A stretch of DNA of 64,000 nucleotides from Desulfatiglandales bacterium (GTDB lineage Bacteria > Desulfobacterota > DSM-4660 > Desulfatiglandales > Desulfatiglandaceae), in contig OY762721.1 in the NCBI GenBank assembly GCA_963666345.1, forward strand, positions 288,001-352,000. Reading direction: 5' to 3'. Of this stretch, positions 1-64,000 are shown one piece after another (position 1 is the first letter of the stretch; each line of letters begins with the position of its first letter). The translations under genes were made by a program, and so were the position numbers. The notes beneath the pieces are model-generated. The model had not been told where the DNA came from. It was given only the letters and a program-made list of their open reading frames with translations, and made no database searches.

Positions 1-423
1 GAACCCTTTGATTTCCGGGTATACAGGCTGGCAAAAAAGATCGCCGCCGGTGCCGATTTTGTTCAGACCCAGTGCATATACAATATGGACAAATTCAGGG
101 AATTCATGAAAAGGGTCGTTGACATGGGGCTTCATGAGAAGTGCTTCATACTTGCCGGTGTCACCCCCATGAAAAGCGTAGGTATGGCCCGTTATATGGC
201 AAAACAGGTACCAGGCATGGACGTGCCCTCTTCTCTCATAAAAAGGCTTCAGGGGGCTGGAAAGGGTAAAGTGGCGGAGGAGGGAATACAATTCGCCATA
301 GAGCAGATAAATGAGTTCAAGGAGATGGAAGGAATAGCAGGGGTTCACCTGATGGCCATAGAATGGGAGCACCGGGTACCTGAAATCGCCGAAAGGGCGG
401 GTATGCTGCCAAGGCCTCAGTAG
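1..423 (+). CDS. metF: Methylenetetrahydrofolate reductase, 5'-truncated by window edge
   Basis: Frame +1 is open from base 1 (EPFDFRVYRLAKKIAAGADFVQTQCIYNMDK...GVHLMAIEW). It is clearly paralogous to 11737..12666 (DPFEIRVPRLAKKVAAGVEFIQTQCIYN...FHIMAIEW). Confidence 0.92.
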   Translation, partial: EPFDFRVYRLAKKIAAGADFVQTQCIYNMDKFREFMKRVVDMGLHEKCFILAGVTPMKSVGMARYMAKQVPGMDVPSSLIKRLQGAGKGKVAEEGIQFAIEQINEFKEMEGIAGVHLMAIEWEHRVPEIAERAGMLPRPQ

Positions 424-471
424 AGTTTGCCAGAAGACCGTTTTTTTTGTATTTTCACGACAGTAAACTAC

Positions 472-566
472 AAAAGTCCTTTAGGGAATCCTTACGCGAT
501 GAGGGGGTAAAACCGGAACCCGGCAATCTCCTCGCGGGTAAGAATTACCCAAAAGGGCTTTTTTTT
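472..566 (+). terminator. Long (~90 nt) imperfect hairpin followed by a T-tract; terminator and/or structured RNA
   Basis: AAAAGTCCTTT pairs with AAAAGGGCTTTT, GGG..AAT..CTTAC with GTAAG..ATT..CCC, and GAGGGG with CTCCTC. A T-run follows, downstream of the metF stop. Confidence 0.55.
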
Positions 567-663
567 ATTAATCCTTTCTGATATACGTGTATATGCTTGT
601 CACCTTTTGCTCACCATGTTTTATCTGAAAAAAGTTTTTGACGCATATAAGGGCGCCTGTCTT

Positions 664-915
664 ATGATCATAAAGACCAAAAACGGCAGATCTTTTGATA
701 CTGAAAAGGACCTTAATTCCGCTGAGCGGCATATAGTGCAAAAGCTTTTTGCCTGGGAACAGATGGCCGCAAGCCTTGAACAATTCAAGGGGAAAAAGGA
801 AGAAGCACTCAAAAAAGGCTGGAACGGCTCCGGTCCCCTGCGTGAAAGCATCGCGATAAGGATAATTACAAGAGACATGGAACAAAAGGTTAGCGCACGT
901 TTGGCGACCGGTTGA
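664..915 (+). CDS. Small hypothetical protein (83 aa)
   Basis: ORF MIIKTKNGRSFDTEKDL...; protein-like composition; fills the gap between metF and the kinase. ATG 664 is preferred over TTG 607. Confidence 0.65.
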   Translation: MIIKTKNGRSFDTEKDLNSAERHIVQKLFAWEQMAASLEQFKGKKEEALKKGWNGSGPLRESIAIRIITRDMEQKVSARLATG

Positions 916-974
916 CGAAGCTCACAAAACGACGATCACCATGATCGTCCAAAAGGCTTATCCTCTGTGATGCC

Positions 975-2945
975 ATGAATAAAAAGGCCAAAGACGGCGG
1001 GACCCGCGCGGCGACTTTCCCTGCCTCGGAAGTGAACATCCACAAGCCGACCATCTGTTTTGCAATCGTCGGCGGTGGAAAGGAGTGCGCCCTGCTCCTG
1101 CAGAACCTTTACCCGGACGGATTTTCCAGATTAAACATGGAACTGATCGCAATAGCCGACCGGCAAAAGGATGCACCGGGTTACGCATTTGCCGAAAAAT
1201 CCGGTTTATCGGTTTTTACGGATTATAGGCGATTATTTCAGATTAAAGGCCTGAATCTGATCGTGGAATTGACCGGTTCCGATCCGGTCGCGAAAGAGAT
1301 ATACGGAACCAAACCTGATAATATATCTTTCATAGACCACAGCCTGGCTCACCTCATATTTTCTTCCATATTCAGTGAATCCCCGGACAAACTACTTGAC
1401 AGGATATCCATGGATATCTGCATGAAGAGAAAGGAAAAGACCCAAACCGTCCTTGATTCCCTTCCCTATCGCGTAATGGTAGTTAACAGGGATATGACCA
1501 TAAGCATGGTCAACCATACCTTTCTCAGGGAGAAAAATCTTACCTGGGAAGAGGCCATAGGCAAATATTGCTACCAGGTAAGGTACGGACTCAAAAGACC
1601 CTGCTGGCAAAGCGGCATGACCTGCTACCTAAAAGAGGTAAAGGAGAAGGGTGAGATCGTAAGCTCCATACACGAATACCGGGATGAAAAGGGTGAGCAG
1701 CGTTTCGATGTGATCACCGCATCGGCCATACTGGATGATACCGGGAAAATCACCCAGCTCCTTGAGGCCTCAAGGGATGTCACGAAGAGGATAAAGCTTG
1801 AGAAAGACGCCCAGAAATCGAACGTATTTCTGCAGAATGTCATTCAGAGCACGGTAGACGGAATAGTAGTGGTTGATACCAGAGGTTATGTCCTTCTTTT
1901 CAACGAGGGCATGGAAAGGCTTACCGGATATACGGCGGAGGAGATAACCGCAAAAGGTCACGTAAGTTATTTCTATGACATCGACGTGGCCAGGGAAAAC
2001 ATGAAAAAGATGCGCAGTTCCAGGCATGGACCCGTAGGCAAACTTAACCCCATATCCATGTCCGTAACAACAAAACAGGGGGAAGAAATTCCGGTTACCC
2101 TCTCCGCCTCCGTCATAACCATAGATGGAAAGGAGGTGGGAAGTGTCGGTGTGTTCACCGACATGCGTGAAGTCCTGAAGATGCGCAAGGACCTTGAAGA
2201 GGCCCACCTCCAACTGGTGCAATCCGAAAAGATCGCCTCAGTGGGAAAGATGGCGGCAGGAGTCGCCCATGAAATAAACAACCCACTTTCAGGAATCCTT
2301 TTATACGCGGAACTTTTGAAGGAAAATCTGGTCCATAACCAGCAGCACATGAGCGATATACAGGAGATAATCGATCAGACCCTGAGGTGCAAGAAGATAG
2401 TCTCCGAACTTCTGGAGTTCAGTCGTCATTCGGTTGGAAAGGTTTCATCCTTCAGCCTGAAAAAGCTTATAACCAAGTGCATGGACCTGCTCATAAATCA
2501 GGCCATTTTTCACGACATAGACGTAACAACCGACATTGACGGCGACATGCCCGACATAGTCGGGGACATGGGACAGCTTCAACAGGTCTTTACAAATCTT
2601 TTCATAAATGCGGCCGATGCCATGCATGGCAAGGGGAGGCTTGACATTCACGCCTCGTACAATCATGAAAAGGGTTCCTTCAGGGTACTGGTCGCAGACA
2701 CCGGTCCCGGCATACCTGTCCGGGTCAGAGACAAGATCTTCGACATATTCTTTACGACCAAACCCACTGGAAAGGGAACAGGTCTGGGCCTGAGCATATC
2801 TCAGAACATCATCAAGCTTCATGGCGGAACTATTTCCGCGCAATGCCCGCCAGAAGGAGGCACTACCTTTGTGATCGAGATACCGAGGGAATACATGGAG
2901 CCGTTTGCCGATGAAGAGGTATTTATAGGGATGGAAGGACCATGA
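975..2945 (+). CDS. Sensor histidine kinase: N-terminal Rossmann-like domain, 2 PAS, HisKA, HATPase
   Basis: AIVGGG...IAIAD...IVELTG N-terminus; PAS repeats; H-box [11 protein letters not shown]-box [26 protein letters not shown]. Confidence 0.92.
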
Positions 2946-4438
2946 ATGAAAAGACAGCCGTACTGGTGGTAGATGATGAAAGGTCGATTAGGGAAGGATG
3001 CCGCCGCCTTTTGACTGGAAGAGGCTTTTCCGTTGATACCGCTGAAAACGGACGGGTGGCCCTGGAGATACTTTCAAAAGCCCGCGTGGATATCATGCTC
3101 CTTGACCTTAAGATGCCTGTCATGGGAGGAGAAGAGTTACTGGGCATAGTCCGGAACAGCCACCCCCATATCCCGGTCATAATAATAACGGGACACGGAA
3201 CGGTTGATACGGCGGTTGAATGCATGAAAAACGGGGCCTATGATTTCATAACAAAGCCCTTTGAGGTCGACCAGTTTCTTCTTACCATAAACAGGGCTGC
3301 CGAAAAAAAACGCCTTGAACAGAGGGCAAGGCTCTTTGAAGAGGAAAACATAAAGAATCTATATGACATCACACTAGAAAAGAGTCGCCTCAGGACGATC
3401 ATCAACTGCATGGCAAACGGAGTAATGGTAACCAATCGCAATCTTGAGGTGGTCCTTCACAATCCGGCGCTCATGAGGCTGATGGAAATCCCGGAACAAA
3501 CCAGGACACCCGTTCCTATAAGCAAGATAATTGACAGCAAGTCTCTCATAGAGACTATAAGACAGATTCAAAACGGCGAAACCGGCCAGAGTGAGTTTAT
3601 CGCCCAGGAGATTCGGGTGGGGTCAAACATCCTGAGGGCGATTTCGGCGCCCGCTTTCGGGGTTGACCGGCATGTCTTTTTGAGTGTGGTAGGCGCGGTC
3701 ACCGTACTTGAGGACATTACGGCCTTCAAACAGCTCGATTTGATGAAGACGAACTTTGTCAACATGGTTGCACATGAACTCAGAAGCCCTCTGGTATCGA
3801 TAAGGCAGCTCAACAGCGTACTATGCGAGGGCCTGGCCGGGGAACTGGGTCTGAAGCAGAAAGACTATGTGGAAAGGGGTATAAAAAAGATCGATGTATT
3901 GCTGGAACTGATAAACGACCTGCTTGATGTCGCCAGGATCGAGGCGGGAAAGGTCGTGCAGCACAGGGTGCCGACCGATCTGCTCTCAATCATGGAAAAC
4001 ACGATTTCCCTCATGGAACAGCATGCCGCAGAAAAGCAAATAAAGATAATCCTTGAGTGCGGCGACATACGGCCTATCCAGGCGGATCCAAAGAACATGG
4101 AGGAGCTGTTCACCAATCTTCTCAGTAATGCCGTCAACTACTCCCCGGGAGGTGGTGAAATACGAGTCTCGGCCAAAGGACACGCCGGGTACGTGCAGAT
4201 AATGGTCGAGGACACCGGCATCGGAATACCGGTGGAAGAACTTCCCAAGATTTTCGATCAGTTTTACCGAGTAAAACACCCAAGTACACGCCAGGTAATA
4301 GGTACGGGTCTCGGGCTCTCGATCGTAAAGGGCATAGTCGAGGCCCACCATGGGAAGATAGAAGTGGAAAGTGTCATCAACAAGGGGACCTCATTTAAGA
4401 TTCTTCTGCCCTTAACAGCTGAAACGGTCGATCAATGA
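2942..4438 (+). CDS. Hybrid protein: receiver-PAS-histidine kinase
   Basis: REC (LVVDDE, LLDLKMP, ITGHG, KPF); H-box AHELRSPL; NLLSNAVNY; GTGLGL; 4-bp overlap with the upstream gene. Confidence 0.92.
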   Translation: MNEKTAVLVVDDERSIREGCRRLLTGRGFSVDTAENGRVALEILSKARVDIMLLDLKMPVMGGEELLGIVRNSHPHIPVIIITGHGTVDTAVECMKNGAYDFITKPFEVDQFLLTINRAAEKKRLEQRARLFEEENIKNLYDITLEKSRLRTIINCMANGVMVTNRNLEVVLHNPALMRLMEIPEQTRTPVPISKIIDSKSLIETIRQIQNGETGQSEFIAQEIRVGSNILRAISAPAFGVDRHVFLSVVGAVTVLEDITAFKQLDLMKTNFVNMVAHELRSPLVSIRQLNSVLCEGLAGELGLKQKDYVERGIKKIDVLLELINDLLDVARIEAGKVVQHRVPTDLLSIMENTISLMEQHAAEKQIKIILECGDIRPIQADPKNMEELFTNLLSNAVNYSPGGGEIRVSAKGHAGYVQIMVEDTGIGIPVEELPKIFDQFYRVKHPSTRQVIGTGLGLSIVKGIVEAHHGKIEVESVINKGTSFKILLPLTAETVDQ

Positions 4439-5796
4439 CGCACGATATGCAAGACAGACAGGTTCTGGTTATTGACGATGAATCCGTTGTCAGAAAGGCG
4501 ATAAGCAGGGCACTTCAAAACAAGGGCATGATGGTGAAGACCGCTAAAAGCGGCCACGATGCAGTGGATCTGCTGAAAGGCGCCCCGTTTGACCTCATTC
4601 TGCTCGATATCCGAATGCCGGACATGGACGGAATAAGCCTTTTAAAAATAATCCGCTCCAGTTATCCCAAAACCCCGGTTATCATGATAACCGGTTATCC
4701 CAGCATTGACTCGGCCGTTCGGTGCGTCAGGCTCGGCGCCCTTGACTACCTTGTCAAACCGTTCCGGCTCGATGATCTGGATGCGGCCCTTGCCAAGGGC
4801 CTCACCCCGGAGCGACCCGATGCGATCCGGGGAAAAAGCCCGCACGCAGTGCCGATCGACTCCAAAAGGAACCTCATTATCGGCGAAAGTCGCCCAATGG
4901 CAGATCTTTATGAAAAGATATTGAAGGTGGCTCCCACTGACAGCACGGTACTTATCACGGGTGAGAGCGGTACCGGAAAGGAACTGGTAGCAAGGGCCAT
5001 ACATGTCAACAGTCTCAGAAAAAACAGGGAATTCGTTGCGGTTGACTGCTCCTCACTTGTGGAAAGCCTTCTTGAAAGCGAGCTGTTCGGTCATGTAAAG
5101 GGTTCATTTACAGGGGCTCATAATACCAAGCATGGCTTTTTTGAACTTGCCAACCAGGGCACATTCTTTTTTGACGAGATATCCAACCTGAGCCTCAATA
5201 TCCAGGCAAAACTCCTGAGGGTGGTTCAGGAAAGGGAATTCATGAAGGTGGGAGGCCACAAGAGGATAAGACTGGATATCCGAATAATTTCCGCATCCAA
5301 TAAAAACCTTGAACAGTCGATTCAAACAGGTGATTTCAGAGAAGACCTCTTTTACCGTATCAGCGTTGTCCCGATTCATCTGCCCCCCTTAAGACAGAGG
5401 AAGGCGGATATCCCGATCCTTACTCAACATTTCCTCAACAGATTCAGCCGCAAGATAAAGCGCCCCAAGCCTGAAATAACTCCCGACGCAATGGAGATAC
5501 TGATGGAGTATTCCTGGCCCGGTAATGTAAGGGAGCTGGAACATACGATCGAGAGGATACTCATACTTGAAGACACCGACATAATACGCCCGAGTGATCT
5601 TCCCTCCTTCATATCTCAACGCATGGGCGAATTTCAGATGTATTCGGAAGAACCTTTCAGCCTGGAAGAGCTTGAAAAAAAATATATACGTTTCGTGCTG
5701 AGAAGGACAAAAGGGAAAAAGGCAAAAGCGGCACAGGTGCTCGGCATCAACCGCAAGACCCTTGGCCTCAAGATCAAAAAATACGACCTCTACTGA
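4435..5796 (+). CDS. Sigma-54-dependent response regulator (NtrC family: REC-AAA+-Fis HTH)
   Basis: GESGTGKE Walker A; ESELFGHVKGSFTGA; FFDEI; WPGNVRELE; C-terminal AAQVLGINRKTL HTH. Confidence 0.95.
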   Translation: MTHDMQDRQVLVIDDESVVRKAISRALQNKGMMVKTAKSGHDAVDLLKGAPFDLILLDIRMPDMDGISLLKIIRSSYPKTPVIMITGYPSIDSAVRCVRLGALDYLVKPFRLDDLDAALAKGLTPERPDAIRGKSPHAVPIDSKRNLIIGESRPMADLYEKILKVAPTDSTVLITGESGTGKELVARAIHVNSLRKNREFVAVDCSSLVESLLESELFGHVKGSFTGAHNTKHGFFELANQGTFFFDEISNLSLNIQAKLLRVVQEREFMKVGGHKRIRLDIRIISASNKNLEQSIQTGDFREDLFYRISVVPIHLPPLRQRKADIPILTQHFLNRFSRKIKRPKPEITPDAMEILMEYSWPGNVRELEHTIERILILEDTDIIRPSDLPSFISQRMGEFQMYSEEPFSLEELEKKYIRFVLRRTKGKKAKAAQVLGINRKTLGLKIKKYDLY

Positions 5797-5820
5797 GGTG
5801 CAAAACCGCCAGTGCTACGA

Positions 5821-5867
5821 GTAATATTGTCACATTTGAGATATTTTATCGCCTGTGATAATTTCTC
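5821..5867. promoter_or_regulatory. Three 13-bp pseudo-palindromic boxes at 17-bp period; putative enhancer (UAS)
   Basis: GTAATATTGTCAC (5821), GAGATATTTTATC (5838) and GTGATAATTTCTC (5855), about 220-270 bp upstream of a -24/-12 promoter. Confidence 0.5.
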
Positions 5868-6085
5868 TTTATTTTTCAGGCAGTTATGCCAAAACATAGT
5901 TAAGGCACCGTTACAAATTGCCCCGAAAATTTCCTGCCATGGCCTGTTATGCCGGCTGGACCATATCCCTTCCGGTTTTCTCTCAAGCCGGGTCAACAAA
6001 TATTTCAAGGGGATATTCACCTCTTTTTGGTTAAAATGCCTTTCACCGCCCAAAATAAATCGGATCTTTCATGAGCCATAATTCA

Positions 6086-6102
6086 AAGGTACGAATATTG
6101 CT
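6086..6102 (+). promoter_or_regulatory. Sigma-54 (-24/-12) promoter
   Basis: aaGGTACGAATATTGCt: GG at 6088-89 and GC at 6100-01 with exactly 10 nt between; close to the TGGCACG-N4-TTGC consensus; next to a sigma-54 activator gene. Confidence 0.75.
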
Positions 6103-6287
6103 GTGTAATCTCTTAACATGTTATTTCCAATCCTGATTAGATGTCCATCCGGAAACCGGATTACAGGCATCGGCAAATTTCCGGACTGAACCTGGAACCT
6201 GGACATGTGACAACAAACGATATTTTGCCGTGTTGTCTTTACGATCCGCCGTAATCGACCCGTCCGATTGGGGGAAAGCAGTCGACC

Positions 6288-6662
6288 ATGGGCATTTCAG
6301 AATCGATATTAATCGCGGAACCTGTTGAGGGAATCTCAAGCGAACTGGACCGGTTTCTGAGTGAGACAGGTCTCAGCAGCGTGAGGGCGAAATCGCTTAA
6401 AGAGACAATACTCTGCCTCCAGGCTCAGAGATTTGATGCACTAATCCTTGATTCATCCCTTCTTGAACAGGACTGCGGATTCATATCCATAATCAAGGGG
6501 ATAGAAGAACAACTCCCCATCATAATCTGCGCCGACGTAAACACGCCTCAGCTTGAAAGCGATATACGTCAGCAGGGTATTTTCTACTACCACATAAAGT
6601 CCTTTGGAATCCAGGAACTGGAAATGGCAATTTCCAACGCCATCAAGAGGCAATCCTGTTGA
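6288..6662 (+). CDS. Stand-alone atypical receiver-domain protein
   Basis: REC-like pattern (ILIAE, ALILD, PIIIC, YYHIKSF) but lacks the DD acidic pocket and the KP motif. Confidence 0.7.
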   Translation: MGISESILIAEPVEGISSELDRFLSETGLSSVRAKSLKETILCLQAQRFDALILDSSLLEQDCGFISIIKGIEEQLPIIICADVNTPQLESDIRQQGIFYYHIKSFGIQELEMAISNAIKRQSC

Positions 6663-6679
6663 CTCAGGAGGTCGACCGA

Positions 6680-7555
6680 ATGTCTATCAGTGAAAAGATC
6701 GAAGCTGGAAAATATGTTCTTCTAGGAGAATTTGAACCACCTAAAGGTCCTAATTTTTCGGGCCTTTTACGTAACGCCAATCACGTCAAGGGGCGGCTTG
6801 ACGCCCTTGTAATTCCTGAGATGGCAAATGCGGTTGTCAAGGCCAGTTCCCTGGGCGGATGCGCGTTTCTGGCAAGACACGGCTTTAATGCCGTGTTCCA
6901 GGCCTCCTGCCGCGACAGAAACAGACTGGCCCTGCAGGCCGATCTGCTGGCCGCTTCCGCCCTCGGCGTATCAGATATGATGGCGGTTAACGGCGAGGAT
7001 ATAAGATTCGGAGATCAACCCCAGGCAAGATCGGTATATGACGTTGATCTCATGCAGCTTATTGAAACCATGGCCGGTCTTAGAAAAGGAAAGGATATGG
7101 CCGGGATAGAACTGAACAGCACCCCGCGCTTCTCAATAGGCGCCACGATAAATGCGGGCGCTATGGGCGGGGCCCTGGACATAGAACTTGAGAACCTTGA
7201 GAAGATGATAGATCAAGGTGTTGAATTTGTTATCACAACTCCCGTATTCGACATGCACCGCTTTAATCAGTTTGCAAGGAGAATAGCAGGAATGAGCATC
7301 TCGGTCATCCCAACGGTCCTCTTGTTGAAATCAGCGGGAATGGCCCGCTATATCGACAGGAATATAAAGAACATCTCCATCCCCTCAGACCTAATAAGAG
7401 ACATTCAAAAATCGCCTGATAAACTAAAGCAATGCATTAAGATTACTGCTGATCTTATTGTAAAATTTAAGGAAAAAGGAATGGCAGGAGTCATGATATC
7501 AACCATGGGGTGGGAGGACAGGCTGCCCCTGATCCTTGATGAGGCCAGACTCTGA
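6680..7555 (+). CDS. MetF-like protein with degenerate active site
   Basis: EFEPPKG, CRDRNRLALQADLLAA, FGDQPQARSVYDVD and GVEFVITTP align with MetF. SD AGGAGG precedes ATG 6680. Confidence 0.85.
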   Translation: MSISEKIEAGKYVLLGEFEPPKGPNFSGLLRNANHVKGRLDALVIPEMANAVVKASSLGGCAFLARHGFNAVFQASCRDRNRLALQADLLAASALGVSDMMAVNGEDIRFGDQPQARSVYDVDLMQLIETMAGLRKGKDMAGIELNSTPRFSIGATINAGAMGGALDIELENLEKMIDQGVEFVITTPVFDMHRFNQFARRIAGMSISVIPTVLLLKSAGMARYIDRNIKNISIPSDLIRDIQKSPDKLKQCIKITADLIVKFKEKGMAGVMISTMGWEDRLPLILDEARL

Positions 7556-7580
7556 TAATCAAAAAAGGCGAGGTGTTTTC

Positions 7581-10500
7581 ATGACGGCATCAGGTAAGGC
7601 TCCAAGCGGTTCGGTCATGGTCGTCGGTGCAGGGATAACCGGTATGCAGGCGGCCCTGGACCTGGCTAGTTCCGGCTACTATGTTCATCTGGTGGAGAAC
7701 TCATCAAGCATAGGAGGAATGATGGCCAGGCTGGACAAGACCTTCCCTACCAACGACTGCGCCATGTGAATAATCTCGCCCAAACTGGTCGAGGTCGGCC
7801 GGCACCTGAACATAAACATAATCACCAACAGCTCAATAGAATCCATAAGCGGTGAGCCTGGAGATTTTTCAGTCGCCCTCCTTAACCGCCCGAGGTATGT
7901 CGACACGGAAAAATGTACCGGTTGCGGGGAATGCGCCAAGTATTGTCCCATATCCGTTCAAAATCTCTACAATCTCGGCCTTGACCGCAGGAATGCAACC
8001 TATATGGAATATCCTCAGGCAATTCCGCTTGCATTCGCAATAGACGATGAGTCATGCATCGGCTGCGGTCTCTGCGAAAAGATGTGCATTGCAGGAGCCA
8101 TCAACTATGAAGACAGGGCGAGGACCTCGATCCTTGACGTGGGCGCCTTGATTCTATGTCCCGGAAGCAAGGGGTTTGATCCTTCCGGGCTGGACATATA
8201 TGGCTACGGCAGGCACGCTAACGTTGTTACAAGCGAGGAGTTCGAAAGGATTCTGAGCGCCTCAGGGCCATATAGAGGCAACCTGATGAGGCCGCTTGAC
8301 AGGGAGGCGCCTCAAAAAATCGCCTGGATCCAGTGTGTGGGCTCAAGAGACACGAATCGATGCGACAAGGGATACTGCTCCTCCGTATGCTGCATGTATG
8401 CCATCAAAGAGGCCATGATAGCCAAAGAGCACTGCCAGGGCCGGCTGGAATGCAAGATCTTCAACATGGATATGAGGACATTTGGAAAGGATTATGAAAG
8501 ATATCTTCTCAGGGCCAGGGATGAAGCGGGAATAAAATTTATCAAATCAAGGATCCATACCATAGATGAGATAAGGGAATCCGGGGATCTTTCCATAACA
8601 TACTCGGATGAGCTGGGACAGCTGCTCACCGAGACCTTTAACATGGTCGTCCTGTCGGTGGGGCTAGAGATACCCCCATCCGTAATAGAGCTTGCAGGGC
8701 GTATAGGGGTGGAAACCGACTCATACGGCTTCGCAAAATCATCTCCCCTTGATCCGGTTGAAAGCTCAAGGCCGGGTATTTTTCTGGCCGGAGTCTTTCA
8801 GGGCCCCAAGGATATCCCCGCCTCCGTTACAGAGGCAAGCGCCGCGGCCTGTTCTGTTTCCACCATTCTGTCCGATTCAAGGGGCAAGGACGCAAAAGAT
8901 TTTCACGTTCCGGCCGAAAAGGACGTGTCTCTGGAAGAGCCTAGGATAGGGGTCTTTGTCTGTAACTGCGGAATAAACATAGCAGGGGTGGTGGATGTGC
9001 CGACGGTGACGGCCTATGCCGCACGCCTGCCTTTTGTGACCTTTGCCGATCACAATCTATTTACCTGCTCTCAGGATACACAGGACAAGATAAGAGAGGT
9101 TATAAGGAAAAAGGGCCTCAACCGGGTAGTGGTTGCCTCATGTTCTCCAAGGACGCACGAGGCGCTTTTTCAGGAGACCCTGCAGGCCTGCGGCCTCAAT
9201 AAATACCTTTTCGAGATGGCCAACATAAGGGATCAGGACTCATGGGTGCATGCAAACGATCCGGAAGCGGCCACGGAAAAGGCGAAAGATCTTGTCAGGA
9301 TGGCCGTGGCACGGGCGGGGCTTCTCAAACCTCTTAAGGAAAAACGGATACCCATCAACAAACGGGCACTGGTGATAGGTGGAGGCGTATCCGGGATGAA
9401 CAGCGCCCTGGGGCTTGCCGATCAGGGCTTTGACGTCGTTCTTGTCGAAAAGGAGGTCGGGCTGGGGGGACTGTCATCAGAGCTAATCAGGACTATTGAA
9501 GGTAAAGACATTCAAAGATACCTTCTTGAGACGATCGAAAAAGTGAGCAGCCATGAAAGGATTCAGGTGCTGCTTGGATCCCTTATCGTCGGCTTCACCG
9601 GATTCAAGGGCAACTTTACCACAGAGGTAATTGTAGGCCCAGGCATGTATGAACGCAAGATTGACCATGGAGTGGCCATACTGGCCACGGGCGCAAAAGA
9701 ATACCGGCCCACGGAGTATTTTTACGGTCAGGACCCTCATGTCCTAACCCAGATAGAACTGGGGCAGAGGCTCGACCTGAAAGGGGCTGATGATCTCAAA
9801 AACGTGGTAATGATCCAGTGCGTCGGATCAAGGAACAGGGAAAACCCAATATGTTCCCGTGTGTGCTGTCAAAGCGCCGTAAAAAACGCGATCCTAATAA
9901 AGGAACTCAACCCTCAAACCAACGTGTACATACTTTATCGTGACATGCGCACCTACGGCATGATGGAGAGATACTATTCCGAGGCAAGACAGAGGGGTAT
10001 AATATTTGTCCGCTTTTCAGAGGAGCGCCCTCCCCTTGTCGAACAGGGTGAAGAAGGACTGTCGGTCACCTTCAGGGACCATATAATAGATATGGACTTA
10101 AGGATCAATGCCGATCTGCTGGTATTGAGCGCCGGCATGGTACCTGAAAACACCCGGGAGCTGGCCTCGATAATGAAATTGCCCAGGAACGGAGAAGGAT
10201 ACTTTATTGAGGCCCATGCGAAGCTTCGTCCGGTGGATCTGGCAAATGAAGGCATATTCATATGCGGGACAGCACACAGTCCGAAACTGATATCCGAATC
10301 GATTACCCAGGCAAAGGCTGCCGCATCAAGGGCCGCGACCTTCTTATCACAGCCGGAGATAGTGCTTTCCGCCGTGACCGCGAAGGTAGATCCGGACATG
10401 TGCGCCTCATGCCTCATATGCGTAAGGTCCTGTCCTTACGGGGTGCCCAGGATAAACCAGGAGGGGGTAAGCGAAATAGACGAGGCCCTGTGTCACGGAT

Positions 10501-10607
10501 GCGGCATATGTGCTGCGGAATGTCCTGCAAAGGCAATAGAACTGAGATGGTACCGGGACGATCAGATTATGAGCAAACTGGACGCACTGTTCGAAGGAGT
10601 CATCTGA
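7581..10607 (+). CDS. hdrA: HdrA-like flavo-iron-sulfur protein, 1008 aa, selenocysteine at codon 63 (TGA 7767-7769)
   Basis: ORFs 7536..7769 and 8004..10607 are in one frame with only a single TGA between them. Readthrough gives LDKTFPTNDCAM-U-IISPKLVEVGRH...CTGCGEC, matching the HdrA DCxxC motif. SD GAGGTG before ATG 7581; SECIS-like hairpin downstream. Confidence 0.92.
7785..7802 (+). promoter_or_regulatory. Bacterial SECIS element (hdrA)
   Basis: CUGGUCG-AGGU-CGGCCGG: 7-bp stem including two G-U pairs, G-containing apical loop starting 22 nt after the UGA. Confidence 0.8.
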
Positions 10608-11038
10608 TGAAGGATAACGAACCGATAATAGTGGCATTCTGCTGCAATTTCTGAGGTTACACCGCCGCGGACCTGGCAGGTTCGATGCGCATTCATTACC
10701 CAGGCTCAATCAGGATAATAAGGGTTCCCTGTACCGGCAAGGTCGACCTGATCCATATACTGAGGGCCTTTGAAAAGGGTGCAGACGGTGTCTATGTGGT
10801 AGGCTGTCTGGAAGGAGACTGCCGCTTTGAAAACGGAAACCTGAGGGCGAAACTGAGGGTCAGGCAGGCGAAAAAGATCCTGGACAGCATAGGAATAGGC
10901 GGGGAACGGGTACAGATGTTCAATCTCTCATCAGGGGAAGGACCGAGGTTCGCGGAGATTGCAACTGAAATGACGCAGAAGGTGAAAGAGCTGGGTCCGA
11001 ATCCGGTCAAGAGGGTAAACACGGATAGGGCGGCGTAG
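10607..11038 (+). CDS. mvhD: MvhD-type [2Fe-2S] subunit, 143 aa, selenocysteine at codon 16 (TGA 10652-10654)
   Basis: ATG overlaps the hdrA stop (TGATG). MKDNEPIIVAFCCNF-U-GYTAADLAGSMR...RVPCTGKV...GCLEGDCRFENGN is the MvhD signature, and the TGA falls at a Cys position. Confidence 0.92.
10668..10684 (+). promoter_or_regulatory. Bacterial SECIS element (mvhD)
   Basis: CGGACCU-GGC-AGGUUCG: 7-bp stem, G-initiated loop starting 20 nt after the UGA. Confidence 0.75.
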
Positions 11039-11071
11039 GATTTACAATCCAAAAAAGCGAGGTAACCCTTC

Positions 11072-11740
11072 ATGATAGTCGCGGGAAAAAAGCCGATAGA
11101 GGAAATCATCGAGCAGGTGGAGCCATTCAGCTCAATCCTTGTGGCCGGATGCAACGAATGTGTGACAGTGTGTGAGGCCGGAGGGAAAAAGGAGGTGGGG
11201 GTGATCGCTTCCGCCCTCAGAATGTATTTCATGAACCAGGGCAAAGAGGTCAAAATTGATGAGATAACCTTTGAGCGCCAATGTGACCGTGAATTCCTGG
11301 AAGAGCTGAGGGACCGTGCAGACAGGTATGACGCGATCCTGTCCCTTGCATGCGGTGCCGGAGTACAGTTCATGGCCGAGACATACCCTTCCCTGCCGGT
11401 ATTTCCGGGAGTAAACACCTCTTTCATCGGGGTGACGGAACAGAGGGGATTGTGGACCGAGCGCTGCCAGGGATGCGGAGACTGCATCCTGGGCCGGACA
11501 GCCGGGATCTGCCCTATATCCAGATGCGCCAAGAGGCTGCTCAACGGCCCGTGCGGCGGATCCACAAAAGGAAAATGCGAAATCAACAAGGAACTCGACT
11601 GTGCATGGCAGCTTATTATCGAAAGGCTCAAGGAACTGGGCCGGCTTGAGGATTATGAAAAGATAATTCCGATAAAGGACTGGTCCTGTGAAAGGGCGGG
11701 CGGTCCGAGAAAAGTCGTCAGGGAGGATGTAATACTATGA
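11072..11740 (+). CDS. metV: MTHFR small Fe-S/Zn subunit MetV
   Basis: GCNECVTVCEAGG, RQC, ACGAG, CQGCGDC...GICPISRCAKRLLNGPCGG...CAW; overlaps the metF start. Confidence 0.92.
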   Translation: MIVAGKKPIEEIIEQVEPFSSILVAGCNECVTVCEAGGKKEVGVIASALRMYFMNQGKEVKIDEITFERQCDREFLEELRDRADRYDAILSLACGAGVQFMAETYPSLPVFPGVNTSFIGVTEQRGLWTERCQGCGDCILGRTAGICPISRCAKRLLNGPCGGSTKGKCEINKELDCAWQLIIERLKELGRLEDYEKIIPIKDWSCERAGGPRKVVREDVIL

Positions 11741-12666
11741 GCGGCACACCCAGCAGACTTGAAAAGATTCTCACCCAAGGCCACCTCGCAGTCACCTCTG
11801 AATGCGGTCCGCCCAGGGGCAGCGATCCGGAGGCGATTACAAAAAAGGCGGATATGATAAAGGCCCATGTGGATGCGATAAACATCACGGATAATCAGAC
11901 CTCGGTGACAAGGCTCTGCAGTCTGGCAGCCTGCATTCATCTCAAGTTGAAGGGGGTTGAACCGGTCCTTCAGATGGTTACCCGCGACAGGAATCGAATA
12001 GCACTTCAAAGCGATATACTGGGGGCATCCTCTTTTGACATACACAACATATTATGCCTGTCGGGAGATCACCAGCAATTCGGGGACAACCCGAAAGCTC
12101 AGAACGTATTTGACCTTGATTCCATTCACCTGATCCAGACGGTAAAACAGATGAGAGATGAAGGAAAATTTTTGGGCGGAGACGACATCAACAGGCCACC
12201 TAAGATGTTCATAGGTGCCGCCGCCAATCCCTTTGCAGACCCTTTTGAAATAAGGGTCCCCAGGCTTGCCAAAAAGGTCGCAGCTGGCGTCGAGTTCATA
12301 CAGACCCAGTGTATCTACAACCTTGATCGCTTCGAGGAGTGGATGAAACAGGCAAGAGACAGGGGGCTTCACAAAAAGGTCTTCATACTGGCGGGACTCA
12401 CCCCCCTGAAGTCCGCCGGTATGGCCAAGTATATGAGAAACAGGGTGCCTGGCATGGATGTGCCGGAGGAGGTCGTAAAAAGGATGAGCGGCGTGCCGAA
12501 AGAAGAACAGGCCCGGGAAGGAATAAAGATATGCGTGGAGTCGATCCAAAGGCTGAAAGAGGTAGAGGGGGTGAGCGGCTTTCACATAATGGCCATAGAA
12601 TGGGAGGAGATGGTCCCGGAGATAGTTGAAAAAGGGGGGCTTTATCCGAGACCCGAGGCCGGATAA
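11737..12666 (+). CDS. metF: Methylenetetrahydrofolate reductase large subunit
   Basis: ECGPPRG, NITDNQ, RDRNRIALQSD, LSGDH, IQTQCIYN, FHIMAIEW. Confidence 0.95.
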   Translation: MSGTPSRLEKILTQGHLAVTSECGPPRGSDPEAITKKADMIKAHVDAINITDNQTSVTRLCSLAACIHLKLKGVEPVLQMVTRDRNRIALQSDILGASSFDIHNILCLSGDHQQFGDNPKAQNVFDLDSIHLIQTVKQMRDEGKFLGGDDINRPPKMFIGAAANPFADPFEIRVPRLAKKVAAGVEFIQTQCIYNLDRFEEWMKQARDRGLHKKVFILAGLTPLKSAGMAKYMRNRVPGMDVPEEVVKRMSGVPKEEQAREGIKICVESIQRLKEVEGVSGFHIMAIEWEEMVPEIVEKGGLYPRPEAG

Positions 12667-12827
12667 TATAGCAGGGGCCCTTTGGACCTCCTTGCTCTGA
12701 TTTTCTCACTCATTTTCAACAGTAAAAGTCAATTATTTAGCTGAATTTAGTTTTCAAAATTGTTATAATAAATTTTATGGGGTAAATCGTTGCAACTAGC
12801 TGATATTCATTTACAGGAGGTTACATT

Positions 12828-13208
12828 ATGTCCAGGAAATATATACTCGTAGTTGATGATGACCCTGATCTCGTTGAAACAGTTGCCATGATGCTGGAGA
12901 GTAAAGATTGTGAAGTAGGCCGCGCATATGACGGGGTTGAAGCCGAGCAATCTATAAAGGAGAGACGCCCCGACCTGATAGTCTTAGACGTAATGATGCC
13001 CAGAAAGGACGGTTATGTGCTCTGCTCGGAGTTAAAGGCGGATGAACAGACCAGGAATATCCCTATTGTGCTGTTGACCGCCGTGGGTGAGGCGGTCCCT
13101 ACGACCACCTATACACACGCGGACGGCATGTCCACGGAGGCCGACGATTACATCGCAAAACCTATTGATACTGAAGGCATGTGGGCCGTTGTAAGCAATC
13201 TGCTTTGA
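12828..13208 (+). CDS. Single-domain response regulator
   Basis: LVVDDD, VLDVMMP, LLTA, IAKPID; SD AGGAGG. Confidence 0.92.
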   Translation: MSRKYILVVDDDPDLVETVAMMLESKDCEVGRAYDGVEAEQSIKERRPDLIVLDVMMPRKDGYVLCSELKADEQTRNIPIVLLTAVGEAVPTTTYTHADGMSTEADDYIAKPIDTEGMWAVVSNLL

Positions 13209-13226
13209 TTAAATATCAGGCACCTG

Positions 13227-14240
13227 ATGACCCTCAATACAAGACTCGGCGGATTCAAGATCTTGAAACAGGTGGGCTGGATTTCGTTCAGGGCGTCTGC
13301 GGGACAAAAGGCTGCTGCTGCGAAATTCTCCCACCTCATGGCAAAAGAGAAAATAAACATTTCATTCCTTAACTGCGCTTACCGGGGGCATTGCTGGAAC
13401 CTGGACGCAGTGGTCGATGCTGCCCAGGCACGGTCTCTATCCGCCAAAGTGGAAAAAATAGTTGGGGTCGCGAATCAAAAAAGCAACAGGAGTTCGATCC
13501 TTTCCCTTTTTCCCCACAAAAGCAATCCCGAAATAACTGCGGAACTCATAAGACTGCTTGTCGACAAATCGATCCAACCCGCCTCAATCGCACAATCGAG
13601 TTCATCAATATCCGTGGTCGTCAAAGAGAGTTTAATTGAAACGGTTACTAAGGCCCTTTTCAGTTCCTTCGACTTCAGCACCTACAGGACACCGGAGGAC
13701 TGGAAACTGGCCCAAAAGGGAAAGGAGCGGCTATTTAAAGAGGTCGTTGCATCCTATCAGGAAAAAAAACCCAAGGTCTACAGCCTCGATCTGCATGAGA
13801 ATCAGGTCCTGTTCAGACTCGACCTTTACCGGGGTCGGGTTCATCAGTTCTGCCTTCTCCTGGAAAGGCTGGCACGGGAAGAAATCGGCATTCCCTTCTT
13901 TATATCAAGCCCTTTTGAGAAAAAGGAGGGCTGGAAGGTCTTTCTCTGCCTCCCGGGACCGGATCATAATTACCGGCGGATGTTCAAGGACATGTCCTGT
14001 CTGAATCAGATTACTTCAAGTGTGCCGGTATCGGTGTTTTCAATGACAGGACCTCATTTCGGTGACCGCTACGGCATAGCAAGTGAGATATTTCTATCCA
14101 TTGAGGATTCAGGTAGCGATCTGATGGGGCTGTGCTGCTCAATCGCCACGGTAACGGGCCTGCTACCCCAAAAACAGGTCCGGAAGGCGGCAGGCTCCCT
14201 TCAAAGACACTTTGATATCCCCGCGGTCGTTATAAAATAG
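13227..14240 (+). CDS. Tandem ACT-domain protein (aspartokinase regulatory-domain-like, no kinase domain)
   Basis: SIAQSSSSISVVV and VSVFSMTGPHFGDRYGIASEIF...CCSIATVTGLL...AAGSLQRHF resemble aspartokinase C-terminal ACT repeats. No KFGG motif. Confidence 0.6.
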   Translation: MTLNTRLGGFKILKQVGWISFRASAGQKAAAAKFSHLMAKEKINISFLNCAYRGHCWNLDAVVDAAQARSLSAKVEKIVGVANQKSNRSSILSLFPHKSNPEITAELIRLLVDKSIQPASIAQSSSSISVVVKESLIETVTKALFSSFDFSTYRTPEDWKLAQKGKERLFKEVVASYQEKKPKVYSLDLHENQVLFRLDLYRGRVHQFCLLLERLAREEIGIPFFISSPFEKKEGWKVFLCLPGPDHNYRRMFKDMSCLNQITSSVPVSVFSMTGPHFGDRYGIASEIFLSIEDSGSDLMGLCCSIATVTGLLPQKQVRKAAGSLQRHFDIPAVVIK

Positions 14241-14256
14241 TCCGGCCCCGGAAGGT

Positions 14257-15330
14257 TCATCCCCTTTCACCGTAATTTTTCTCCATCCATTTCAGATAAT
14301 CGCCTGATCGGATAGATTCAACCCACTCCATGTGGTCCAGGTACCAATCGACCGTTGCCTCCATGGCCGTCTTGAATTCGTTTTTCGGTCGCCAGGCAAG
14401 CTCTTCACTTATCTTTGAGGCATCTATGGCATAACGTTTATCATGCCCCGGTCTGTCCGCGACAAATCGAATCAGCCTCCTGCCGGAATGCTCCCCTGTC
14501 CTTCCAAGCCGTCTGTCCATTACGTCGCACAGGGTATGTACTATCTCAAGATTCGTTCTTTCTTCATTCCCTCCGATATTATAGGTCTGGCCGGGCTCTG
14601 CCAGCTCAAACACCCTGAGAAGCGCATCGCAGTGATCAACCACGTACAGCCAGTCTCTGACATTGCTGCCGTCCCCGTAAACCGGCAGAGGTTTTTCTTC
14701 CAGTATATTGAGTATCATCAAGGGGATCAGTTTTTCCGGGAACTGATAGGGACCATAGTTGTTGGAGCAATTGGTTATGACAGCCGGAAGGCCGTAGGTC
14801 CTGTTATAGGCCCGCACAAAATGATCTGATGCGGCCTTTGAGGCGGAATAAGGACTTGAGGGATCATAAGGGGTCTTTTCCGTGAAATAGCCGTCTTGAC
14901 CAAGACTTCCGTACACTTCGTCAGTCGATACATGGAGAAACCGGAAGCCTTCTCCCACCTTCCCGTTCTCCCAGGCCCTCCTGGACGATTCAAGCATGCG
15001 GAAGGTCCCGAGCACGTTCGTCTCTACAAACCGGTCAGGTTCATAAATAGACCTGTCAACGTGCGATTCCGCAGCAAGATGAACGACCCCGTCAAAGATT
15101 TCCTCCCGGAACAGGTGATCAAGCGGTTTTTCATCCCTTATATCGCCCCTGATCAGTCTGTGACGACTGGACAGTTCAGGCGAAAGGTCCTCAAAATTGG
15201 CCGGATTACCAGCATAGGTCAGGCAGTCAAAACTAACGATACTCCATTGTTTCTTCTGCTCGAGTACGTAACGGACGAAATTGGATCCTATAAAACCGGC
15301 GGCACCGGTGACAAGAAGTCTTTTCTGCAT
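14257..15330 (-). CDS. rfbB: dTDP-glucose 4,6-dehydratase
   Basis: VTGAAGFIGSNF, HLAAESHVDRSI, HVSTDEVYG, YSASK, NNYGPYQFPEKLIP. Confidence 0.97.
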   Translation of the reverse strand: MQKRLLVTGAAGFIGSNFVRYVLEQKKQWSIVSFDCLTYAGNPANFEDLSPELSSRHRLIRGDIRDEKPLDHLFREEIFDGVVHLAAESHVDRSIYEPDRFVETNVLGTFRMLESSRRAWENGKVGEGFRFLHVSTDEVYGSLGQDGYFTEKTPYDPSSPYSASKAASDHFVRAYNRTYGLPAVITNCSNNYGPYQFPEKLIPLMILNILEEKPLPVYGDGSNVRDWLYVVDHCDALLRVFELAEPGQTYNIGGNEERTNLEIVHTLCDVMDRRLGRTGEHSGRRLIRFVADRPGHDKRYAIDASKISEELAWRPKNEFKTAMEATVDWYLDHMEWVESIRSGDYLKWMEKNYGERG

Positions 15331-15403
15331 AATCTATTCCGATCATCTTAAAGTGTTATCATCTTTTGATTAATTTTCTCTTTCTGCGCCATTATCGTGT
15401 CTT

Positions 15404-15433
15404 ATCCCTGCCCATATAGATATGGGCAGGGAT
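15404..15433. repeat. Perfect 14-bp inverted repeat in the rfbB leader
   Basis: ATCCCTGCCCATAT-AG-ATATGGGCAGGGAT; a small IR CTTGAC-ATCG-GTCAAG follows at 15434-15449. Confidence 0.85.
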
Positions 15434-15537
15434 CTTGACATCGGTCAAGACGTTTGATATGAGGCAGAATTCATTCGGCTGAGGGCGGTATCTGACACTG
15501 TTGACCAATCACTGACATACTCGGTCTTTTCATGCTC

Positions 15538-15578
15538 TCCGCTCCCGCCGTTAGGCGGTCCCAGCGCCGGCAAGTAGG
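15538..15578 (-). promoter_or_regulatory. JUMPstart/ops-like element
   Basis: Minus strand reads CCTACTTGCCGGCGCTGGGACCGCCTAACGGCGGGAGCGGA. GGCGGGAGCG is one mismatch from ops GGCGGTAGCG and is preceded by a second half-site GCGCTGGGACCG. It lies upstream of a polysaccharide-precursor gene. Confidence 0.65.
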
Positions 15579-15677
15579 CAAGACCTACTGCAGCCTTATT
15601 ACCTCGTCTGCGTATCCATCGATTATCCGGTGAACCGTATCCATCTCATGCATCCGCCCTGCCCCCCGCGTTGTCTT

Positions 15678-16322
15678 TTATCCGTTGTTTTCCGCCAGGC
15701 CTGATAGTTCGGCTATCGATTTCATTATCCTTTCAAGAAAGAAATCAGGCGTCTCATCTTCATTCAGGTAAAGGGGCCTGCCGAAGTTTATTCTCACCGA
15801 TGTTCTCAACCATCCTTTGACATACCTCACACCCACGGGAATAAAGGGAGGTGCAATATGGGAAAGGATCAATCTTACCATTCCCACTTTTCCCGGCCCC
15901 ATGCACCTCTTGTAATAAGTACCTTCGGGAAAAAGGACGAGCCCCTCTCCCTCGGACAGGCAATTCAAAACCGCTTTAAGAAAACGTCTGGTCGCCAGAG
16001 GATTCTTTCTGTTGAGAGGTATTCCGCCAAGAGAGCTTATAAACCACATGGTAAAGGGATTTGAAAACAATTCATGTTTTGCGATATAATAGAGGGACCG
16101 GGGCGTGGCCAGACTCATCAATGGAATGTCTTCCCACCGCTGATGTTTGGGCAGCAGGACAAAGCCATCCCTTGTAGGCAGATTATCTATCCCCCTTATT
16201 TCCAGATGAAAGAAAAAAAAGAGGATCACCCTTCCGAGATATCTGGTGATGTTAAAAACCCGGCTACTTCTTTTTATCAGACCGGCGTTAAAGTTCTTTC
16301 TGGATGCTGACATAAGTTTCAT
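15678..16322 (-). CDS. 1-acyl-sn-glycerol-3-phosphate acyltransferase family (PlsC-like)
   Basis: HQRWED (HX4D), YIAKHELF, LFPEGT motifs. Confidence 0.88.
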   Translation of the reverse strand: MKLMSASRKNFNAGLIKRSSRVFNITRYLGRVILFFFFHLEIRGIDNLPTRDGFVLLPKHQRWEDIPLMSLATPRSLYYIAKHELFSNPFTMWFISSLGGIPLNRKNPLATRRFLKAVLNCLSEGEGLVLFPEGTYYKRCMGPGKVGMVRLILSHIAPPFIPVGVRYVKGWLRTSVRINFGRPLYLNEDETPDFFLERIMKSIAELSGLAENNG

Positions 16323-16563
16323 CCATAGATGGAATAGATACGGCTCTTGCCCCGATTCAGCAACCTAAAAGCGATTCAGGGACACCGGAGCGAATTTCCA
16401 CTTTTTCCCACCGGGGTTCACCCGGCATTTTGAATCCTGACGTGCTGCACGGCGCAAAAAGGAAATCCCGATTATCCGACCGCCCCGGAGATGCTCAATC
16501 CGTATTTATTTCATTATGCAAGACCCGACCCAGTAAGCCTGGTCGACAAAAACGGGCGCTGTC

Positions 16564-18390
16564 TTACTCCACTGTCACACTCTTTGCCAAATTTCTCGGC
16601 TTATCGATGTCCCTTCCCAGGAAACTTGCACAATAATAGGCAAGCAGCTGACATGGTATCACCGCCAGGATGGGATTCAAAAAATCGAGCGTGGCTGGTA
16701 TCTCTATAACGTCATCGGCTATATCCCTGATCTTATCATCCCCCTTGGTAACGATAGCGACAACAGGCCCTTTCCTGCTCTTTATCTCGTTTATGTTGCT
16801 TATCATCTTTTCGTACATGTCGTCCCTCGGCACGATCGCCACGGTAGGCATTTCAGGATTGATGAGTGCGATCGGACCATGTTTCATTTCGCCTGAAGCA
16901 TACCCTTCGGCATGTATGTATGATACCTCCTTGAGCTTCAGCGCTCCCTCGAGTGCAATCGGATAGTTGAATTTCCTGCCGATAAAGAGCCAGTTTCTCC
17001 GATTATAATATTTTTCCGCCACAGCCTCTATATGATTGGCCTGAGAAAGCACATCCCTCGCAAGCTCGGGAAGTTTCTGAAGAGACCTGATCGCCTCTAT
17101 CCCCTCTGTCAGAGAAAGGCTCTGATGTCTTCCAAGAAGCAGGGCCAGCAAGGTCAGAATAACGAGCTGCGATGTAAAGATCTTTGTGGAAGCCACACCG
17201 ATTTCTGGGCCGGCATGATTATAGATACCAGCCGCTGTCTCTCTTGAAATGGAGCTTCCGACCACATTGACTATACCCAGCAGACTCGCTCCTTTTCTTT
17301 TTGCCTCCCTTATGGCTGCAAGGGTATCAGCCGTTTCACCCGACTGGCTGAGAGCGATTATAAAGGTGTTGGGAGGAAAATTAAGTTTCCTGTATCGAAA
17401 CTCAGACGCCAGCTCGACCTCCACATCGATCTCCGTAAGCTTTTCAAACATACACCTGCCCACGCATCCGGCGTAATAGGAAGTCCCGCAGGCCACGATC
17501 ACGATATGTCTGCACTTCTTGAGCATATCCCAGGCAGGCTCTATCCCTCCAAGCCTCGGAACCCCCTCTCCCGGCTCCAATCTGCCTCTCATTGCGTTGT
17601 TTATCGTTTCAGGCTGTTCATATATCTCCTTGAGCATGAAATGGGGGAAACCGTTCAATTCCGCATCATCAGCCTTCCATTCCACTGTTTCGGCTATCCG
17701 CTGTATAGGTTTTGCCTGAGCCGTTGAGATTGAGAAATCATCCTTCGTAATATGGGCAATTTCGTTGTCCTGAAGGTGAACGACCTGATTCGTATGTCGC
17801 ACCATTGCGGACACGTCGGAAGCGGCGAGGTTACCCTCGGGGCTTATGCCCAGGATCAGGGGGCTTCCTCTCCTTGCCACTACGATCTCACCGGGAGCGT
17901 CGGCATGAAGAACGGCCATACCGAATGTCCCCTCCACCTGAGAAATCGCCTTTCTTACGGCCCCGCTCAAATCACCTTCGAAATTGAGGCCTATCAGATG
18001 TGCGAGGACCTCCGTGTCCGTGTCGGACGCAAACCGTATACCTTCTTTTGCAAGCCGTTTTTTTATGGACAGGTAGTTTTCAACGATTCCGTTATGTATG
18101 ACAAAAACCTTTTTATCAGAGTCAATCTGCGGGTGTGCGTTTTCCACCGTGGGCTCCCCGTGGGTTGCCCATCTGGTATGCGCTATACCAACCGTTCCTT
18201 TCATCTCGATACCGTTTATCTTGCCTTCCAGGGCGGATATCTTTCCGGTGGCCTTTTCACAAGCTATCCCTTCTTCTCCCTGTATGGCCAGTCCCGCCGA
18301 ATCGTATCCCCTGTATTCGAGCTGTTTCAATCCCTCTATAAGAATCGGTTTTGCCTGCTTGTAGCCTATGTAGCATACTATACCGCACAT
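16564..18390 (-). CDS. glmS: Glutamine-fructose-6-phosphate transaminase
   Basis: MCGIV N-terminus, EYRGYDSAG, HTRWATHG, SQSGETADT, C-terminal PRNLAKSVTVE. Confidence 0.98.
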   Translation of the reverse strand: MCGIVCYIGYKQAKPILIEGLKQLEYRGYDSAGLAIQGEEGIACEKATGKISALEGKINGIEMKGTVGIAHTRWATHGEPTVENAHPQIDSDKKVFVIHNGIVENYLSIKKRLAKEGIRFASDTDTEVLAHLIGLNFEGDLSGAVRKAISQVEGTFGMAVLHADAPGEIVVARRGSPLILGISPEGNLAASDVSAMVRHTNQVVHLQDNEIAHITKDDFSISTAQAKPIQRIAETVEWKADDAELNGFPHFMLKEIYEQPETINNAMRGRLEPGEGVPRLGGIEPAWDMLKKCRHIVIVACGTSYYAGCVGRCMFEKLTEIDVEVELASEFRYRKLNFPPNTFIIALSQSGETADTLAAIREAKRKGASLLGIVNVVGSSISRETAAGIYNHAGPEIGVASTKIFTSQLVILTLLALLLGRHQSLSLTEGIEAIRSLQKLPELARDVLSQANHIEAVAEKYYNRRNWLFIGRKFNYPIALEGALKLKEVSYIHAEGYASGEMKHGPIALINPEMPTVAIVPRDDMYEKMISNINEIKSRKGPVVAIVTKGDDKIRDIADDVIEIPATLDFLNPILAVIPCQLLAYYCASFLGRDIDKPRNLAKSVTVE

Positions 18391-18475
18391 AATTCATGCT
18401 CCTGTCCTGTTAAAAATCAAGTCTTTCCAGGATCCCAAATGAACCTGGTTATAAAACAAAGGGGTGCTCTCCGGG

Positions 18476-19810
18476 TCATGAAGCAAAATGGTAATGGATT
18501 ATCGCCCTTCCAAGTTCGTTCGCCCTTACTCCCAGTGTCTTTCCATGAACCCCCAGAACCGAGATACAGATACCGTCTTTTCCTTTCTCCGGGAGTGCAT
18601 AGGCGCTCAACCAGTCATACTTGTATCTGTCGTCCATATCGTTGATTGTTCCGGTTTTAGCGCCCAATTCAACCTTTCTGAACAATTTTTTTCTTAAAAG
18701 TCTCTTAAGGGACTTCCTGCACGTGCCGTAAATCACGGTGCCATTCATGAGGACCCTCATCTGAGCGGCGGTTTTTTCCTTCATTACCCTGCCAAGCGCT
18801 TTGGGGGAACCCCTGTAAACGGTATTGCCCGAGTCTTCACTGGCATCCTTAATGAACCATGGCCGCATCATCACACCCCGGTTAGCTACCGCCGAGGCCA
18901 AAAGCGCGGCATGAATAGGGCTTATCAATGTCTTCTTGTTAAATCCTGATGCAATCTCTGCGAGCCCGAATTCATCTTCCGGGACTGAAACGGTACTGAC
19001 ACCGATCTGAAGTTCAAAATCGATTGTCTTGTTAAATAAAAAGCGTTGCGCATAATCACCCATCAAGTCTTTTCCGAGATGGTAGGTCCCCAGTCTCCCG
19101 AATACCGGGTTAATGGATGAAGCAAACGCATTTCTGAGGCTCGTGGTTGTCGCATATCTTCCGGGGCTTTTTTTGAGCTGACTCTTATAAAGGGTATGCT
19201 TTCTGCCCGCATATGCGATCTTTTTTTCAGGAGTGAAACCGGCAGACTCAAGCGCTGCTGCGGCGGCAATGATCTTGAAAAGGCTGGCCGCCGGAAATTT
19301 CGACTGCAGGTATACGCCATTGCCCAGTCCTGTCTCGTCATAATCGGCCATTGCAAGGATCCGGCCGTCTTCCGGCCTTATGACGACCACTGCCGCTTTA
19401 TGAGTTTTGGATCGAGCCAAAAGGCCGTTTATGTAGTTCTGAAGCTTAGGATTTATTGTGGTCTCTAGATTTAGCTTTCTGCCCCCGATCCGGATTCCGA
19501 TCTTTTCCCATGGACCATGTCCTGCCAGCCCCGATTCTTTGAGCGCAGCTACTATGTGGGCGCGGGAAAGTTCCCCGGCAGAGTGTCTCCGGTCACTTTT
19601 TGGTTCATCTTTTATGGAAGGCTCTTCCTTCAGGTGACCTGAGATCCACAATCCGGAGATATAAAAAATGCAGAGAAGGATAAATCCTCCCGCGGAAACA
19701 AGCAGCAAAAACGGCAACCTCTTTAAGAGGTCTTTTTTCCTATCATTCCTCTTGATCCTTCTCTGGTAATCCCGCCAGCCGGCATATGAATGTATCTCTT
19801 TTCCTATCAT
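18476..19810 (-). CDS. Penicillin-binding protein, transpeptidase domain with N-terminal anchor
   Basis: One TM helix; SxxK (ASLFK), SxN (SIN) and KTG (AKTGT) motifs. Confidence 0.88.
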
Positions 19811-21090
19811 CTTGTACCGGGCCGAATATAATCGATACCGCCCATATAAGGTCTCAATGCTTCGGGGATTTCAACGGTTCCGTCAGGCTGCTGGTAGTTT
19901 TCAAGTATCGCGACCAAGGTCCTGCCCACCGCAAGCCCGGATCCGTTAATGGTGTGAACCAATTCGGTTCCCTTGCCGCCCTTTTTCTTAAAACGGATTC
20001 CCGCCCGCCTTGCCTGAAAATCGACAAAGTTGCTGCAGGAAGATATCTCTCTGTACAGCCCCTGCCCCGGCAACCAGACCTCAAGGTCATAGGTCTTTGC
20101 CGAAGAAAACCCCAAATCACCGGTACAAAGGGTTACGACACGGTAGGGTAGACAGAGACGTTTCAATACCTGTTCAGCATTACCGGTAAGCCGTTCCAGC
20201 TCTTCGTAGGAGGACTCAGGATTACAAAACTTGACCAGTTCCACCTTATTAAACTGGTGTTGTCTTATAAGACCTCTAGTATCCTTTCCGTAAGACCCGG
20301 CCTCTGATCTGAAGCACGGGGTGTATGCCACATAGTATAAAGGCAGGTCATCATCTGAAAGGATCTCTTCCCTGTGGATGTTCGTTACGGGAACCTCTGC
20401 TGTAGGGATCAGAAAAAGGTCCCATCCGTCTATCTTGAAAAGGTCTTCCTTGAACTTGGGAAGTTGACCTGTTCCGGTCATGGATGCCGAATTCACAAGA
20501 AACGGGGGAAGAACCTCAAGATAGCCATGTTCCCCGGTATGCAAATCAAGCATGAAATTAATAAGAGCCCTCTCAAGTTTTGCTCCCATCCCTCGGTATA
20601 ATGCAAATCTTGCCCCTGCAAGTTTTGCTGCACAGGAAAAATCAAGGATCCCCAGATTTTCACCGATCTCCCAGTGAGGCAGCGGCTCGAAATTCATCTC
20701 CCTGATCTCCCCCCAGGTCCGTATCACGGGATTATCTTCATCCCCCTTTCCGACCGGAACCGAATCATCAGGCATATTGGGTATAATCATCAAGAGACTT
20801 TCAAGCTCGGCAATACATTGAGACAGTTCTTTCTCCTTTTCCTTGATCAGGGATGAGACCTCCTTCATTTCAGAGATTACAGAAGAGGCGTCCTGGCCCG
20901 ACTTTTTCATTGAGGCGATCTGTTCGTTCACCTTGTTTCTTCGATGCCGCAGATCCTCAAGAAAGGAAAGCCCGTCACGCCTCTGTTTGTCCAGAGACTC
21001 AAATCCCGAGAGATCCAAATCGTAGTTTCTGTTTTTTACCATATTTTTGATGCCATCCAGATTGGATCTGGCGAATTTAAGATCAAGCAT
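19807..21090 (-). CDS. serS: Serine-tRNA ligase
   Basis: MLDLK N-terminus, [44 protein letters not shown]. Confidence 0.98.
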
Positions 21091-21540
21091 ACACTTCTCC
21101 TTGCAATGTTTATGATTTCAACCGGACCCAGCAGCTTCAAAAGGCTTCCCCGAATCCGCCGGTTGTTCCGGATCGTCCTCATTTTGTCGCGCGCTTCCGG
21201 GCATATCATTTTACCTGATAAAAGAATCCGGAGAGATGCCGATACAGTTCGATCGTCATGAACCATACAGGGATTCGCCATATCTTTCAATAGTAGATAT
21301 CAATTTTATATCCGATCCGCACCCCGAATCCACCGTCTAATTCAAATAGGCACGAAGATAAAAGGATTTTGTGCACCTGGGCTCACGCTGCCCCTTTTCT
21401 TCAATCCTATCTGTAAATGGCCTCTCCTTCTTAAAAAACCCTTTGATGTTTCAATTTCAAGCCAATATAATGATACAGGAAATCGGTTCAAATTAGATAA
21501 AAGAGTCAAAAAGACCTTAAGCAGGAGGTAACTCCAGGGC

Positions 21541-22596
21541 ATGTCCTTTCTTTTTGTCGGCTCCACAGGGGACAATGCGGGCCAGAGCCTTTTTACCTGG
21601 GCCCTTGCAAAAAGATTCACGCAAAAAGGTGCCTCGGTGGGCTTTTTAAAGCCCTTTGGTTCCAACCGGGTGAAAATCGACGGCCGATGGGTGGATCGGG
21701 ACGCCATCCTGTTCAAAGACTTCCTCAACCTTGATGTCCCCCTTGATACTCTATGTCCCCACCCTTTCGTTGAAGACGATATCAAAGAACCTCAAAAGAT
21801 CCTTGAACGGATAGAGGCTGTGGCTCATGAGCTGTCTGTTGAAAAAGACATTATCCTTGTCATGGGTTGTTCGCATATTTTTTTCGATAAAAACATGAAT
21901 AATGTGAACGACATATCGATAGTCAATAGGCTCAATGCCGACTTCATCCTTGTCAACAGATATTACAGTGTCTCAAGCTCCCTTTACTCAATATTTTCCG
22001 TTTGTTCAATGCTGGAGAGGACCAGCGGCATATTGATCAACAGGGTACCGGAAGCGGACATGAGAGAGGTGGAGGAAAAAATGGCACCTCTTCTCAAGGC
22101 CAAAGGTCTTCCGGTCACGGCGGTCGTGCCGGAGAAGGCGGCCCTGTCACTTCTTTCCGTTGAAGAGATAAGAAGGCGTCTGGCAGGTGAGATATTGTCC
22201 GGAAAAGGAAAACTGGAAGGGCCTGTCACAGGCATGACCGTGGGATCATCCGACCTTTCAGACGAACTGCGCATTTTCAAAAGGGTCTATAACAAAATCA
22301 TACTGCTGGGCCCGCACGATAAGGCTCTCGGCGTTGGCAACAGCCATGTCACTCGCCCCATTGCCGGGATTGTAATTACAGGGGGGATAAAACCGGCCCA
22401 AAAGATATCCGACCTGGCGGAGAAAAACGCCATACCTCTGATTCTTGCAAATAACGATACATTTTCAGCACTTAACCTCCTCGATAAAACCTCATCATCT
22501 CTGTCTGCAAAGGACGAATCAAAGCTGGATCATTTTATTGAACTTCTGGATAAAACAGAAGCCTTTGAAAATCTCCTGCACCTCCCGATCGTTTGA
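21541..22596 (+). CDS. Phosphotransacetylase N-terminal-like protein (BioD-like P-loop plus DRTGG-like domain, no catalytic PTA domain)
   Basis: FVGSTGDNAGQS, VGFLKPFG, GILINRVP, GIVITGGIKP...IPLILANNDTF; SD AGGAGG. Confidence 0.75.
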   Translation: MSFLFVGSTGDNAGQSLFTWALAKRFTQKGASVGFLKPFGSNRVKIDGRWVDRDAILFKDFLNLDVPLDTLCPHPFVEDDIKEPQKILERIEAVAHELSVEKDIILVMGCSHIFFDKNMNNVNDISIVNRLNADFILVNRYYSVSSSLYSIFSVCSMLERTSGILINRVPEADMREVEEKMAPLLKAKGLPVTAVVPEKAALSLLSVEEIRRRLAGEILSGKGKLEGPVTGMTVGSSDLSDELRIFKRVYNKIILLGPHDKALGVGNSHVTRPIAGIVITGGIKPAQKISDLAEKNAIPLILANNDTFSALNLLDKTSSSLSAKDESKLDHFIELLDKTEAFENLLHLPIV

Positions 22597-22652
22597 AGTT
22601 CATCAGACAGGGTAAAGAATCTCCAATCTAAACCGGAGAACGACCTTCCCGT

Positions 22653-23018
22653 TCAACCTATCGTATCTGTTATTATTGAAAGGAGCTTTTCAGGAGAAAT
22701 CGGTTTTGAAAGGAAGAGGTTTGCGCCCACATCCAGACCGAGTGCCCTGTCCTCTTCCCTGCTTTTGGCCGTAAGGAAAACAATCGGAGTATCTCCGCAC
22801 TCATCCTTTTCCCTTATTCTTCTGCATAGCTCAAATCCATCCATCTCCGGCATTATTATATCCAGCATCAAAAGATCGTATCCCTTCTTCTGCAGCTTTT
22901 CCAACGCCTCGACTCCACTCTTCACGGTCTGGACATCATAACCCTCCGGCTTCAGTAGTTCATCAAGGGCCATGAGGACCATTTCATCGTCATCAACAAT
23001 CAATATGCTTTTTGCCAT
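22653..23018 (-). CDS. Single-domain response regulator
   Basis: LIVDDD, MLDIIMP, FLTAK, LSKP. Confidence 0.92.
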   Translation of the reverse strand: MAKSILIVDDDEMVLMALDELLKPEGYDVQTVKSGVEALEKLQKKGYDLLMLDIIMPEMDGFELCRRIREKDECGDTPIVFLTAKSREEDRALGLDVGANLFLSKPISPEKLLSIITDTIG

Positions 23019-23019
23019 C

Positions 23020-25830
23020 TTAATACTCCTTTTCTTCTCTTTTGGCCGGAATAATGACTATAACCTCCGTACCCTTGCCTTTCCGGCTCTTTATCTCGAT
23101 TCTGCCGCCATGAGCCTCAATGATACCGTAACACAGCGACAGCCCCAGACCGGTACCCTTTCCGACAGGTTTGGTGCTGAAAAACGGTTCGAACAACTTA
23201 TGAAAATTCTCTTTGTCAATTCCGATTCCGGTATCTTTGAAAGAAACCGCTATCAATGTGGCATCATCCTCTTTTATCGAGTAACTCCTTATGTTAAGCC
23301 CCCTTTCCCCTTTTATTTCATCCATCGCATCCCTTGCGTTTGAAATGAGGTTCAGGAATACCTGTTCAAGCTGATTCGAATCCGCCATTATTACAGGCAG
23401 GTCACCGGAAAGGTCTTTTACCACCGAGATGCTGTGATTTATCAACTGCTGCCCTGTTATAAGAAGCGCCTTTTCTACCGGCACATTAATATCCAGTTCC
23501 TGAAATAACGGCTTTGTCTGTCTTGAAAACTCCCTGAGGTGTTCAACTATCTTTTCTATGCGGTCATTGCACTCCTTTATCAGCTCAAGCCTTTCTCGGT
23601 CGCCGGATTCAAGGAGGCTGTTTTTCAATATTACATAAAGGATGGTCTTTGACGCCATCAGAGGGTTGTTCAGTTCATGGGCGACTCCTGCGACAAGCTC
23701 TCCAAGCGCCCTCATCCTCGAGGCCTCAAAAAGCCTGACCTGCGCAGCCTTTAATTTTTGTTCAAGTATGGTCTTTTCGGTAATATCCTTGAATATTCCC
23801 GCAGTACCTATCAGCTGGTTGTCTTCATCTCTCAACTGGAAAAGGGATGTCAATATGGAAACGATGCCGCCGTCCTTTTTATTGACCTGCATTTCATAAT
23901 TCTCAGCCCTCTCGGCAGCCTTCAGATAGGTCACTATATCCCTTGCCTCATCCATGCCCCTTGTATAGATATACGATACATGCCTGCCCAGGACCTCCTT
24001 GCGGCTGAAACCGAGTATCTCTTCCATTGCCCGATTCATATATGTGATATTTCCCTTTAGATCGGCGGTCACGATCCCGTCCACAGAGCTTTCCATTATA
24101 TTTTCCAGGAATTCCTTGGTCTCTCTCAACTCCCTTTCAAGACCCTTCCGCTGAGTAAGGTCCCTGTCTATCTCTACAAATCCGGTAGTCTTGCCTGTAC
24201 GGTCCTTTATGGCTGTAATGGTCGTATGAGCGGGGAAATATTCACCATCCTTTCTCACCCTGACCATTTCCTGCTCGCATAACCCCTCGTGCCTGGTGCT
24301 TGCCGACATCTCTGCCTGAACTCCGCGCGCGACCTCTTCAGGCAGGATGGTTATAGCAATATTTTCTTTTCCGAGAAGTTCCTCCTTTTTCCACCCATAG
24401 ATCTTTTCAGCACCCTTGTTGAATTCGATTATCTTTCCATAAAAGTCCAAGGCTATTATGGCATATTCGGTGGCGCTGTCCAGGATGCTGTTGAGGAAAC
24501 GGGAAAGGTCCCTGTATTTTTCCCTTGATTCCTTCAGCTCCTGGGTCCTGTCCTCGACAATCCTTTCAAGATCCGACGTATAATGCTGAATCTGGGAGAT
24601 CATCCTGTTGAAAGACCTGCCCAGCATCCCTATCTCATCCTCACTTCGAACCTTGACACGCAGGGAAAGATCTCCACCAGCCATCCTGGTGGTTACTTCG
24701 GTCAAATCCTGTATCGGTCCTGTAAGGACCTTGGAGACCGTCACGGTCAAAAGCACAACAAGGACCAGAGAGGCCATGCCTACGAGAAAGATAAACTGCT
24801 CCGTTTCATAGAGGGAGTGATAGATCTCCTCTTCGTATGTGCCTGCGGCGATTATCCAGTCCCATGGTCTGAAATAGGTATATTTGTTTATCTTCTGTCT
24901 CGCCCCTTTTTCACCCAGTTCAGGATTTACCCATGGATACCTTATCGTACCCACTTCACCGTCAAGGAGCGACCTGGAATCCTCTACAACCGCCTTGATA
25001 TATTCAAAGCCTGAAGAATCCCTCGATTCAAGGATGGAATCGCCCTCTTTGGCCGGGTGGACCTTCAGGATGCCCTTGCTGTCCATTATGTACACATAGC
25101 CTGTCTCACCCACCCGTATCTGCTTTATCTCTTCTTTGAGCGAGTGAGCGCTCTGCTCCTTAACTCCCACGTAAAGGGCACCTATGACTTCCCCCTTGCT
25201 GTTTTTGATCGGTTCATAAGCCGCTATATACCAGTCATCCACGACAAACGCCCTTCCACGGTAAGGATACCCTTTCACGATTGCTCTTGCCACAGGACTT
25301 TCTCGGGGGATATAGGTTCCGATCCCTCTTTTACCCTCCTTGTCTATTACATTTGTCGATATTCTCAGAAGACAATCATCTTCTATCCGCTGAAATACGG
25401 TGCATGTTCCTCCGACAAGTCTCTGTACCTCGTCGACAAATGCATCGCTTTTCGTAATCTTCAGACCGCCCAGATTCCAGGCCGGCACCATAACCTTATG
25501 GGACTTCTTGGAAAACTGATTCACCGCATTGAAGCTGACCATTTCATTAATATCTATCTGAATTTCACTGCCGCGGAGAGATAAGAGTTCTTTTGCGACA
25601 TTGAGGTCGGAGATTACCTTTTTTTGAATCATCTCCTGCTGAATCTTACACATGGAATAGATATTTCTTACCAGATGCTCGAGGTTTTCTTCCGAAGTAC
25701 GCCTCAGGGCCTTGCCGAAGCGGTTCATGGATAGATGGGCGACGCAAAGGAGTGGAAGCAGGACCACAAGGATGGTCACACTTATCACTTTTGCTCTAAT
25801 TCTCCAGTTGCGGAGGGGGGGAATAATCAT
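23020..25830 (-). CDS. Membrane sensor histidine kinase (Cache-type periplasmic region, HAMP, 2 PAS, HisKA, HATPase)
   Basis: Two TM segments flank GGTCTVFQR...GYVYIMD...WDWIIAAGTY (Cache-like); DEIGMLGRSFNRM HAMP; GVAHELNNPL; GTGLGL. Confidence 0.92.
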   Translation of the reverse strand: MIIPPLRNWRIRAKVISVTILVVLLPLLCVAHLSMNRFGKALRRTSEENLEHLVRNIYSMCKIQQEMIQKKVISDLNVAKELLSLRGSEIQIDINEMVSFNAVNQFSKKSHKVMVPAWNLGGLKITKSDAFVDEVQRLVGGTCTVFQRIEDDCLLRISTNVIDKEGKRGIGTYIPRESPVARAIVKGYPYRGRAFVVDDWYIAAYEPIKNSKGEVIGALYVGVKEQSAHSLKEEIKQIRVGETGYVYIMDSKGILKVHPAKEGDSILESRDSSGFEYIKAVVEDSRSLLDGEVGTIRYPWVNPELGEKGARQKINKYTYFRPWDWIIAAGTYEEEIYHSLYETEQFIFLVGMASLVLVVLLTVTVSKVLTGPIQDLTEVTTRMAGGDLSLRVKVRSEDEIGMLGRSFNRMISQIQHYTSDLERIVEDRTQELKESREKYRDLSRFLNSILDSATEYAIIALDFYGKIIEFNKGAEKIYGWKKEELLGKENIAITILPEEVARGVQAEMSASTRHEGLCEQEMVRVRKDGEYFPAHTTITAIKDRTGKTTGFVEIDRDLTQRKGLERELRETKEFLENIMESSVDGIVTADLKGNITYMNRAMEEILGFSRKEVLGRHVSYIYTRGMDEARDIVTYLKAAERAENYEMQVNKKDGGIVSILTSLFQLRDEDNQLIGTAGIFKDITEKTILEQKLKAAQVRLFEASRMRALGELVAGVAHELNNPLMASKTILYVILKNSLLESGDRERLELIKECNDRIEKIVEHLREFSRQTKPLFQELDINVPVEKALLITGQQLINHSISVVKDLSGDLPVIMADSNQLEQVFLNLISNARDAMDEIKGERGLNIRSYSIKEDDATLIAVSFKDTGIGIDKENFHKLFEPFFSTKPVGKGTGLGLSLCYGIIEAHGGRIEIKSRKGKGTEVIVIIPAKREEKEY

Positions 25831-25977
25831 TTCATCAAGGGGAAAATCCCGCTGCCGATTAAAGAGTCTGTTTTAAGCGCAATTCCGCCCTAGACAGGGC
25901 AGTTGAACCTTTTGTAAAACACCTGTTATTAAAACACATGCGGACCCTTATGCAAAGCTTTATCTTAAATACCGAAA

Positions 25978-26784
25978 TCAGAATACCGGATCGGGAAAGG
26001 TTACCATCGCTCTGGGCTTATCAACCATGCGATACATCACAGGTGACACCCAACCATCTTCCAGGACTTCATCTTCCAACTGTTCAAGGATCTGATCATG
26101 GATGGCCCAACTCCTCCCTCTCACGGTTTGGGCAAATTGGGGCATCCTGAAAGGAGATCCCCCATCAAGCCTGTTGTGGAGTTTTCCACCCGGCTGAAAC
26201 AATTCGTTGATCTTCATCATCTGGGGGTAGCCGCTCAAATAACCGAATCCATATCTTTCATAGACAATGGCATTGTGGTAGAATAAGGCCTCAAGCCTGA
26301 TGCTCTTGATGTCGAACATTCTGCAGAACGATTCCAATACGTTTATGACCTCGCCGGTGATCCTCAATCCCTTTCTGGTCTGGCCGGGGCAGAGCCCCTG
26401 TTCCATCGCCCTTTGCTCTTCAGCAATGTTCCTGGAAGCCCATCCGAACATGGTGTCCCTCCCCTCCTCGTCCACATTTGTATTATACCTTTCTGATCCA
26501 GGATCATTTACGATAAGGAAATCCCAGTCGATCCGGGTAATATCCGAGGTATCTGAAATCTGTATTGAATATAAAGGATCTTCCATCGCCTTAAGGGAGA
26601 TTTCTACCAGGCAGGTACTGTCTCCGTGGGGAGAAAAGAATCTGACCACCTTTTCCCCTGTTATATCGCGGAGGCTCACCGGATCGATCGAAAACCGGCG
26701 GTAAAGGGACGGGGGAAGCAGGATCCTGTAGATACCCAGCTTATCAGACAAGGAACTTCGGCTTATTCTATTTATCCATGCCAT
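25978..26784 (-). CDS. Hypothetical protein with GNAT-like motifs; candidate protein lysine acetyltransferase
   Basis: PGQTRKGLR (motif-A-like) followed by a helix, a strand and ALFYHNAIVYERYGF (motif-B-like); divergent from acuC. Confidence 0.6.
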   Translation of the reverse strand: MAWINRISRSSLSDKLGIYRILLPPSLYRRFSIDPVSLRDITGEKVVRFFSPHGDSTCLVEISLKAMEDPLYSIQISDTSDITRIDWDFLIVNDPGSERYNTNVDEEGRDTMFGWASRNIAEEQRAMEQGLCPGQTRKGLRITGEVINVLESFCRMFDIKSIRLEALFYHNAIVYERYGFGYLSGYPQMMKINELFQPGGKLHNRLDGGSPFRMPQFAQTVRGRSWAIHDQILEQLEDEVLEDGWVSPVMYRMVDKPRAMVTFPDPVF

Positions 26785-27054
26785 CTTTGGTCCGCTCCCT
26801 TTCTATTTTCATTAAACGATTTCCCGAATTATGTCAAAAGAAAGAATTTATGCAAATATCAACCAATAAGAAACGATATTTTCTATTGACCTCTAATATA
26901 GCCCTCTGTTAATCTTGCATGCATTAAAATTTATCATAAATAATAATCAGTTCTGTTTATAGCACAATCAATGAGACAGTGAGCATCCACCATAAAATGA
27001 ACGGGTAAGCGGAAACAGCCTGTACAGCAAAAGGCGGTAAAGGGGGTATCGGCA

Positions 27055-28212
27055 TTGGAGCAGGTGGATGTCCGAAGAACCGGATCTGTATTTATCTATT
27101 CGGAAGAAATGGGCTGGTTTGATTTCGGTCCTGACCATCCTTTTAAACCTGAGAGGGCCACAAAAACCTTTGATCTTTGCACCAGGTATGGGGTCATGAA
27201 TTACCCCTGGATGAAGATCATAGAGCCTGAGCCACTCAATCCCGACCTATTAGGACTCTTTCACGGATCAAAATATCTCTCCCTGCTTGAAGATGCGAGC
27301 AGAGGCAATATAAGGCTTGAGATGCTTGAGAGGGGGCTGGGTACCGCAGACAACCCAGTGCTGCCAAGGATATATGAGTGGTCTCTTATGGCTGCAGGAG
27401 GAACATGCAGGGCCGCAAACGATATCATGAACGGCGACGCCCTTGTCGGGTTCAATCCTCTCGGGGGATTCCATCACGCCATGCCCGATAATGCAGAGGG
27501 TTTCTGCTACATCAATGATATTGTAACCTCAATAATGTTTTTACTTAAGACAAGAAAAGAGCAGAGGATAGTATATCTTGATTTTGACGCCCATCATGGA
27601 AATGGGGTCCAGGAGGCCTTTTACGGTGATCCAAGAGTCCTGTTCATGTCCCTGCATGAAACCGGCAGAGAGCTTTACCCATGGTCAGGGTTTGAAACGG
27701 AGACAGGGACGGGAAAAGGTAGAGGGTATAACGTAAACATACCGCTTGAACCGGGCACGGACGACGAGGTCTATTCCTATGTATGTGAAGAAGCGGTTTA
27801 TCCCCTTATCAGATCCTTTTCACCCGACATGATCTTTGTCCTTCTGGGGGCCGACACCCTCGTCTCCGACCCGCTTACTCACCTCAAACTTACCAATAAC
27901 GGTTACCAGAGCGCGCTGAAAGGTATAATAGATATATGCCCCAGGATTCTCGGACTGGGAGGGGGGGGGTATGATCTCTACAGGACTGCCAGGTGCTGGA
28001 CGCTCGCATGGTCCATTCTCAACAGGGTGGTTCCCAAGGACGAATTTGCAGGGCTTGTGGGAGGCATGATGTTCGGACCGGAGATGGAGGTCGGAAGCCT
28101 TTACGACCACCCATACCAGAGCGAAGGTGAAGTCAAGGAAGTCGCTTTCAGGGAAGCCCGGAGGGTGGTCGAATTCATAAAAAAGGAAATCTTTCCGTTT
28201 TACGATCTATAG
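27055..28212 (+). CDS. acuC: Zn-dependent HDAC-family deacetylase, AcuC-like
   Basis: HPFKPER, GGFHHA, GFCYIND, DFDAHHGNG, GAD...DPL, GGGGY. Start codon uncertain. Confidence 0.9.
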   Translation: MEQVDVRRTGSVFIYSEEMGWFDFGPDHPFKPERATKTFDLCTRYGVMNYPWMKIIEPEPLNPDLLGLFHGSKYLSLLEDASRGNIRLEMLERGLGTADNPVLPRIYEWSLMAAGGTCRAANDIMNGDALVGFNPLGGFHHAMPDNAEGFCYINDIVTSIMFLLKTRKEQRIVYLDFDAHHGNGVQEAFYGDPRVLFMSLHETGRELYPWSGFETETGTGKGRGYNVNIPLEPGTDDEVYSYVCEEAVYPLIRSFSPDMIFVLLGADTLVSDPLTHLKLTNNGYQSALKGIIDICPRILGLGGGGYDLYRTARCWTLAWSILNRVVPKDEFAGLVGGMMFGPEMEVGSLYDHPYQSEGEVKEVAFREARRVVEFIKKEIFPFYDL

Positions 28213-28235
28213 ATTTTACCGGGACTCATCTGCAT

Positions 28236-28808
28236 TCAGACCCTCACGCCCAGGGGCAGCATCGTCCTGCCATATACCTCGTTTAGTACCTGCGCCACAG
28301 CTGCATAGATGGCGGAAAAACCGCAGAAGATCCCTTCCCATCCGGCAAGGATCCCTATGACCCTGCTGCCGGTGATGTGGTGAAGGGCAAGCAGCCAGAA
28401 AAGCAGGGACAGAGAAAGGAATATCGTTTGAAGCGCCCTGTTGAGTTTCAAGGTACCGATAAACATGCAAAATGTGAAAAGCCCCCACATGAACAGATAC
28501 CAGCTGAAAGATACGTTGCTCTGTTTGACCTCCCACCATCCCAGATTAGCGAAAACCAGCAGGAATACGAGTGTCATCCAGAAAAGGCCGAACGAACAAA
28601 AGGCCGTCGTACCGAAGGTATTTCCTTTTCTGAATTCCATTACACCGGCGATTATCTGTGCAAAGCCTCCATAGAATATCCCCATTGCGAGTATCATGGT
28701 ATCAAGGGGATAGAAACCGGCATTGTGGATATTGAGAAGCACGGTGGTCATTCCGAATCCCATAAGCCCCAGCGGGGCAGGATTTGACAGCGAATCTGAT
28801 TGGGCCAT
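28236..28808 (-). CDS. satP: Acetate uptake transporter (GPR1/FUN34/YaaH family)
   Basis: [18 protein letters not shown] signature; GNTFGTTAF; six TM helices. Confidence 0.95.
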
Positions 28809-28892
28809 TAGTTCACCTCCTGATGAGATAGGTACAGAAGCGGACTGCTCTCATTTTCATATGATTTTTCTCAAGTTCAGATCGAGCTGATT

Positions 28893-28929
28893 ATCCCGGC
28901 CCTCCGGTTTTAGTGAGAAGCCGGGATAT
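28893..28929. terminator. Stem-loop between acs and satP
   Basis: TATCCCGGC...GCCGGGATA inverted repeat; no strong U-tract. Confidence 0.4.
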
Positions 28930-28955
28930 TGATTAAAACCGCCTTCCTTGAGCCT

Positions 28956-30935
28956 CTACTGTCTTCCTGATACCAGACTTTCCACTACATCCGGATCCGC
29001 AAGAGTGGAGGTATCACCCAGTTCGTCGATATGACCTTCCGCTATCTTTCTAAGAATTCTCCTCATGATCTTGCCGCTTCTCGTCTTTGGAAGCGCCTCG
29101 GTAAAATGCAGTTTGTCGGGAGAGGCGATCGGACCTATCTCCTTTCTCACATGAGCGACAAGTTTCTTTTTCAGCTCATCGCTGGGCTCATAGCCATTCT
29201 TAAGGGTCACAAAGGCATAAATCCCCTGCCCCTTTATCTCATGAGGAAATCCCACCACCGCGGACTCCGCTACGGCGGCATGGGCCACGAGCGCGCTTTC
29301 TACCTCGGCGGTTCCCATCCTGTGACCCGAAACATTTATGACATCATCCACCCGGCCCATGAGCCAGAAATAACCATCCTCGTCTTTTCTGGCTCCATCC
29401 CCTGAAAAATAGTACCCGGGATAGTCTTCAAAATACTGCTTCTTGAATCGTTCAGGGTCGCCGTAAACCGTACGCATAAATCCCGGCCACGGTTTTTTTA
29501 TGCACAAATGGCCTCCCTCATTAACATCGCATTCGGTACCGTCCTGCCTCAAAATCACCGGTTCAACACCGAAAAACGGCACCGTCGCCGATCCCGGCTT
29601 CATAGGCATTGCCCCTGGAAGTGACGCGATCAGGTGCCCCCCCGTCTCGGTCTGCCACCAGGTATCCACAATGGGACACCTTTCCTTCCCGACAACCTTG
29701 TAATACCACATCCATGCCTCGGGATTGATCGGCTCACCAACGCTGGCAAGGAGCCTGAGACTGCTCAGGTCCCTTTTGTTGACCCACTCATCGCCGTTTC
29801 GCATTATCGCGCGGATTGCGGTCGGTGCCGTATAAAATACATTTACACTGTAACGCTCGACCACCTCCCAGAAACGGTCCGGCTCAGGATAGTTGGGAAC
29901 CCCTTCAAACATCAAAGAGGTTGCCCCCAGGGCTAGCGGCCCATATACGATATAGCTGTGGCCAGTAACCCAGCCGATATCCGCCGTGCACCAGTACACA
30001 TCTTCATCTCTTAAATCAAAGACATATTTCACGGTAAGCATTGTGAAAAGCAGGTACCCGGCCGTTGTGTGAAGTACTCCTTTAGGTTTTCCGGTGCTGC
30101 CGCTGGTGTACAGGATAAAAAGAGGATCCTCGGAATCCATCGGTTCCACTTCACATTTGTGTGAGGCGCCTTTCATAAGCTCATCCCACCAGTAATCCCG
30201 GCCTGATACCATTTCAGTATCCTTGTCGATCCTCCTTACCACAACGCAGTTCTTCACACCTGGACAAGCCTTAAGCGCTGTGTCCGCGTTCTTTTTTGTG
30301 TCGAGGACCCTGCCTGAACGGTACCCGTAGTTGCAGGTGATTATCGTTTCCGCCTTGCAGTCCAGTATCCTGTCCTTCAGGGCATCAGCGCTGAATCCGC
30401 CGAACACCACACTATGGATAGCGCCGATGCGGGCGCATGCGAGCATGGAGATCGACAACTCAGGGATCATTGGCAGATAAATGGACACGCGGTCACCTTT
30501 TTTTACTCCAAGCCCTTTGAGCACATTGGCAAACTTGCAGACCTCCCGGTGAAGCTCCTGATACGTATAAGTGCGTGAATCTTCCAGAGGCTCACCCTGA
30601 AAAATAAGAGCGGCCTTGTTTTTTCTCCATCCCCCAAGGTGGCGGTCAAGGCAGTTATAACAGGCATTAAGCTTGCCCCCTGCAAAATATCGCAGAAAGA
30701 TGTCATCCCTGAAACTGTACTGTTCAACAGGACCGTCCCATTTGACAAACCAGTCGAGATTTTCTTGCGCCATCTCACCCCAGAATCCTTCAGGATCTTC
30801 GATAGACTTCCTGTAAAGGACCTCATACTCTTTCATAGTCTTTACCCGCGACTTGGCCACAAAATCCTGAGGTGGTTCAAATATCCGCTTTTCCGCATAT
30901 ACCGATTCCATCCTGTTCGTAGTTTGTTCGGCCAT
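28956..30935 (-). CDS. acs: Acetyl-CoA synthetase (AMP-forming)
   Basis: [48 protein letters not shown] (contains the acetylatable Lys). Confidence 0.97.
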
Positions 30936-31141
30936 TTCAATCCCCCTGTTTTAATTTGAGATGCAGTTGGGAAATCACCCCTTAATTATTTATGGCTGTC
31001 AATCAGTATTGAATGATCCGGATGTATGTTTCCCCGGATCCCGGCCATCCGGTCCGTAACATGAAAAACCTGACAGCGATAAACAGGCATATTCTCGGAC
31101 ATGCTCTTGGACATGCCTGCAATCAGGCTTCAGTGATTATA

Positions 31142-31207
31142 ATTAGATATTAAGAAACCGAGGATGTCTATCAGGACAATCCTGTTTTTCAGGTAGGGAG
31201 TTTTACC
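31142..31207 (-). promoter_or_regulatory. Putative acs promoter with adjacent inverted-repeat activator boxes
   Basis: Minus strand TAGACA-N17-TCTAAT; IR CAGGA-CAA-TCCTG (31172-31184) abuts the -35; a second imperfect IR GGTAGGGAGTTTTACC lies at 31192-31207. Confidence 0.45.
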
Positions 31208-31313
31208 GGTCGGAACGTTTGAATCGCTCCGGTAAAACATGAGAGTCAATAAGATTTTAGCTCATATATTCAGGATGTTAGACTTATGCTTAAGCCTTTT
31301 TATTTAAGATATC

Positions 31314-31961
31314 TCAGATTTTTATCAGGTTTTTTCTGATTGCGATCTTTGTAAGCTCTATGATTGATCCTACGTTCATCTTTTCCATGATATTATATTT
31401 GTGGGATTCAACGGTCTTACTCGAGATACAGAGCTTCTCGCTGATATCCTTAATCGCAAGACCTTCGGCCAGGAGGAGGAAAACCTCCCTCTCTCTTATG
31501 CTGAGGCTCTCCAGCAGATCCTTCTTCCCCTCGGCAAGTTCCCTGATATGGTCCTGCAGGATCGCATGGACCTTTTCACTTAAATAGACACCTCCATGCA
31601 TCGCGGCCTTTATGGCAAAGATGAGTTCCGTCATGGGGTCTTCCTTGAGCACGTACGAACTGATACCGGTCTGAAACAGATCGATTACGTACTCCCGGTC
31701 CGAATGCATGGTAAAGACGATTATACGGATATTAGGTTCGATCTTTTTTATCTGCATGGCAATCGCAATGCCGTTCATATCAGGCATGGATATATCGGTT
31801 ATAACGATATCCGGTCTAAGCGACCTTACATACATCATCGCCTGCACACCGCTTGTGGCCTCTCCCACCACCTGGAATTGAGTCTCGCCACTCAATGCGG
31901 CCTTTATTCCTTCAATTACCACCCTGTGATCATCGGCAATTAAGACCTTTTTCCCGCCCAA
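31314..31961 (-). CDS. NarL/FixJ-family response regulator (REC-LuxR HTH)
   Basis: LIADDH, ITDISMP, LSIREREVFLLLAEG...ISSKTVESHKYNIMEK. Confidence 0.95.
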   Translation of the reverse strand: MGGKKVLIADDHRVVIEGIKAALSGETQFQVVGEATSGVQAMMYVRSLRPDIVITDISMPDMNGIAIAMQIKKIEPNIRIIVFTMHSDREYVIDLFQTGISSYVLKEDPMTELIFAIKAAMHGGVYLSEKVHAILQDHIRELAEGKKDLLESLSIREREVFLLLAEGLAIKDISEKLCISSKTVESHKYNIMEKMNVGSIIELTKIAIRKNLIKI

Positions 31962-32070
31962 TTCACCTTCCCTCCGCCATGACTCGTTACAAAACAGACG
32001 ATACCTGCGCTTTTGACAATGCTTTCCCCCAACCGGACGTCCTTTCGCCGGTAAAAAAGATCACACCTCT

Positions 32071-33567
32071 TTATACCGGGATCTCCGCCCAAAGGTGCGT
32101 GCCTTTCCCGAGGCTCGATTCCACGGAAAATCTGCCCGAAAGCTGCACCGCCCTTTCCTCCATTATCAAAAGCCCCAATGTTTTTTTACCATCGGCCCCG
32201 GCACCCTTGTCCTCTTCAAGTTCAAAACCATTCCCGTTATCCTCTACACTGGTCAGGATATAATTGTCTTTTCTGATCAGATTTACAAAGACTTCATCTG
32301 CTCCGGAATGCTTCATTACATTGTTAAGCGCCTCCTGGGTAATACGGTAAACGGCCAGTTCACTTTCAGGATCAATCATCTTGGGGATATTTTTGGTAAA
32401 GAAACGTACATTCACCGACCCCCGGCGCCTCATTGCGTCGCACAATTCATTAACCGCCGGAACAAGGCCCAAATCGTCCAGCAGCCTGGGCCTGAGGCCC
32501 GCGGCGATCTCCTTTATATCCCTTATGGTATGTAATGCCTTTTCCATCGCAGACTCGGTCCGTATTCGCAAGGGGGTCTTTTCAATACCGATGTCTTCAA
32601 GGATCATCTCAAGGTCCATCTTCAGGGTGGTCACGGACTGACCTATCTGATCGTGGAGTTCCATGGCCACGAGCTGTCGGTCTTTCTCAAGCAGATTTAT
32701 AAGGTCCCTGGACAATTGCTTCCTTTTCATATGTTCCTTAAACAATATCTCATTTGAGCAATGAAGGGCCTTTTCCGCCTGTTTCTGACCCGTTATGTCC
32801 CGCGAAAAAAGCGCCACCCGTGCCACATCGCCCTCGGCGTCGAATATGGGATAGAGCTGGTTGTCAAATACCCTGCCGTCATTATTATTAACGAACCTGG
32901 AAGACATCTTTGCGGTAAGCACGGCTTCAAACATTACTTTTGCTGAGGAACCTAAAACGGGAAAAAGGTTTTCATCGGCACAAAGACCTATAAGTTCTTC
33001 GGAAGGCCTTCCCAAGGATTGCGCCCATGTCCTGTTTATTGAAAGTATATTTTTCCGGCGATCCAACAGGGCCGCCTTTTCATTGGTCGCGTTTAACAGG
33101 GCCCTGGCCGTTTCCTCGCTCTGTCTCAGGGCCTCACCCGCGATCTTCTCCTCTGTGATATCAACTATGACGGCCTCTATGTACCCCTTATCCGGATATA
33201 TCCTCCCGGTATAACGGACCCAGATTATGGTATTGTCTCTTCGTGTAAGCCTTGCCTCTACATTTTTTATCTCGCCTGTCCTCAGCGCCTTTCCAACCAT
33301 CCGTTCTCTTGCGCCCGTTTCAAGATAGTGCTCTGAGAAGATATACTCCGTCAGGAGCTCTTTCCTGCTGTCATAGCCGAGCATCTCCGCCAGCCTGTAA
33401 TTGGCCTCGAGTATCCTTCCATGATCAATCGTGGTCCTCAGAAAACCTACCTGGGCATTATTGAAGAAATTCCTGAACATCTCTTCACGGCGCTCATCCG
33501 TCTTTCTTTTCCCCGCCCCCTTTTTACTTCTTGAGACCATATATTTTCCCTCTGGCCCATATGGCAA
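32071..33567 (-). CDS. Cytoplasmic PAS-PAS histidine kinase (HisKA_3/NarX-type)
   Basis: AMELHDQIGQ H-box; QEALNNVMKHS; EDNGNGF; LGLLIMEERA. Start codon uncertain. Confidence 0.9.
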   Translation of the reverse strand: MPYGPEGKYMVSRSKKGAGKRKTDERREEMFRNFFNNAQVGFLRTTIDHGRILEANYRLAEMLGYDSRKELLTEYIFSEHYLETGARERMVGKALRTGEIKNVEARLTRRDNTIIWVRYTGRIYPDKGYIEAVIVDITEEKIAGEALRQSEETARALLNATNEKAALLDRRKNILSINRTWAQSLGRPSEELIGLCADENLFPVLGSSAKVMFEAVLTAKMSSRFVNNNDGRVFDNQLYPIFDAEGDVARVALFSRDITGQKQAEKALHCSNEILFKEHMKRKQLSRDLINLLEKDRQLVAMELHDQIGQSVTTLKMDLEMILEDIGIEKTPLRIRTESAMEKALHTIRDIKEIAAGLRPRLLDDLGLVPAVNELCDAMRRRGSVNVRFFTKNIPKMIDPESELAVYRITQEALNNVMKHSGADEVFVNLIRKDNYILTSVEDNGNGFELEEDKGAGADGKKTLGLLIMEERAVQLSGRFSVESSLGKGTHLWAEIPV

Positions 33568-33740
33568 TATCTCGCTCGAAGATTATCCCGGCGTCCAACC
33601 CTGAATGGGTTTCAGGATCGGGTGCTCAGATGTCGGCATTCAGGTTTAAGCTAATTGATTTGTTTCTTAACCGCCTTTGCAGGCAGCCTGCCCCGGCTGA
33701 CGATAGTGCCGACCGCAACAATGGCCTTCCAGGATATACG

Positions 33741-34640
33741 CTATTTCAGTATCTCATTCATCGCAAAAAACAGATCCTGCTCCCTTATCAGACCGACCAG
33801 TCTGTCCGCCTTAAACACCGCCAGACGCCGCACATTTTTGCATACCATGAGATATGCCGCTTCCATAAGATTGGAGTCCCCGGCTATCCCAAGGGGCGGG
33901 GGAGACATAATCTCCGTTATCTTCTTTTTTCCAAGCTCCTTTACCTGGATAGAGAACATACCCTTCCAGAACATTGGAGAATATTGGATGGAATCCGCCA
34001 TGGAAGGTTTAGGCGCGCTCAGGTAGGCCGGCATGATTGCTTCAAGCAGGTCCCTTATCGCCAGGATACCCTTCAGGTTCCCGTCCTTGTTTAATACCAG
34101 TATCGATCTGTGGCCGGTCTCCATTATCTTACTTGTAGACATCTTGGAGGCAAAGGACTCCCTCAACCTGACAAGCGCGTCCAGGACCGTTTTATCCTCA
34201 TCCAGGCTGGTATATTCCTCCAAGGGTATCATGGCGTTTAGGATGTTCTGTTCCTTCATCGATCCCTTTTTAAAGCCAAGCCTGTAGGCCTCTGAAATCT
34301 TTGTTGCAAGAAGCTCCATGTCACAGGGCTTTGAAAGATAATCAAAGGCACCCTGGGCAAGGGCCTCCTTTGCCGAAGACTCTGCGCCATGACCCGTGAG
34401 CATGATAACCGGAACCTCCGGCGATCTCTTTTTGATCTTTTCAAGTGCCTCATGCCCATCCATCCCGGGCATCTTTATATCCATTATTATGACGTTGGCC
34501 CCTTCCTTCAATTTTTCAAGCGCCTGCTCCGCGCTACCGGCCAGGATCGTCTCGAATCCTCTTCTATTAAGGAGTTTTTTGGTGGTTTCTCGAAACTGTT
34601 CCTCATCATCCACCATGAGTACCCTTATTTTTTCGTTCAT
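33741..34640 (-). CDS. Response regulator with C-terminal CBS pair
   Basis: REC (MVDDE, MDIKMP, LTGHG, KP), then CBS-like GHRSILVLNKDGNLKGIL and VRRLAVFKADRLVGLIREQD. Confidence 0.88.
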   Translation of the reverse strand: MNEKIRVLMVDDEEQFRETTKKLLNRRGFETILAGSAEQALEKLKEGANVIIMDIKMPGMDGHEALEKIKKRSPEVPVIMLTGHGAESSAKEALAQGAFDYLSKPCDMELLATKISEAYRLGFKKGSMKEQNILNAMIPLEEYTSLDEDKTVLDALVRLRESFASKMSTSKIMETGHRSILVLNKDGNLKGILAIRDLLEAIMPAYLSAPKPSMADSIQYSPMFWKGMFSIQVKELGKKKITEIMSPPPLGIAGDSNLMEAAYLMVCKNVRRLAVFKADRLVGLIREQDLFFAMNEILK

Positions 34641-34680
34641 CCTTACGGCCTCCTTTTTCTTTATGCGACTTAAAGACTTG

Positions 34681-35220
34681 CTATTGAATCATAAGCGGTT
34701 TGAACAACTGAATAAACAGAAGCATTATCGTCGCTGCGGCAAAGACATGCAGCGCCGCCTTCAGGCCTCCTATCCCCCCCTGCCTTGCCATACCGACACC
34801 AACCAGACAAAACTTCCAGACCCCGGTTATCATGGCAATCCCTGGAATCCAGGAAAAAAGCAACGTCACGCTGGCATAGGCGGTTATCGAAAAAATTCCG
34901 CTGAATGTATAAACCCCTCGATGGCTCAGCAGGGACAAAAGATAGAGGATAGAGGCCAGAATAAAAGGGGTGACAAAGGCATTTAAAAAGAAAACAAGAC
35001 CAAAGATCAACCTGCTTTCCGCCACAAAGAGACTCGCGGCCATGGCGTAGACAAGGCTCATTGAAAAGAGGAATACAAGGGAAGATCCGTATCCCCCTGT
35101 TGAATCCGGGCTTTCAAAGAAATCTCCCGGTGCCATCAGCAGCCTGGGTATGAACCGGACAAACCGAACGTATCCGTAAGTGCGCTTATCTCCATGATCC
35201 GCATACATAGCCGTTTCCAT
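34681..35220 (-). CDS. YIP1-like multi-pass membrane protein
   Basis: RLLMAPGDFF N-terminal motif and about five hydrophobic helices; SD AGGGAGG. Confidence 0.65.
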   Translation of the reverse strand: METAMYADHGDKRTYGYVRFVRFIPRLLMAPGDFFESPDSTGGYGSSLVFLFSMSLVYAMAASLFVAESRLIFGLVFFLNAFVTPFILASILYLLSLLSHRGVYTFSGIFSITAYASVTLLFSWIPGIAMITGVWKFCLVGVGMARQGGIGGLKAALHVFAAATIMLLFIQLFKPLMIQ

Positions 35221-35282
35221 TTCTTAAGGGCCTCCCTGTGTTATTTGCCTTCACACCATTTAATACGACCTGTCTAATCCGC

Positions 35283-37139
35283 CTAATATGCCGGAAGGCC
35301 GCTCCATCCCAGCCATCTCCAGTATGTTGAGGCAATCAGGGTCAATACCGCCATGTTGGTCAACCACAATATAACACCCACCCTCAGATAGTCTTTTGAT
35401 TCCAGATAACCGCTGGCATAGACAATGGCATTCGGTGGCGTTCCGATGACAAGGCAGTAGGCAAATGAAGACGCAATCGCAGTACCCATTGCCATGAACG
35501 GGATCATTGACGTGCCTGGGTGAACGATACCTGCCATTGCCAGAGTTACCGGACCTACTGCGGCGCAGGCAGGCCCGTCGGCCATGAGTTGGGTCAAAAG
35601 GCCCGTGATCACATTGCCTGTAAGCAAAAGCCCCAGGCCCTCTCCCAGGCCCAGGGGTACGGTCAATTCCACCAGAGAGCGTGCAATCCAGTAAGCCCCT
35701 CCGGTCTTTACAAGCACACGGCCGAAAATAATCGCGCCTGCATAGAGCCACACGACTCCCCAATCGACCTTTGTCTGGTAATCCCGCCAGTTGACAACAC
35801 CCGCAAGCACATAGGCAATGGCACCCATAACGGCGATTACGCCTATACCGAAGCGTATACCTGTCAGTTTCAGGATAAGATTCTTTTCGGTAACCCAGCA
35901 AAAGAGCATTACCACAAAGATGGCTACCGCAATCTTCTGCTCTCTGGTCCACTTGCCGCCTACCCGGTTGACCTCCTCCTTGACCACTGCCAGGGCATCG
36001 CCAAGGCTTCTGATACGCGGCTTGAAACGCCAGTTGATAACGAACCAGGTGATCGGGACTACGAACAGCAGGAGGGGCATACAATAGAGGCACCACTCCC
36101 CGAATCCCATTGAGATACCGAACATATCCTCGGCATAACTCATCATTATTATATTTCTGGCCGCCCCTGACGGTGACAGGGAGCCTCCTAGGTTACAGGC
36201 CATGGCAATGGTAATCATGAGCATCTTTGCCAGTTCCGGGTCATCACGGCCGTAAGCGGCAGTCGATGTCGTGTAAAGTAATATACCTATGGGCAGGAAC
36301 ATCGCGGCCAGCGCATGATCCGACATGAACATGGTCAGGGGGGATATGACAATTATTATGATAAGTGTGATGCGCTTGATATCGGGGTTCTTCATTTTTC
36401 CGAACATCATCATACTGATGCGTTTGTCCACACCTGTCTTGACAAAGGCGGTTGCAAACATGAGGCTGCCCATGATAAACCATGTGGCATCCGACCAGTA
36501 TAGCCCCGCAATGGTCTTTCTTGTAACTATCCCGCTCAGCATGGCTATGATACCGATACAGAAGGCAACCATCGGAAGGGGCATGGCCTCGGATACGAAA
36601 CATAACACCACGAATAATACTATGCCCACCGCCACCTTTACATGGAAGCCTGCCTTATAGGCCTTTTCCTTTTCTTTCTCCTTGAGGCCGTCGATGCCAA
36701 GATCGGTTGTCCTCAATTCATAGCCTTTTTTCATGAGCCCTTGAAATCTCTCCGGCCCTATCTCCTTTGCAAAGCTGTAAACCTTTTCAAGGTGCGCCCT
36801 TGTACAGGGTATTTCGTTGGTTTTGCACCATTTCGGATTTCTTTTTAAAAATGAGTTATATTCAAAGGCGGATTTCTGGACGCTTATCTCCATCATCCTG
36901 ACCATCTGGATCTGCCACTGAGAAATATCATCGGTTGATTTTTCAAAGAGTTCTTCGGCAAAGAACTCCTGAACATACTTGGGGCCCATTACATATTCCA
37001 CTCCCACATCCAGCATGCTCTTGGGGGTCGGAATCATGAGTAGAATAATCAACAATCCCAAAGGTATTGAGAAGAGCCTCCAGTTTATATACTTGTCATA
37101 ACCTGTAGCCTTCTCCTTTTTATTGACTCCTGTCATCAT
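35283..37139 (-). CDS. SLC13/DASS-family anion:sodium symporter with N-terminal soluble insertion
   Basis: SEAMPL, KTGVDKR, FMSDHA, ACNLGGSLSPSGAARN, VDWGVVWLYAGAI, IGTPPNAIVYASG. Confidence 0.9.
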   Translation of the reverse strand: MMTGVNKKEKATGYDKYINWRLFSIPLGLLIILLMIPTPKSMLDVGVEYVMGPKYVQEFFAEELFEKSTDDISQWQIQMVRMMEISVQKSAFEYNSFLKRNPKWCKTNEIPCTRAHLEKVYSFAKEIGPERFQGLMKKGYELRTTDLGIDGLKEKEKEKAYKAGFHVKVAVGIVLFVVLCFVSEAMPLPMVAFCIGIIAMLSGIVTRKTIAGLYWSDATWFIMGSLMFATAFVKTGVDKRISMMMFGKMKNPDIKRITLIIIIVISPLTMFMSDHALAAMFLPIGILLYTTSTAAYGRDDPELAKMLMITIAMACNLGGSLSPSGAARNIIMMSYAEDMFGISMGFGEWCLYCMPLLLFVVPITWFVINWRFKPRIRSLGDALAVVKEEVNRVGGKWTREQKIAVAIFVVMLFCWVTEKNLILKLTGIRFGIGVIAVMGAIAYVLAGVVNWRDYQTKVDWGVVWLYAGAIIFGRVLVKTGGAYWIARSLVELTVPLGLGEGLGLLLTGNVITGLLTQLMADGPACAAVGPVTLAMAGIVHPGTSMIPFMAMGTAIASSFAYCLVIGTPPNAIVYASGYLESKDYLRVGVILWLTNMAVLTLIASTYWRWLGWSGLPAY

Positions 37140-37375
37140 TTCCTCCGCTTATTGAATCTCTGCCGTCACGAGTAACAAGAAAATACAGATATCGTGCAAA
37201 ATATTCCGAAAGACAGGCCGGTAAAGATACAAAGCCGTCATTCTCCCAACAGTTGCGTAATTCCGTAAAGCAGGAACATTGCTATGGTGGCATAGAAAAA
37301 AAACCTCCTTTCAAACTCTTTCGTATATCTGAAGACCCCTTTTCTGGCAGTCGAACCGCATTGTTTTTTCATATC

Positions 37376-37840
37376 CTATTCTCCGTCCGGCTCCCCGGCC
37401 TTTTTGATAATTTCTCTCGGTGATTTCATAAAACTCCTTGTCTGTGCCATTCTTATCTTTCTTTCCAGCAACTGACGTTTTTCAAAGGCCTCTTCAGCCT
37501 TTGTTATAAGTTCATCTATGTCGGCAGGTTTTGTGAGATAATCGGTAGCCCCTGATTTCAGGCCGTCAACCGCAGATTCGACAGTACCGTGACCGGTAAG
37601 CATTATCACCTCAACCAGCGGAAACAACCGTTTGATCTCCTTCAAGGTGGTTATCCCGTCCATACCGGGCATCTTGACGTCCAGGATAACCACATGAATC
37701 GAACGCTTGTTAAGGTTCTCAAGCGCATCGGCACCGCTCACTGCCGTCAGGACGTCATAGCCCTTTTTCTTCAGCAATTTTTCCGTCGTAATCAGGAATC
37801 GTTCCTCATCATCAACCAGCATCATCTTCATATTTTCCAT
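37376..37840 (-). CDS. Response regulator (REC plus short tail, no DNA-binding domain)
   Basis: LVDDE, ILDVKMP, LTGHG, TKP. Confidence 0.9.
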   Translation of the reverse strand: MENMKMMLVDDEERFLITTEKLLKKKGYDVLTAVSGADALENLNKRSIHVVILDVKMPGMDGITTLKEIKRLFPLVEVIMLTGHGTVESAVDGLKSGATDYLTKPADIDELITKAEEAFEKRQLLERKIRMAQTRSFMKSPREIIKKAGEPDGE

Positions 37841-37884
37841 CCCCTTTTCCCCCTGCTCGCCTTTATCTATTTGTGTAAGACAGG

Positions 37885-39579
37885 TTATTGCGCTTTACCC
37901 GGAAGCCTTATCAAGAATGTAGTGCCATGCCCTTTCCTGCTTGAGACCTCCATGACACCTCCCATATTATCTACAATGCCGTAACATACCGAAAGGCCCA
38001 GGCCTGTTCCCTTACCCACCGGCTTTGTCGTAAAAAAGGGCGTAAATATCCTTTTCCGGTTTTCATCACTTATGCCGGTGCCATTGTCGCTCAGAGATAT
38101 CTCGACCTCTTCATTATCCTTGATGGCGGCGCCGAGCCTGATCTGACCGCCTGATGAACCGTGCCTTTCCATGACTGCGTCAATGGCATTGTTGAAAAGA
38201 TTTACCATAACCTGCTGCAACTGAGCGGGGTCGCCCTTTATACATGGAAGTCGGCCAGCCAAGTCCTGACTGATTTCTATTCCGTGCACACTGGCCTTTT
38301 TTGAGATCATAGAGATTACTTCAGGCAGAAAGACACCGAGATCAAGATCTTCGTATGTCGGCTCGGCATGCCTGCCGAACTTCAATATACTCTGGGTGAT
38401 CTCTGCGCAGCGGTTCACCTGCAGATCGATCTGACTTAATGAATCATCCAGTTCCTTGAAAGAATCGGCCGGTTCCGAACAGCCGGACTCCTTAATCTCC
38501 GAAACAAGGATCTCAATCAAGGAATATTCACTTTTTATTATCTGAAGGGGATTATTGATTTCATGGGCAAAGCCCGCCGCCATCTCGCCCAGTTCTGCCA
38601 GCCTGCTCGCCCTGATTAACTGCTCCCCCAGCTGTTCTTTCTCCGAGTCGATCCGCTCCATGCGTCTTATGACTCTGCTGCTCAGATAAAAGGCAACGCC
38701 CAGGATGGCGCCTCCGAATATTAGGGTAATCAACACGGTCGGATAAACTGCCGCGTTGAGGGCACTGAAGGCATCCGCCTTTTCCTGCCTGACAACAAGG
38801 AGCCACCTTTTTTGTTTCATCCATGTAGTAGCATAAAGGTGATCGGTTCCTTCCTCATCCCTGCTCAAATAGGTATTTATGGCATTTTCGCTTGAGGGGT
38901 ACCTGATCTTATCCGAAATTTTCTCCATCAGCTCACCGGCCGAGCGTCGATCGGTCTGGAGTACGCCTTCTTTGTTTACGATATAGGCCTCTCCGGTCTT
39001 ACCCACACGAACCCTTTTGACCAGGTTATTGAATGTGAGCGTGTCTATGGTAGCCCTTATGATCCATGTCTCGGAATTGTAAGATCTCCTTATGGCGATT
39101 ATAAAGTGCGGCACACCCCGGTAACCCAGGAAGACATCACTTATGTAATAACCCCGCCTCATCACCTCCTTGAACCAGTCGGCCGATGCATATACCTTTC
39201 CCGTCAGCATGCTTTCGTAGGGGCCTTTGTAGGAAATATGAACGCCCGCCTCGTCAAATATGCCCAGGTCGACAAAGGCCCTGGAAGTCATCTCCAGATT
39301 ATAGAAGATTTGATTCAGTTCCTCCGGGTTCTTCAGGGTTTCATAATCGTATGAATCTCCGACAAACTCTAAATCGGCCCTTCTCTCATCGAGAAAGGAG
39401 GTGATCATCTGTCTGTGATCTTCGACGATTCGCTTGAGATTTGAAATGGTGCCGGTTTCCAGGGAAGAGGTGAAATAGTAGTATCCTATGCCCAATATCG
39501 TTATAAAAGGGACAAGAGGCACCAGGATCATACTGAGAAGGATGGTCCTCTTTAGTGCTCTGTAATATCTATTTTCCAT
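37885..39579 (-). CDS. Membrane sensor histidine kinase (Cache-like periplasmic domain)
   Basis: Two TM segments; [46 protein letters not shown]. Confidence 0.92.
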   Translation of the reverse strand: MENRYYRALKRTILLSMILVPLVPFITILGIGYYYFTSSLETGTISNLKRIVEDHRQMITSFLDERRADLEFVGDSYDYETLKNPEELNQIFYNLEMTSRAFVDLGIFDEAGVHISYKGPYESMLTGKVYASADWFKEVMRRGYYISDVFLGYRGVPHFIIAIRRSYNSETWIIRATIDTLTFNNLVKRVRVGKTGEAYIVNKEGVLQTDRRSAGELMEKISDKIRYPSSENAINTYLSRDEEGTDHLYATTWMKQKRWLLVVRQEKADAFSALNAAVYPTVLITLIFGGAILGVAFYLSSRVIRRMERIDSEKEQLGEQLIRASRLAELGEMAAGFAHEINNPLQIIKSEYSLIEILVSEIKESGCSEPADSFKELDDSLSQIDLQVNRCAEITQSILKFGRHAEPTYEDLDLGVFLPEVISMISKKASVHGIEISQDLAGRLPCIKGDPAQLQQVMVNLFNNAIDAVMERHGSSGGQIRLGAAIKDNEEVEISLSDNGTGISDENRKRIFTPFFTTKPVGKGTGLGLSVCYGIVDNMGGVMEVSSRKGHGTTFLIRLPGKAQ

Positions 39580-39931
39580 TTTTCAATGACCGGAAAGGGA
39601 ACTTCCTGTTCTCAATATTGCATGCACATCTCTTTGCGCTTTTTTGAGATATCTATTGTCTGAACAGGCAGACGGCAGGGCAATTGTCTTTAGAGCTTTT
39701 TGATTCATTGCCGCCCTAAACCGATTTGTTCTGAAATTCTGGACAATTTTAGGAAAATGCATATTTTAACCAGGACCCCCGAAACAGATTGAATAGGAAG
39801 AAGAACTGTAGAAAGAAAAAGCAATTTGGAAAAAATGCAATCAGAATCAGAGACAACAATCGATTCAACATCAGCTCAGGAAAATTTTGGGGTCCTGGTT
39901 GTTAAGCAGCTGAGAGGCTTTATCAACTAAA

Positions 39932-39949
39932 ATGCAACCTCCATACCAA
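39932..39949 (-). promoter_or_regulatory. Sigma-54 (-24/-12) promoter for the kinase/DASS operon
   Basis: Minus strand TTGGTATGGAGGTTGCAT (GG-N10-GC). An AT-rich stretch and a TGT-N11-ACA box (40047-40063) lie upstream. Confidence 0.65.
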
Positions 39950-40325
39950 AAAAGCATTCCTTTTCTTATTTGGCATATATGGTTGATTTTAATGCTTTAT
40001 TTATTTTTTTAAAAGACGTAATCAAAAAGGATAACCGCACATTTTGTGTCAATAATTTTTACAATATGTAAAGCAGGTTTCAAGGCCATTTTCCACCTAA
40101 ACCATTGCACGCGCAGAACTCCGATTTGCTCCTGTTCAGGAACCCAAACAAACGGCGCTCATTAATTTCAGACGCCGGGACATATTTTGACGTATTGGAA
40201 TTGAAGTTACCCCTTATCCGTGTTAAGCATATGCCCTGAACTTTGGATACTTGGCCCCTCTTCTCCGATCTGAACCGGAGAAGGACCATTTTTGTTAACT
40301 GAATGAATCAAATATTGACGATGAT

Positions 40326-41747
40326 ATGAAATCCTTTAACAAAACGATGTTTTATCCGCTCTGGAACCTTCTGCGGTCCGTCAAACTTACCATTCTGCTG
40401 CTGATCATCCTGGCCGCCTCATCCATTATTGGAACCGTTATCCCTCAAAGAGGTCAGGGTGCCATGGAGTTTGCAAGGGAACTGAGCCCCGAGGCATTCA
40501 GGTTGTTAAGCAACCTCGGCCTTTTTGATATGTATCACGCCCTCTGGTTCAGGCTGATCCTCATATCCCTTGTATTGAATCTCATTGTATGCTCCATAGA
40601 CCGGTTTCCATCCTCATGGAGGTTGTTCAAGACAAGCCCCGACCCTGACAGGAAGGCCCCGTTCAAGGATATTCCCCCTGAGCAGAGCTTTATTGTCAAC
40701 AGCAATGAGGTCAAAGACACCGACATTGTGAAATCATTGATAAAGGCCCGTTTCAGGAAATTTCAGGACATCAAAAGGGACGGTGATTATGTCATTTCCG
40801 CTGAAAAAGGCCGCTATTCCTACTTCGGGGTTTATCTGGTTCATTTGAGCGTCCTGGCCATCCTTTTGGGAGGTATGACAGGCTCCTTTTTGGGATTCGA
40901 GGCATATGTGAACATACTGGAAGGCACCCAGGTAGACACGGTAACGCTCAAAAAGGAGCGCAGCCCCCTGAAGCTTGGCTTCAAGGTGGGTTGCGAAAAA
41001 TTCCATGTTGATTTCTATGAAAACGGCGCACCAAAGGAATACAGAGCAGAGCTCAGATTCATAACCGGGAAAAATGAAATAGAAGACAGGATCGTCAAGG
41101 TCAACCATCCGGTAAAATTCGGTGGGGTTACATTTTATCAGGCCAGCTACGGCAAGGTACCTTCCGGGAATGTGATGCTGAGCATATTGAACTCCGAGAG
41201 CAGGGAAGAGATTCTTCAGATCAATACCGAGATGACAAAAACCAATTCACTGCCCCTGAAAGAAGGGACATTTCAGGTAGTGGATATAAGAACGGATTTC
41301 ATGCATACAGGGCCTGCAGCCTTGATATCTATTACCCCCGATAAAGGCGTAAAGACCAAATTCTGGATTTTTCATTCCCCTGAAAAGATGAAAGAGGCCT
41401 TACCCTCACCCATGCTTCTTTCAAAAAGATTCAATGCCTCGGCTTTCGCTCCCTATACCTTTGTCCTTAAATCGGTCGAGAGCAGATATTATACAGGCCT
41501 TCAGGCAAACAAAGACCCTGGAGTACCGGTTGTGTGGGCTGGCTGTGTCATCATGCTTGCCGGATTTTTCATAACCTATTTCACCTCTCACAGAAGGATC
41601 TGGGTAAGTGTCAAAAGGGACGATAACGGCACACTCATAAGGGTTGCGGGAAGATCCAATAAGAATCCGGTGGGACTGGGAAGAGAAATCACTCAATTCA
41701 CGACAAACCTGAAAGAAAATCTAGACGCCAAGGAACACAGACAATGA
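40326..41747 (+). CDS. resB: Cytochrome c biogenesis protein ResB/Ccs1 (system II)
   Basis: SVKLTILLLIILAASSIIGTVIPQ, LGLFDMYHALWF, CSIDR, VHLS, VNHP, FYQASY, DPGVPVVWAG. Confidence 0.93.
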   Translation: MKSFNKTMFYPLWNLLRSVKLTILLLIILAASSIIGTVIPQRGQGAMEFARELSPEAFRLLSNLGLFDMYHALWFRLILISLVLNLIVCSIDRFPSSWRLFKTSPDPDRKAPFKDIPPEQSFIVNSNEVKDTDIVKSLIKARFRKFQDIKRDGDYVISAEKGRYSYFGVYLVHLSVLAILLGGMTGSFLGFEAYVNILEGTQVDTVTLKKERSPLKLGFKVGCEKFHVDFYENGAPKEYRAELRFITGKNEIEDRIVKVNHPVKFGGVTFYQASYGKVPSGNVMLSILNSESREEILQINTEMTKTNSLPLKEGTFQVVDIRTDFMHTGPAALISITPDKGVKTKFWIFHSPEKMKEALPSPMLLSKRFNASAFAPYTFVLKSVESRYYTGLQANKDPGVPVVWAGCVIMLAGFFITYFTSHRRIWVSVKRDDNGTLIRVAGRSNKNPVGLGREITQFTTNLKENLDAKEHRQ

Positions 41748-42583
41748 CAAGCTCCGCAGTACTTAGCTACATAACATTCATCTATTTCGGGGCCTTTGTG
41801 GCCTATCTTATAATGCTGGTAATGGGCAGGGAACTTCCCGGACGCATTGCCACGATGGTATCCTACTGCGGCCTTACGGCACATAGTCTTGCCATAGGCC
41901 TGAGGTGGATTGAATCGTACCGGATGGGGATTGGGCATGCCCCCTTTTCGAACCTGTATGAATCCCTGATTTTCTTTGCCTGGACCATCCTCTTCCTTTA
42001 CCTGCTCGTGGAATGGCGAACGAAAAACAAGACTTTGGGAGCGTTTGTCCTCCCTATGGCCTTCCTTTCCATAGCATACGCGTCTTTTTCTCCCAATATA
42101 AGCAGCCAGATTCAGCCCCTGATCCCGGCTCTTAAGAGCAACTGGCTGATAAGCCATGTTATAACCTGTTTTTTCGGCTACGCCGCGTTTGGGCTCTCTT
42201 TCGCCCTGAGTGTTATTTATTTTCTGAAAAAATCCTTCAGGCCGAAGGCTCAAAATATATTTCTCAGGCTGATACCGGATACCGACATTCTGGATGAACT
42301 CAATTATCAGATTGTGGTTATCGGTTTTCTGATGCTTACACTCGGAATAATCACCGGTTCGGTCTGGGCGCACACCGCATGGGGAAGTTACTGGAGCTGG
42401 GACCCCAAGGAGACATGGTCTCTCATAACCTGGCTGGTATATGCCTCTGTTCTTCACACACGGCTGGTAAGGGGCTGGACCGGTAAAAAAATCGCCATAC
42501 TCTGTATAATCGGTTTTTCCTGTGTGCTGTTTACCTATTTTGGGGTCAATTATCTGGCAGGCCTGCACAGTTACGCAACCTGA
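41744..42583 (+). CDS. ccsA: Cytochrome c biogenesis protein CcsA/ResC (system II heme ligase)
   Basis: HAPFSNLYES, PALKSNWLISH, WWD motif WAHTAWGSYWSWDPKETW, GLHSY. Confidence 0.95.
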   Translation: MTSSAVLSYITFIYFGAFVAYLIMLVMGRELPGRIATMVSYCGLTAHSLAIGLRWIESYRMGIGHAPFSNLYESLIFFAWTILFLYLLVEWRTKNKTLGAFVLPMAFLSIAYASFSPNISSQIQPLIPALKSNWLISHVITCFFGYAAFGLSFALSVIYFLKKSFRPKAQNIFLRLIPDTDILDELNYQIVVIGFLMLTLGIITGSVWAHTAWGSYWSWDPKETWSLITWLVYASVLHTRLVRGWTGKKIAILCIIGFSCVLFTYFGVNYLAGLHSYAT

Positions 42584-42640
42584 CAGCTTTTATAGACTCA
42601 ATTCCGCCCGCAGGCCTTTCAGGATGCGGGCCCGGCCGCG

Positions 42641-43966
42641 GTGGAAATGTTAGAGCAGTTGAAAAAAAACGGTTTTGTAATATCTCTTTTGACAAGGCTC
42701 CATGCTGCCGGGCATGAGGCCTTTATTGTGGGCGGCGCGGTCAGAAATGCGATTCTATCAATCCCGATAAAGGACTGGGATATTGCCACCTCCGCCTCGA
42801 CCCGGGAGATGGAGCTCCTTTTTCCTGATCTGAGAAGATTCACCATGAAACATGGCACTGTTACCCTTCTTGGCTCAAATAACAGATGTGAGACAACAAC
42901 CTTCAGAGGTTCAGCGAAAACCATAAGAAACGACCTCGAATTACGGGACTTTACCGTAAACGCAATGGCCTTTGATATCAGGGGTGATAGGGTCATCGAT
43001 CACCAGGGCGGACAAAGAGACCTCAAAAGAAGTATCATAAGGGCCGTGGGAATGCCGTCTGATCGTTTCGAAGAAGATCCGATCCGCCTTTTAAGGGCGA
43101 TCCGGCTCTGCTCTGAGCTTGATTTTCATCCTGAACCATACACACTTGCCTCTATTTCAGAAAACTCCCCGCTTTTAGACACGGTCTCAAGGGAACGGAT
43201 CAGGGATGAACTTACCAGGCTTCTTCTCACTGTAAGGCCGTCTCAGGGATTCCGCCTTGCCGCTGAAACAGGGCTGTTAAAGCACTTCCTTCCGGAACTT
43301 ATGGAATGCGTGGGTGTGGCTCAAAACGATTATCACAGTTACAGTGTATTCGGACACACACTTGATACCATAGACAGAACCGAGGCTGATCTTACTATAA
43401 GACTGACGGCCCTGTTTCACGATCTTGCAAAACCGGTCGTGATAAAACATAGGGGAGAAAGGCGTACCTTCCACGGGCATGAAAAGGCGGGTGCCGTGAT
43501 GGCCGTTAGTATAATGCGCCGCCTCAGGTTCAATGTATCCCTGACAGAAAAGGTCGGCATTCTGGTATCAAATCATATGATCGATTATAATCCCTCATGG
43601 AGTGACAGTGCCGTTAGAAGGCTTATAAAGCGGGTAGGCCGGGAAAACATACAACCTCTCCTCAAATTGAGGGAGGCCGATGTCCTTGCTCACGGCAAAC
43701 AATCGGATGGTCTTTCGATGCTCAACCATTTAAGAAGCAGGATATATGATCTTTTGAGAAAACCTCTGTCCTTACATATGAGAGACCTTGCGATTGATGG
43801 AAATGACGTCATGGATATCCTTGGAATAGGACCCGGCCCGGCAGTCGGTAAGATACTGGAACAGCTCATGGACAAGGCGATAGATGAGCCTGCGATTAAC
43901 AGTCGGGAGGACCTTCTCTCACTTATTGAATCGATAAGGCAAGAGACACCTTTGACATCCGATTAG
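42641..43966 (+). CDS. Class II tRNA nucleotidyltransferase with HD domain; probably CC-adding
   Basis: VGGAVRN, DWD, RDFTVNAMA, EDPIRLLRA, RERIRDE, LFHDLAK; short TTFR-to-RDFT segment. Confidence 0.88.
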   Translation: MEMLEQLKKNGFVISLLTRLHAAGHEAFIVGGAVRNAILSIPIKDWDIATSASTREMELLFPDLRRFTMKHGTVTLLGSNNRCETTTFRGSAKTIRNDLELRDFTVNAMAFDIRGDRVIDHQGGQRDLKRSIIRAVGMPSDRFEEDPIRLLRAIRLCSELDFHPEPYTLASISENSPLLDTVSRERIRDELTRLLLTVRPSQGFRLAAETGLLKHFLPELMECVGVAQNDYHSYSVFGHTLDTIDRTEADLTIRLTALFHDLAKPVVIKHRGERRTFHGHEKAGAVMAVSIMRRLRFNVSLTEKVGILVSNHMIDYNPSWSDSAVRRLIKRVGRENIQPLLKLREADVLAHGKQSDGLSMLNHLRSRIYDLLRKPLSLHMRDLAIDGNDVMDILGIGPGPAVGKILEQLMDKAIDEPAINSREDLLSLIESIRQETPLTSD

Positions 43967-44322
43967 GGCCCTGGCAAGCCCCTTTACTCAATCCCGCCCC
44001 TTCTGTAAGGCCCAAATTCACCGTCTGATTCAGATATGGGCCTTAAGATAAATGGATTTGGGCGAATCCCCGGACACCGGCAAGATAAAGAGATAAGGCA
44101 CCAAGGAGCGATCACCGAGGACGGGCACCTATACGTCGCTCATTACCTCTTGATAGTGGTTCAGGGTAACACATATCTGCTTGACCTCACAGGATGCATT
44201 CTCTATACTCCTTGCAATCCAAAAGAAGAAGAAAAAACAGAATTTATTTATTTTTCCTTCGCCCTGTTTTTACCGTTATTTTTCATCTTAAACAGTAATT
44301 AAATTAATTTAACCGGAGTAAA

Positions 44323-46233
44323 ATGAAATCCCCTTATACCTTCCCCTTTCTCACTTCATCCCTTTTTTTTGCAATTTTAGCCTTCACTTTCGGCTGTGTT
44401 TCCCAGGATGCTTATGTCAAGAAGTCCACAGGCAGCACTTACACGAAAGAAGCTCCGGAGAACATAAACGCGCCCCGGGAAACTGAAGATAAGGCATCAA
44501 AGGCCTGGCAATCGGTCCACAGTCCGCAGGACGAAAAGGCCGGTAAAACCCCTGTCCAATCCGCTGAAAAAAAGGCACCTCAACCTGGAAAACCAGCTTC
44601 AGAGAACCGGCTCTCCGGTAACGGCCATGACGAGGCCGAAACGGTAGATGAACCGACGGATATGTCCGAGCAGAGCAAATCCGACCAGGAGATGCTAGAT
44701 TCTGCGCTTGAATTCTGTCAGGCATCATATGATTACTGGGGGCAGGGTGATCTGGAAAACTCAATCGACTCACTCGATCAGGCCTACTCCCTCATATTGA
44801 AAGTGAAACCCGACCACAACCCTGAGCTGCTCCAGCAGAGGGAAGACCTTCGCGTCACCATTGCCAAGAGAATCATTGAGGTCTATGCATCCAGGTTCAC
44901 GGTTGCAAACGGCTGTCACAAGGCCATTCCACTGGTAATGAACAATCACGTGCAAAGTGCGCTCGATCTGCTTAAAGGCAGAGAGAAGAAATTCTTCATG
45001 TACGCCTACAAGAGATCAGGCAGATACCGGCCTGCTATTGTAAGGGCATTAAAGGAAGCAGGCCTTCCTGAAGAACTTTCCTGGTTGCCACTTATTGAAA
45101 GCGGGTTCAAGGTAAGAGCGCTTTCAAGGGCAAGGGCACTTGGACTATGGCAGTTTATCGCCTCCACAGGATATAAATTCGGTCTGAAAAGAGACACATG
45201 GGTAGATGAAAGGATGGATCCGGAAAAATCCACAAAGGCCGCAATAGATTACCTGAAAGAGCTTCACCAGATCTTCGGAGACTGGGCCACGGTACTTGCG
45301 GCCTATAACTGCGGTGAAGGCACCGTACTGAGGAAGATAAAAACACAAAAGGTAAATTATCTTGACAATTTCTGGGACCTCTACACCAAACTTCCTTCGG
45401 AAACGGCCTTTTATGTGCCCAAATTTCTTGCCGTACTGCACATTCTGAACGACCCGAAGGCCCATGGCTTTGAACTGCCTCCGGTTGATGATGAGATTGT
45501 TGCGGACAAGGTTACCATAGACAGGCAGGTACACCTAAAGACAGTGGCCAAACACGTGGACGTCTCATATGACACATTGAAGGAACTCAATGCCGAGCTC
45601 AGGCGATATTCGACCCCCGGAAGGCCTTACACCCTAAACATCCCGAAAGGAAAGGGTGACATCCTTCTTGCAAAGATGGATGAGATCCCCACCTGGACTC
45701 CACCGGTGCCCTCCCAAGTCAGACACCGGGTAAGGAAGGGCGAAACCCTGTCAACCATAGCATGCAGGTACGGCACCAGCGTCAGGGCAATCATGAATAT
45801 AAACGGCCTTAAGAGCAGAAATTACATAAAGGTCGGCTGGAGTCTGAAGGTTCCCACAAAAAAGGCCTATGCCTCAACCGTCACACGTCCATCACTTAAA
45901 AGGGGCAAGGACAACACCTCTTTGTATGTTGTTAGAAAGGGAGATTCCCTCTGGAAAATAGCCAGACGCTTCGGAACTACCACACAGACTATTCAGGCAT
46001 TCAACCATCTCGGTTCATCAAATCTCAGCATCGGGCAGGCACTTATAATCTCCCGGGAGTCGCAGGTTTCAAAAGAGATAGCATCCACTCAATACAGGGT
46101 AAAAAGGGGCGATTCACCTTATGTAATTGCCAGGAGACACCAGATGAACCTTTCCGAATTCCTGCGCCTCAACAGGCTGACCCCCAGAAGCAGGATTTAT
46201 CCGGGCCAGATGCTTCTCGTAAAGGCCGACTGA
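44323..46233 (+). CDS. Lytic murein transglycosylase with LysM repeats (MltD-like lipoprotein)
   Basis: Lipobox-like FTFGC; LIESGF, ALGLWQF, LAAYNCGEG; LysM repeats HRVRKGETL, YVVRKGDSL, YRVKRGDS. Confidence 0.92.
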   Translation: MKSPYTFPFLTSSLFFAILAFTFGCVSQDAYVKKSTGSTYTKEAPENINAPRETEDKASKAWQSVHSPQDEKAGKTPVQSAEKKAPQPGKPASENRLSGNGHDEAETVDEPTDMSEQSKSDQEMLDSALEFCQASYDYWGQGDLENSIDSLDQAYSLILKVKPDHNPELLQQREDLRVTIAKRIIEVYASRFTVANGCHKAIPLVMNNHVQSALDLLKGREKKFFMYAYKRSGRYRPAIVRALKEAGLPEELSWLPLIESGFKVRALSRARALGLWQFIASTGYKFGLKRDTWVDERMDPEKSTKAAIDYLKELHQIFGDWATVLAAYNCGEGTVLRKIKTQKVNYLDNFWDLYTKLPSETAFYVPKFLAVLHILNDPKAHGFELPPVDDEIVADKVTIDRQVHLKTVAKHVDVSYDTLKELNAELRRYSTPGRPYTLNIPKGKGDILLAKMDEIPTWTPPVPSQVRHRVRKGETLSTIACRYGTSVRAIMNINGLKSRNYIKVGWSLKVPTKKAYASTVTRPSLKRGKDNTSLYVVRKGDSLWKIARRFGTTTQTIQAFNHLGSSNLSIGQALIISRESQVSKEIASTQYRVKRGDSPYVIARRHQMNLSEFLRLNRLTPRSRIYPGQMLLVKAD

Positions 46234-46275
46234 TAAGTGAAGTGCCCCGGCATCGGAGAACCGCGATCTCGCTAA

Positions 46276-46320
46276 ATGAATAAAAAACCCCGATCAATTT
46301 AAACGGGGTTTTTTATTTAT
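46276..46320. terminator. Bidirectional intrinsic terminator
   Basis: AATAAAAAACCCCG...CGGGGTTTTTTATT between convergent genes. Confidence 0.85.
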
Positions 46321-46347
46321 TCAGAATGTTTTCAGATAACAAAACTA

Positions 46348-47772
46348 TTAGTCCAGCATCGGAACCCCATAAGGCCCTTCTTCTACAAATGCTACCGTGG
46401 GTTCTTTTCCTTCAAATTTAGGGTTATTTACCGCATAAATAACGGCATTCTGAAACATTGCCTCAGCCTTTTCCTTTTCAGAGGCAAATTCCTGATCTTC
46501 ATCCAGCATCTCATATCCGCTTACGCCCGGGATTATTTTGTAGTCCTCTTCAGCAAGCTGGGGAGCACAATATATGAGGCCTTCTTCCCCCACCTTTCTT
46601 ATAGGCTTACCCCACATTTCAGGCTCCCACTGATCCTTGGTGAATATCCAGTCAGGATGCTGCAGGATCGAGATGTATCTGTCAGGTCCCAGGATCTTGA
46701 ACAAATGAAGGAGAGTGAGGTATTCCTGGGAACCGATCGGTCTTACATCGACATTGTTGGCGGCCATGATAATGAAACCCTTTTCCTTGACAGCTGGAAT
46801 TGCACCAACCGCTGCCTTTACACTCTGGTAATGGTCCCTGCCGACATACCCGGCATGAGTCAGGACGATATCGTAAGACTCTCTTATAGGAATTTTCACA
46901 AATTCGTTCATCGCCTTAAATGCCTCCATATGGGCATCGAACAGATCACCCCCGTATACGCCTGTGATCTTGAGTTTATGATCCAGGGTGCTGCTGATCA
47001 TAAAATCAACCCCCACAGTCTTGGCCACCTCTACGGCCTCCTCGTGGCATGGATTTCCCTCCAGAATCAGGTTTGTAGCGTTGGGGTGTTCAAGAAACTC
47101 CACACCGTGAAATTTTTCAATAGTCTTCGTATTAACCAGGGCCGGGCATACCGCCTTTCTGCCCCCTGATATCCCGGTCATGAAATGACTTTCGACTAGT
47201 CCGGTGACGATCTTTACATCCGAAGCATGGAATATCCTGTTGAGATATACCTCGGTGTCCCTTGTTGTGTGAGCGGCAAGCACCATGGTGGACATATCTT
47301 CACAGTCATGATCAACGATGCGGTAATTATCCACAACCTCAGGCCCGTACATGAACAGCCTCTCTTCCAGGGTGCTGGGACGGTGCATCCCGTTTCCTAT
47401 AACTATAACGATGTTATCCCTCTTTACCCCGGCCCCCTCTATGATTTCAAAAAGGGGAAGAAGCACGCCGTTTTCTCCTTTGTATGGAACCGGCCTTGTT
47501 ATATCAGACACAGTCACGCATACGGTTAACTCATCCAACGGTTTTCCCTTTGATCGGATGATTTCCGGTAGTGTAGGCGAACCTATCGGATTATTAAGCG
47601 CCTCCGATATCTGCTCCTTCGAACCGGCCTTGCTTGGCATAGGTTTCATCTTGAGACTCTCACACTGAGGGGGGACTGATATATCCAGGCAATCATCCCC
47701 GAACTCAACTTGGATCCTTTTCCAGCCTTTCATGTCCGCCTTAGAAATAATCTCCGATATCTCCTGTCTCAT
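46348..47772 (-). CDS. LarA-family nickel-pincer (NPN)-dependent 2-hydroxyacid racemase/epimerase
   Basis: SDITRP, GMHRP, HFMTGISGGRK, KFH, YQSVK. Start placed at ATG 47772 after SD GGAGG. Confidence 0.88.
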   Translation of the reverse strand: MRQEISEIISKADMKGWKRIQVEFGDDCLDISVPPQCESLKMKPMPSKAGSKEQISEALNNPIGSPTLPEIIRSKGKPLDELTVCVTVSDITRPVPYKGENGVLLPLFEIIEGAGVKRDNIVIVIGNGMHRPSTLEERLFMYGPEVVDNYRIVDHDCEDMSTMVLAAHTTRDTEVYLNRIFHASDVKIVTGLVESHFMTGISGGRKAVCPALVNTKTIEKFHGVEFLEHPNATNLILEGNPCHEEAVEVAKTVGVDFMISSTLDHKLKITGVYGGDLFDAHMEAFKAMNEFVKIPIRESYDIVLTHAGYVGRDHYQSVKAAVGAIPAVKEKGFIIMAANNVDVRPIGSQEYLTLLHLFKILGPDRYISILQHPDWIFTKDQWEPEMWGKPIRKVGEEGLIYCAPQLAEEDYKIIPGVSGYEMLDEDQEFASEKEKAEAMFQNAVIYAVNNPKFEGKEPTVAFVEEGPYGVPMLD

Positions 47773-48020
47773 ACTCCCCTCCAGTAACCTTATCCGATGC
47801 AGGTGCATCTGAATGGCATTTAATATATTAATAATATGAAGATGTTACTTCTAATTCCCTGTGCTATTGGTAAATTGTTCTCACGGCGAAAGAATCTTAG
47901 GGAATATATTATTTAGTGTCAATCGTAAATATTAAGTCATGTTTCATCCTGCTCTGAAACCGAAAAGTAAAAGAGCATCATGGCACTTACAAACCGGGGG
48001 AGGGCCCATGCCTCAGCCCG

Positions 48021-48626
48021 TTATCTCCAATCAGCCGGCAGATCTTTTATCTCAGCCAGCCTCTTGATTACGAAATCCGGCTCCGGATCCCCTTTCTGCA
48101 TAACCGGGGGACCACCGTTTGTTACAAGAACCGTCTTGGCTCCCGCCTCCTTTCCTGCCATAACATCAAACCTGAAGTCACCCACTACCATCAGATGTTC
48201 AGTCATAAGCCCCATCTGACCCGCTGCCTCTACAACGCCCTCAGGATGAGGTTTGGGCAATGAAGAATCACGCGTTATGACGGCCTTGAAAAAAGAGATA
48301 TCTATTCCTTCAAACCTTCTTAGCGTCGTCATAACCGCCTTTTCGCTGTTTCTGGTTATAATGCCCAAGACATAACCTTTTTCCCTGAAAAAATAAAGGC
48401 ACTCCTTGGCCCCGACGTTCGGAACTGATAATTCGGCCGCCTTTTCTTCAATCTCATCCAACACCCCCATCAGTTTAACTCTATTGCTCGGAGGCTGTTC
48501 ATCCAGAAATTCAAGGATAGGCCTATCAATCGGGCAGCCCAGTGTTTTCTTTATAGCGGGAAAGTCAAGGGCGCCTGGCTTGGTAAGGGTCCCGTCCAGA
48601 TCAAAGAGTAATCCTCTTATAGTCAT
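48021..48626 (-). CDS. HAD-family hydrolase
   Basis: FDLDGTL, ITRNS, KPHP, VGDFRFD. Confidence 0.92.
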   Translation of the reverse strand: MTIRGLLFDLDGTLTKPGALDFPAIKKTLGCPIDRPILEFLDEQPPSNRVKLMGVLDEIEEKAAELSVPNVGAKECLYFFREKGYVLGIITRNSEKAVMTTLRRFEGIDISFFKAVITRDSSLPKPHPEGVVEAAGQMGLMTEHLMVVGDFRFDVMAGKEAGAKTVLVTNGGPPVMQKGDPEPDFVIKRLAEIKDLPADWR

Positions 48627-49399
48627 TTTTCACTCCATACAGGATCCCTTTTTTCAAAAAAGGCGCTCATTCCTTCGACTGCATCATCCATGAGGGCATT
48701 TGCCGATATAAGTTCACTTGCATACATGTATGCATTATGCTCCTGCATTTCTATCTGTCTGTAAAATCCCCGCTTCCCGAGCCCAAGGGTTTCAAGGCTG
48801 TAACCGGATATCTCTTCCGCCAGAGCAGCGGCCTCTTTATCCAGATTATTCAGGGGCACCACTCTGTTAACCAGTCCGAACTCAAGCGCCTCGTCTGCAT
48901 CGATAAATCTGCCGGTCAAAAGCATTTCCATTGCCCGTTTTCTACCAACCGCTCGGCTGAGAGGCACGGAGGGCGTTGTACAGAAAAGTCCTATTTTTAC
49001 CCCTGGAGTCGCGAACCTTGCACCCTCCTCAGCGATCGCCAGATCGGAGGCGGCCACAAGCTGACATCCGGCTGCGGTAGCGATACCGTGGACCTGACAG
49101 ATAACGGGTTGCGGTATATCATGCATAAGGCTCATCAGCAATATGCACCTTCCAAACAGCTCCCTTATATTATCAATCCCCTTGTTCAAGATCTCCTTCA
49201 TGTCATGACCGGCGCAGAAACTCGGACCACTGCCCTTTATGATTATAACCTTAACCCTTTTTTCATTTCCCCCGTCCCGCAGGCACCTGTGAATTTCATC
49301 AAGCATTTCAAGGGACAAGGCATTTCTTGTTTCAGGCCTGTTAAGGGTCAAGAACCCTATCCTGCCCTCTTCTCTGTAAATTATGTTCTTATAGGTCAT
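48623..49399 (-). CDS. Enoyl-CoA hydratase/isomerase (crotonase) family
   Basis: LTLNRPETRNAL, FCAGHD, ATAAGCQL, FATPGVKIGLFC; SD AAGGAGG before ATG 49399. Confidence 0.92.
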   Translation of the reverse strand: MTYKNIIYREEGRIGFLTLNRPETRNALSLEMLDEIHRCLRDGGNEKRVKVIIIKGSGPSFCAGHDMKEILNKGIDNIRELFGRCILLMSLMHDIPQPVICQVHGIATAAGCQLVAASDLAIAEEGARFATPGVKIGLFCTTPSVPLSRAVGRKRAMEMLLTGRFIDADEALEFGLVNRVVPLNNLDKEAAALAEEISGYSLETLGLGKRGFYRQIEMQEHNAYMYASELISANALMDDAVEGMSAFFEKRDPVWSEK

Positions 49400-49668
49400 A
49401 AGCCCTCCTTGGATGAGAATCGCTTTTGAACACACCTGTTCACCTCTTTCCGTTACTTCTATCATCTATGAATGACTCAGTCACCACTATTGTATAAACA
49501 TTTCACCTTAAAAGATGAAACCTTTTACAACCTCCAATTTTTAGCTTGACCTGGAGGTCCCGGTAGGGTTATTTGGATACCTTTTGTCTCAAATGTTAAA
49601 AATATGCATTGACTATACTGCTAAACGGGATTTTGATAAAGAGCCACTTCTGGATGGAAACCAAATAA

Positions 49669-50799
<1,131 letters not shown>

Positions 50800-50816
50800 T
50801 TAAAGGGGACAGGGAG

Positions 50817-51596
50817 CTAGAAATATCTGCTACTTTTTTCTCCCTCACCCAGCATGGCCCTGGCCACAAGCAGGCTCTGGTTCCTGTCTTCAAGATTAAG
50901 TGCCTGCTCCAGGCCACCCGAGTCCAGGTTCATGTTTATTGCCTCCTTGGTAAGCCTTACCCCCATTGAATTCTTGCTGTTTATCTGTTTTGCCATCTCA
51001 ACCGAATTGTCTATAAGATCGTCCCGCTCAACCATCCGGCTGACGAGACCCAGTTCAAAGGCCTGTTGAGCCGTCATGGAGTCTCCGGTAAGCATGAATT
51101 CATATGCCCTGCCCGCTCCGATAAGCCTGGGCAGAAAATAGCTGCAGGCCATATCAGCCCCTCCAAGTCCGATATTTATGTAGGCCGCTGAAAACCGGGC
51201 ATCACCTGTAACAATCCTGATATCCGAAGCAAGGGCGAAGCTGAAACCAAGTCCCGCCGCAGCCCCGTGAACAGAGCATATAATCGGCTGAGGAGCCCTT
51301 CTCATTGCAAGGGTAAGCCTCGCAAGTCTCGACTGAAACCGGTAGAATTCATCAGTAGTCATACGGTCAAAGGTTTTTACCGACTCCTTCATGTCAAGCC
51401 CCGCGCAAAACCCCCTTTTTCCGTTTCCCTTCAAGATTATCACATTGGTCTTGAGATCGTTCTTTTTTTCCGCCCAGAAGACCTCAAGTTCTTCCATCAT
51501 CAGGTGATTTACTGAGTTGTACCTCCTGGGCCTATTGAGGCACAGCATCTCTATCCCCTCTTCCACCTTTTGCGATTCTATCGTCTTATAACCCAT
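50817..51596 (-). CDS. Enoyl-CoA hydratase/isomerase (crotonase) family
   Basis: LNRPRRYN, FCAGLD, GAAAGLGFSFALASD, DMACSYFLPRLIG. Confidence 0.92.
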   Translation of the reverse strand: MGYKTIESQKVEEGIEMLCLNRPRRYNSVNHLMMEELEVFWAEKKNDLKTNVIILKGNGKRGFCAGLDMKESVKTFDRMTTDEFYRFQSRLARLTLAMRRAPQPIICSVHGAAAGLGFSFALASDIRIVTGDARFSAAYINIGLGGADMACSYFLPRLIGAGRAYEFMLTGDSMTAQQAFELGLVSRMVERDDLIDNSVEMAKQINSKNSMGVRLTKEAINMNLDSGGLEQALNLEDRNQSLLVARAMLGEGEKSSRYF

Positions 51597-51897
51597 TTAA
51601 CCCCCATTAAAATCTCCAGGATATCTGTCCGCCAAAAGGCCCTGCATCTAATTCCGCCAAGGCCGCACAAAAGTCAAATACACCCCTTGAATAGAATATG
51701 ACGCCCCTGATTGATACCCCATTGATATGACATGGGGTAATTCATTGTCGCAGGACTCATATTTTCGCCTTTTCCCCTTGATGGTGCAACCACTTTCCGT
51801 TATATCTTTTTTTAGAGCCTTCTTTCACGGGGTTTCATCTCATCGGAGCAGCCCTATCTGAAATTTCATCCAATGCCCTTCTGAAAAAGGGGCTTTC

Positions 51898-53424
51898 ATG
51901 GGAAAAATGCTCAAAAATCTGAAAGAATATCATTATCAGAGCAGTTATGACCGTGATAAAATGCATGGACATCGGCTTGACTGGAAAAATCGCCCCCGCC
52001 CGTTCAAGCAATATCCGGGGCAAAAGCGGATAGAAATGCCAAGGCCTGTCGGTCTTCCTGACACAGATTTTTCAGATCTTCTCAAATACCCCGGGAAAAC
52101 AGTGCCTCTGGAAAAAGCAAACATCCTTGATCTATCAGACATTCTCCATCTTTCATATGGCATAACCGCCAGGGCCCAGCATGGCGATGACTATCTTTAC
52201 TTTCGAACGGTTGCCTCAGCAGGTGGTCTTTACCCCTCTGAGATCTATATTTCATCACACCGAGTAAAAGGATTGGCAGACGGGCTCTACTATTTCTCCG
52301 CCGCCGATCACAGTCTGATCCCTCTCAGGACGGGAAACATCTCCGCTACGATAAACGCCCTTTCCGGCATCGGTGAGGACACATCCCCTTTTTTTATATT
52401 CTTTTTTTCCGCTATATTTTTCAGGAGCGCTTGGAAATACAGGGAAAGGGCGTACCGCTATAACCTTCTGGATACAGGACATCTTATTGAACAAACCGTC
52501 ATGGCTTTAAAGGCATTGGGAGCACCCTTTTTCCTTACTTATGACTTTGACGACCCATTCATTAACAACCTGCTGGGAGTTAACCAGGACCTAGAGGCCT
52601 GTCTTGCCGTATGCCTTGTTCCGGGTCCCAAGGGATCAACTGCTCATAGAAAAATGGAAGTCCTTCCCGATCTGCCCGAATCCATAAAAAATTCAAGCAA
52701 ATCTGCTTCATTTGAAAACGACTACCCCATCATAAGGGAGGCCCATAAGAAGGGTTTTTCAGCATACAGACATGCCGTAACAGACAGGGGACCAAATGAA
52801 TTGATTATCCGGGCAACCTCCTGGCAGACCATCAGAAGAGACAAACAATGGACTGACAGGCCCGGTTTTACGGAAAGCACTTTAAGACGCCGCTCCAGAA
52901 GAAATTTCATTAGAGCCGCTCTGAAATCCGAGCAGCTGGATTCGGTTCTAGCCTCTCTTTGCGAGCCCTCCCCTGGTGAGCCCGACTCACTGAACCGGAA
53001 GACGACACCCTTAATTACCGGTGCCCTTATTGAAAAGGCGGAGGGTTTTGATCCAGGCTTTTATATCATTGATGGTGCATCCGGCAGGATCGGATTGGTA
53101 AAGGCTGGAAGATTCATTGAGGGCATGGCAAATGTCTGTCTTGGGCAATTATGGGTTAACAGGGCTTCTGTCCACATACTCTTTCTGGCTGACCTTGAAC
53201 TCATGGATAAGACATGGGGCGGCAGGGCTTACCGATATGCCATGCTGGAGGCCGGAAGAAAGGGTCAAAAGCTGTATCTGGCTGCAGAAAGCGCCGGGCT
53301 GGGCTGCTGTGGAATAGGCGCATTTTATGACAAGGAGGCATCCGCGATCCTTGACATCAAAGATCCCCTGCGGCTACTGTATCTGGTTGTAATTGGTACT
53401 CCCGCGCATACCGTTGGGCCCTGA
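51898..53424 (+). CDS. Tandem SagB/ThcOx-type nitroreductase-fold FMN protein
   Basis: RTVASAGGLYP, WKYRERAYRY..LDTGH, RRRSRRNF, RAYRYAMLEAG, GCCGIGAFYD. Confidence 0.88.
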   Translation: MGKMLKNLKEYHYQSSYDRDKMHGHRLDWKNRPRPFKQYPGQKRIEMPRPVGLPDTDFSDLLKYPGKTVPLEKANILDLSDILHLSYGITARAQHGDDYLYFRTVASAGGLYPSEIYISSHRVKGLADGLYYFSAADHSLIPLRTGNISATINALSGIGEDTSPFFIFFFSAIFFRSAWKYRERAYRYNLLDTGHLIEQTVMALKALGAPFFLTYDFDDPFINNLLGVNQDLEACLAVCLVPGPKGSTAHRKMEVLPDLPESIKNSSKSASFENDYPIIREAHKKGFSAYRHAVTDRGPNELIIRATSWQTIRRDKQWTDRPGFTESTLRRRSRRNFIRAALKSEQLDSVLASLCEPSPGEPDSLNRKTTPLITGALIEKAEGFDPGFYIIDGASGRIGLVKAGRFIEGMANVCLGQLWVNRASVHILFLADLELMDKTWGGRAYRYAMLEAGRKGQKLYLAAESAGLGCCGIGAFYDKEASAILDIKDPLRLLYLVVIGTPAHTVGP

Positions 53425-53634
53425 AGGCACAGCACACAATCCCGTCTGAAAGGGCCGTGCCTACCGGGGTCAGACTTGCTATGCGGGGACCGGTGAGCCC
53501 GGGGCGAGCTGAAAGGGATACTGACACCTTTAAAGACATCGAAGTGAAGGATGATCACGGTTTCGCACTGAAATCCGGACCGGCACTCACATCAAGGGAC
53601 TATTTTTGGAGCTTACATCGAAAGGAACTCCATT

Positions 53635-54969
53635 ATGAAAACAGAAGAATTTTCTTCTCGGATCATCGATGAACCGAAGGTGATCTCGGAGGAGGATTTC
53701 CGTCAAATTATCAAACCCTTTGCAGATCCCCTCCTTTCTCTTTCCGATCTGTTGACGGAGAAACGGGACGAGTCTTCCAAGCTGCTCCGTAACATGGGCT
53801 TTTTGGCTGCGGCAATAAAGCAGTCTTCAGATACGGAACACCTGCTTGACCTATACAGCGCCAAAAACAACCGCGACTGGATCTATTTCAGAGAACTGAC
53901 CGCAACCATAAAAAATTTCAGCAAGGCCTCCTTTCAACTTGAGGAATTGATGAAAAACAACTGCCCGGGAAAGATCTTTCCAGATAATAGAGACCCCTTC
54001 TGGAGTCAATCCAATGATATATCGGAACTTTTTAAAAAAATCATTGAAGGCAGTTTCAAAAAACTTAAGGATGAAAACAGGCGCCTTAAACTGAAGGTAT
54101 CAAAAAAGGCCCCTGCCCTGTCGCAAGGCGTTAAAATGCCCAGCGAGATTATATTGCCTCACAATATCGAAGAATTCGACGCCTCAGACACCACCGATAT
54201 GGCAAAGAAATTCGCCCACAGGTTCGTTGAAATGGTGGAAGGGATTGCACTCTACCGGGATTTTGCATCGGTTGAATCGGGGAATCTTGAAACATATCTT
54301 CCTGAGAAAATTGATGAACAGGACCTGAGACAATTAGGGGCCCAGCTCCACAATCTCCAGTCTCAGTACGATACATATATATTCAATCACCTCATTGAAA
54401 AGGAATTTCCCCTGCTCAAAAGCCTGCGCAACATAATCTCCTGTCAGATGAATCTGGCAAAGATCGGCACGATCCTGAGCCACTATTATGAACGTCATCT
54501 GTTCATTTCCTCACCGGTCATGAAAAAGCTTGAAAAGATAGTGCCGCCAGCCGAGATACTTAAGTTTCTTTTTAATTTTGTGCTCTTTTACCTGGTCAGG
54601 CTTTCAACTGAGGGAAAAGTTTTCGCCGAGACCTTTGTTCACGCTCTGGTTGAGATAGTAACATATGAACTTCCGGTACCGATGGATCTCGGTTTCCATG
54701 CGAGACCTTCGACAAAGGTGGCCAAGGTGGTACAGCATTACGGAGCAAACGTAAAAATGATAGTTGAAGACCAGGTCTTTGATGCGGGCAGTGTCCTGTG
54801 GCTCCTCAGTGCCGGAGGATACGTGATGACCAAGGGGCTCAGGACGGTTCGTTTCCAGGGAGACAAGAGGGCACTTGACGACCTGAAACTGCTAGCGAAG
54901 GGCAACTATGGTGAGACCAAAGACGGTAAGGACCTGCCGCTCCCAGACGCCTTGTCTTATCTGAGCTGA
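53635..54969 (+). CDS. Large protein with C-terminal HPr phosphocarrier domain
   Basis: C-terminal GFHARP (His15 motif) and FDAGSVLWLL (Ser46-like); about 340-aa helical N-terminal region of unknown function. Confidence 0.8.
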   Translation: MKTEEFSSRIIDEPKVISEEDFRQIIKPFADPLLSLSDLLTEKRDESSKLLRNMGFLAAAIKQSSDTEHLLDLYSAKNNRDWIYFRELTATIKNFSKASFQLEELMKNNCPGKIFPDNRDPFWSQSNDISELFKKIIEGSFKKLKDENRRLKLKVSKKAPALSQGVKMPSEIILPHNIEEFDASDTTDMAKKFAHRFVEMVEGIALYRDFASVESGNLETYLPEKIDEQDLRQLGAQLHNLQSQYDTYIFNHLIEKEFPLLKSLRNIISCQMNLAKIGTILSHYYERHLFISSPVMKKLEKIVPPAEILKFLFNFVLFYLVRLSTEGKVFAETFVHALVEIVTYELPVPMDLGFHARPSTKVAKVVQHYGANVKMIVEDQVFDAGSVLWLLSAGGYVMTKGLRTVRFQGDKRALDDLKLLAKGNYGETKDGKDLPLPDALSYLS

Positions 54970-54994
54970 GACCCTCCGGCGGAGAGTTATTGAA

Positions 54995-55203
54995 ATGAAG
55001 GCCATTATACTCAGGGGATCTGCAACCTGGCGGACAATCAAGCCCCGCTCAAAATGGAACAAATCCCGGTTCCCCTTCCAAAAAAAAGAGAAGGCAGCCT
55101 GTGTAAAGGATTCAAGGCCACCGGAAAAGATGAAAACGGAGGATACGCCGAATATGGTGTTATCCCTGGGAGATTCGCATTTCCCATACCTGATGTCTTC
55201 TCT
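54995..55203 (+). pseudogene. Zinc-dependent alcohol dehydrogenase remnant
   Basis: MKAIILRG, a frameshift, then ICNLADNQAPLKMEQIPVPLPK joined directly to LCKGFKATGKDENGGYAEY...FAFPIPDVFS. The GVCH/GHE catalytic region and the C-terminal half are missing. Confidence 0.7.
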
Positions 55204-55225
55204 GTTTATTTTTTTCTTGATTTAT

Positions 55226-55248
55226 TATTCCAATTTGGAATATTCCAA
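55226..55248. promoter_or_regulatory. Overlapping palindromes; putative PadR operator
   Basis: TATTCCAA-T-TTGGAATA overlaps the perfect palindrome TTGGAATATTCCAA, about 22 bp before the padR-like ATG. Confidence 0.6.
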
Positions 55249-55270
55249 TAAATATAAATAAGGTCGAGAT

Positions 55271-55798
55271 ATGAAGACAAAGCCATCAACGGAATATGCT
55301 GTTTTGGGTTCCATGTTTTCAGGCCCCAAACATGGATATGAGATACTGAAATTTATCAAGGACAATCTCAATTCGATCTGGCATATAGCACCCAGCCAGC
55401 TCTATACGATCCTTAAGCGTCTTGAAACCGAAGGCCTTCTTGATTCCATAAGGCAGGAGCAGCCAAGCAGGCCTTCAAAGAGGGTATTCTCCCTTAAGAC
55501 GGAAGGGAGAAGGCGTTTTATGGACTGGCTCCATTCACCCAACAGGCATGTAAGGGATCTGAGGATTGAATTTCTAGCGAAACTGTTCTTTTTCAAAAAT
55601 CTCGGCATCCCGGGTGCGAAGCCCCTTGTCGACTCTCAGATCAGTCTCCTTGGGGTTTCAAAAAAAAGGCTTGAGCATGATCTTCAAGGCCACATGGATC
55701 CTTTTGTAAGGCTTTCCATTCGATTCAAGATCGAAACGATTGATGCCCGCCTCTCATGGCTCCACGAGGATGCCGAACCCTTTGTAAATAATAAATAG
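55271..55798 (+). CDS. PadR-family transcriptional regulator
   Basis: GPKHGYEI, SQLYTILKRLETEGL, RPSKRVFSLKTEGR. Confidence 0.92.
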   Translation: MKTKPSTEYAVLGSMFSGPKHGYEILKFIKDNLNSIWHIAPSQLYTILKRLETEGLLDSIRQEQPSRPSKRVFSLKTEGRRRFMDWLHSPNRHVRDLRIEFLAKLFFFKNLGIPGAKPLVDSQISLLGVSKKRLEHDLQGHMDPFVRLSIRFKIETIDARLSWLHEDAEPFVNNK

Positions 55799-55897
55799 TG
55801 TCTTTTTAAACTGATATTTTCGATGCACCTGGGGCGCAAGAAGCGGCAAACGGACTACGGCTGATTCAACTAATCAACTAAGGAAGGAACCCGATAA

Positions 55898-56944
55898 ATG
55901 ACCAACAAATACAAATCCTCCGCTCAGATCATACCCGTTGACAGCGCCTGCGGAACCGTGCTTGCTCACGACATAACCGAAATAAGGGCCGGGCAGTTCA
56001 AAGGCCCCTCATTCAGGAAAGGACATGTCGTCGGTCAAGAGGATATCGCTCACCTCAAAAGATTGGGAAAGGAGCACCTTTTTGTCCTAAAGATAGATGA
56101 AGGGGAGGTCCATGAAGACGATGCGGCCCTTATGCTTGCCAAGGCACTATCCGGCACAGGAGTTATATTCAACGGCCGACCCGCAGAAGGAAAGATAGGT
56201 CTCAAGGCGGAGCACCGTGGACTTCTCAAGGTTGATATCAAGGCCCTTACCAGGCTTTGCCTGATCCCCGAAATCTGCTGTGCAGCTAGGCACAACAATG
56301 TGGTCGTTGAAAAGGGAGACACGGTCGCAGCCACCAGGGCCATCCCCCTAATTATTGATAAGGATACGCTCAACAGTGCGGTCCATATTGCAGATTCTTG
56401 CGGTGGGATATTTTCCGTAAAACCCTTTGATGCCCTTAAAGCGGGACTCATTATAACAGGAAACGAGGTATTCAGCGGACTTATCGATGACAAATTCGCT
56501 CCCATACTGAAAAAGAAGCTTTCCTTTTTCGGCTGTGAGATTGAACGCCCGCTTTTCTCACCTGACGACAGATCGCGCATATCCAGCCATATAAAGACCC
56601 TTCTCACGGCAGGTGCACAGATCATACTGGTTGCAGGGGGAATGAGTGTTGATCCGGATGATGTAAGCCGTCTTGCGATTGCCGATGCAGGAGCCGAAGA
56701 TATCGTTTACGGCACCTCCGTGCTTCCTGGTGCAATGTTCCTTTACGGCCGTATAGGTAAAGTTCCTGTGCTTGGCGTCCCGGCCTGCGCGCTTTACTAC
56801 AAGGCCACGGTGCTTGATCTCATACTGCCGAGGGTCCTTGCCGGAGAGATGATCACGAGGCAGGATCTCGCTGAATTGGCGCATGGAGGACTCTGCCTTA
56901 ACTGCAAGACATGCCGTTACCCCAGGTGCCCATTCGGCAAATAA
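55898..56944 (+). CDS. MoeA-like molybdopterin-binding protein with C-terminal 4-Cys motif
   Basis: LAHDITEI, IITGNEVFSG, GGMSVDPDD, YGTSVLPGAM, GVPAC, GGLCLNCKTCRYPRCPFGK. Confidence 0.85.
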   Translation: MTNKYKSSAQIIPVDSACGTVLAHDITEIRAGQFKGPSFRKGHVVGQEDIAHLKRLGKEHLFVLKIDEGEVHEDDAALMLAKALSGTGVIFNGRPAEGKIGLKAEHRGLLKVDIKALTRLCLIPEICCAARHNNVVVEKGDTVAATRAIPLIIDKDTLNSAVHIADSCGGIFSVKPFDALKAGLIITGNEVFSGLIDDKFAPILKKKLSFFGCEIERPLFSPDDRSRISSHIKTLLTAGAQIILVAGGMSVDPDDVSRLAIADAGAEDIVYGTSVLPGAMFLYGRIGKVPVLGVPACALYYKATVLDLILPRVLAGEMITRQDLAELAHGGLCLNCKTCRYPRCPFGK

Positions 56945-57039
56945 GCTCGGTTAAACAGCCCCGCGCACAAATGATATGAAGGGCATGAAGGCGACCGACA
57001 GGTAACTGCCATGGTTTGAGGTTTCGGCATTTACACGGC

Positions 57040-58077
57040 CTATAGCAGGTGTATCGCAGAATTCCTCACGGCCATATAGACATCTCTGCTCTCGGAAAGA
57101 TCCAGGTATAACAGATCCCCCTTGCTCAGGATCGCCGTAAAAATCGTGCTTCCGCACTTGATAGACACTTCCTGCAGGACCCCCAGATCAGCCACGTTCA
57201 TGATGCGGCATGCGAACACATTTGTATCCCCTTCAGCTATCCTCTCCTTTCTTATGAGGATATCCTCGGCCCTTATTGCGATGAAAGACCTGCCTTCATT
57301 TTTCATGTTGCCTATATCGAAAACCAGATCACCTACCCTTGCACTGGTTCCTTCGAAAACAGCGGGAAGGACGTTTTTCATGCCCACGAACTCAGCCACA
57401 AATGGTGTCTTTGGCCTGGAAAACACATCTTTCACAGACCCCATCTGTTCGATCTTTCCATGATTCAGTATTGCGGTTCTCTCCCCCAGGAAAAGGGCCT
57501 CGGAAAAATCGTGTGTCACCATGAGAAATGTTATACCCATCTCTTTGTGGAGTTTCTTTAGGACCTCTCGAATTTCTGCCCTGAAATTGGGATCAAGAGC
57601 TGAAAGGGGTTCATCAAGCAGCAGGACCGAGGGATGTACCGACAGGGCCCTTGCAAGGGCTATTCGCTGTTTTTCTCCCCCGCTCAAATGGGTTATTGAA
57701 CGATCAGCAATGTGCCTTATGCCAAGCTTCATCATTAGTTCTTCAACCCATCTCCTTGAATCGGTGCTGCTATTACTATGATATCTCAGGCCGTATGTAA
57801 TGTTTTCCATTACAGAGAGGTGTGGAAACAAGGCATAATCCTGATAGACGATTCCGATTCCCCTTTTTTCAGGCGGCAGGCTGGTAATATCTCTTCCACC
57901 GACCCTTATTGTACCTCCATGAACAGGGCCGGTCCCGGTGATGGCCTCAAGTATCAGGGTCTTTCCCGCACCTGTGGGCCCAAGAAGGATAAAAAACTCA
58001 CTCTCCTTTACATCGAGGCATATATCATCGAGACAGAATGAGGAAAAATCCAGACGCAGGTTCTCTATTTCAATCAC
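57040..58077 (-). CDS. wtpC: Tungstate/molybdate ABC transporter ATPase
   Basis: GPTGAGKT, LSGGEKQR, LLLDEPLSALD, TOBE-like C-terminus. Confidence 0.88.
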   Translation of the reverse strand: MIEIENLRLDFSSFCLDDICLDVKESEFFILLGPTGAGKTLILEAITGTGPVHGGTIRVGGRDITSLPPEKRGIGIVYQDYALFPHLSVMENITYGLRYHSNSSTDSRRWVEELMMKLGIRHIADRSITHLSGGEKQRIALARALSVHPSVLLLDEPLSALDPNFRAEIREVLKKLHKEMGITFLMVTHDFSEALFLGERTAILNHGKIEQMGSVKDVFSRPKTPFVAEFVGMKNVLPAVFEGTSARVGDLVFDIGNMKNEGRSFIAIRAEDILIRKERIAEGDTNVFACRIMNVADLGVLQEVSIKCGSTIFTAILSKGDLLYLDLSESRDVYMAVRNSAIHLL

Positions 58078-58867
58078 CGCTTTTCTCCTTGACCGGGGAA
58101 ACGATCCTCAACAATATAAACAGGGCTAGACAGACAAATATAAGCCAGACAGCAACCGGCTGTGAATATCTCAACCCATAGGCGGTGAACCTCTCATAGA
58201 TCATTACAGGGGCGATCATTGGATGGTAGGCCACGATAACGACCGCGCCGAATTCACTGATCGCGCGGGCACAACACATGATCATTCCGACCAGCATGGA
58301 ACGCCAGGCCAGAGGGAAGGTGACCCTCAGAAAGGTCCCGGACATTGACGCGCCCAGGCTTCTGGAGACATTTTCAAGGCGCACGGGGATCGCCTCAAAC
58401 CCAGTCTTAACGGTGTTTACATAAAAGGGCAGACCCACGAATGTCAGCACCGTAACAATTCCTGTGACAGTACCCATTATATGGATACCTATACTCTGCA
58501 TGAATTGACCAAGCCAGTGGTTCTTTCCGGCAAGGCCGAGGATTGCTATTCCTACAACCGGATGGGGAATCATTATGGGAAGGTCTATTATGCTTTCGAC
58601 GACCTTTTTGCCGAAAAAATTCTTTCGCGCGAGCAGATAAGCGAAGGGGGTTCCTATTATAAAAGAGATGACTGCCGCAAGTCCGGAGGTGTAGATACTA
58701 AGCCATATTGACCTCAAGACATCCGTGTCGCCGGCTGTGTCCTTTAAATCCTGCAGCGACGGCTGGGTAACCATCTCTATAAGAGGAAAAAGGATAAAGG
58801 TTACAACAGTGACGCTGCAAAAAAGTGTGATAAAAAACCAGGGATCTTTCCCTATCTTTTTTTTCAT
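58070..58867 (-). CDS. wtpB: Tungstate/molybdate ABC transporter permease
   Basis: IDLPIMIPHPVVGIA, LENVSRSLGAS, RAISEFGAV. Start placed at MKKKIG. Confidence 0.88.
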   Translation of the reverse strand: MKKKIGKDPWFFITLFCSVTVVTFILFPLIEMVTQPSLQDLKDTAGDTDVLRSIWLSIYTSGLAAVISFIIGTPFAYLLARKNFFGKKVVESIIDLPIMIPHPVVGIAILGLAGKNHWLGQFMQSIGIHIMGTVTGIVTVLTFVGLPFYVNTVKTGFEAIPVRLENVSRSLGASMSGTFLRVTFPLAWRSMLVGMIMCCARAISEFGAVVIVAYHPMIAPVMIYERFTAYGLRYSQPVAVWLIFVCLALFILLRIVSPVKEKSGD

Positions 58868-58960
58868 TCCATATACGTTGAGTTTGTTTTCTTTATAATA
58901 CCCCCGGGCGGAAAAAAAGGGGTTCAACTGCCCGGGGGATTATGCATTCTTTATAAAGGA

Positions 58961-59950
58961 CTAGTTTTTGACTTCAACAAGCCCTTTGATGGATCCGGGC
59001 AGATCCGTCTTTATCTTCTCACTTGACACCCTGCAAGGTATAAAGGGAGGTTGTCCCATATCCTTGAGAACCTTTAATCCTCCTTCAGGATCAAGCAGGT
59101 ATGCAAGGAATGCCTCAGCGGCCTCAGGGTTTTTGGAATTTTTTATCATGGTTATACCATAGGTACACGATTTTCCTTTTCTTGTGATCCAGGTCCCCGG
59201 CTTTTTGCCTGTCACCTTCACCTCCGCTTTTTTATAGAAGGCATCCATCTTGTAATTGCCCAGATTTATTTCGTCCGGAAGCAGCAGATACTTGAGTCCG
59301 TGCTGCACCGCCACTGACAGATATTCCCAGGCGTAATCCATGTTGCCGGTCTTGAGAAGAGAAACCAGTTCCACAGACTTGGGTCTTATATTTTTTTTCG
59401 GCCTGTTTGCGATAAGCCTGTCATAAAGGCCCGCCTTTGCGTAATGTTTCTCGGCAAGCTGAAGGACCATCAGGCTTCTATATCCGCACGGGTCAAGGTT
59501 TGGATCGGAATGCCCCCAGATAACGCCCTTTCTTTCAAGGATATCGTACCAGTTGTCCGCATTCACCTCGGATGCGAATTTACTCTTATCCGTGTAGCAG
59601 AGCACGAGCTGATTTGTTGCGAACCTTATGTTCCATGCCGCTTTTGCAGGAATAAGAGCCTTATCTATGACCTTGTAATCCGCAGATGCCATGATATCCG
59701 CCGGCTTGTTGAGTTCAGATATCATTCTGGCCATTTTGGTGCTCCCGCCAGCCTCACGCAGTATGTCAACCTTGGGATATTTCGCCTCAAAAACTTTTTC
59801 CATCTTGGCAAAGGGCACGGTCAAACTGCCGGCATGAAAGATTACGACATCTCCTTGCGGTTCAGCACCTGCGACCATTGGAGACAGCGGCAACACGACA
59901 AACAGGCTCAAACAAAAAATCCATTTGGCTAACAGTCCAATCCTTTTCAT
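58961..59950 (-). CDS. wtpA: Tungstate/molybdate-binding protein, WtpA-type
   Basis: Signal peptide; [39 protein letters not shown] before ATG 59950. Confidence 0.9.
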
Positions 59951-60111
59951 TTTCTTATCCTCCTTATTATTTTTCAACTCTCAATTGGTGATTATCCTGA
60001 AATACGATGCCCTGATAAGAGACATCAACAACCTCGCTTGTCAATAAAAGTGATGAAAAACGAACCATCAGGTTGAGTCCTGAATGCCGTCATCGTTACT
60101 CACCATATGAC

Positions 60112-60135
60112 CGTTATATCACTGATGATATAAAT
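60112..60135. promoter_or_regulatory. ModE-like operator upstream of wtpA
   Basis: CGTTATATC-N6-GATATAAAT versus the ModE consensus CGNTATATA-N6-TATATAACG. Confidence 0.55.
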
Positions 60136-60506
60136 ATACGCCTAAAAAAAGACCAAAAACAAAGAGGTCTTCCAAGTCCGCCATACTGCAGGGCCATAAT
60201 GCTATCAAGCACAGCGTACTGTTTTTGTCAAGCCGTTTTTCCTGCTGAACCGCTATCAGGATCTGATCCGCCATTCGGGATGCCCATGGACTTCCATCCC
60301 TTAAGGTTTCGCGGACTCCTCCCGCGCCTCCGGTCTCCTGCATGCAGCAGCAAGAGAGCCGAGGGCCAGTATCATGAATTATTGCGGCCCGTTTTGAGAG
60401 TCTGCTCCGGTTCCCAAGCTCCCTTCCTCGATCCTGGACCTGCCTTTGACCGCAAAGGTCACGCACGGATCAAGGAGGCAGGAGCATGGGTTTTACTATT
60501 CAGACC

Positions 60507-62180
60507 CTAACGAGGAAACACCGCACCTTTGTCAGCGCTTGAAACTACCATTGCATATCTTGCCAGATACCCGGTCTTCACCTTCGGCTCAAAGGGTGGA
60601 AGGCTGTCCAGCCGCTCCTTTATTTCCTCTTCAGAAAGCCTCAGATTAAGGCTCTTTTCAGGGATGTTGATGTCTATCACATCCCCTTCTCTTATTGCAC
60701 CTATCGGCCCCTTTGCAGCCGCTTCAGGAGAAATATGACCTATTGCGGCACCCCGGGAGGCACCCGAAAATCTGCCGTCCGTTATGAGGGCTACATATTT
60801 GTCCATACCCATTCCCGCCAGCGCCGAGGTGGGAGAAAGCATCTCCTGCATACCCGGCCCCCCCTTCGGCCCCTCGTACAGAATTACCACGACGTCTCCC
60901 TTTCGAATGTCTCCACTCAGTATGGCCCCGCATGCCGCCTCCTCAGAGCAAAAGACCCTGGCAGGGCCTGAGTGTTTCAGCATCTCCTCGGAAACAGCGG
61001 CCTGCTTGACTATTGCACCGCCCGGCGCGATATTCCCGGTCAAAACCGCAAGCCCACCGGTCTTGTGCACCGGTCTGTCAACAGGCCTGATGATTGATTC
61101 ATCCTTTATTCCCGCCTTTATCTCGTCCAGCATCTCTCCCACGTTTTTACCGTAGACCGTCAGCTGCCGGTCATCAATGAGACCGCTTTTCCTTAACTCG
61201 GAAAGGATCGCAGGAATACCGCCCGCATGATAAAGGTCCACTACATGATGAGGGCCTGCCGGCGCCAGGGACGTAAGGTGAGGCACCTTTTCTGTTATTT
61301 CGCCGAAATCCTTGAGAGTCAGGTCTATCCCGGCATAATAGGCAAGCGCGGGTATATGAAGAGCTGTGTTTGTTGATCCTCCCAGCGCCATATCGGTTGC
61401 AATCGCGTTGTTGAAGGTTTCCCTGGTGAGGATATCCCTCGGCCTTAGGCCCTCCTTAACCAGTTCGACCGCCCTGTAGCCCGTCTGTTTTGCAAGCCAT
61501 ATCCTTTCCGAATAAACCGCAGGAGCGCTCCCGTTAAACGGCAGGGCCATGCCGAGCGCCTCTGAAAGGTTGCTCATCGTGTTGGCTGTAAACATCCCTG
61601 AACAGGAACCTGCCCCCGGACACCCACGCAGCTCTATTTCGTAAAGCTCATCAGCGTCTATTTTTCCGCTCTTGAAACTTCCTACCGCCTCGAATATCTT
61701 GTCCACGCCGATCTCTCTGCCTGAGACTTTTCCAGGAAGCATCGGCCCTCCGGAGACAAAAATCGAGGGTATATTCATGCTGGCAGCAGCGTTCAACATC
61801 CCCGGGATTATCTTATCGCAGGAGGAAAGGAGGACCAGCCCGTCAAATGGATGGGCCTCCGCCATTATCTCAATGGAATCGGCAATCAATTCCCTGCTGG
61901 GGAGAGAAAATTTCATTCCTTTGTGATTCATGGCGATCCCGTCACATACGCCGATGGTGTTGAAGACCATGGGCGTACCCCCTGCCGCGTACACACCTGC
62001 TTTTACCGCCTCCACAAGTTTGTCCAGGTTCATATGACCCGGTATAATCTCTGTAAAGGAATTTGCTATGCCTATTATCGGCCTTTCCATTTCCCAATCA
62101 GTAAAACCATCAGCCCTCAAAAGTGAACGGTGCGGAGCCCTTTCAGGTCCGCTAGTCATCAAGTTGCTTCTCTTTTCCAT
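60507..62180 (-). CDS. ilvD: Dihydroxy-acid dehydratase
   Basis: [58 protein letters not shown]. Confidence 0.97.
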
Positions 62181-62463
62181 GAATCTTCTCCTTTTTCTCT
62201 TGCTCTGTAAAATCAGGCTACTGCCCCTGTATCGCCACTTATTAATTCAGTCCCGAATCCCTTGGCCCTCATGCCGATACCTGAATTAAATAGTGGAGTT
62301 GGGTATCTCTATAACACTTGACATGTCTCGGATCAAGCGATTAAGAGAAGCAACACCCTGCTAGGCCATACAGCCCAGAACAATGTTTTTATTGCCGATC
62401 AGGCACAAACCACGACCTTGCCTTCCGGGCCTGGATACTTTAATATCTCGAAGGACAAATAAA

Positions 62464-63228
62464 ATGGACAATAGAGATAAAAACAGATCCCAGCTTCGCT
62501 GGTACGACCATATTCTGCTCCACCTGATTTCTCCTTTGGCAGCCTTACTGATCAAGGCACTTATGCTTACCTGCCGGGTAATAAAGGTGGAAGGAGAGGA
62601 AAAGGCCGCGGATATTATTCGAAAAACAGGCGGAGGTGCGGTTTACGCAACCTGGCACCAGAGGATGTCCTACCACTTCCATTATTTCGGCTCAAGGCGT
62701 GTTACCATAATGATCAGCCAGAGCAGGGACGGCGAATACGCAGCCACGATAGCCAAATGGGTCGGGTTCAAAAATGTCAGAGGCTCATCCACAAGGGGTG
62801 GATCACAGGCACTCAAGGAAATGATAAAGAGGATAAGAAACGGTGAGATAGGTGGAATGCTTGCAGACGGACCTCAGGGCCCGCCCCGGGTTGCCAAAAC
62901 AGGTTCAGTGGTACTTGCAAGGGATGCATCCGTTCCTCTTATCCCTGTCGTCTGGGGAGCGGATCGCTGTTGGACCTTCAATTCATGGGACAGGTATATA
63001 GTGCCCAAGCCGTTCAGCCGGGTTGTCATTTTCTATGCCGAACCTGTGATAATACCCCCTGATACAAAAGATAAGGATCTAAAGGAATTTCGTCGCATCT
63101 TTGAAAGCAGACTTAACCTCGCAACCAGCTGGTGCGATGGGCAGTTCGGTTTTGAAAGACCGTGGAGAAAGGCTGGCGGGGAAGGTATCCGTGAGACTGG
63201 CCCCCTGGATTTTCATGATGATAAATAG
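62464..63228 (+). CDS. DUF374 / lysophospholipid acyltransferase-like family protein
   Basis: ATWHQR, ISQSRDGE, VRGSSTRGG, ADGPQGP, FNSWDRYIVPKPF. Confidence 0.85.
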   Translation: MDNRDKNRSQLRWYDHILLHLISPLAALLIKALMLTCRVIKVEGEEKAADIIRKTGGGAVYATWHQRMSYHFHYFGSRRVTIMISQSRDGEYAATIAKWVGFKNVRGSSTRGGSQALKEMIKRIRNGEIGGMLADGPQGPPRVAKTGSVVLARDASVPLIPVVWGADRCWTFNSWDRYIVPKPFSRVVIFYAEPVIIPPDTKDKDLKEFRRIFESRLNLATSWCDGQFGFERPWRKAGGEGIRETGPLDFHDDK

Positions 63229-63382
63229 GCATTCTTCCCAGCCGATAGATACCGGCTCGCAGAGCCCTTGGTGCCGGTAAAGGGGAGGAGAGAAAATCGG
63301 GATGCGCGTCCGGATATTATCATATTGGAAAAAATTCAAGAGGTCTGATAACCGGGAGGCTCAGTGGCATTTCTACAAGACC

Positions 63383-64000
63383 ATGAATGAACCGGTCAGG
63401 ATAAATACCTTTACCCTTTTAACGGCAACAGCCACGGTCGCAACGGTTGAAATCATCGCCGGCCTTTTAATCCCTGTTGCACCCTGGCCCGCCATTGTCA
63501 TAACATGCATTGCCAGATTCAGTCAGTCTCTTATGCTCCTGTTTCTGGTCCGTCTAACAGGAAAAGGGCTCGAATCCGTCCGCCTTTATCCCAAAAAATG
63601 GAAAAAAGGGATCAAGAGGGGCCTTGTCTGGTCTTTTTTTTTCGGACTTGCAACCCTGCTGGTCTTTCTGGCCCTCCGGCTTCTGGAAATAGATCCATTG
63701 CTCCTTGTCAGGACAAATATCCCTGATTACCCGCACCGGACCGTAATGTTTTTCATAGCGGCAGGATTTATAGGACCGATCGCGGAAGAGATCCTTTTCA
63801 GGGGGATAATCTACGGCTTTTTTAGGCGCTGGGGTATCATTTACGCCCTTTTGGGTTCAACCCTTGCTTTTGTGAGCGCACATGCATACTTATCGGGGGT
63901 TCCCCTGCCTCAGATTGCGGGAGGTCTGCTGTTTGCTCTTGCCTATGAACTGGAGCAGGACATCATGGTTCCGATAACCATACATGTCCTGGGCAATCTT
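63383..64000 (+). CDS. CPBP-family (CAAX/Abi) intramembrane metalloprotease, 3'-truncated; missing from the ORF track
   Basis: Open from ATG 63383 to the window end; GPIAEEILFRG, FVSAH and IHVLGN motifs; hydrophobic. Confidence 0.88.
   Translation, partial: MNEPVRINTFTLLTATATVATVEIIAGLLIPVAPWPAIVITCIARFSQSLMLLFLVRLTGKGLESVRLYPKKWKKGIKRGLVWSFFFGLATLLVFLALRLLEIDPLLLVRTNIPDYPHRTVMFFIAAGFIGPIAEEILFRGIIYGFFRRWGIIYALLGSTLAFVSAHAYLSGVPLPQIAGGLLFALAYELEQDIMVPITIHVLGNL

Follow-up and report, generated by a model that had tools for sequence, protein, structure and literature searches.

A Hdr-type methylene-THF reductase, MetFV-HdrABC-MvhD, was reportedly described in Moorella thermoacetica by Mock et al. 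in 2014. An enzyme of this type is also known from Sporomusa ovata (Kremp et al. 2022, PMC9430772); this and the other papers cited here by PMC number were available in part, and statements about them apply to those parts. The MetVF enzyme of Clostridium ljungdahlii ('2S') has the same MetV/MetF core but lacks Hdr or Mvh subunits and is ferredoxin-dependent and non-bifurcating, MetVF alone already using reduced ferredoxin (PMC8515935). Clusters of 'Ca. Syntrophoarchaeum' likewise combine MetFV with HdrA and MvhD, with HdrBC not in cis, but they are archaeal, probably use another pterin, and an extra MetF-like subunit is not reported in the available part of their description (PMC9012536). Desulfobacterium autotrophicum HRM2, like the present host a deltaproteobacterial sulfate reducer, is rich in HdrA/HdrL paralogues, all of them with mvhD next downstream and several containing selenocysteine (Sec), and its HdrL type bears an NAD(P)H module resembling glutamate synthase, as do orthologues of the present operon in relatives; the available part of that work describes no MetF-like/HdrA/MvhD/MetV/MetF operon or tandem arrangement (PMC2702500).

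We analysed a 64,000-nucleotide stretch of a Desulfatiglandales genome (the window), in which positions 6087-12666 of the + strand hold a sigma-54-type promoter, a degenerate receiver gene and the genes of MetFL, HdrA2, MvhD2, MetV2 and MetF2 (Table 1). This operon probably encodes a methylene-THF reductase of the Hdr type ('type IV', '6S'), in a Sec-containing form that lacks HdrBC, in a Desulfatiglandaceae-type sulfate reducer with a Wood-Ljungdahl pathway. As proposed in a preliminary description of this sequence, the operon is homologous to the Moorella-type HdrCBA-MvhD-MetVF reductase. MvhD recurs in the Moorella and Sporomusa enzymes, as does the MetV-MetF core, in which metF follows metV and overlaps it. 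Their HdrA is likewise a fused protein that combines two FAD domains of the TrxR-like kind with a cluster domain of N-terminal type and, at the C-terminus, a ferredoxin domain; the fused two-flavin HdrA, previously taken as a mark of the variant, does not set it apart, Moorella and Sporomusa HdrA being fused doubles as well (PMC9012536, PMC9430772). In size and layout the 1008-aa HdrA2, without GltD, is closer to the 942-aa Sporomusa HdrA, and the 1481-aa GltD-bearing form of its relatives corresponds to the 1487-aa Moorella HdrA. Unlike the clusters of these two acetogens, the one described here, from a sulfate reducer, has neither hdrB nor hdrC, predicted selenocysteines in HdrA and MvhD, an intact inserted ferredoxin domain in the first half of HdrA2, MetF-like and receiver genes ahead of hdrA, and a predicted sigma-54/NtrC promoter.

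Organization and conservation of the operon

Every gene named in the preliminary description was found on the + strand with matches by domain profile. Overlaps had been seen between several of them; those of HdrA/MvhD (1 nt) and MetV/MetF (4 nt, ATGA) stand, and no other pair overlaps at the best-supported starts. The absence of hdrBC in cis was also corroborated, as the cluster and its immediate neighbourhood contain no CCG-domain (HdrB/D-type) gene and all 29 CCG matches are elsewhere in the genome, which makes supply of an HdrB/D-type protein in trans possible.

Table 1 Features of the operon and its surroundings in the window. 5odc_A is a chain of the M. thermolithotrophicus entry 5ODC.
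Feature	Position	Strand	Basis or remark
MetF1, 3' end	1..423	+	last gene of cluster 1, mostly upstream of window
PAS-domain sensor histidine kinase	975..2945	+	PAS, HisKA, HATPase_c
Hybrid receiver-histidine kinase	2942..4438	+	Response_reg, HisKA, HATPase_c; syntenic in relatives
NtrC-type sigma-54 enhancer-binding response regulator	4435..5796	+	Sigma54_activat 228 bits, Response_reg, HTH_8
Sigma-54 -24/-12 element AGGTACGAATATTGCT	6087-6102	+	2 mismatches from TGGCACG-N4-TTGCW
REC2, degenerate single-domain receiver	6288-6662	+	PF00072, 31.9 bits (cut-off 30.2)
MetFL, divergent MTHFR-fold protein, 291 aa	6680..7555	+	PF02219, 82 bits
HdrA2, fused double HdrA, predicted selenoprotein, 1008 aa	7581..10607	+	one in-frame TGA
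HdrA2 predicted Sec codon (Sec63), TGA	7767-7769	+	aligns with Cys197 of 5odc_A
SECIS-like hairpin CUGGUCG-AGGU-CGGCCGG	7785..7802	+	18 nt after HdrA2 UGA
MvhD2, predicted selenoprotein, 143 aa	10607..11038	+	PF02662, 167 bits
MvhD2 predicted Sec codon, TGA	10652-10654	+	TGC or TGT at this position in Cys paralogues
SECIS-like hairpin CGGACCU-GGC-AGGUUCG	10668..10684	+	16 nt after MvhD2 UGA
MetV2, FeS/Zn subunit of MetVF-type MTHFR	11072..11740	+	PF12225, 132 bits
MetF2, canonical MetVF-type catalytic subunit	11737..12666	+	PF02219, 124 bits
REC3, single-domain response regulator	12828..13208	+	PF00072, 88 bits; downstream of MetF2
ACT-domain protein	13227..14240	+	ACT_9, ACT_7; downstream of REC3

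HdrA2, most likely starting at ATG 7581, aligned in three pieces with a solved archaeal HdrA (E 6.6e-190). Its residues 1 to about 440 comprise a TrxR-like FAD domain with an inserted 2x[4Fe-4S] ferredoxin domain, and the protein as a whole retains both FAD domains along with a pair of TrxR-domain cluster motifs. In most relatives the corresponding HdrA contains a GltD/NfnB NAD(P)H module; HdrA2 does not, a point passed over in the preliminary description. MvhD2 scored 189 bits against the VhuD model, below its cut-off of 215. The cysteines and NGPCGG motif of MetV2 are conserved, and MetF2 retains the Glu, the Asp of SGD and the Gln of TQ.

The gene order proved to be conserved across the order and the phylum. 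The succession MetFL-HdrA/HdrL was kept in 14/14 relatives' loci and ran on through MvhD-MetV-MetF in 12 of them, the other two loci being incomplete. In the other families of the phylum, MetFL stood directly upstream of HdrA/HdrL-MvhD-MetV-MetF in 13 of 16 loci.

In-frame TGA codons and the adjoining Cys-type cluster

Gene callers break HdrA and MvhD at their in-frame TGAs, as the preliminary description had anticipated. Both TGAs align with Cys in paralogues and were kept in all orthologues examined (39/39 HdrA2-type matches at at least 64% identity and 21 MvhD matches). Among 31 distinct orthologous HdrA2 segments, third-codon-position identity was 0.94-1.00 at +20 to +35, in the hairpin, and 0.29-0.87 in the remaining codons after the UGA; among 21 distinct MvhD2 segments it was 0.95-1.00 at +17 to +29 and +35, 0.76 at +32 and 0.33-0.81 elsewhere. 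The MvhD2 hairpin motif was absent in eight and partial in two of the ten Cys-type MvhD paralogues among the matches listed. Because single-sequence folds were no better than those of shuffles (z -0.11 and +0.54), support for the hairpins comes from their conservation. Of the selA/selB/selC/selD set named earlier as worth seeking, the genome was found to hold selA, selB and selD, together with tRNA-Sec. Given the alignment with Cys, the retention of TGA, the conserved hairpins and this machinery, both in-frame TGAs are, on comparative grounds, selenocysteine codons, in agreement with the two selenocysteines originally proposed. By alignment, both positions are already known ones, namely Cys/Sec197 of archaeal HdrA and the VhuD-type position. 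The HdrA of the M. maripaludis Hdr-Vhu-Fwd complex (PDB 9SFI/9T1S) has Sec197 at the position of HdrA2 Sec63, likewise in a C-x-x-U motif of a TrxR-like domain (PMC13518236), and MvhD2 resembles VhuD in having its predicted Sec in the N-terminal cysteine motif.

Upstream of the operon (cluster 2) lies a Cys-type paralogous cluster, cluster 1 (G000:C1:283538-288423, locus L023), encoding HdrA1 (912 aa, without TGA), MvhD1 (PF02662), MetV1 (PF12225) and MetF1 (PF02219); the preliminary description had passed over it. The two clusters could be interchangeable isoenzymes, switched by the intervening regulators according to selenium supply in the manner of Methanococcus Vhu/Vhc, a reading that we consider unlikely. 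It would fit the presence of Cys in cluster 1 at the Sec positions of both HdrA and MvhD, the adjacency of the clusters, with only two kinases and the NtrC-type activator between them, and the Sec/Cys switching known for Vhu and Vhc (PMC13518236) and suggested for the D. autotrophicum Hdr/Mvh paralogues (PMC2702500). However, the paralogues are old and non-equivalent (identities of 39% for HdrA, 48% for MvhD, 53% for MetV and 60% for MetF), HdrA1 has no inserted ferredoxin domain, MetFL and REC2 occur in cluster 2 only, and the PAS domains of the kinase have no assigned ligand. Moreover, a TGA-form MvhD stands beside a cluster-1-type MetF in four relatives (L027, L028, L030, L037), so that cluster 1 is not consistently the selenium-free copy.

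A divergent MetF-like subunit

The name "pseudo-MetF" used in the preliminary description hints at decay and does not hold: judged by its sequence, MetFL is a conserved subfamily and not a pseudogene. Its most likely start is ATG 6680, with AGGAGG ahead (the alternative TTG 6659 would give 298 aa), and nearly all homologues among the 120 matches listed have 291 aa, the rest 289-305. Of 301 genomes sampled from the phylum, 82 contained the subfamily, which is strongly conserved (79 invariant columns across 35 sequences) and has an active-site signature of its own, with PEMANAV for TDNQT, GED for SGDH and T-T-P for T-Q-C. The best fold match of its AF2 model (pLDDT 89.8) was Thermus MTHFR.

Modelling predicts that MetFL pairs with MetF2, with an ipSAE of 0.91 (0.91, 0.92 and 0.91 in three runs) against 0.00 for the best of three controls; 116 of 157 solved complexes came up to this mark, as did 2 of 215 mismatched pairs, a calibration that is only rough because it used our own alignments. 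The runs shared at least 89% of contacts, partner pLDDT was at least 90, and the modelled interface is pseudo-twofold, along an RDRNR helix conserved in both proteins. Since MTHFR homodimers have been solved, the model may pass for that alone and speaks for likeness, not for binding.

Somewhat less likely than the isoenzyme reading is that MetFL constitutes a third catalytic site, as a flavin or TIM-barrel subunit for a different substrate (NAD(P)H, some other C1 unit on a pterin, or another acceptor), and takes over from HdrBC as second electron outlet in a self-contained bifurcating five-protein complex. The strong purifying selection on its own invariant residues, the retained MTHFR fold with a Glu aligned with the catalytic Glu, its place immediately 5' of HdrA/HdrL in all 27 loci showing the operon, and the lack of hdrBC in cis in this genome are compatible with such a role. 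Against it, the flavin-proximal TDNQT is replaced by PEMANAV, the Asp of RGD/SGD by Glu and the Gln of TQ by Thr, changes that could equally well mean a lost function or a new one. The operon provides MetFL with no FeS partner of its own, MetV-like or otherwise, and in the model MetFL contacts MetF2 only. Relatives having the NAD(P)H-binding GltD module also keep MetFL, which is thus no substitute for that module.

Proposed function

Among the Wood-Ljungdahl genes (acsABCDE) whose presence had been raised earlier, acsB was found, as was dsrAB; with the Sec machinery, these genes make it plausible that this sulfate reducer has a Wood-Ljungdahl pathway. In the Hdr-type reductase that we favor, MetF2, a flavin protein, would interconvert methylene-THF and methyl-THF. 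HdrA2 would be a single-chain pseudo-dimer working with MetVF, unlike the HdrAs of the M. maripaludis and M. thermolithotrophicus enzymes, which are single, homodimeric and associated with HdrBC plus either a hydrogenase or a formate dehydrogenase. Sec63 (at the Cys197 position) and the sole inserted ferredoxin domain, the site where ferredoxin binds in archaeal HdrA, would both come from the first half of HdrA2, and its second half would contribute the N-terminal cluster domain together with the docking domain for MvhD. Ferredoxin would then be served by a single complete low-potential branch. MetFL would occupy the place that a second MetF protomer has in a MetVF dimer, the MetF2-MetFL pair imitating the dimer of MetVF heterodimers of C. 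ljungdahlii (PMC8515935, PMC8760232), and the resulting asymmetric MetV-MetF2-MetFL unit would match the asymmetric HdrA. By flavin-based bifurcation or confurcation, the complex would connect the methyl-/methylene-THF couple (-200 mV) with both ferredoxin and a third partner, perhaps a protein of HdrB/D type or an HdrL that binds NAD(P)H, supplied in trans; the likely setting is acetyl-CoA oxidation. Both this coupling and the oxidative direction are what we infer.

Several observations count against this explanation. No third redox partner was found encoded in cis at the operon, leaving bifurcation without an obvious second acceptor, and in C. ljungdahlii reduced ferredoxin already suffices for MetVF by itself (PMC8515935). 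The genome also contains some nine paralogues of the double-HdrA/HdrL kind and three MetVF clusters, any of which might serve the main Wood-Ljungdahl flux. In Sporomusa, pull-downs link MetVF, MvhD and HdrA (PMC9430772, PMC9012536) and HdrCBA-MvhD did not co-purify with MetVF (PMC9430772), so that a stable complex is not assured here. Least likely of the readings considered, and improbable, is a non-bifurcating ferredoxin-dependent reductase/dehydrogenase in which HdrA2-MvhD2 merely wires ferredoxin to MetVF, or anchors MetVF to a membrane or another partner, and energy is not coupled: MetVF-type enzymes do take reduced ferredoxin without bifurcation (PMC8515935, PMC9430772), HdrA2 combines an intact inserted ferredoxin domain with the lack of an NAD(P)H module, and the third partner is missing in cis, but the FAD domains and TrxR-domain cluster motifs, two of each, are kept under selection, which would be costly for a simple wire, the NAD(P)H module of most orthologues gives three redox sites, and every characterised HdrA complex bifurcates according to the available part of a review (PMC5861303).

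Promoter and flanking regulators

Taken alone, the -24/-12 element is no better than chance, with 9 sites of such quality observed in the window against 6.9 expected, and its support lies in conservation. A site with at most three mismatches was present upstream of the receiver gene (REC2) in 18/18 distinct loci having that gene, and one with at most two in 11 of these, compared with 1/8 loci without REC2 (at most three mismatches) and with 152/1530 (9.9%) and 26/1530 control windows at the two respective thresholds. In relatives, the NtrC-type regulator occurs only where REC2 and the sigma-54 site also occur. The sigma-54 control originally proposed thus agrees with the conserved predicted site, the NtrC-type activator alongside and the rpoN found in the genome, and the adjacent two-component/NtrC/sigma-54 system would drive expression of the operon. 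REC2, 52-68% identical to its orthologues within the order and 42-45% across the phylum, reads E-P in place of the usual acidic pair near the N-terminus.

The PAS-domain kinase was syntenic in 12/14 relatives' loci. Downstream of the operon, a receiver gene and an ACT-domain gene, absent from the preliminary description, are also kept, the REC3-ACT pair being present in 11/14 relatives' loci. REC3 follows MetF in 11 of 13 distant operon-bearing loci, one of the other two stopping at a contig end, and its identity in relatives (74-91%) is above that of the enzyme subunits. The ACT-domain protein gave weak matches to aspartate-kinase regulatory domains.

Organization and conservation of the gene cluster

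The genes of cluster 2, REC2-MetFL-HdrA2-MvhD2-MetV2-MetF2, share with the Hdr-type (type IV, or 6S) methylene-tetrahydrofolate (THF) reductase a MetF, an upstream MetV, an MvhD and a double HdrA, with MetV2 encoded directly 5' of metF2 and MvhD2 and a fused double HdrA2 in the same cluster. On alignment with MTHFR structures, MetF2 has the catalytic residues, namely the Glu, the Asp of SGD and the Gln of TQ. Whereas the Hdr-type enzyme has HdrB and HdrC encoded with the complex, cluster 2 is without them: as the preliminary description had it for genes in cis, no CCG-domain gene was found in or beside this cluster or the neighboring Cys-type cluster 1 (HdrA1-MvhD1-MetV1-MetF1). The 29 CCG-domain matches in the genome all lie away from both clusters, so that supply of HdrB/HdrC in trans is possible. 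The enzyme type and its fused HdrA are already in print, and HdrBC-less MetFV-HdrA-MvhD clusters are known from Ca. Syntrophoarchaeum (part of PMC9012536).

Features of the cluster region and of related loci. Positions are those of the window unless preceded by a contig (G000:C1) or locus (L023, L042) of the host genome.
Feature	Position	Strand	Remarks
PAS histidine kinase	975-2945	+	
Hybrid receiver-kinase	2942-4438	+	
NtrC-type sigma-54 activator	4435-5796	+	Sigma54_activat, 228 bits
Intergenic region	5797-6287		
-24/-12 element	6087-6102		
REC2	6288-6662	+	weak receiver
MetFL	6680-7555	+	PF02219; most likely start, ATG 6680
HdrA2	7581-10607	+	1008 codons; one in-frame TGA, 7767-7769
MvhD2	10607-11038	+	one in-frame TGA, 10652-10654
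MetV2	11072-11740	+	PF12225, 132 bits
MetF2	11737-12666	+	PF02219, 124 bits
REC3	12828-13208	+	well-formed receiver
ACT-domain protein	13227-14240	+	
Acetyl-CoA synthetase and GPR1/FUN34/YaaH-type putative acetate channel	28236-30935	-	adjacent genes
Cluster 1	G000:C1:283538-288423		L023:13538-18400; window 1-423
selD match	G000:C1:620342-621268		
Third MetVF cluster	G000:C1:1218587-1220646		L042:7578-9646
Glutamate-synthase-like genes	L042:1588-7568		three genes
HdrA/HdrL paralogue loci (examples)	G000:C1:2618502-2627417, 808556-811555, 750380-753406, 2819229-2823641, 1014819-1019197, 1725208-1728251, 698196-701271		

Of the several overlaps described beforehand, those of HdrA2/MvhD2 (1 nt) and MetV2/MetF2 (4 nt, ATGA) stood, and with the best starts there were no others. 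For MetFL, ATG 6680 was favored over TTG 6659 because the ATG has an AGGAGG in front of it and a length of 291 aa is shared by almost all of 120 listed homologues.

Cluster 1 carries no TGA and lies directly 5' of the regulators, partly outside the window, with two kinase genes and the NtrC gene, and nothing more, between it and cluster 2. HdrA1 (912 aa) is also a double HdrA, without the inserted ferredoxin domain, and the two clusters are 39% (HdrA), 48% (MvhD), 53% (MetV) and 60% (MetF) identical. The idea of simple Sec/Cys isoenzymes was considered and ranked low. The full order, running from HdrA1-MvhD1-MetV1-MetF1 through kinase, receiver-kinase and (NtrC) to (REC2), MetFL, HdrA2, MvhD2, MetV2 and MetF2 and on to REC3-ACT, was seen again, entirely or for the most part, in 14 loci taken from relatives of the same family and order. 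The MvhD of cluster 1 is in the TGA form in four relatives. REC3 and the ACT-domain gene follow MetF2 in most relatives, REC3 being so placed across the phylum too, and REC3 is 74-91% identical among relatives, above the conservation of the enzyme subunits. The conservation of this pair suggests regulation linked to the enzyme itself. Terminator and sigma-70 scans gave values at shuffle level and marked no clear operon boundary.

Selenocysteine codons in HdrA2 and MvhD2

Judged from comparative sequence evidence, both selenocysteine codons of cluster 2 are established, short of protein chemistry. The two selenocysteines proposed initially are borne out by retained TGA codons, Cys in the paralogues, conserved hairpins and the presence of the Sec machinery. 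The TGA was retained in all 39 HdrA2-type matches (identity of at least 64%) and in 21 MvhD2-type matches; HdrA1 has TGC at the Sec position, MvhD-type paralogues have TGC or TGT (10 matches), and MvhD1 has Cys where residue 16 of MvhD2 is Sec. A genome search for the Sec machinery recovered selA, selB, selD and tRNA-Sec. The sequence matching selD contains a single in-frame TGA, and SelD itself is probably a selenoprotein in this host.

Support for SECIS elements was drawn from conservation because single-sequence folds were no better than shuffles. Hairpins lie at +18 to +35 from the UGA in HdrA2 and at +16 to +32 in MvhD2. Among 31 distinct HdrA2 segments, third-position identity was 0.94-1.00 at +20 to +35, versus 0.29-0.87 at the other codons 3' of the UGA; among 21 distinct MvhD2 segments it was 0.95-1.00 at +17 to +29 and +35 and 0.76 at +32, with 0.33-0.81 at the remaining codons 3' of the UGA. 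Neither hairpin showed covariation in these 31 and 21 segments, because the stems do not vary. An Rfam search of window positions 5700-14400 (E up to 1) gave no match, either to a riboswitch or to a catalogued SECIS.

Sec63 of HdrA2 lies within the motif C-A-M-U and aligned on Cys197 of 5odc_A (HMMER alignment to the solved HdrA). The same position is Sec197 in M. maripaludis HdrA, where it and a Cys form a pair that lies between FAD and the cluster of the N-terminal domain (part of PMC13518236), and the relevant section of Chadwick et al. describes Cys197 as a ligand given to the N-terminal cluster of the partner protomer (PMC9012536). Sec is known in HdrA and MvhD of sulfate reducers (part of PMC2702500), and both Sec positions are already known ones for the two families. 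As had been expected, gene callers fragment these core subunits: the operon is systematically split at the two UGA codons, and MetFL is labelled an ordinary MTHFR.

Domain structure of HdrA2 and distribution of the GltD module

Residues 1 to ~440 of HdrA2 form a TrxR-like FAD domain with Sec63 and an inserted 2x[4Fe-4S] ferredoxin domain (106-175), and the first half lacks both an N-terminal domain and a C-terminal ferredoxin domain. The TrxR-domain cluster motifs (CVGSRD...C...CC), which face HdrC in archaeal enzymes, were read from the sequence in both halves. The portion of Chadwick et al. on fused HdrAs, including that of Moorella MetFV-HdrABC-MvhD, describes the same complementary loss between halves, and ANME HdrA fusions with the halves in reverse order (PMC9012536). 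The fused two-flavin HdrA had been presented as a trait of this variant; it is a feature common to the known enzyme type of Moorella and Sporomusa. In the part of Kremp et al. that bears on this, the Moorella HdrA has 1487 aa with the first half interrupted by a GltD NAD(P)H module, and the Sporomusa HdrA has 942 aa in a double TrxR form without GltD (PMC9430772). HdrA2 of the window differs from the Moorella protein in that the GltD module is absent and the intact ferredoxin domain is kept instead.

An insertion of ~1.3-1.4 kb was present in an HdrA gene of the operon in 10 of the 14 relatives' loci. In L026, one of these loci, the HdrA2 orthologue has 1481 aa, with Fer4_20 and Pyr_redox_2 (a GltD/NfnB-like module) and the Sec codon retained; in L024, another, the insertion sits in an extra upstream HdrL and not in the HdrA2 orthologue. 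Nine of the 13 distant loci with the operon also have the module. In a quick tree with an arbitrary root, HdrA2 of the window joined the GltD-less copies of two relatives (SH-aLRT 99) within a mostly GltD-bearing clade, and the well-supported branches forced at least six gains or losses of GltD; the topology suggests loss as the direction of change. Of these two relatives, one (L024) has an extra GltD-bearing HdrL-MvhD pair between MetFL and HdrA2, and the other (L025) an extra upstream HdrA without GltD. The nearest relative of these extra copies in the host genome lies at ~2.62 Mb, in a locus with the order HdrL-MvhD-HdrA-MvhD; it is therefore conceivable that an NAD(P)H-binding partner is supplied in trans.

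MetFL, a divergent MetF-like protein

MetFL, encoded 5' of HdrA2, matched PF02219 at 82 bits (cut-off 24), and its AF2 model (pLDDT 89.8) had a Thermus MTHFR as the top Foldseek match (TM ~0.8). Its identity to the genome's three MetFs is 31-35%. A search of 60 relatives gave orthologues at 58-71% identity in ~35; at least 120 clusters of metagenomic proteins were 64-96% identical to it, the names given being methylenetetrahydrofolate reductase; and a phylum-wide sample of 301 genomes had MetFL-type matches (E 1e-60 or better) in 82. The name pseudo-MetF given earlier does not suit this protein, which is not decaying, since 79 columns are invariant in an alignment of 35 MetFL sequences.

MetFL keeps the N-terminal Glu and the RDRNRLALQ helix of MetVF-type MetF and has V-I-P-E-M-A-N-A for N-I-T-D-N-Q-T (PEMANAV for TDNQT), G-E-D for S-G-D-H and T-T-P for T-Q-C; we infer that the TDNQT motif of MetVF-type MetF contacts the flavin. 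With respect to the MTHFR active-site residues, which we take to be Glu28, Asp120 and Gln183 of E. coli (the mutant names match PDB titles), the set in MetFL is incomplete: Glu is kept, and within the taxonomic order of the host Asp is replaced by Glu (invariant E106, alignment A1) and Gln by Thr (invariant T186), the Gln position being P, T or Q in distant MetFL-type proteins. At loci L052, L053 and L058, from remote genomes of the phylum, lie the MetFL-like genes of greatest divergence (37-40% identity). These genes retain a T-D motif, have a MetV-like gene of their own directly 5', and resemble an intermediate MetVF subfamily, not the HdrA-adjacent MetFL type. According to the portion of the Desulfatiglans TRIP_1 report concerned, a supplementary table without sequences has six MTHFR-annotated genes, all with peptides and two of 876 nt, and NuoG/NuoE/NuoF-like genes come directly 3' of one MTHFR-annotated gene of 876 nt, another MTHFR gene being found ~7 kb downstream (PMC6849830). 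A short MetF-like gene may also lie 5' of the NuoEFG-type ('X type') MetVF cluster.

When MetV2, MetF2 and MetFL were modelled together with MetFL as the scored partner, MetFL reached an ipSAE of 0.91 (runs 0.91, 0.92 and 0.91) against 0.00 for the best of three controls; the calibration of that mark, with 116 of 157 solved complexes and 2 of 215 mismatched pairs reaching it, is only rough, as our own alignments were used. The runs shared at least 89% of contacts, with partner pLDDT of at least 90, and in the predicted interface MetF2 and MetFL meet with pseudo-twofold symmetry through the RDRNR helix. The score of MetFL against the other chains was 0.00 when an unrelated protein stood in place of MetF2, a result that gives no verdict on MetFL-MetV2 binding. 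Because MTHFR dimers have already been solved, the predicted MetF2-MetFL pair is a likeness and not proof of binding. The pairing fits C. ljungdahlii MetVF, reported as a dimer of heterodimers (part of PMC8760232). MetFL would stand in for the second of two MetF protomers, and the resulting unit would be asymmetric, in keeping with the single-chain HdrA, itself asymmetric, and with the presence of one MvhD.

Probable sigma-54 control

The -24/-12 element AGGTACGAATATTGCT has two mismatches, and taken alone such sites are at chance level (9 in the window versus 6.9 expected); the exact consensus TGGCAC-N5-TTGCW had no match within the window. A GG-N10-GC site with at most three mismatches was found 54-202 nt 5' of REC2 in all 18 distinct REC2-bearing loci (at most two mismatches in 11) and in one of eight loci without REC2, against 152 (at most three) and 26 (at most two) of 1530 control windows from the same loci, counts that come from kin loci and are not independent trials. 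Among the longer loci from relatives, NtrC, REC2 and the site were all present in L024-L028 and L036, and none of the three in L030-L034 and L037. The conservation of the element 5' of REC2, the adjacent NtrC-type activator and the presence of rpoN in the genome together argue for the sigma-54-driven operon that had been proposed. No convincing activator-binding palindrome was found among repeats in the 494-nt region 5' of REC2.

Mechanism and metabolic context

To our knowledge, the mechanism of the Moorella/Sporomusa Hdr-type enzyme is not settled, and the redox partner of methylene-THF reductase is not established for sulfate reducers that oxidize acetyl-CoA completely. In cluster 2, electrons would travel by way of the N-terminal cluster and Sec63 into the inserted ferredoxin domain, from which ferredoxin would take them up, and the third partner of a bifurcation or confurcation could be an HdrB/D-like protein or HdrL in trans, NAD(P)H at the TrxR-like domain, or MetFL. 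The genome has approximately nine double-HdrA or GltD-bearing HdrL paralogues, most with an MvhD gene after them and some beside CCG-domain (HdrB/D-like) genes. A more specific reading is that MetFL-HdrA-MvhD-MetV-MetF, widespread in Desulfobacterota, works as a bifurcating or confurcating enzyme that is complete in itself and independent of HdrBC. MetFL, in an obligate heterodimer with MetF whose asymmetry matches that of the single-chain HdrA, would then supply the third redox or substrate site that is otherwise missing, or act as an allosteric gate, and REC3 would exert post-translational control; we consider this reading improbable. If true, it would explain the fate of the -200 mV electrons of methyl-THF in complete-oxidizing sulfate reducers.

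Sediment Desulfobacterota very commonly have this operon type; in the phylum-wide sample, 82 of 301 genomes carried MetFL-type genes. The come-and-go of the GltD module among close relatives and the intact ferredoxin-binding domain of the GltD-less variant offer handles on the coupled partners, and the practical gain is a purification target that is now defined and a correct annotation, with two selenoproteins and a separate MetF-like subfamily. In searches of largely open-access full texts, no paper was found on the extra MetF-like subunit, on tandem Cys- and Sec-type clusters with regulators or on the REC3-ACT pair.

A check for acs genes found acsB in the genome, and dsrAB is also present; methyl-THF oxidation during acetyl-CoA oxidation is a plausible direction in this dsrAB- and acsB-bearing Desulfatiglans relative. 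In the third MetVF cluster, which has no HdrA, MetV and MetF3 are accompanied by a divergent MvhD-like gene, and glutamate-synthase-like genes (with Glu_synthase and GXGXG domains) come next; MetF3 and MetF2 share 64% identity. The cluster may represent another way of wiring MetVF. In the window, the pairing of acetyl-CoA synthetase with a putative acetate channel is consistent with acetate use.
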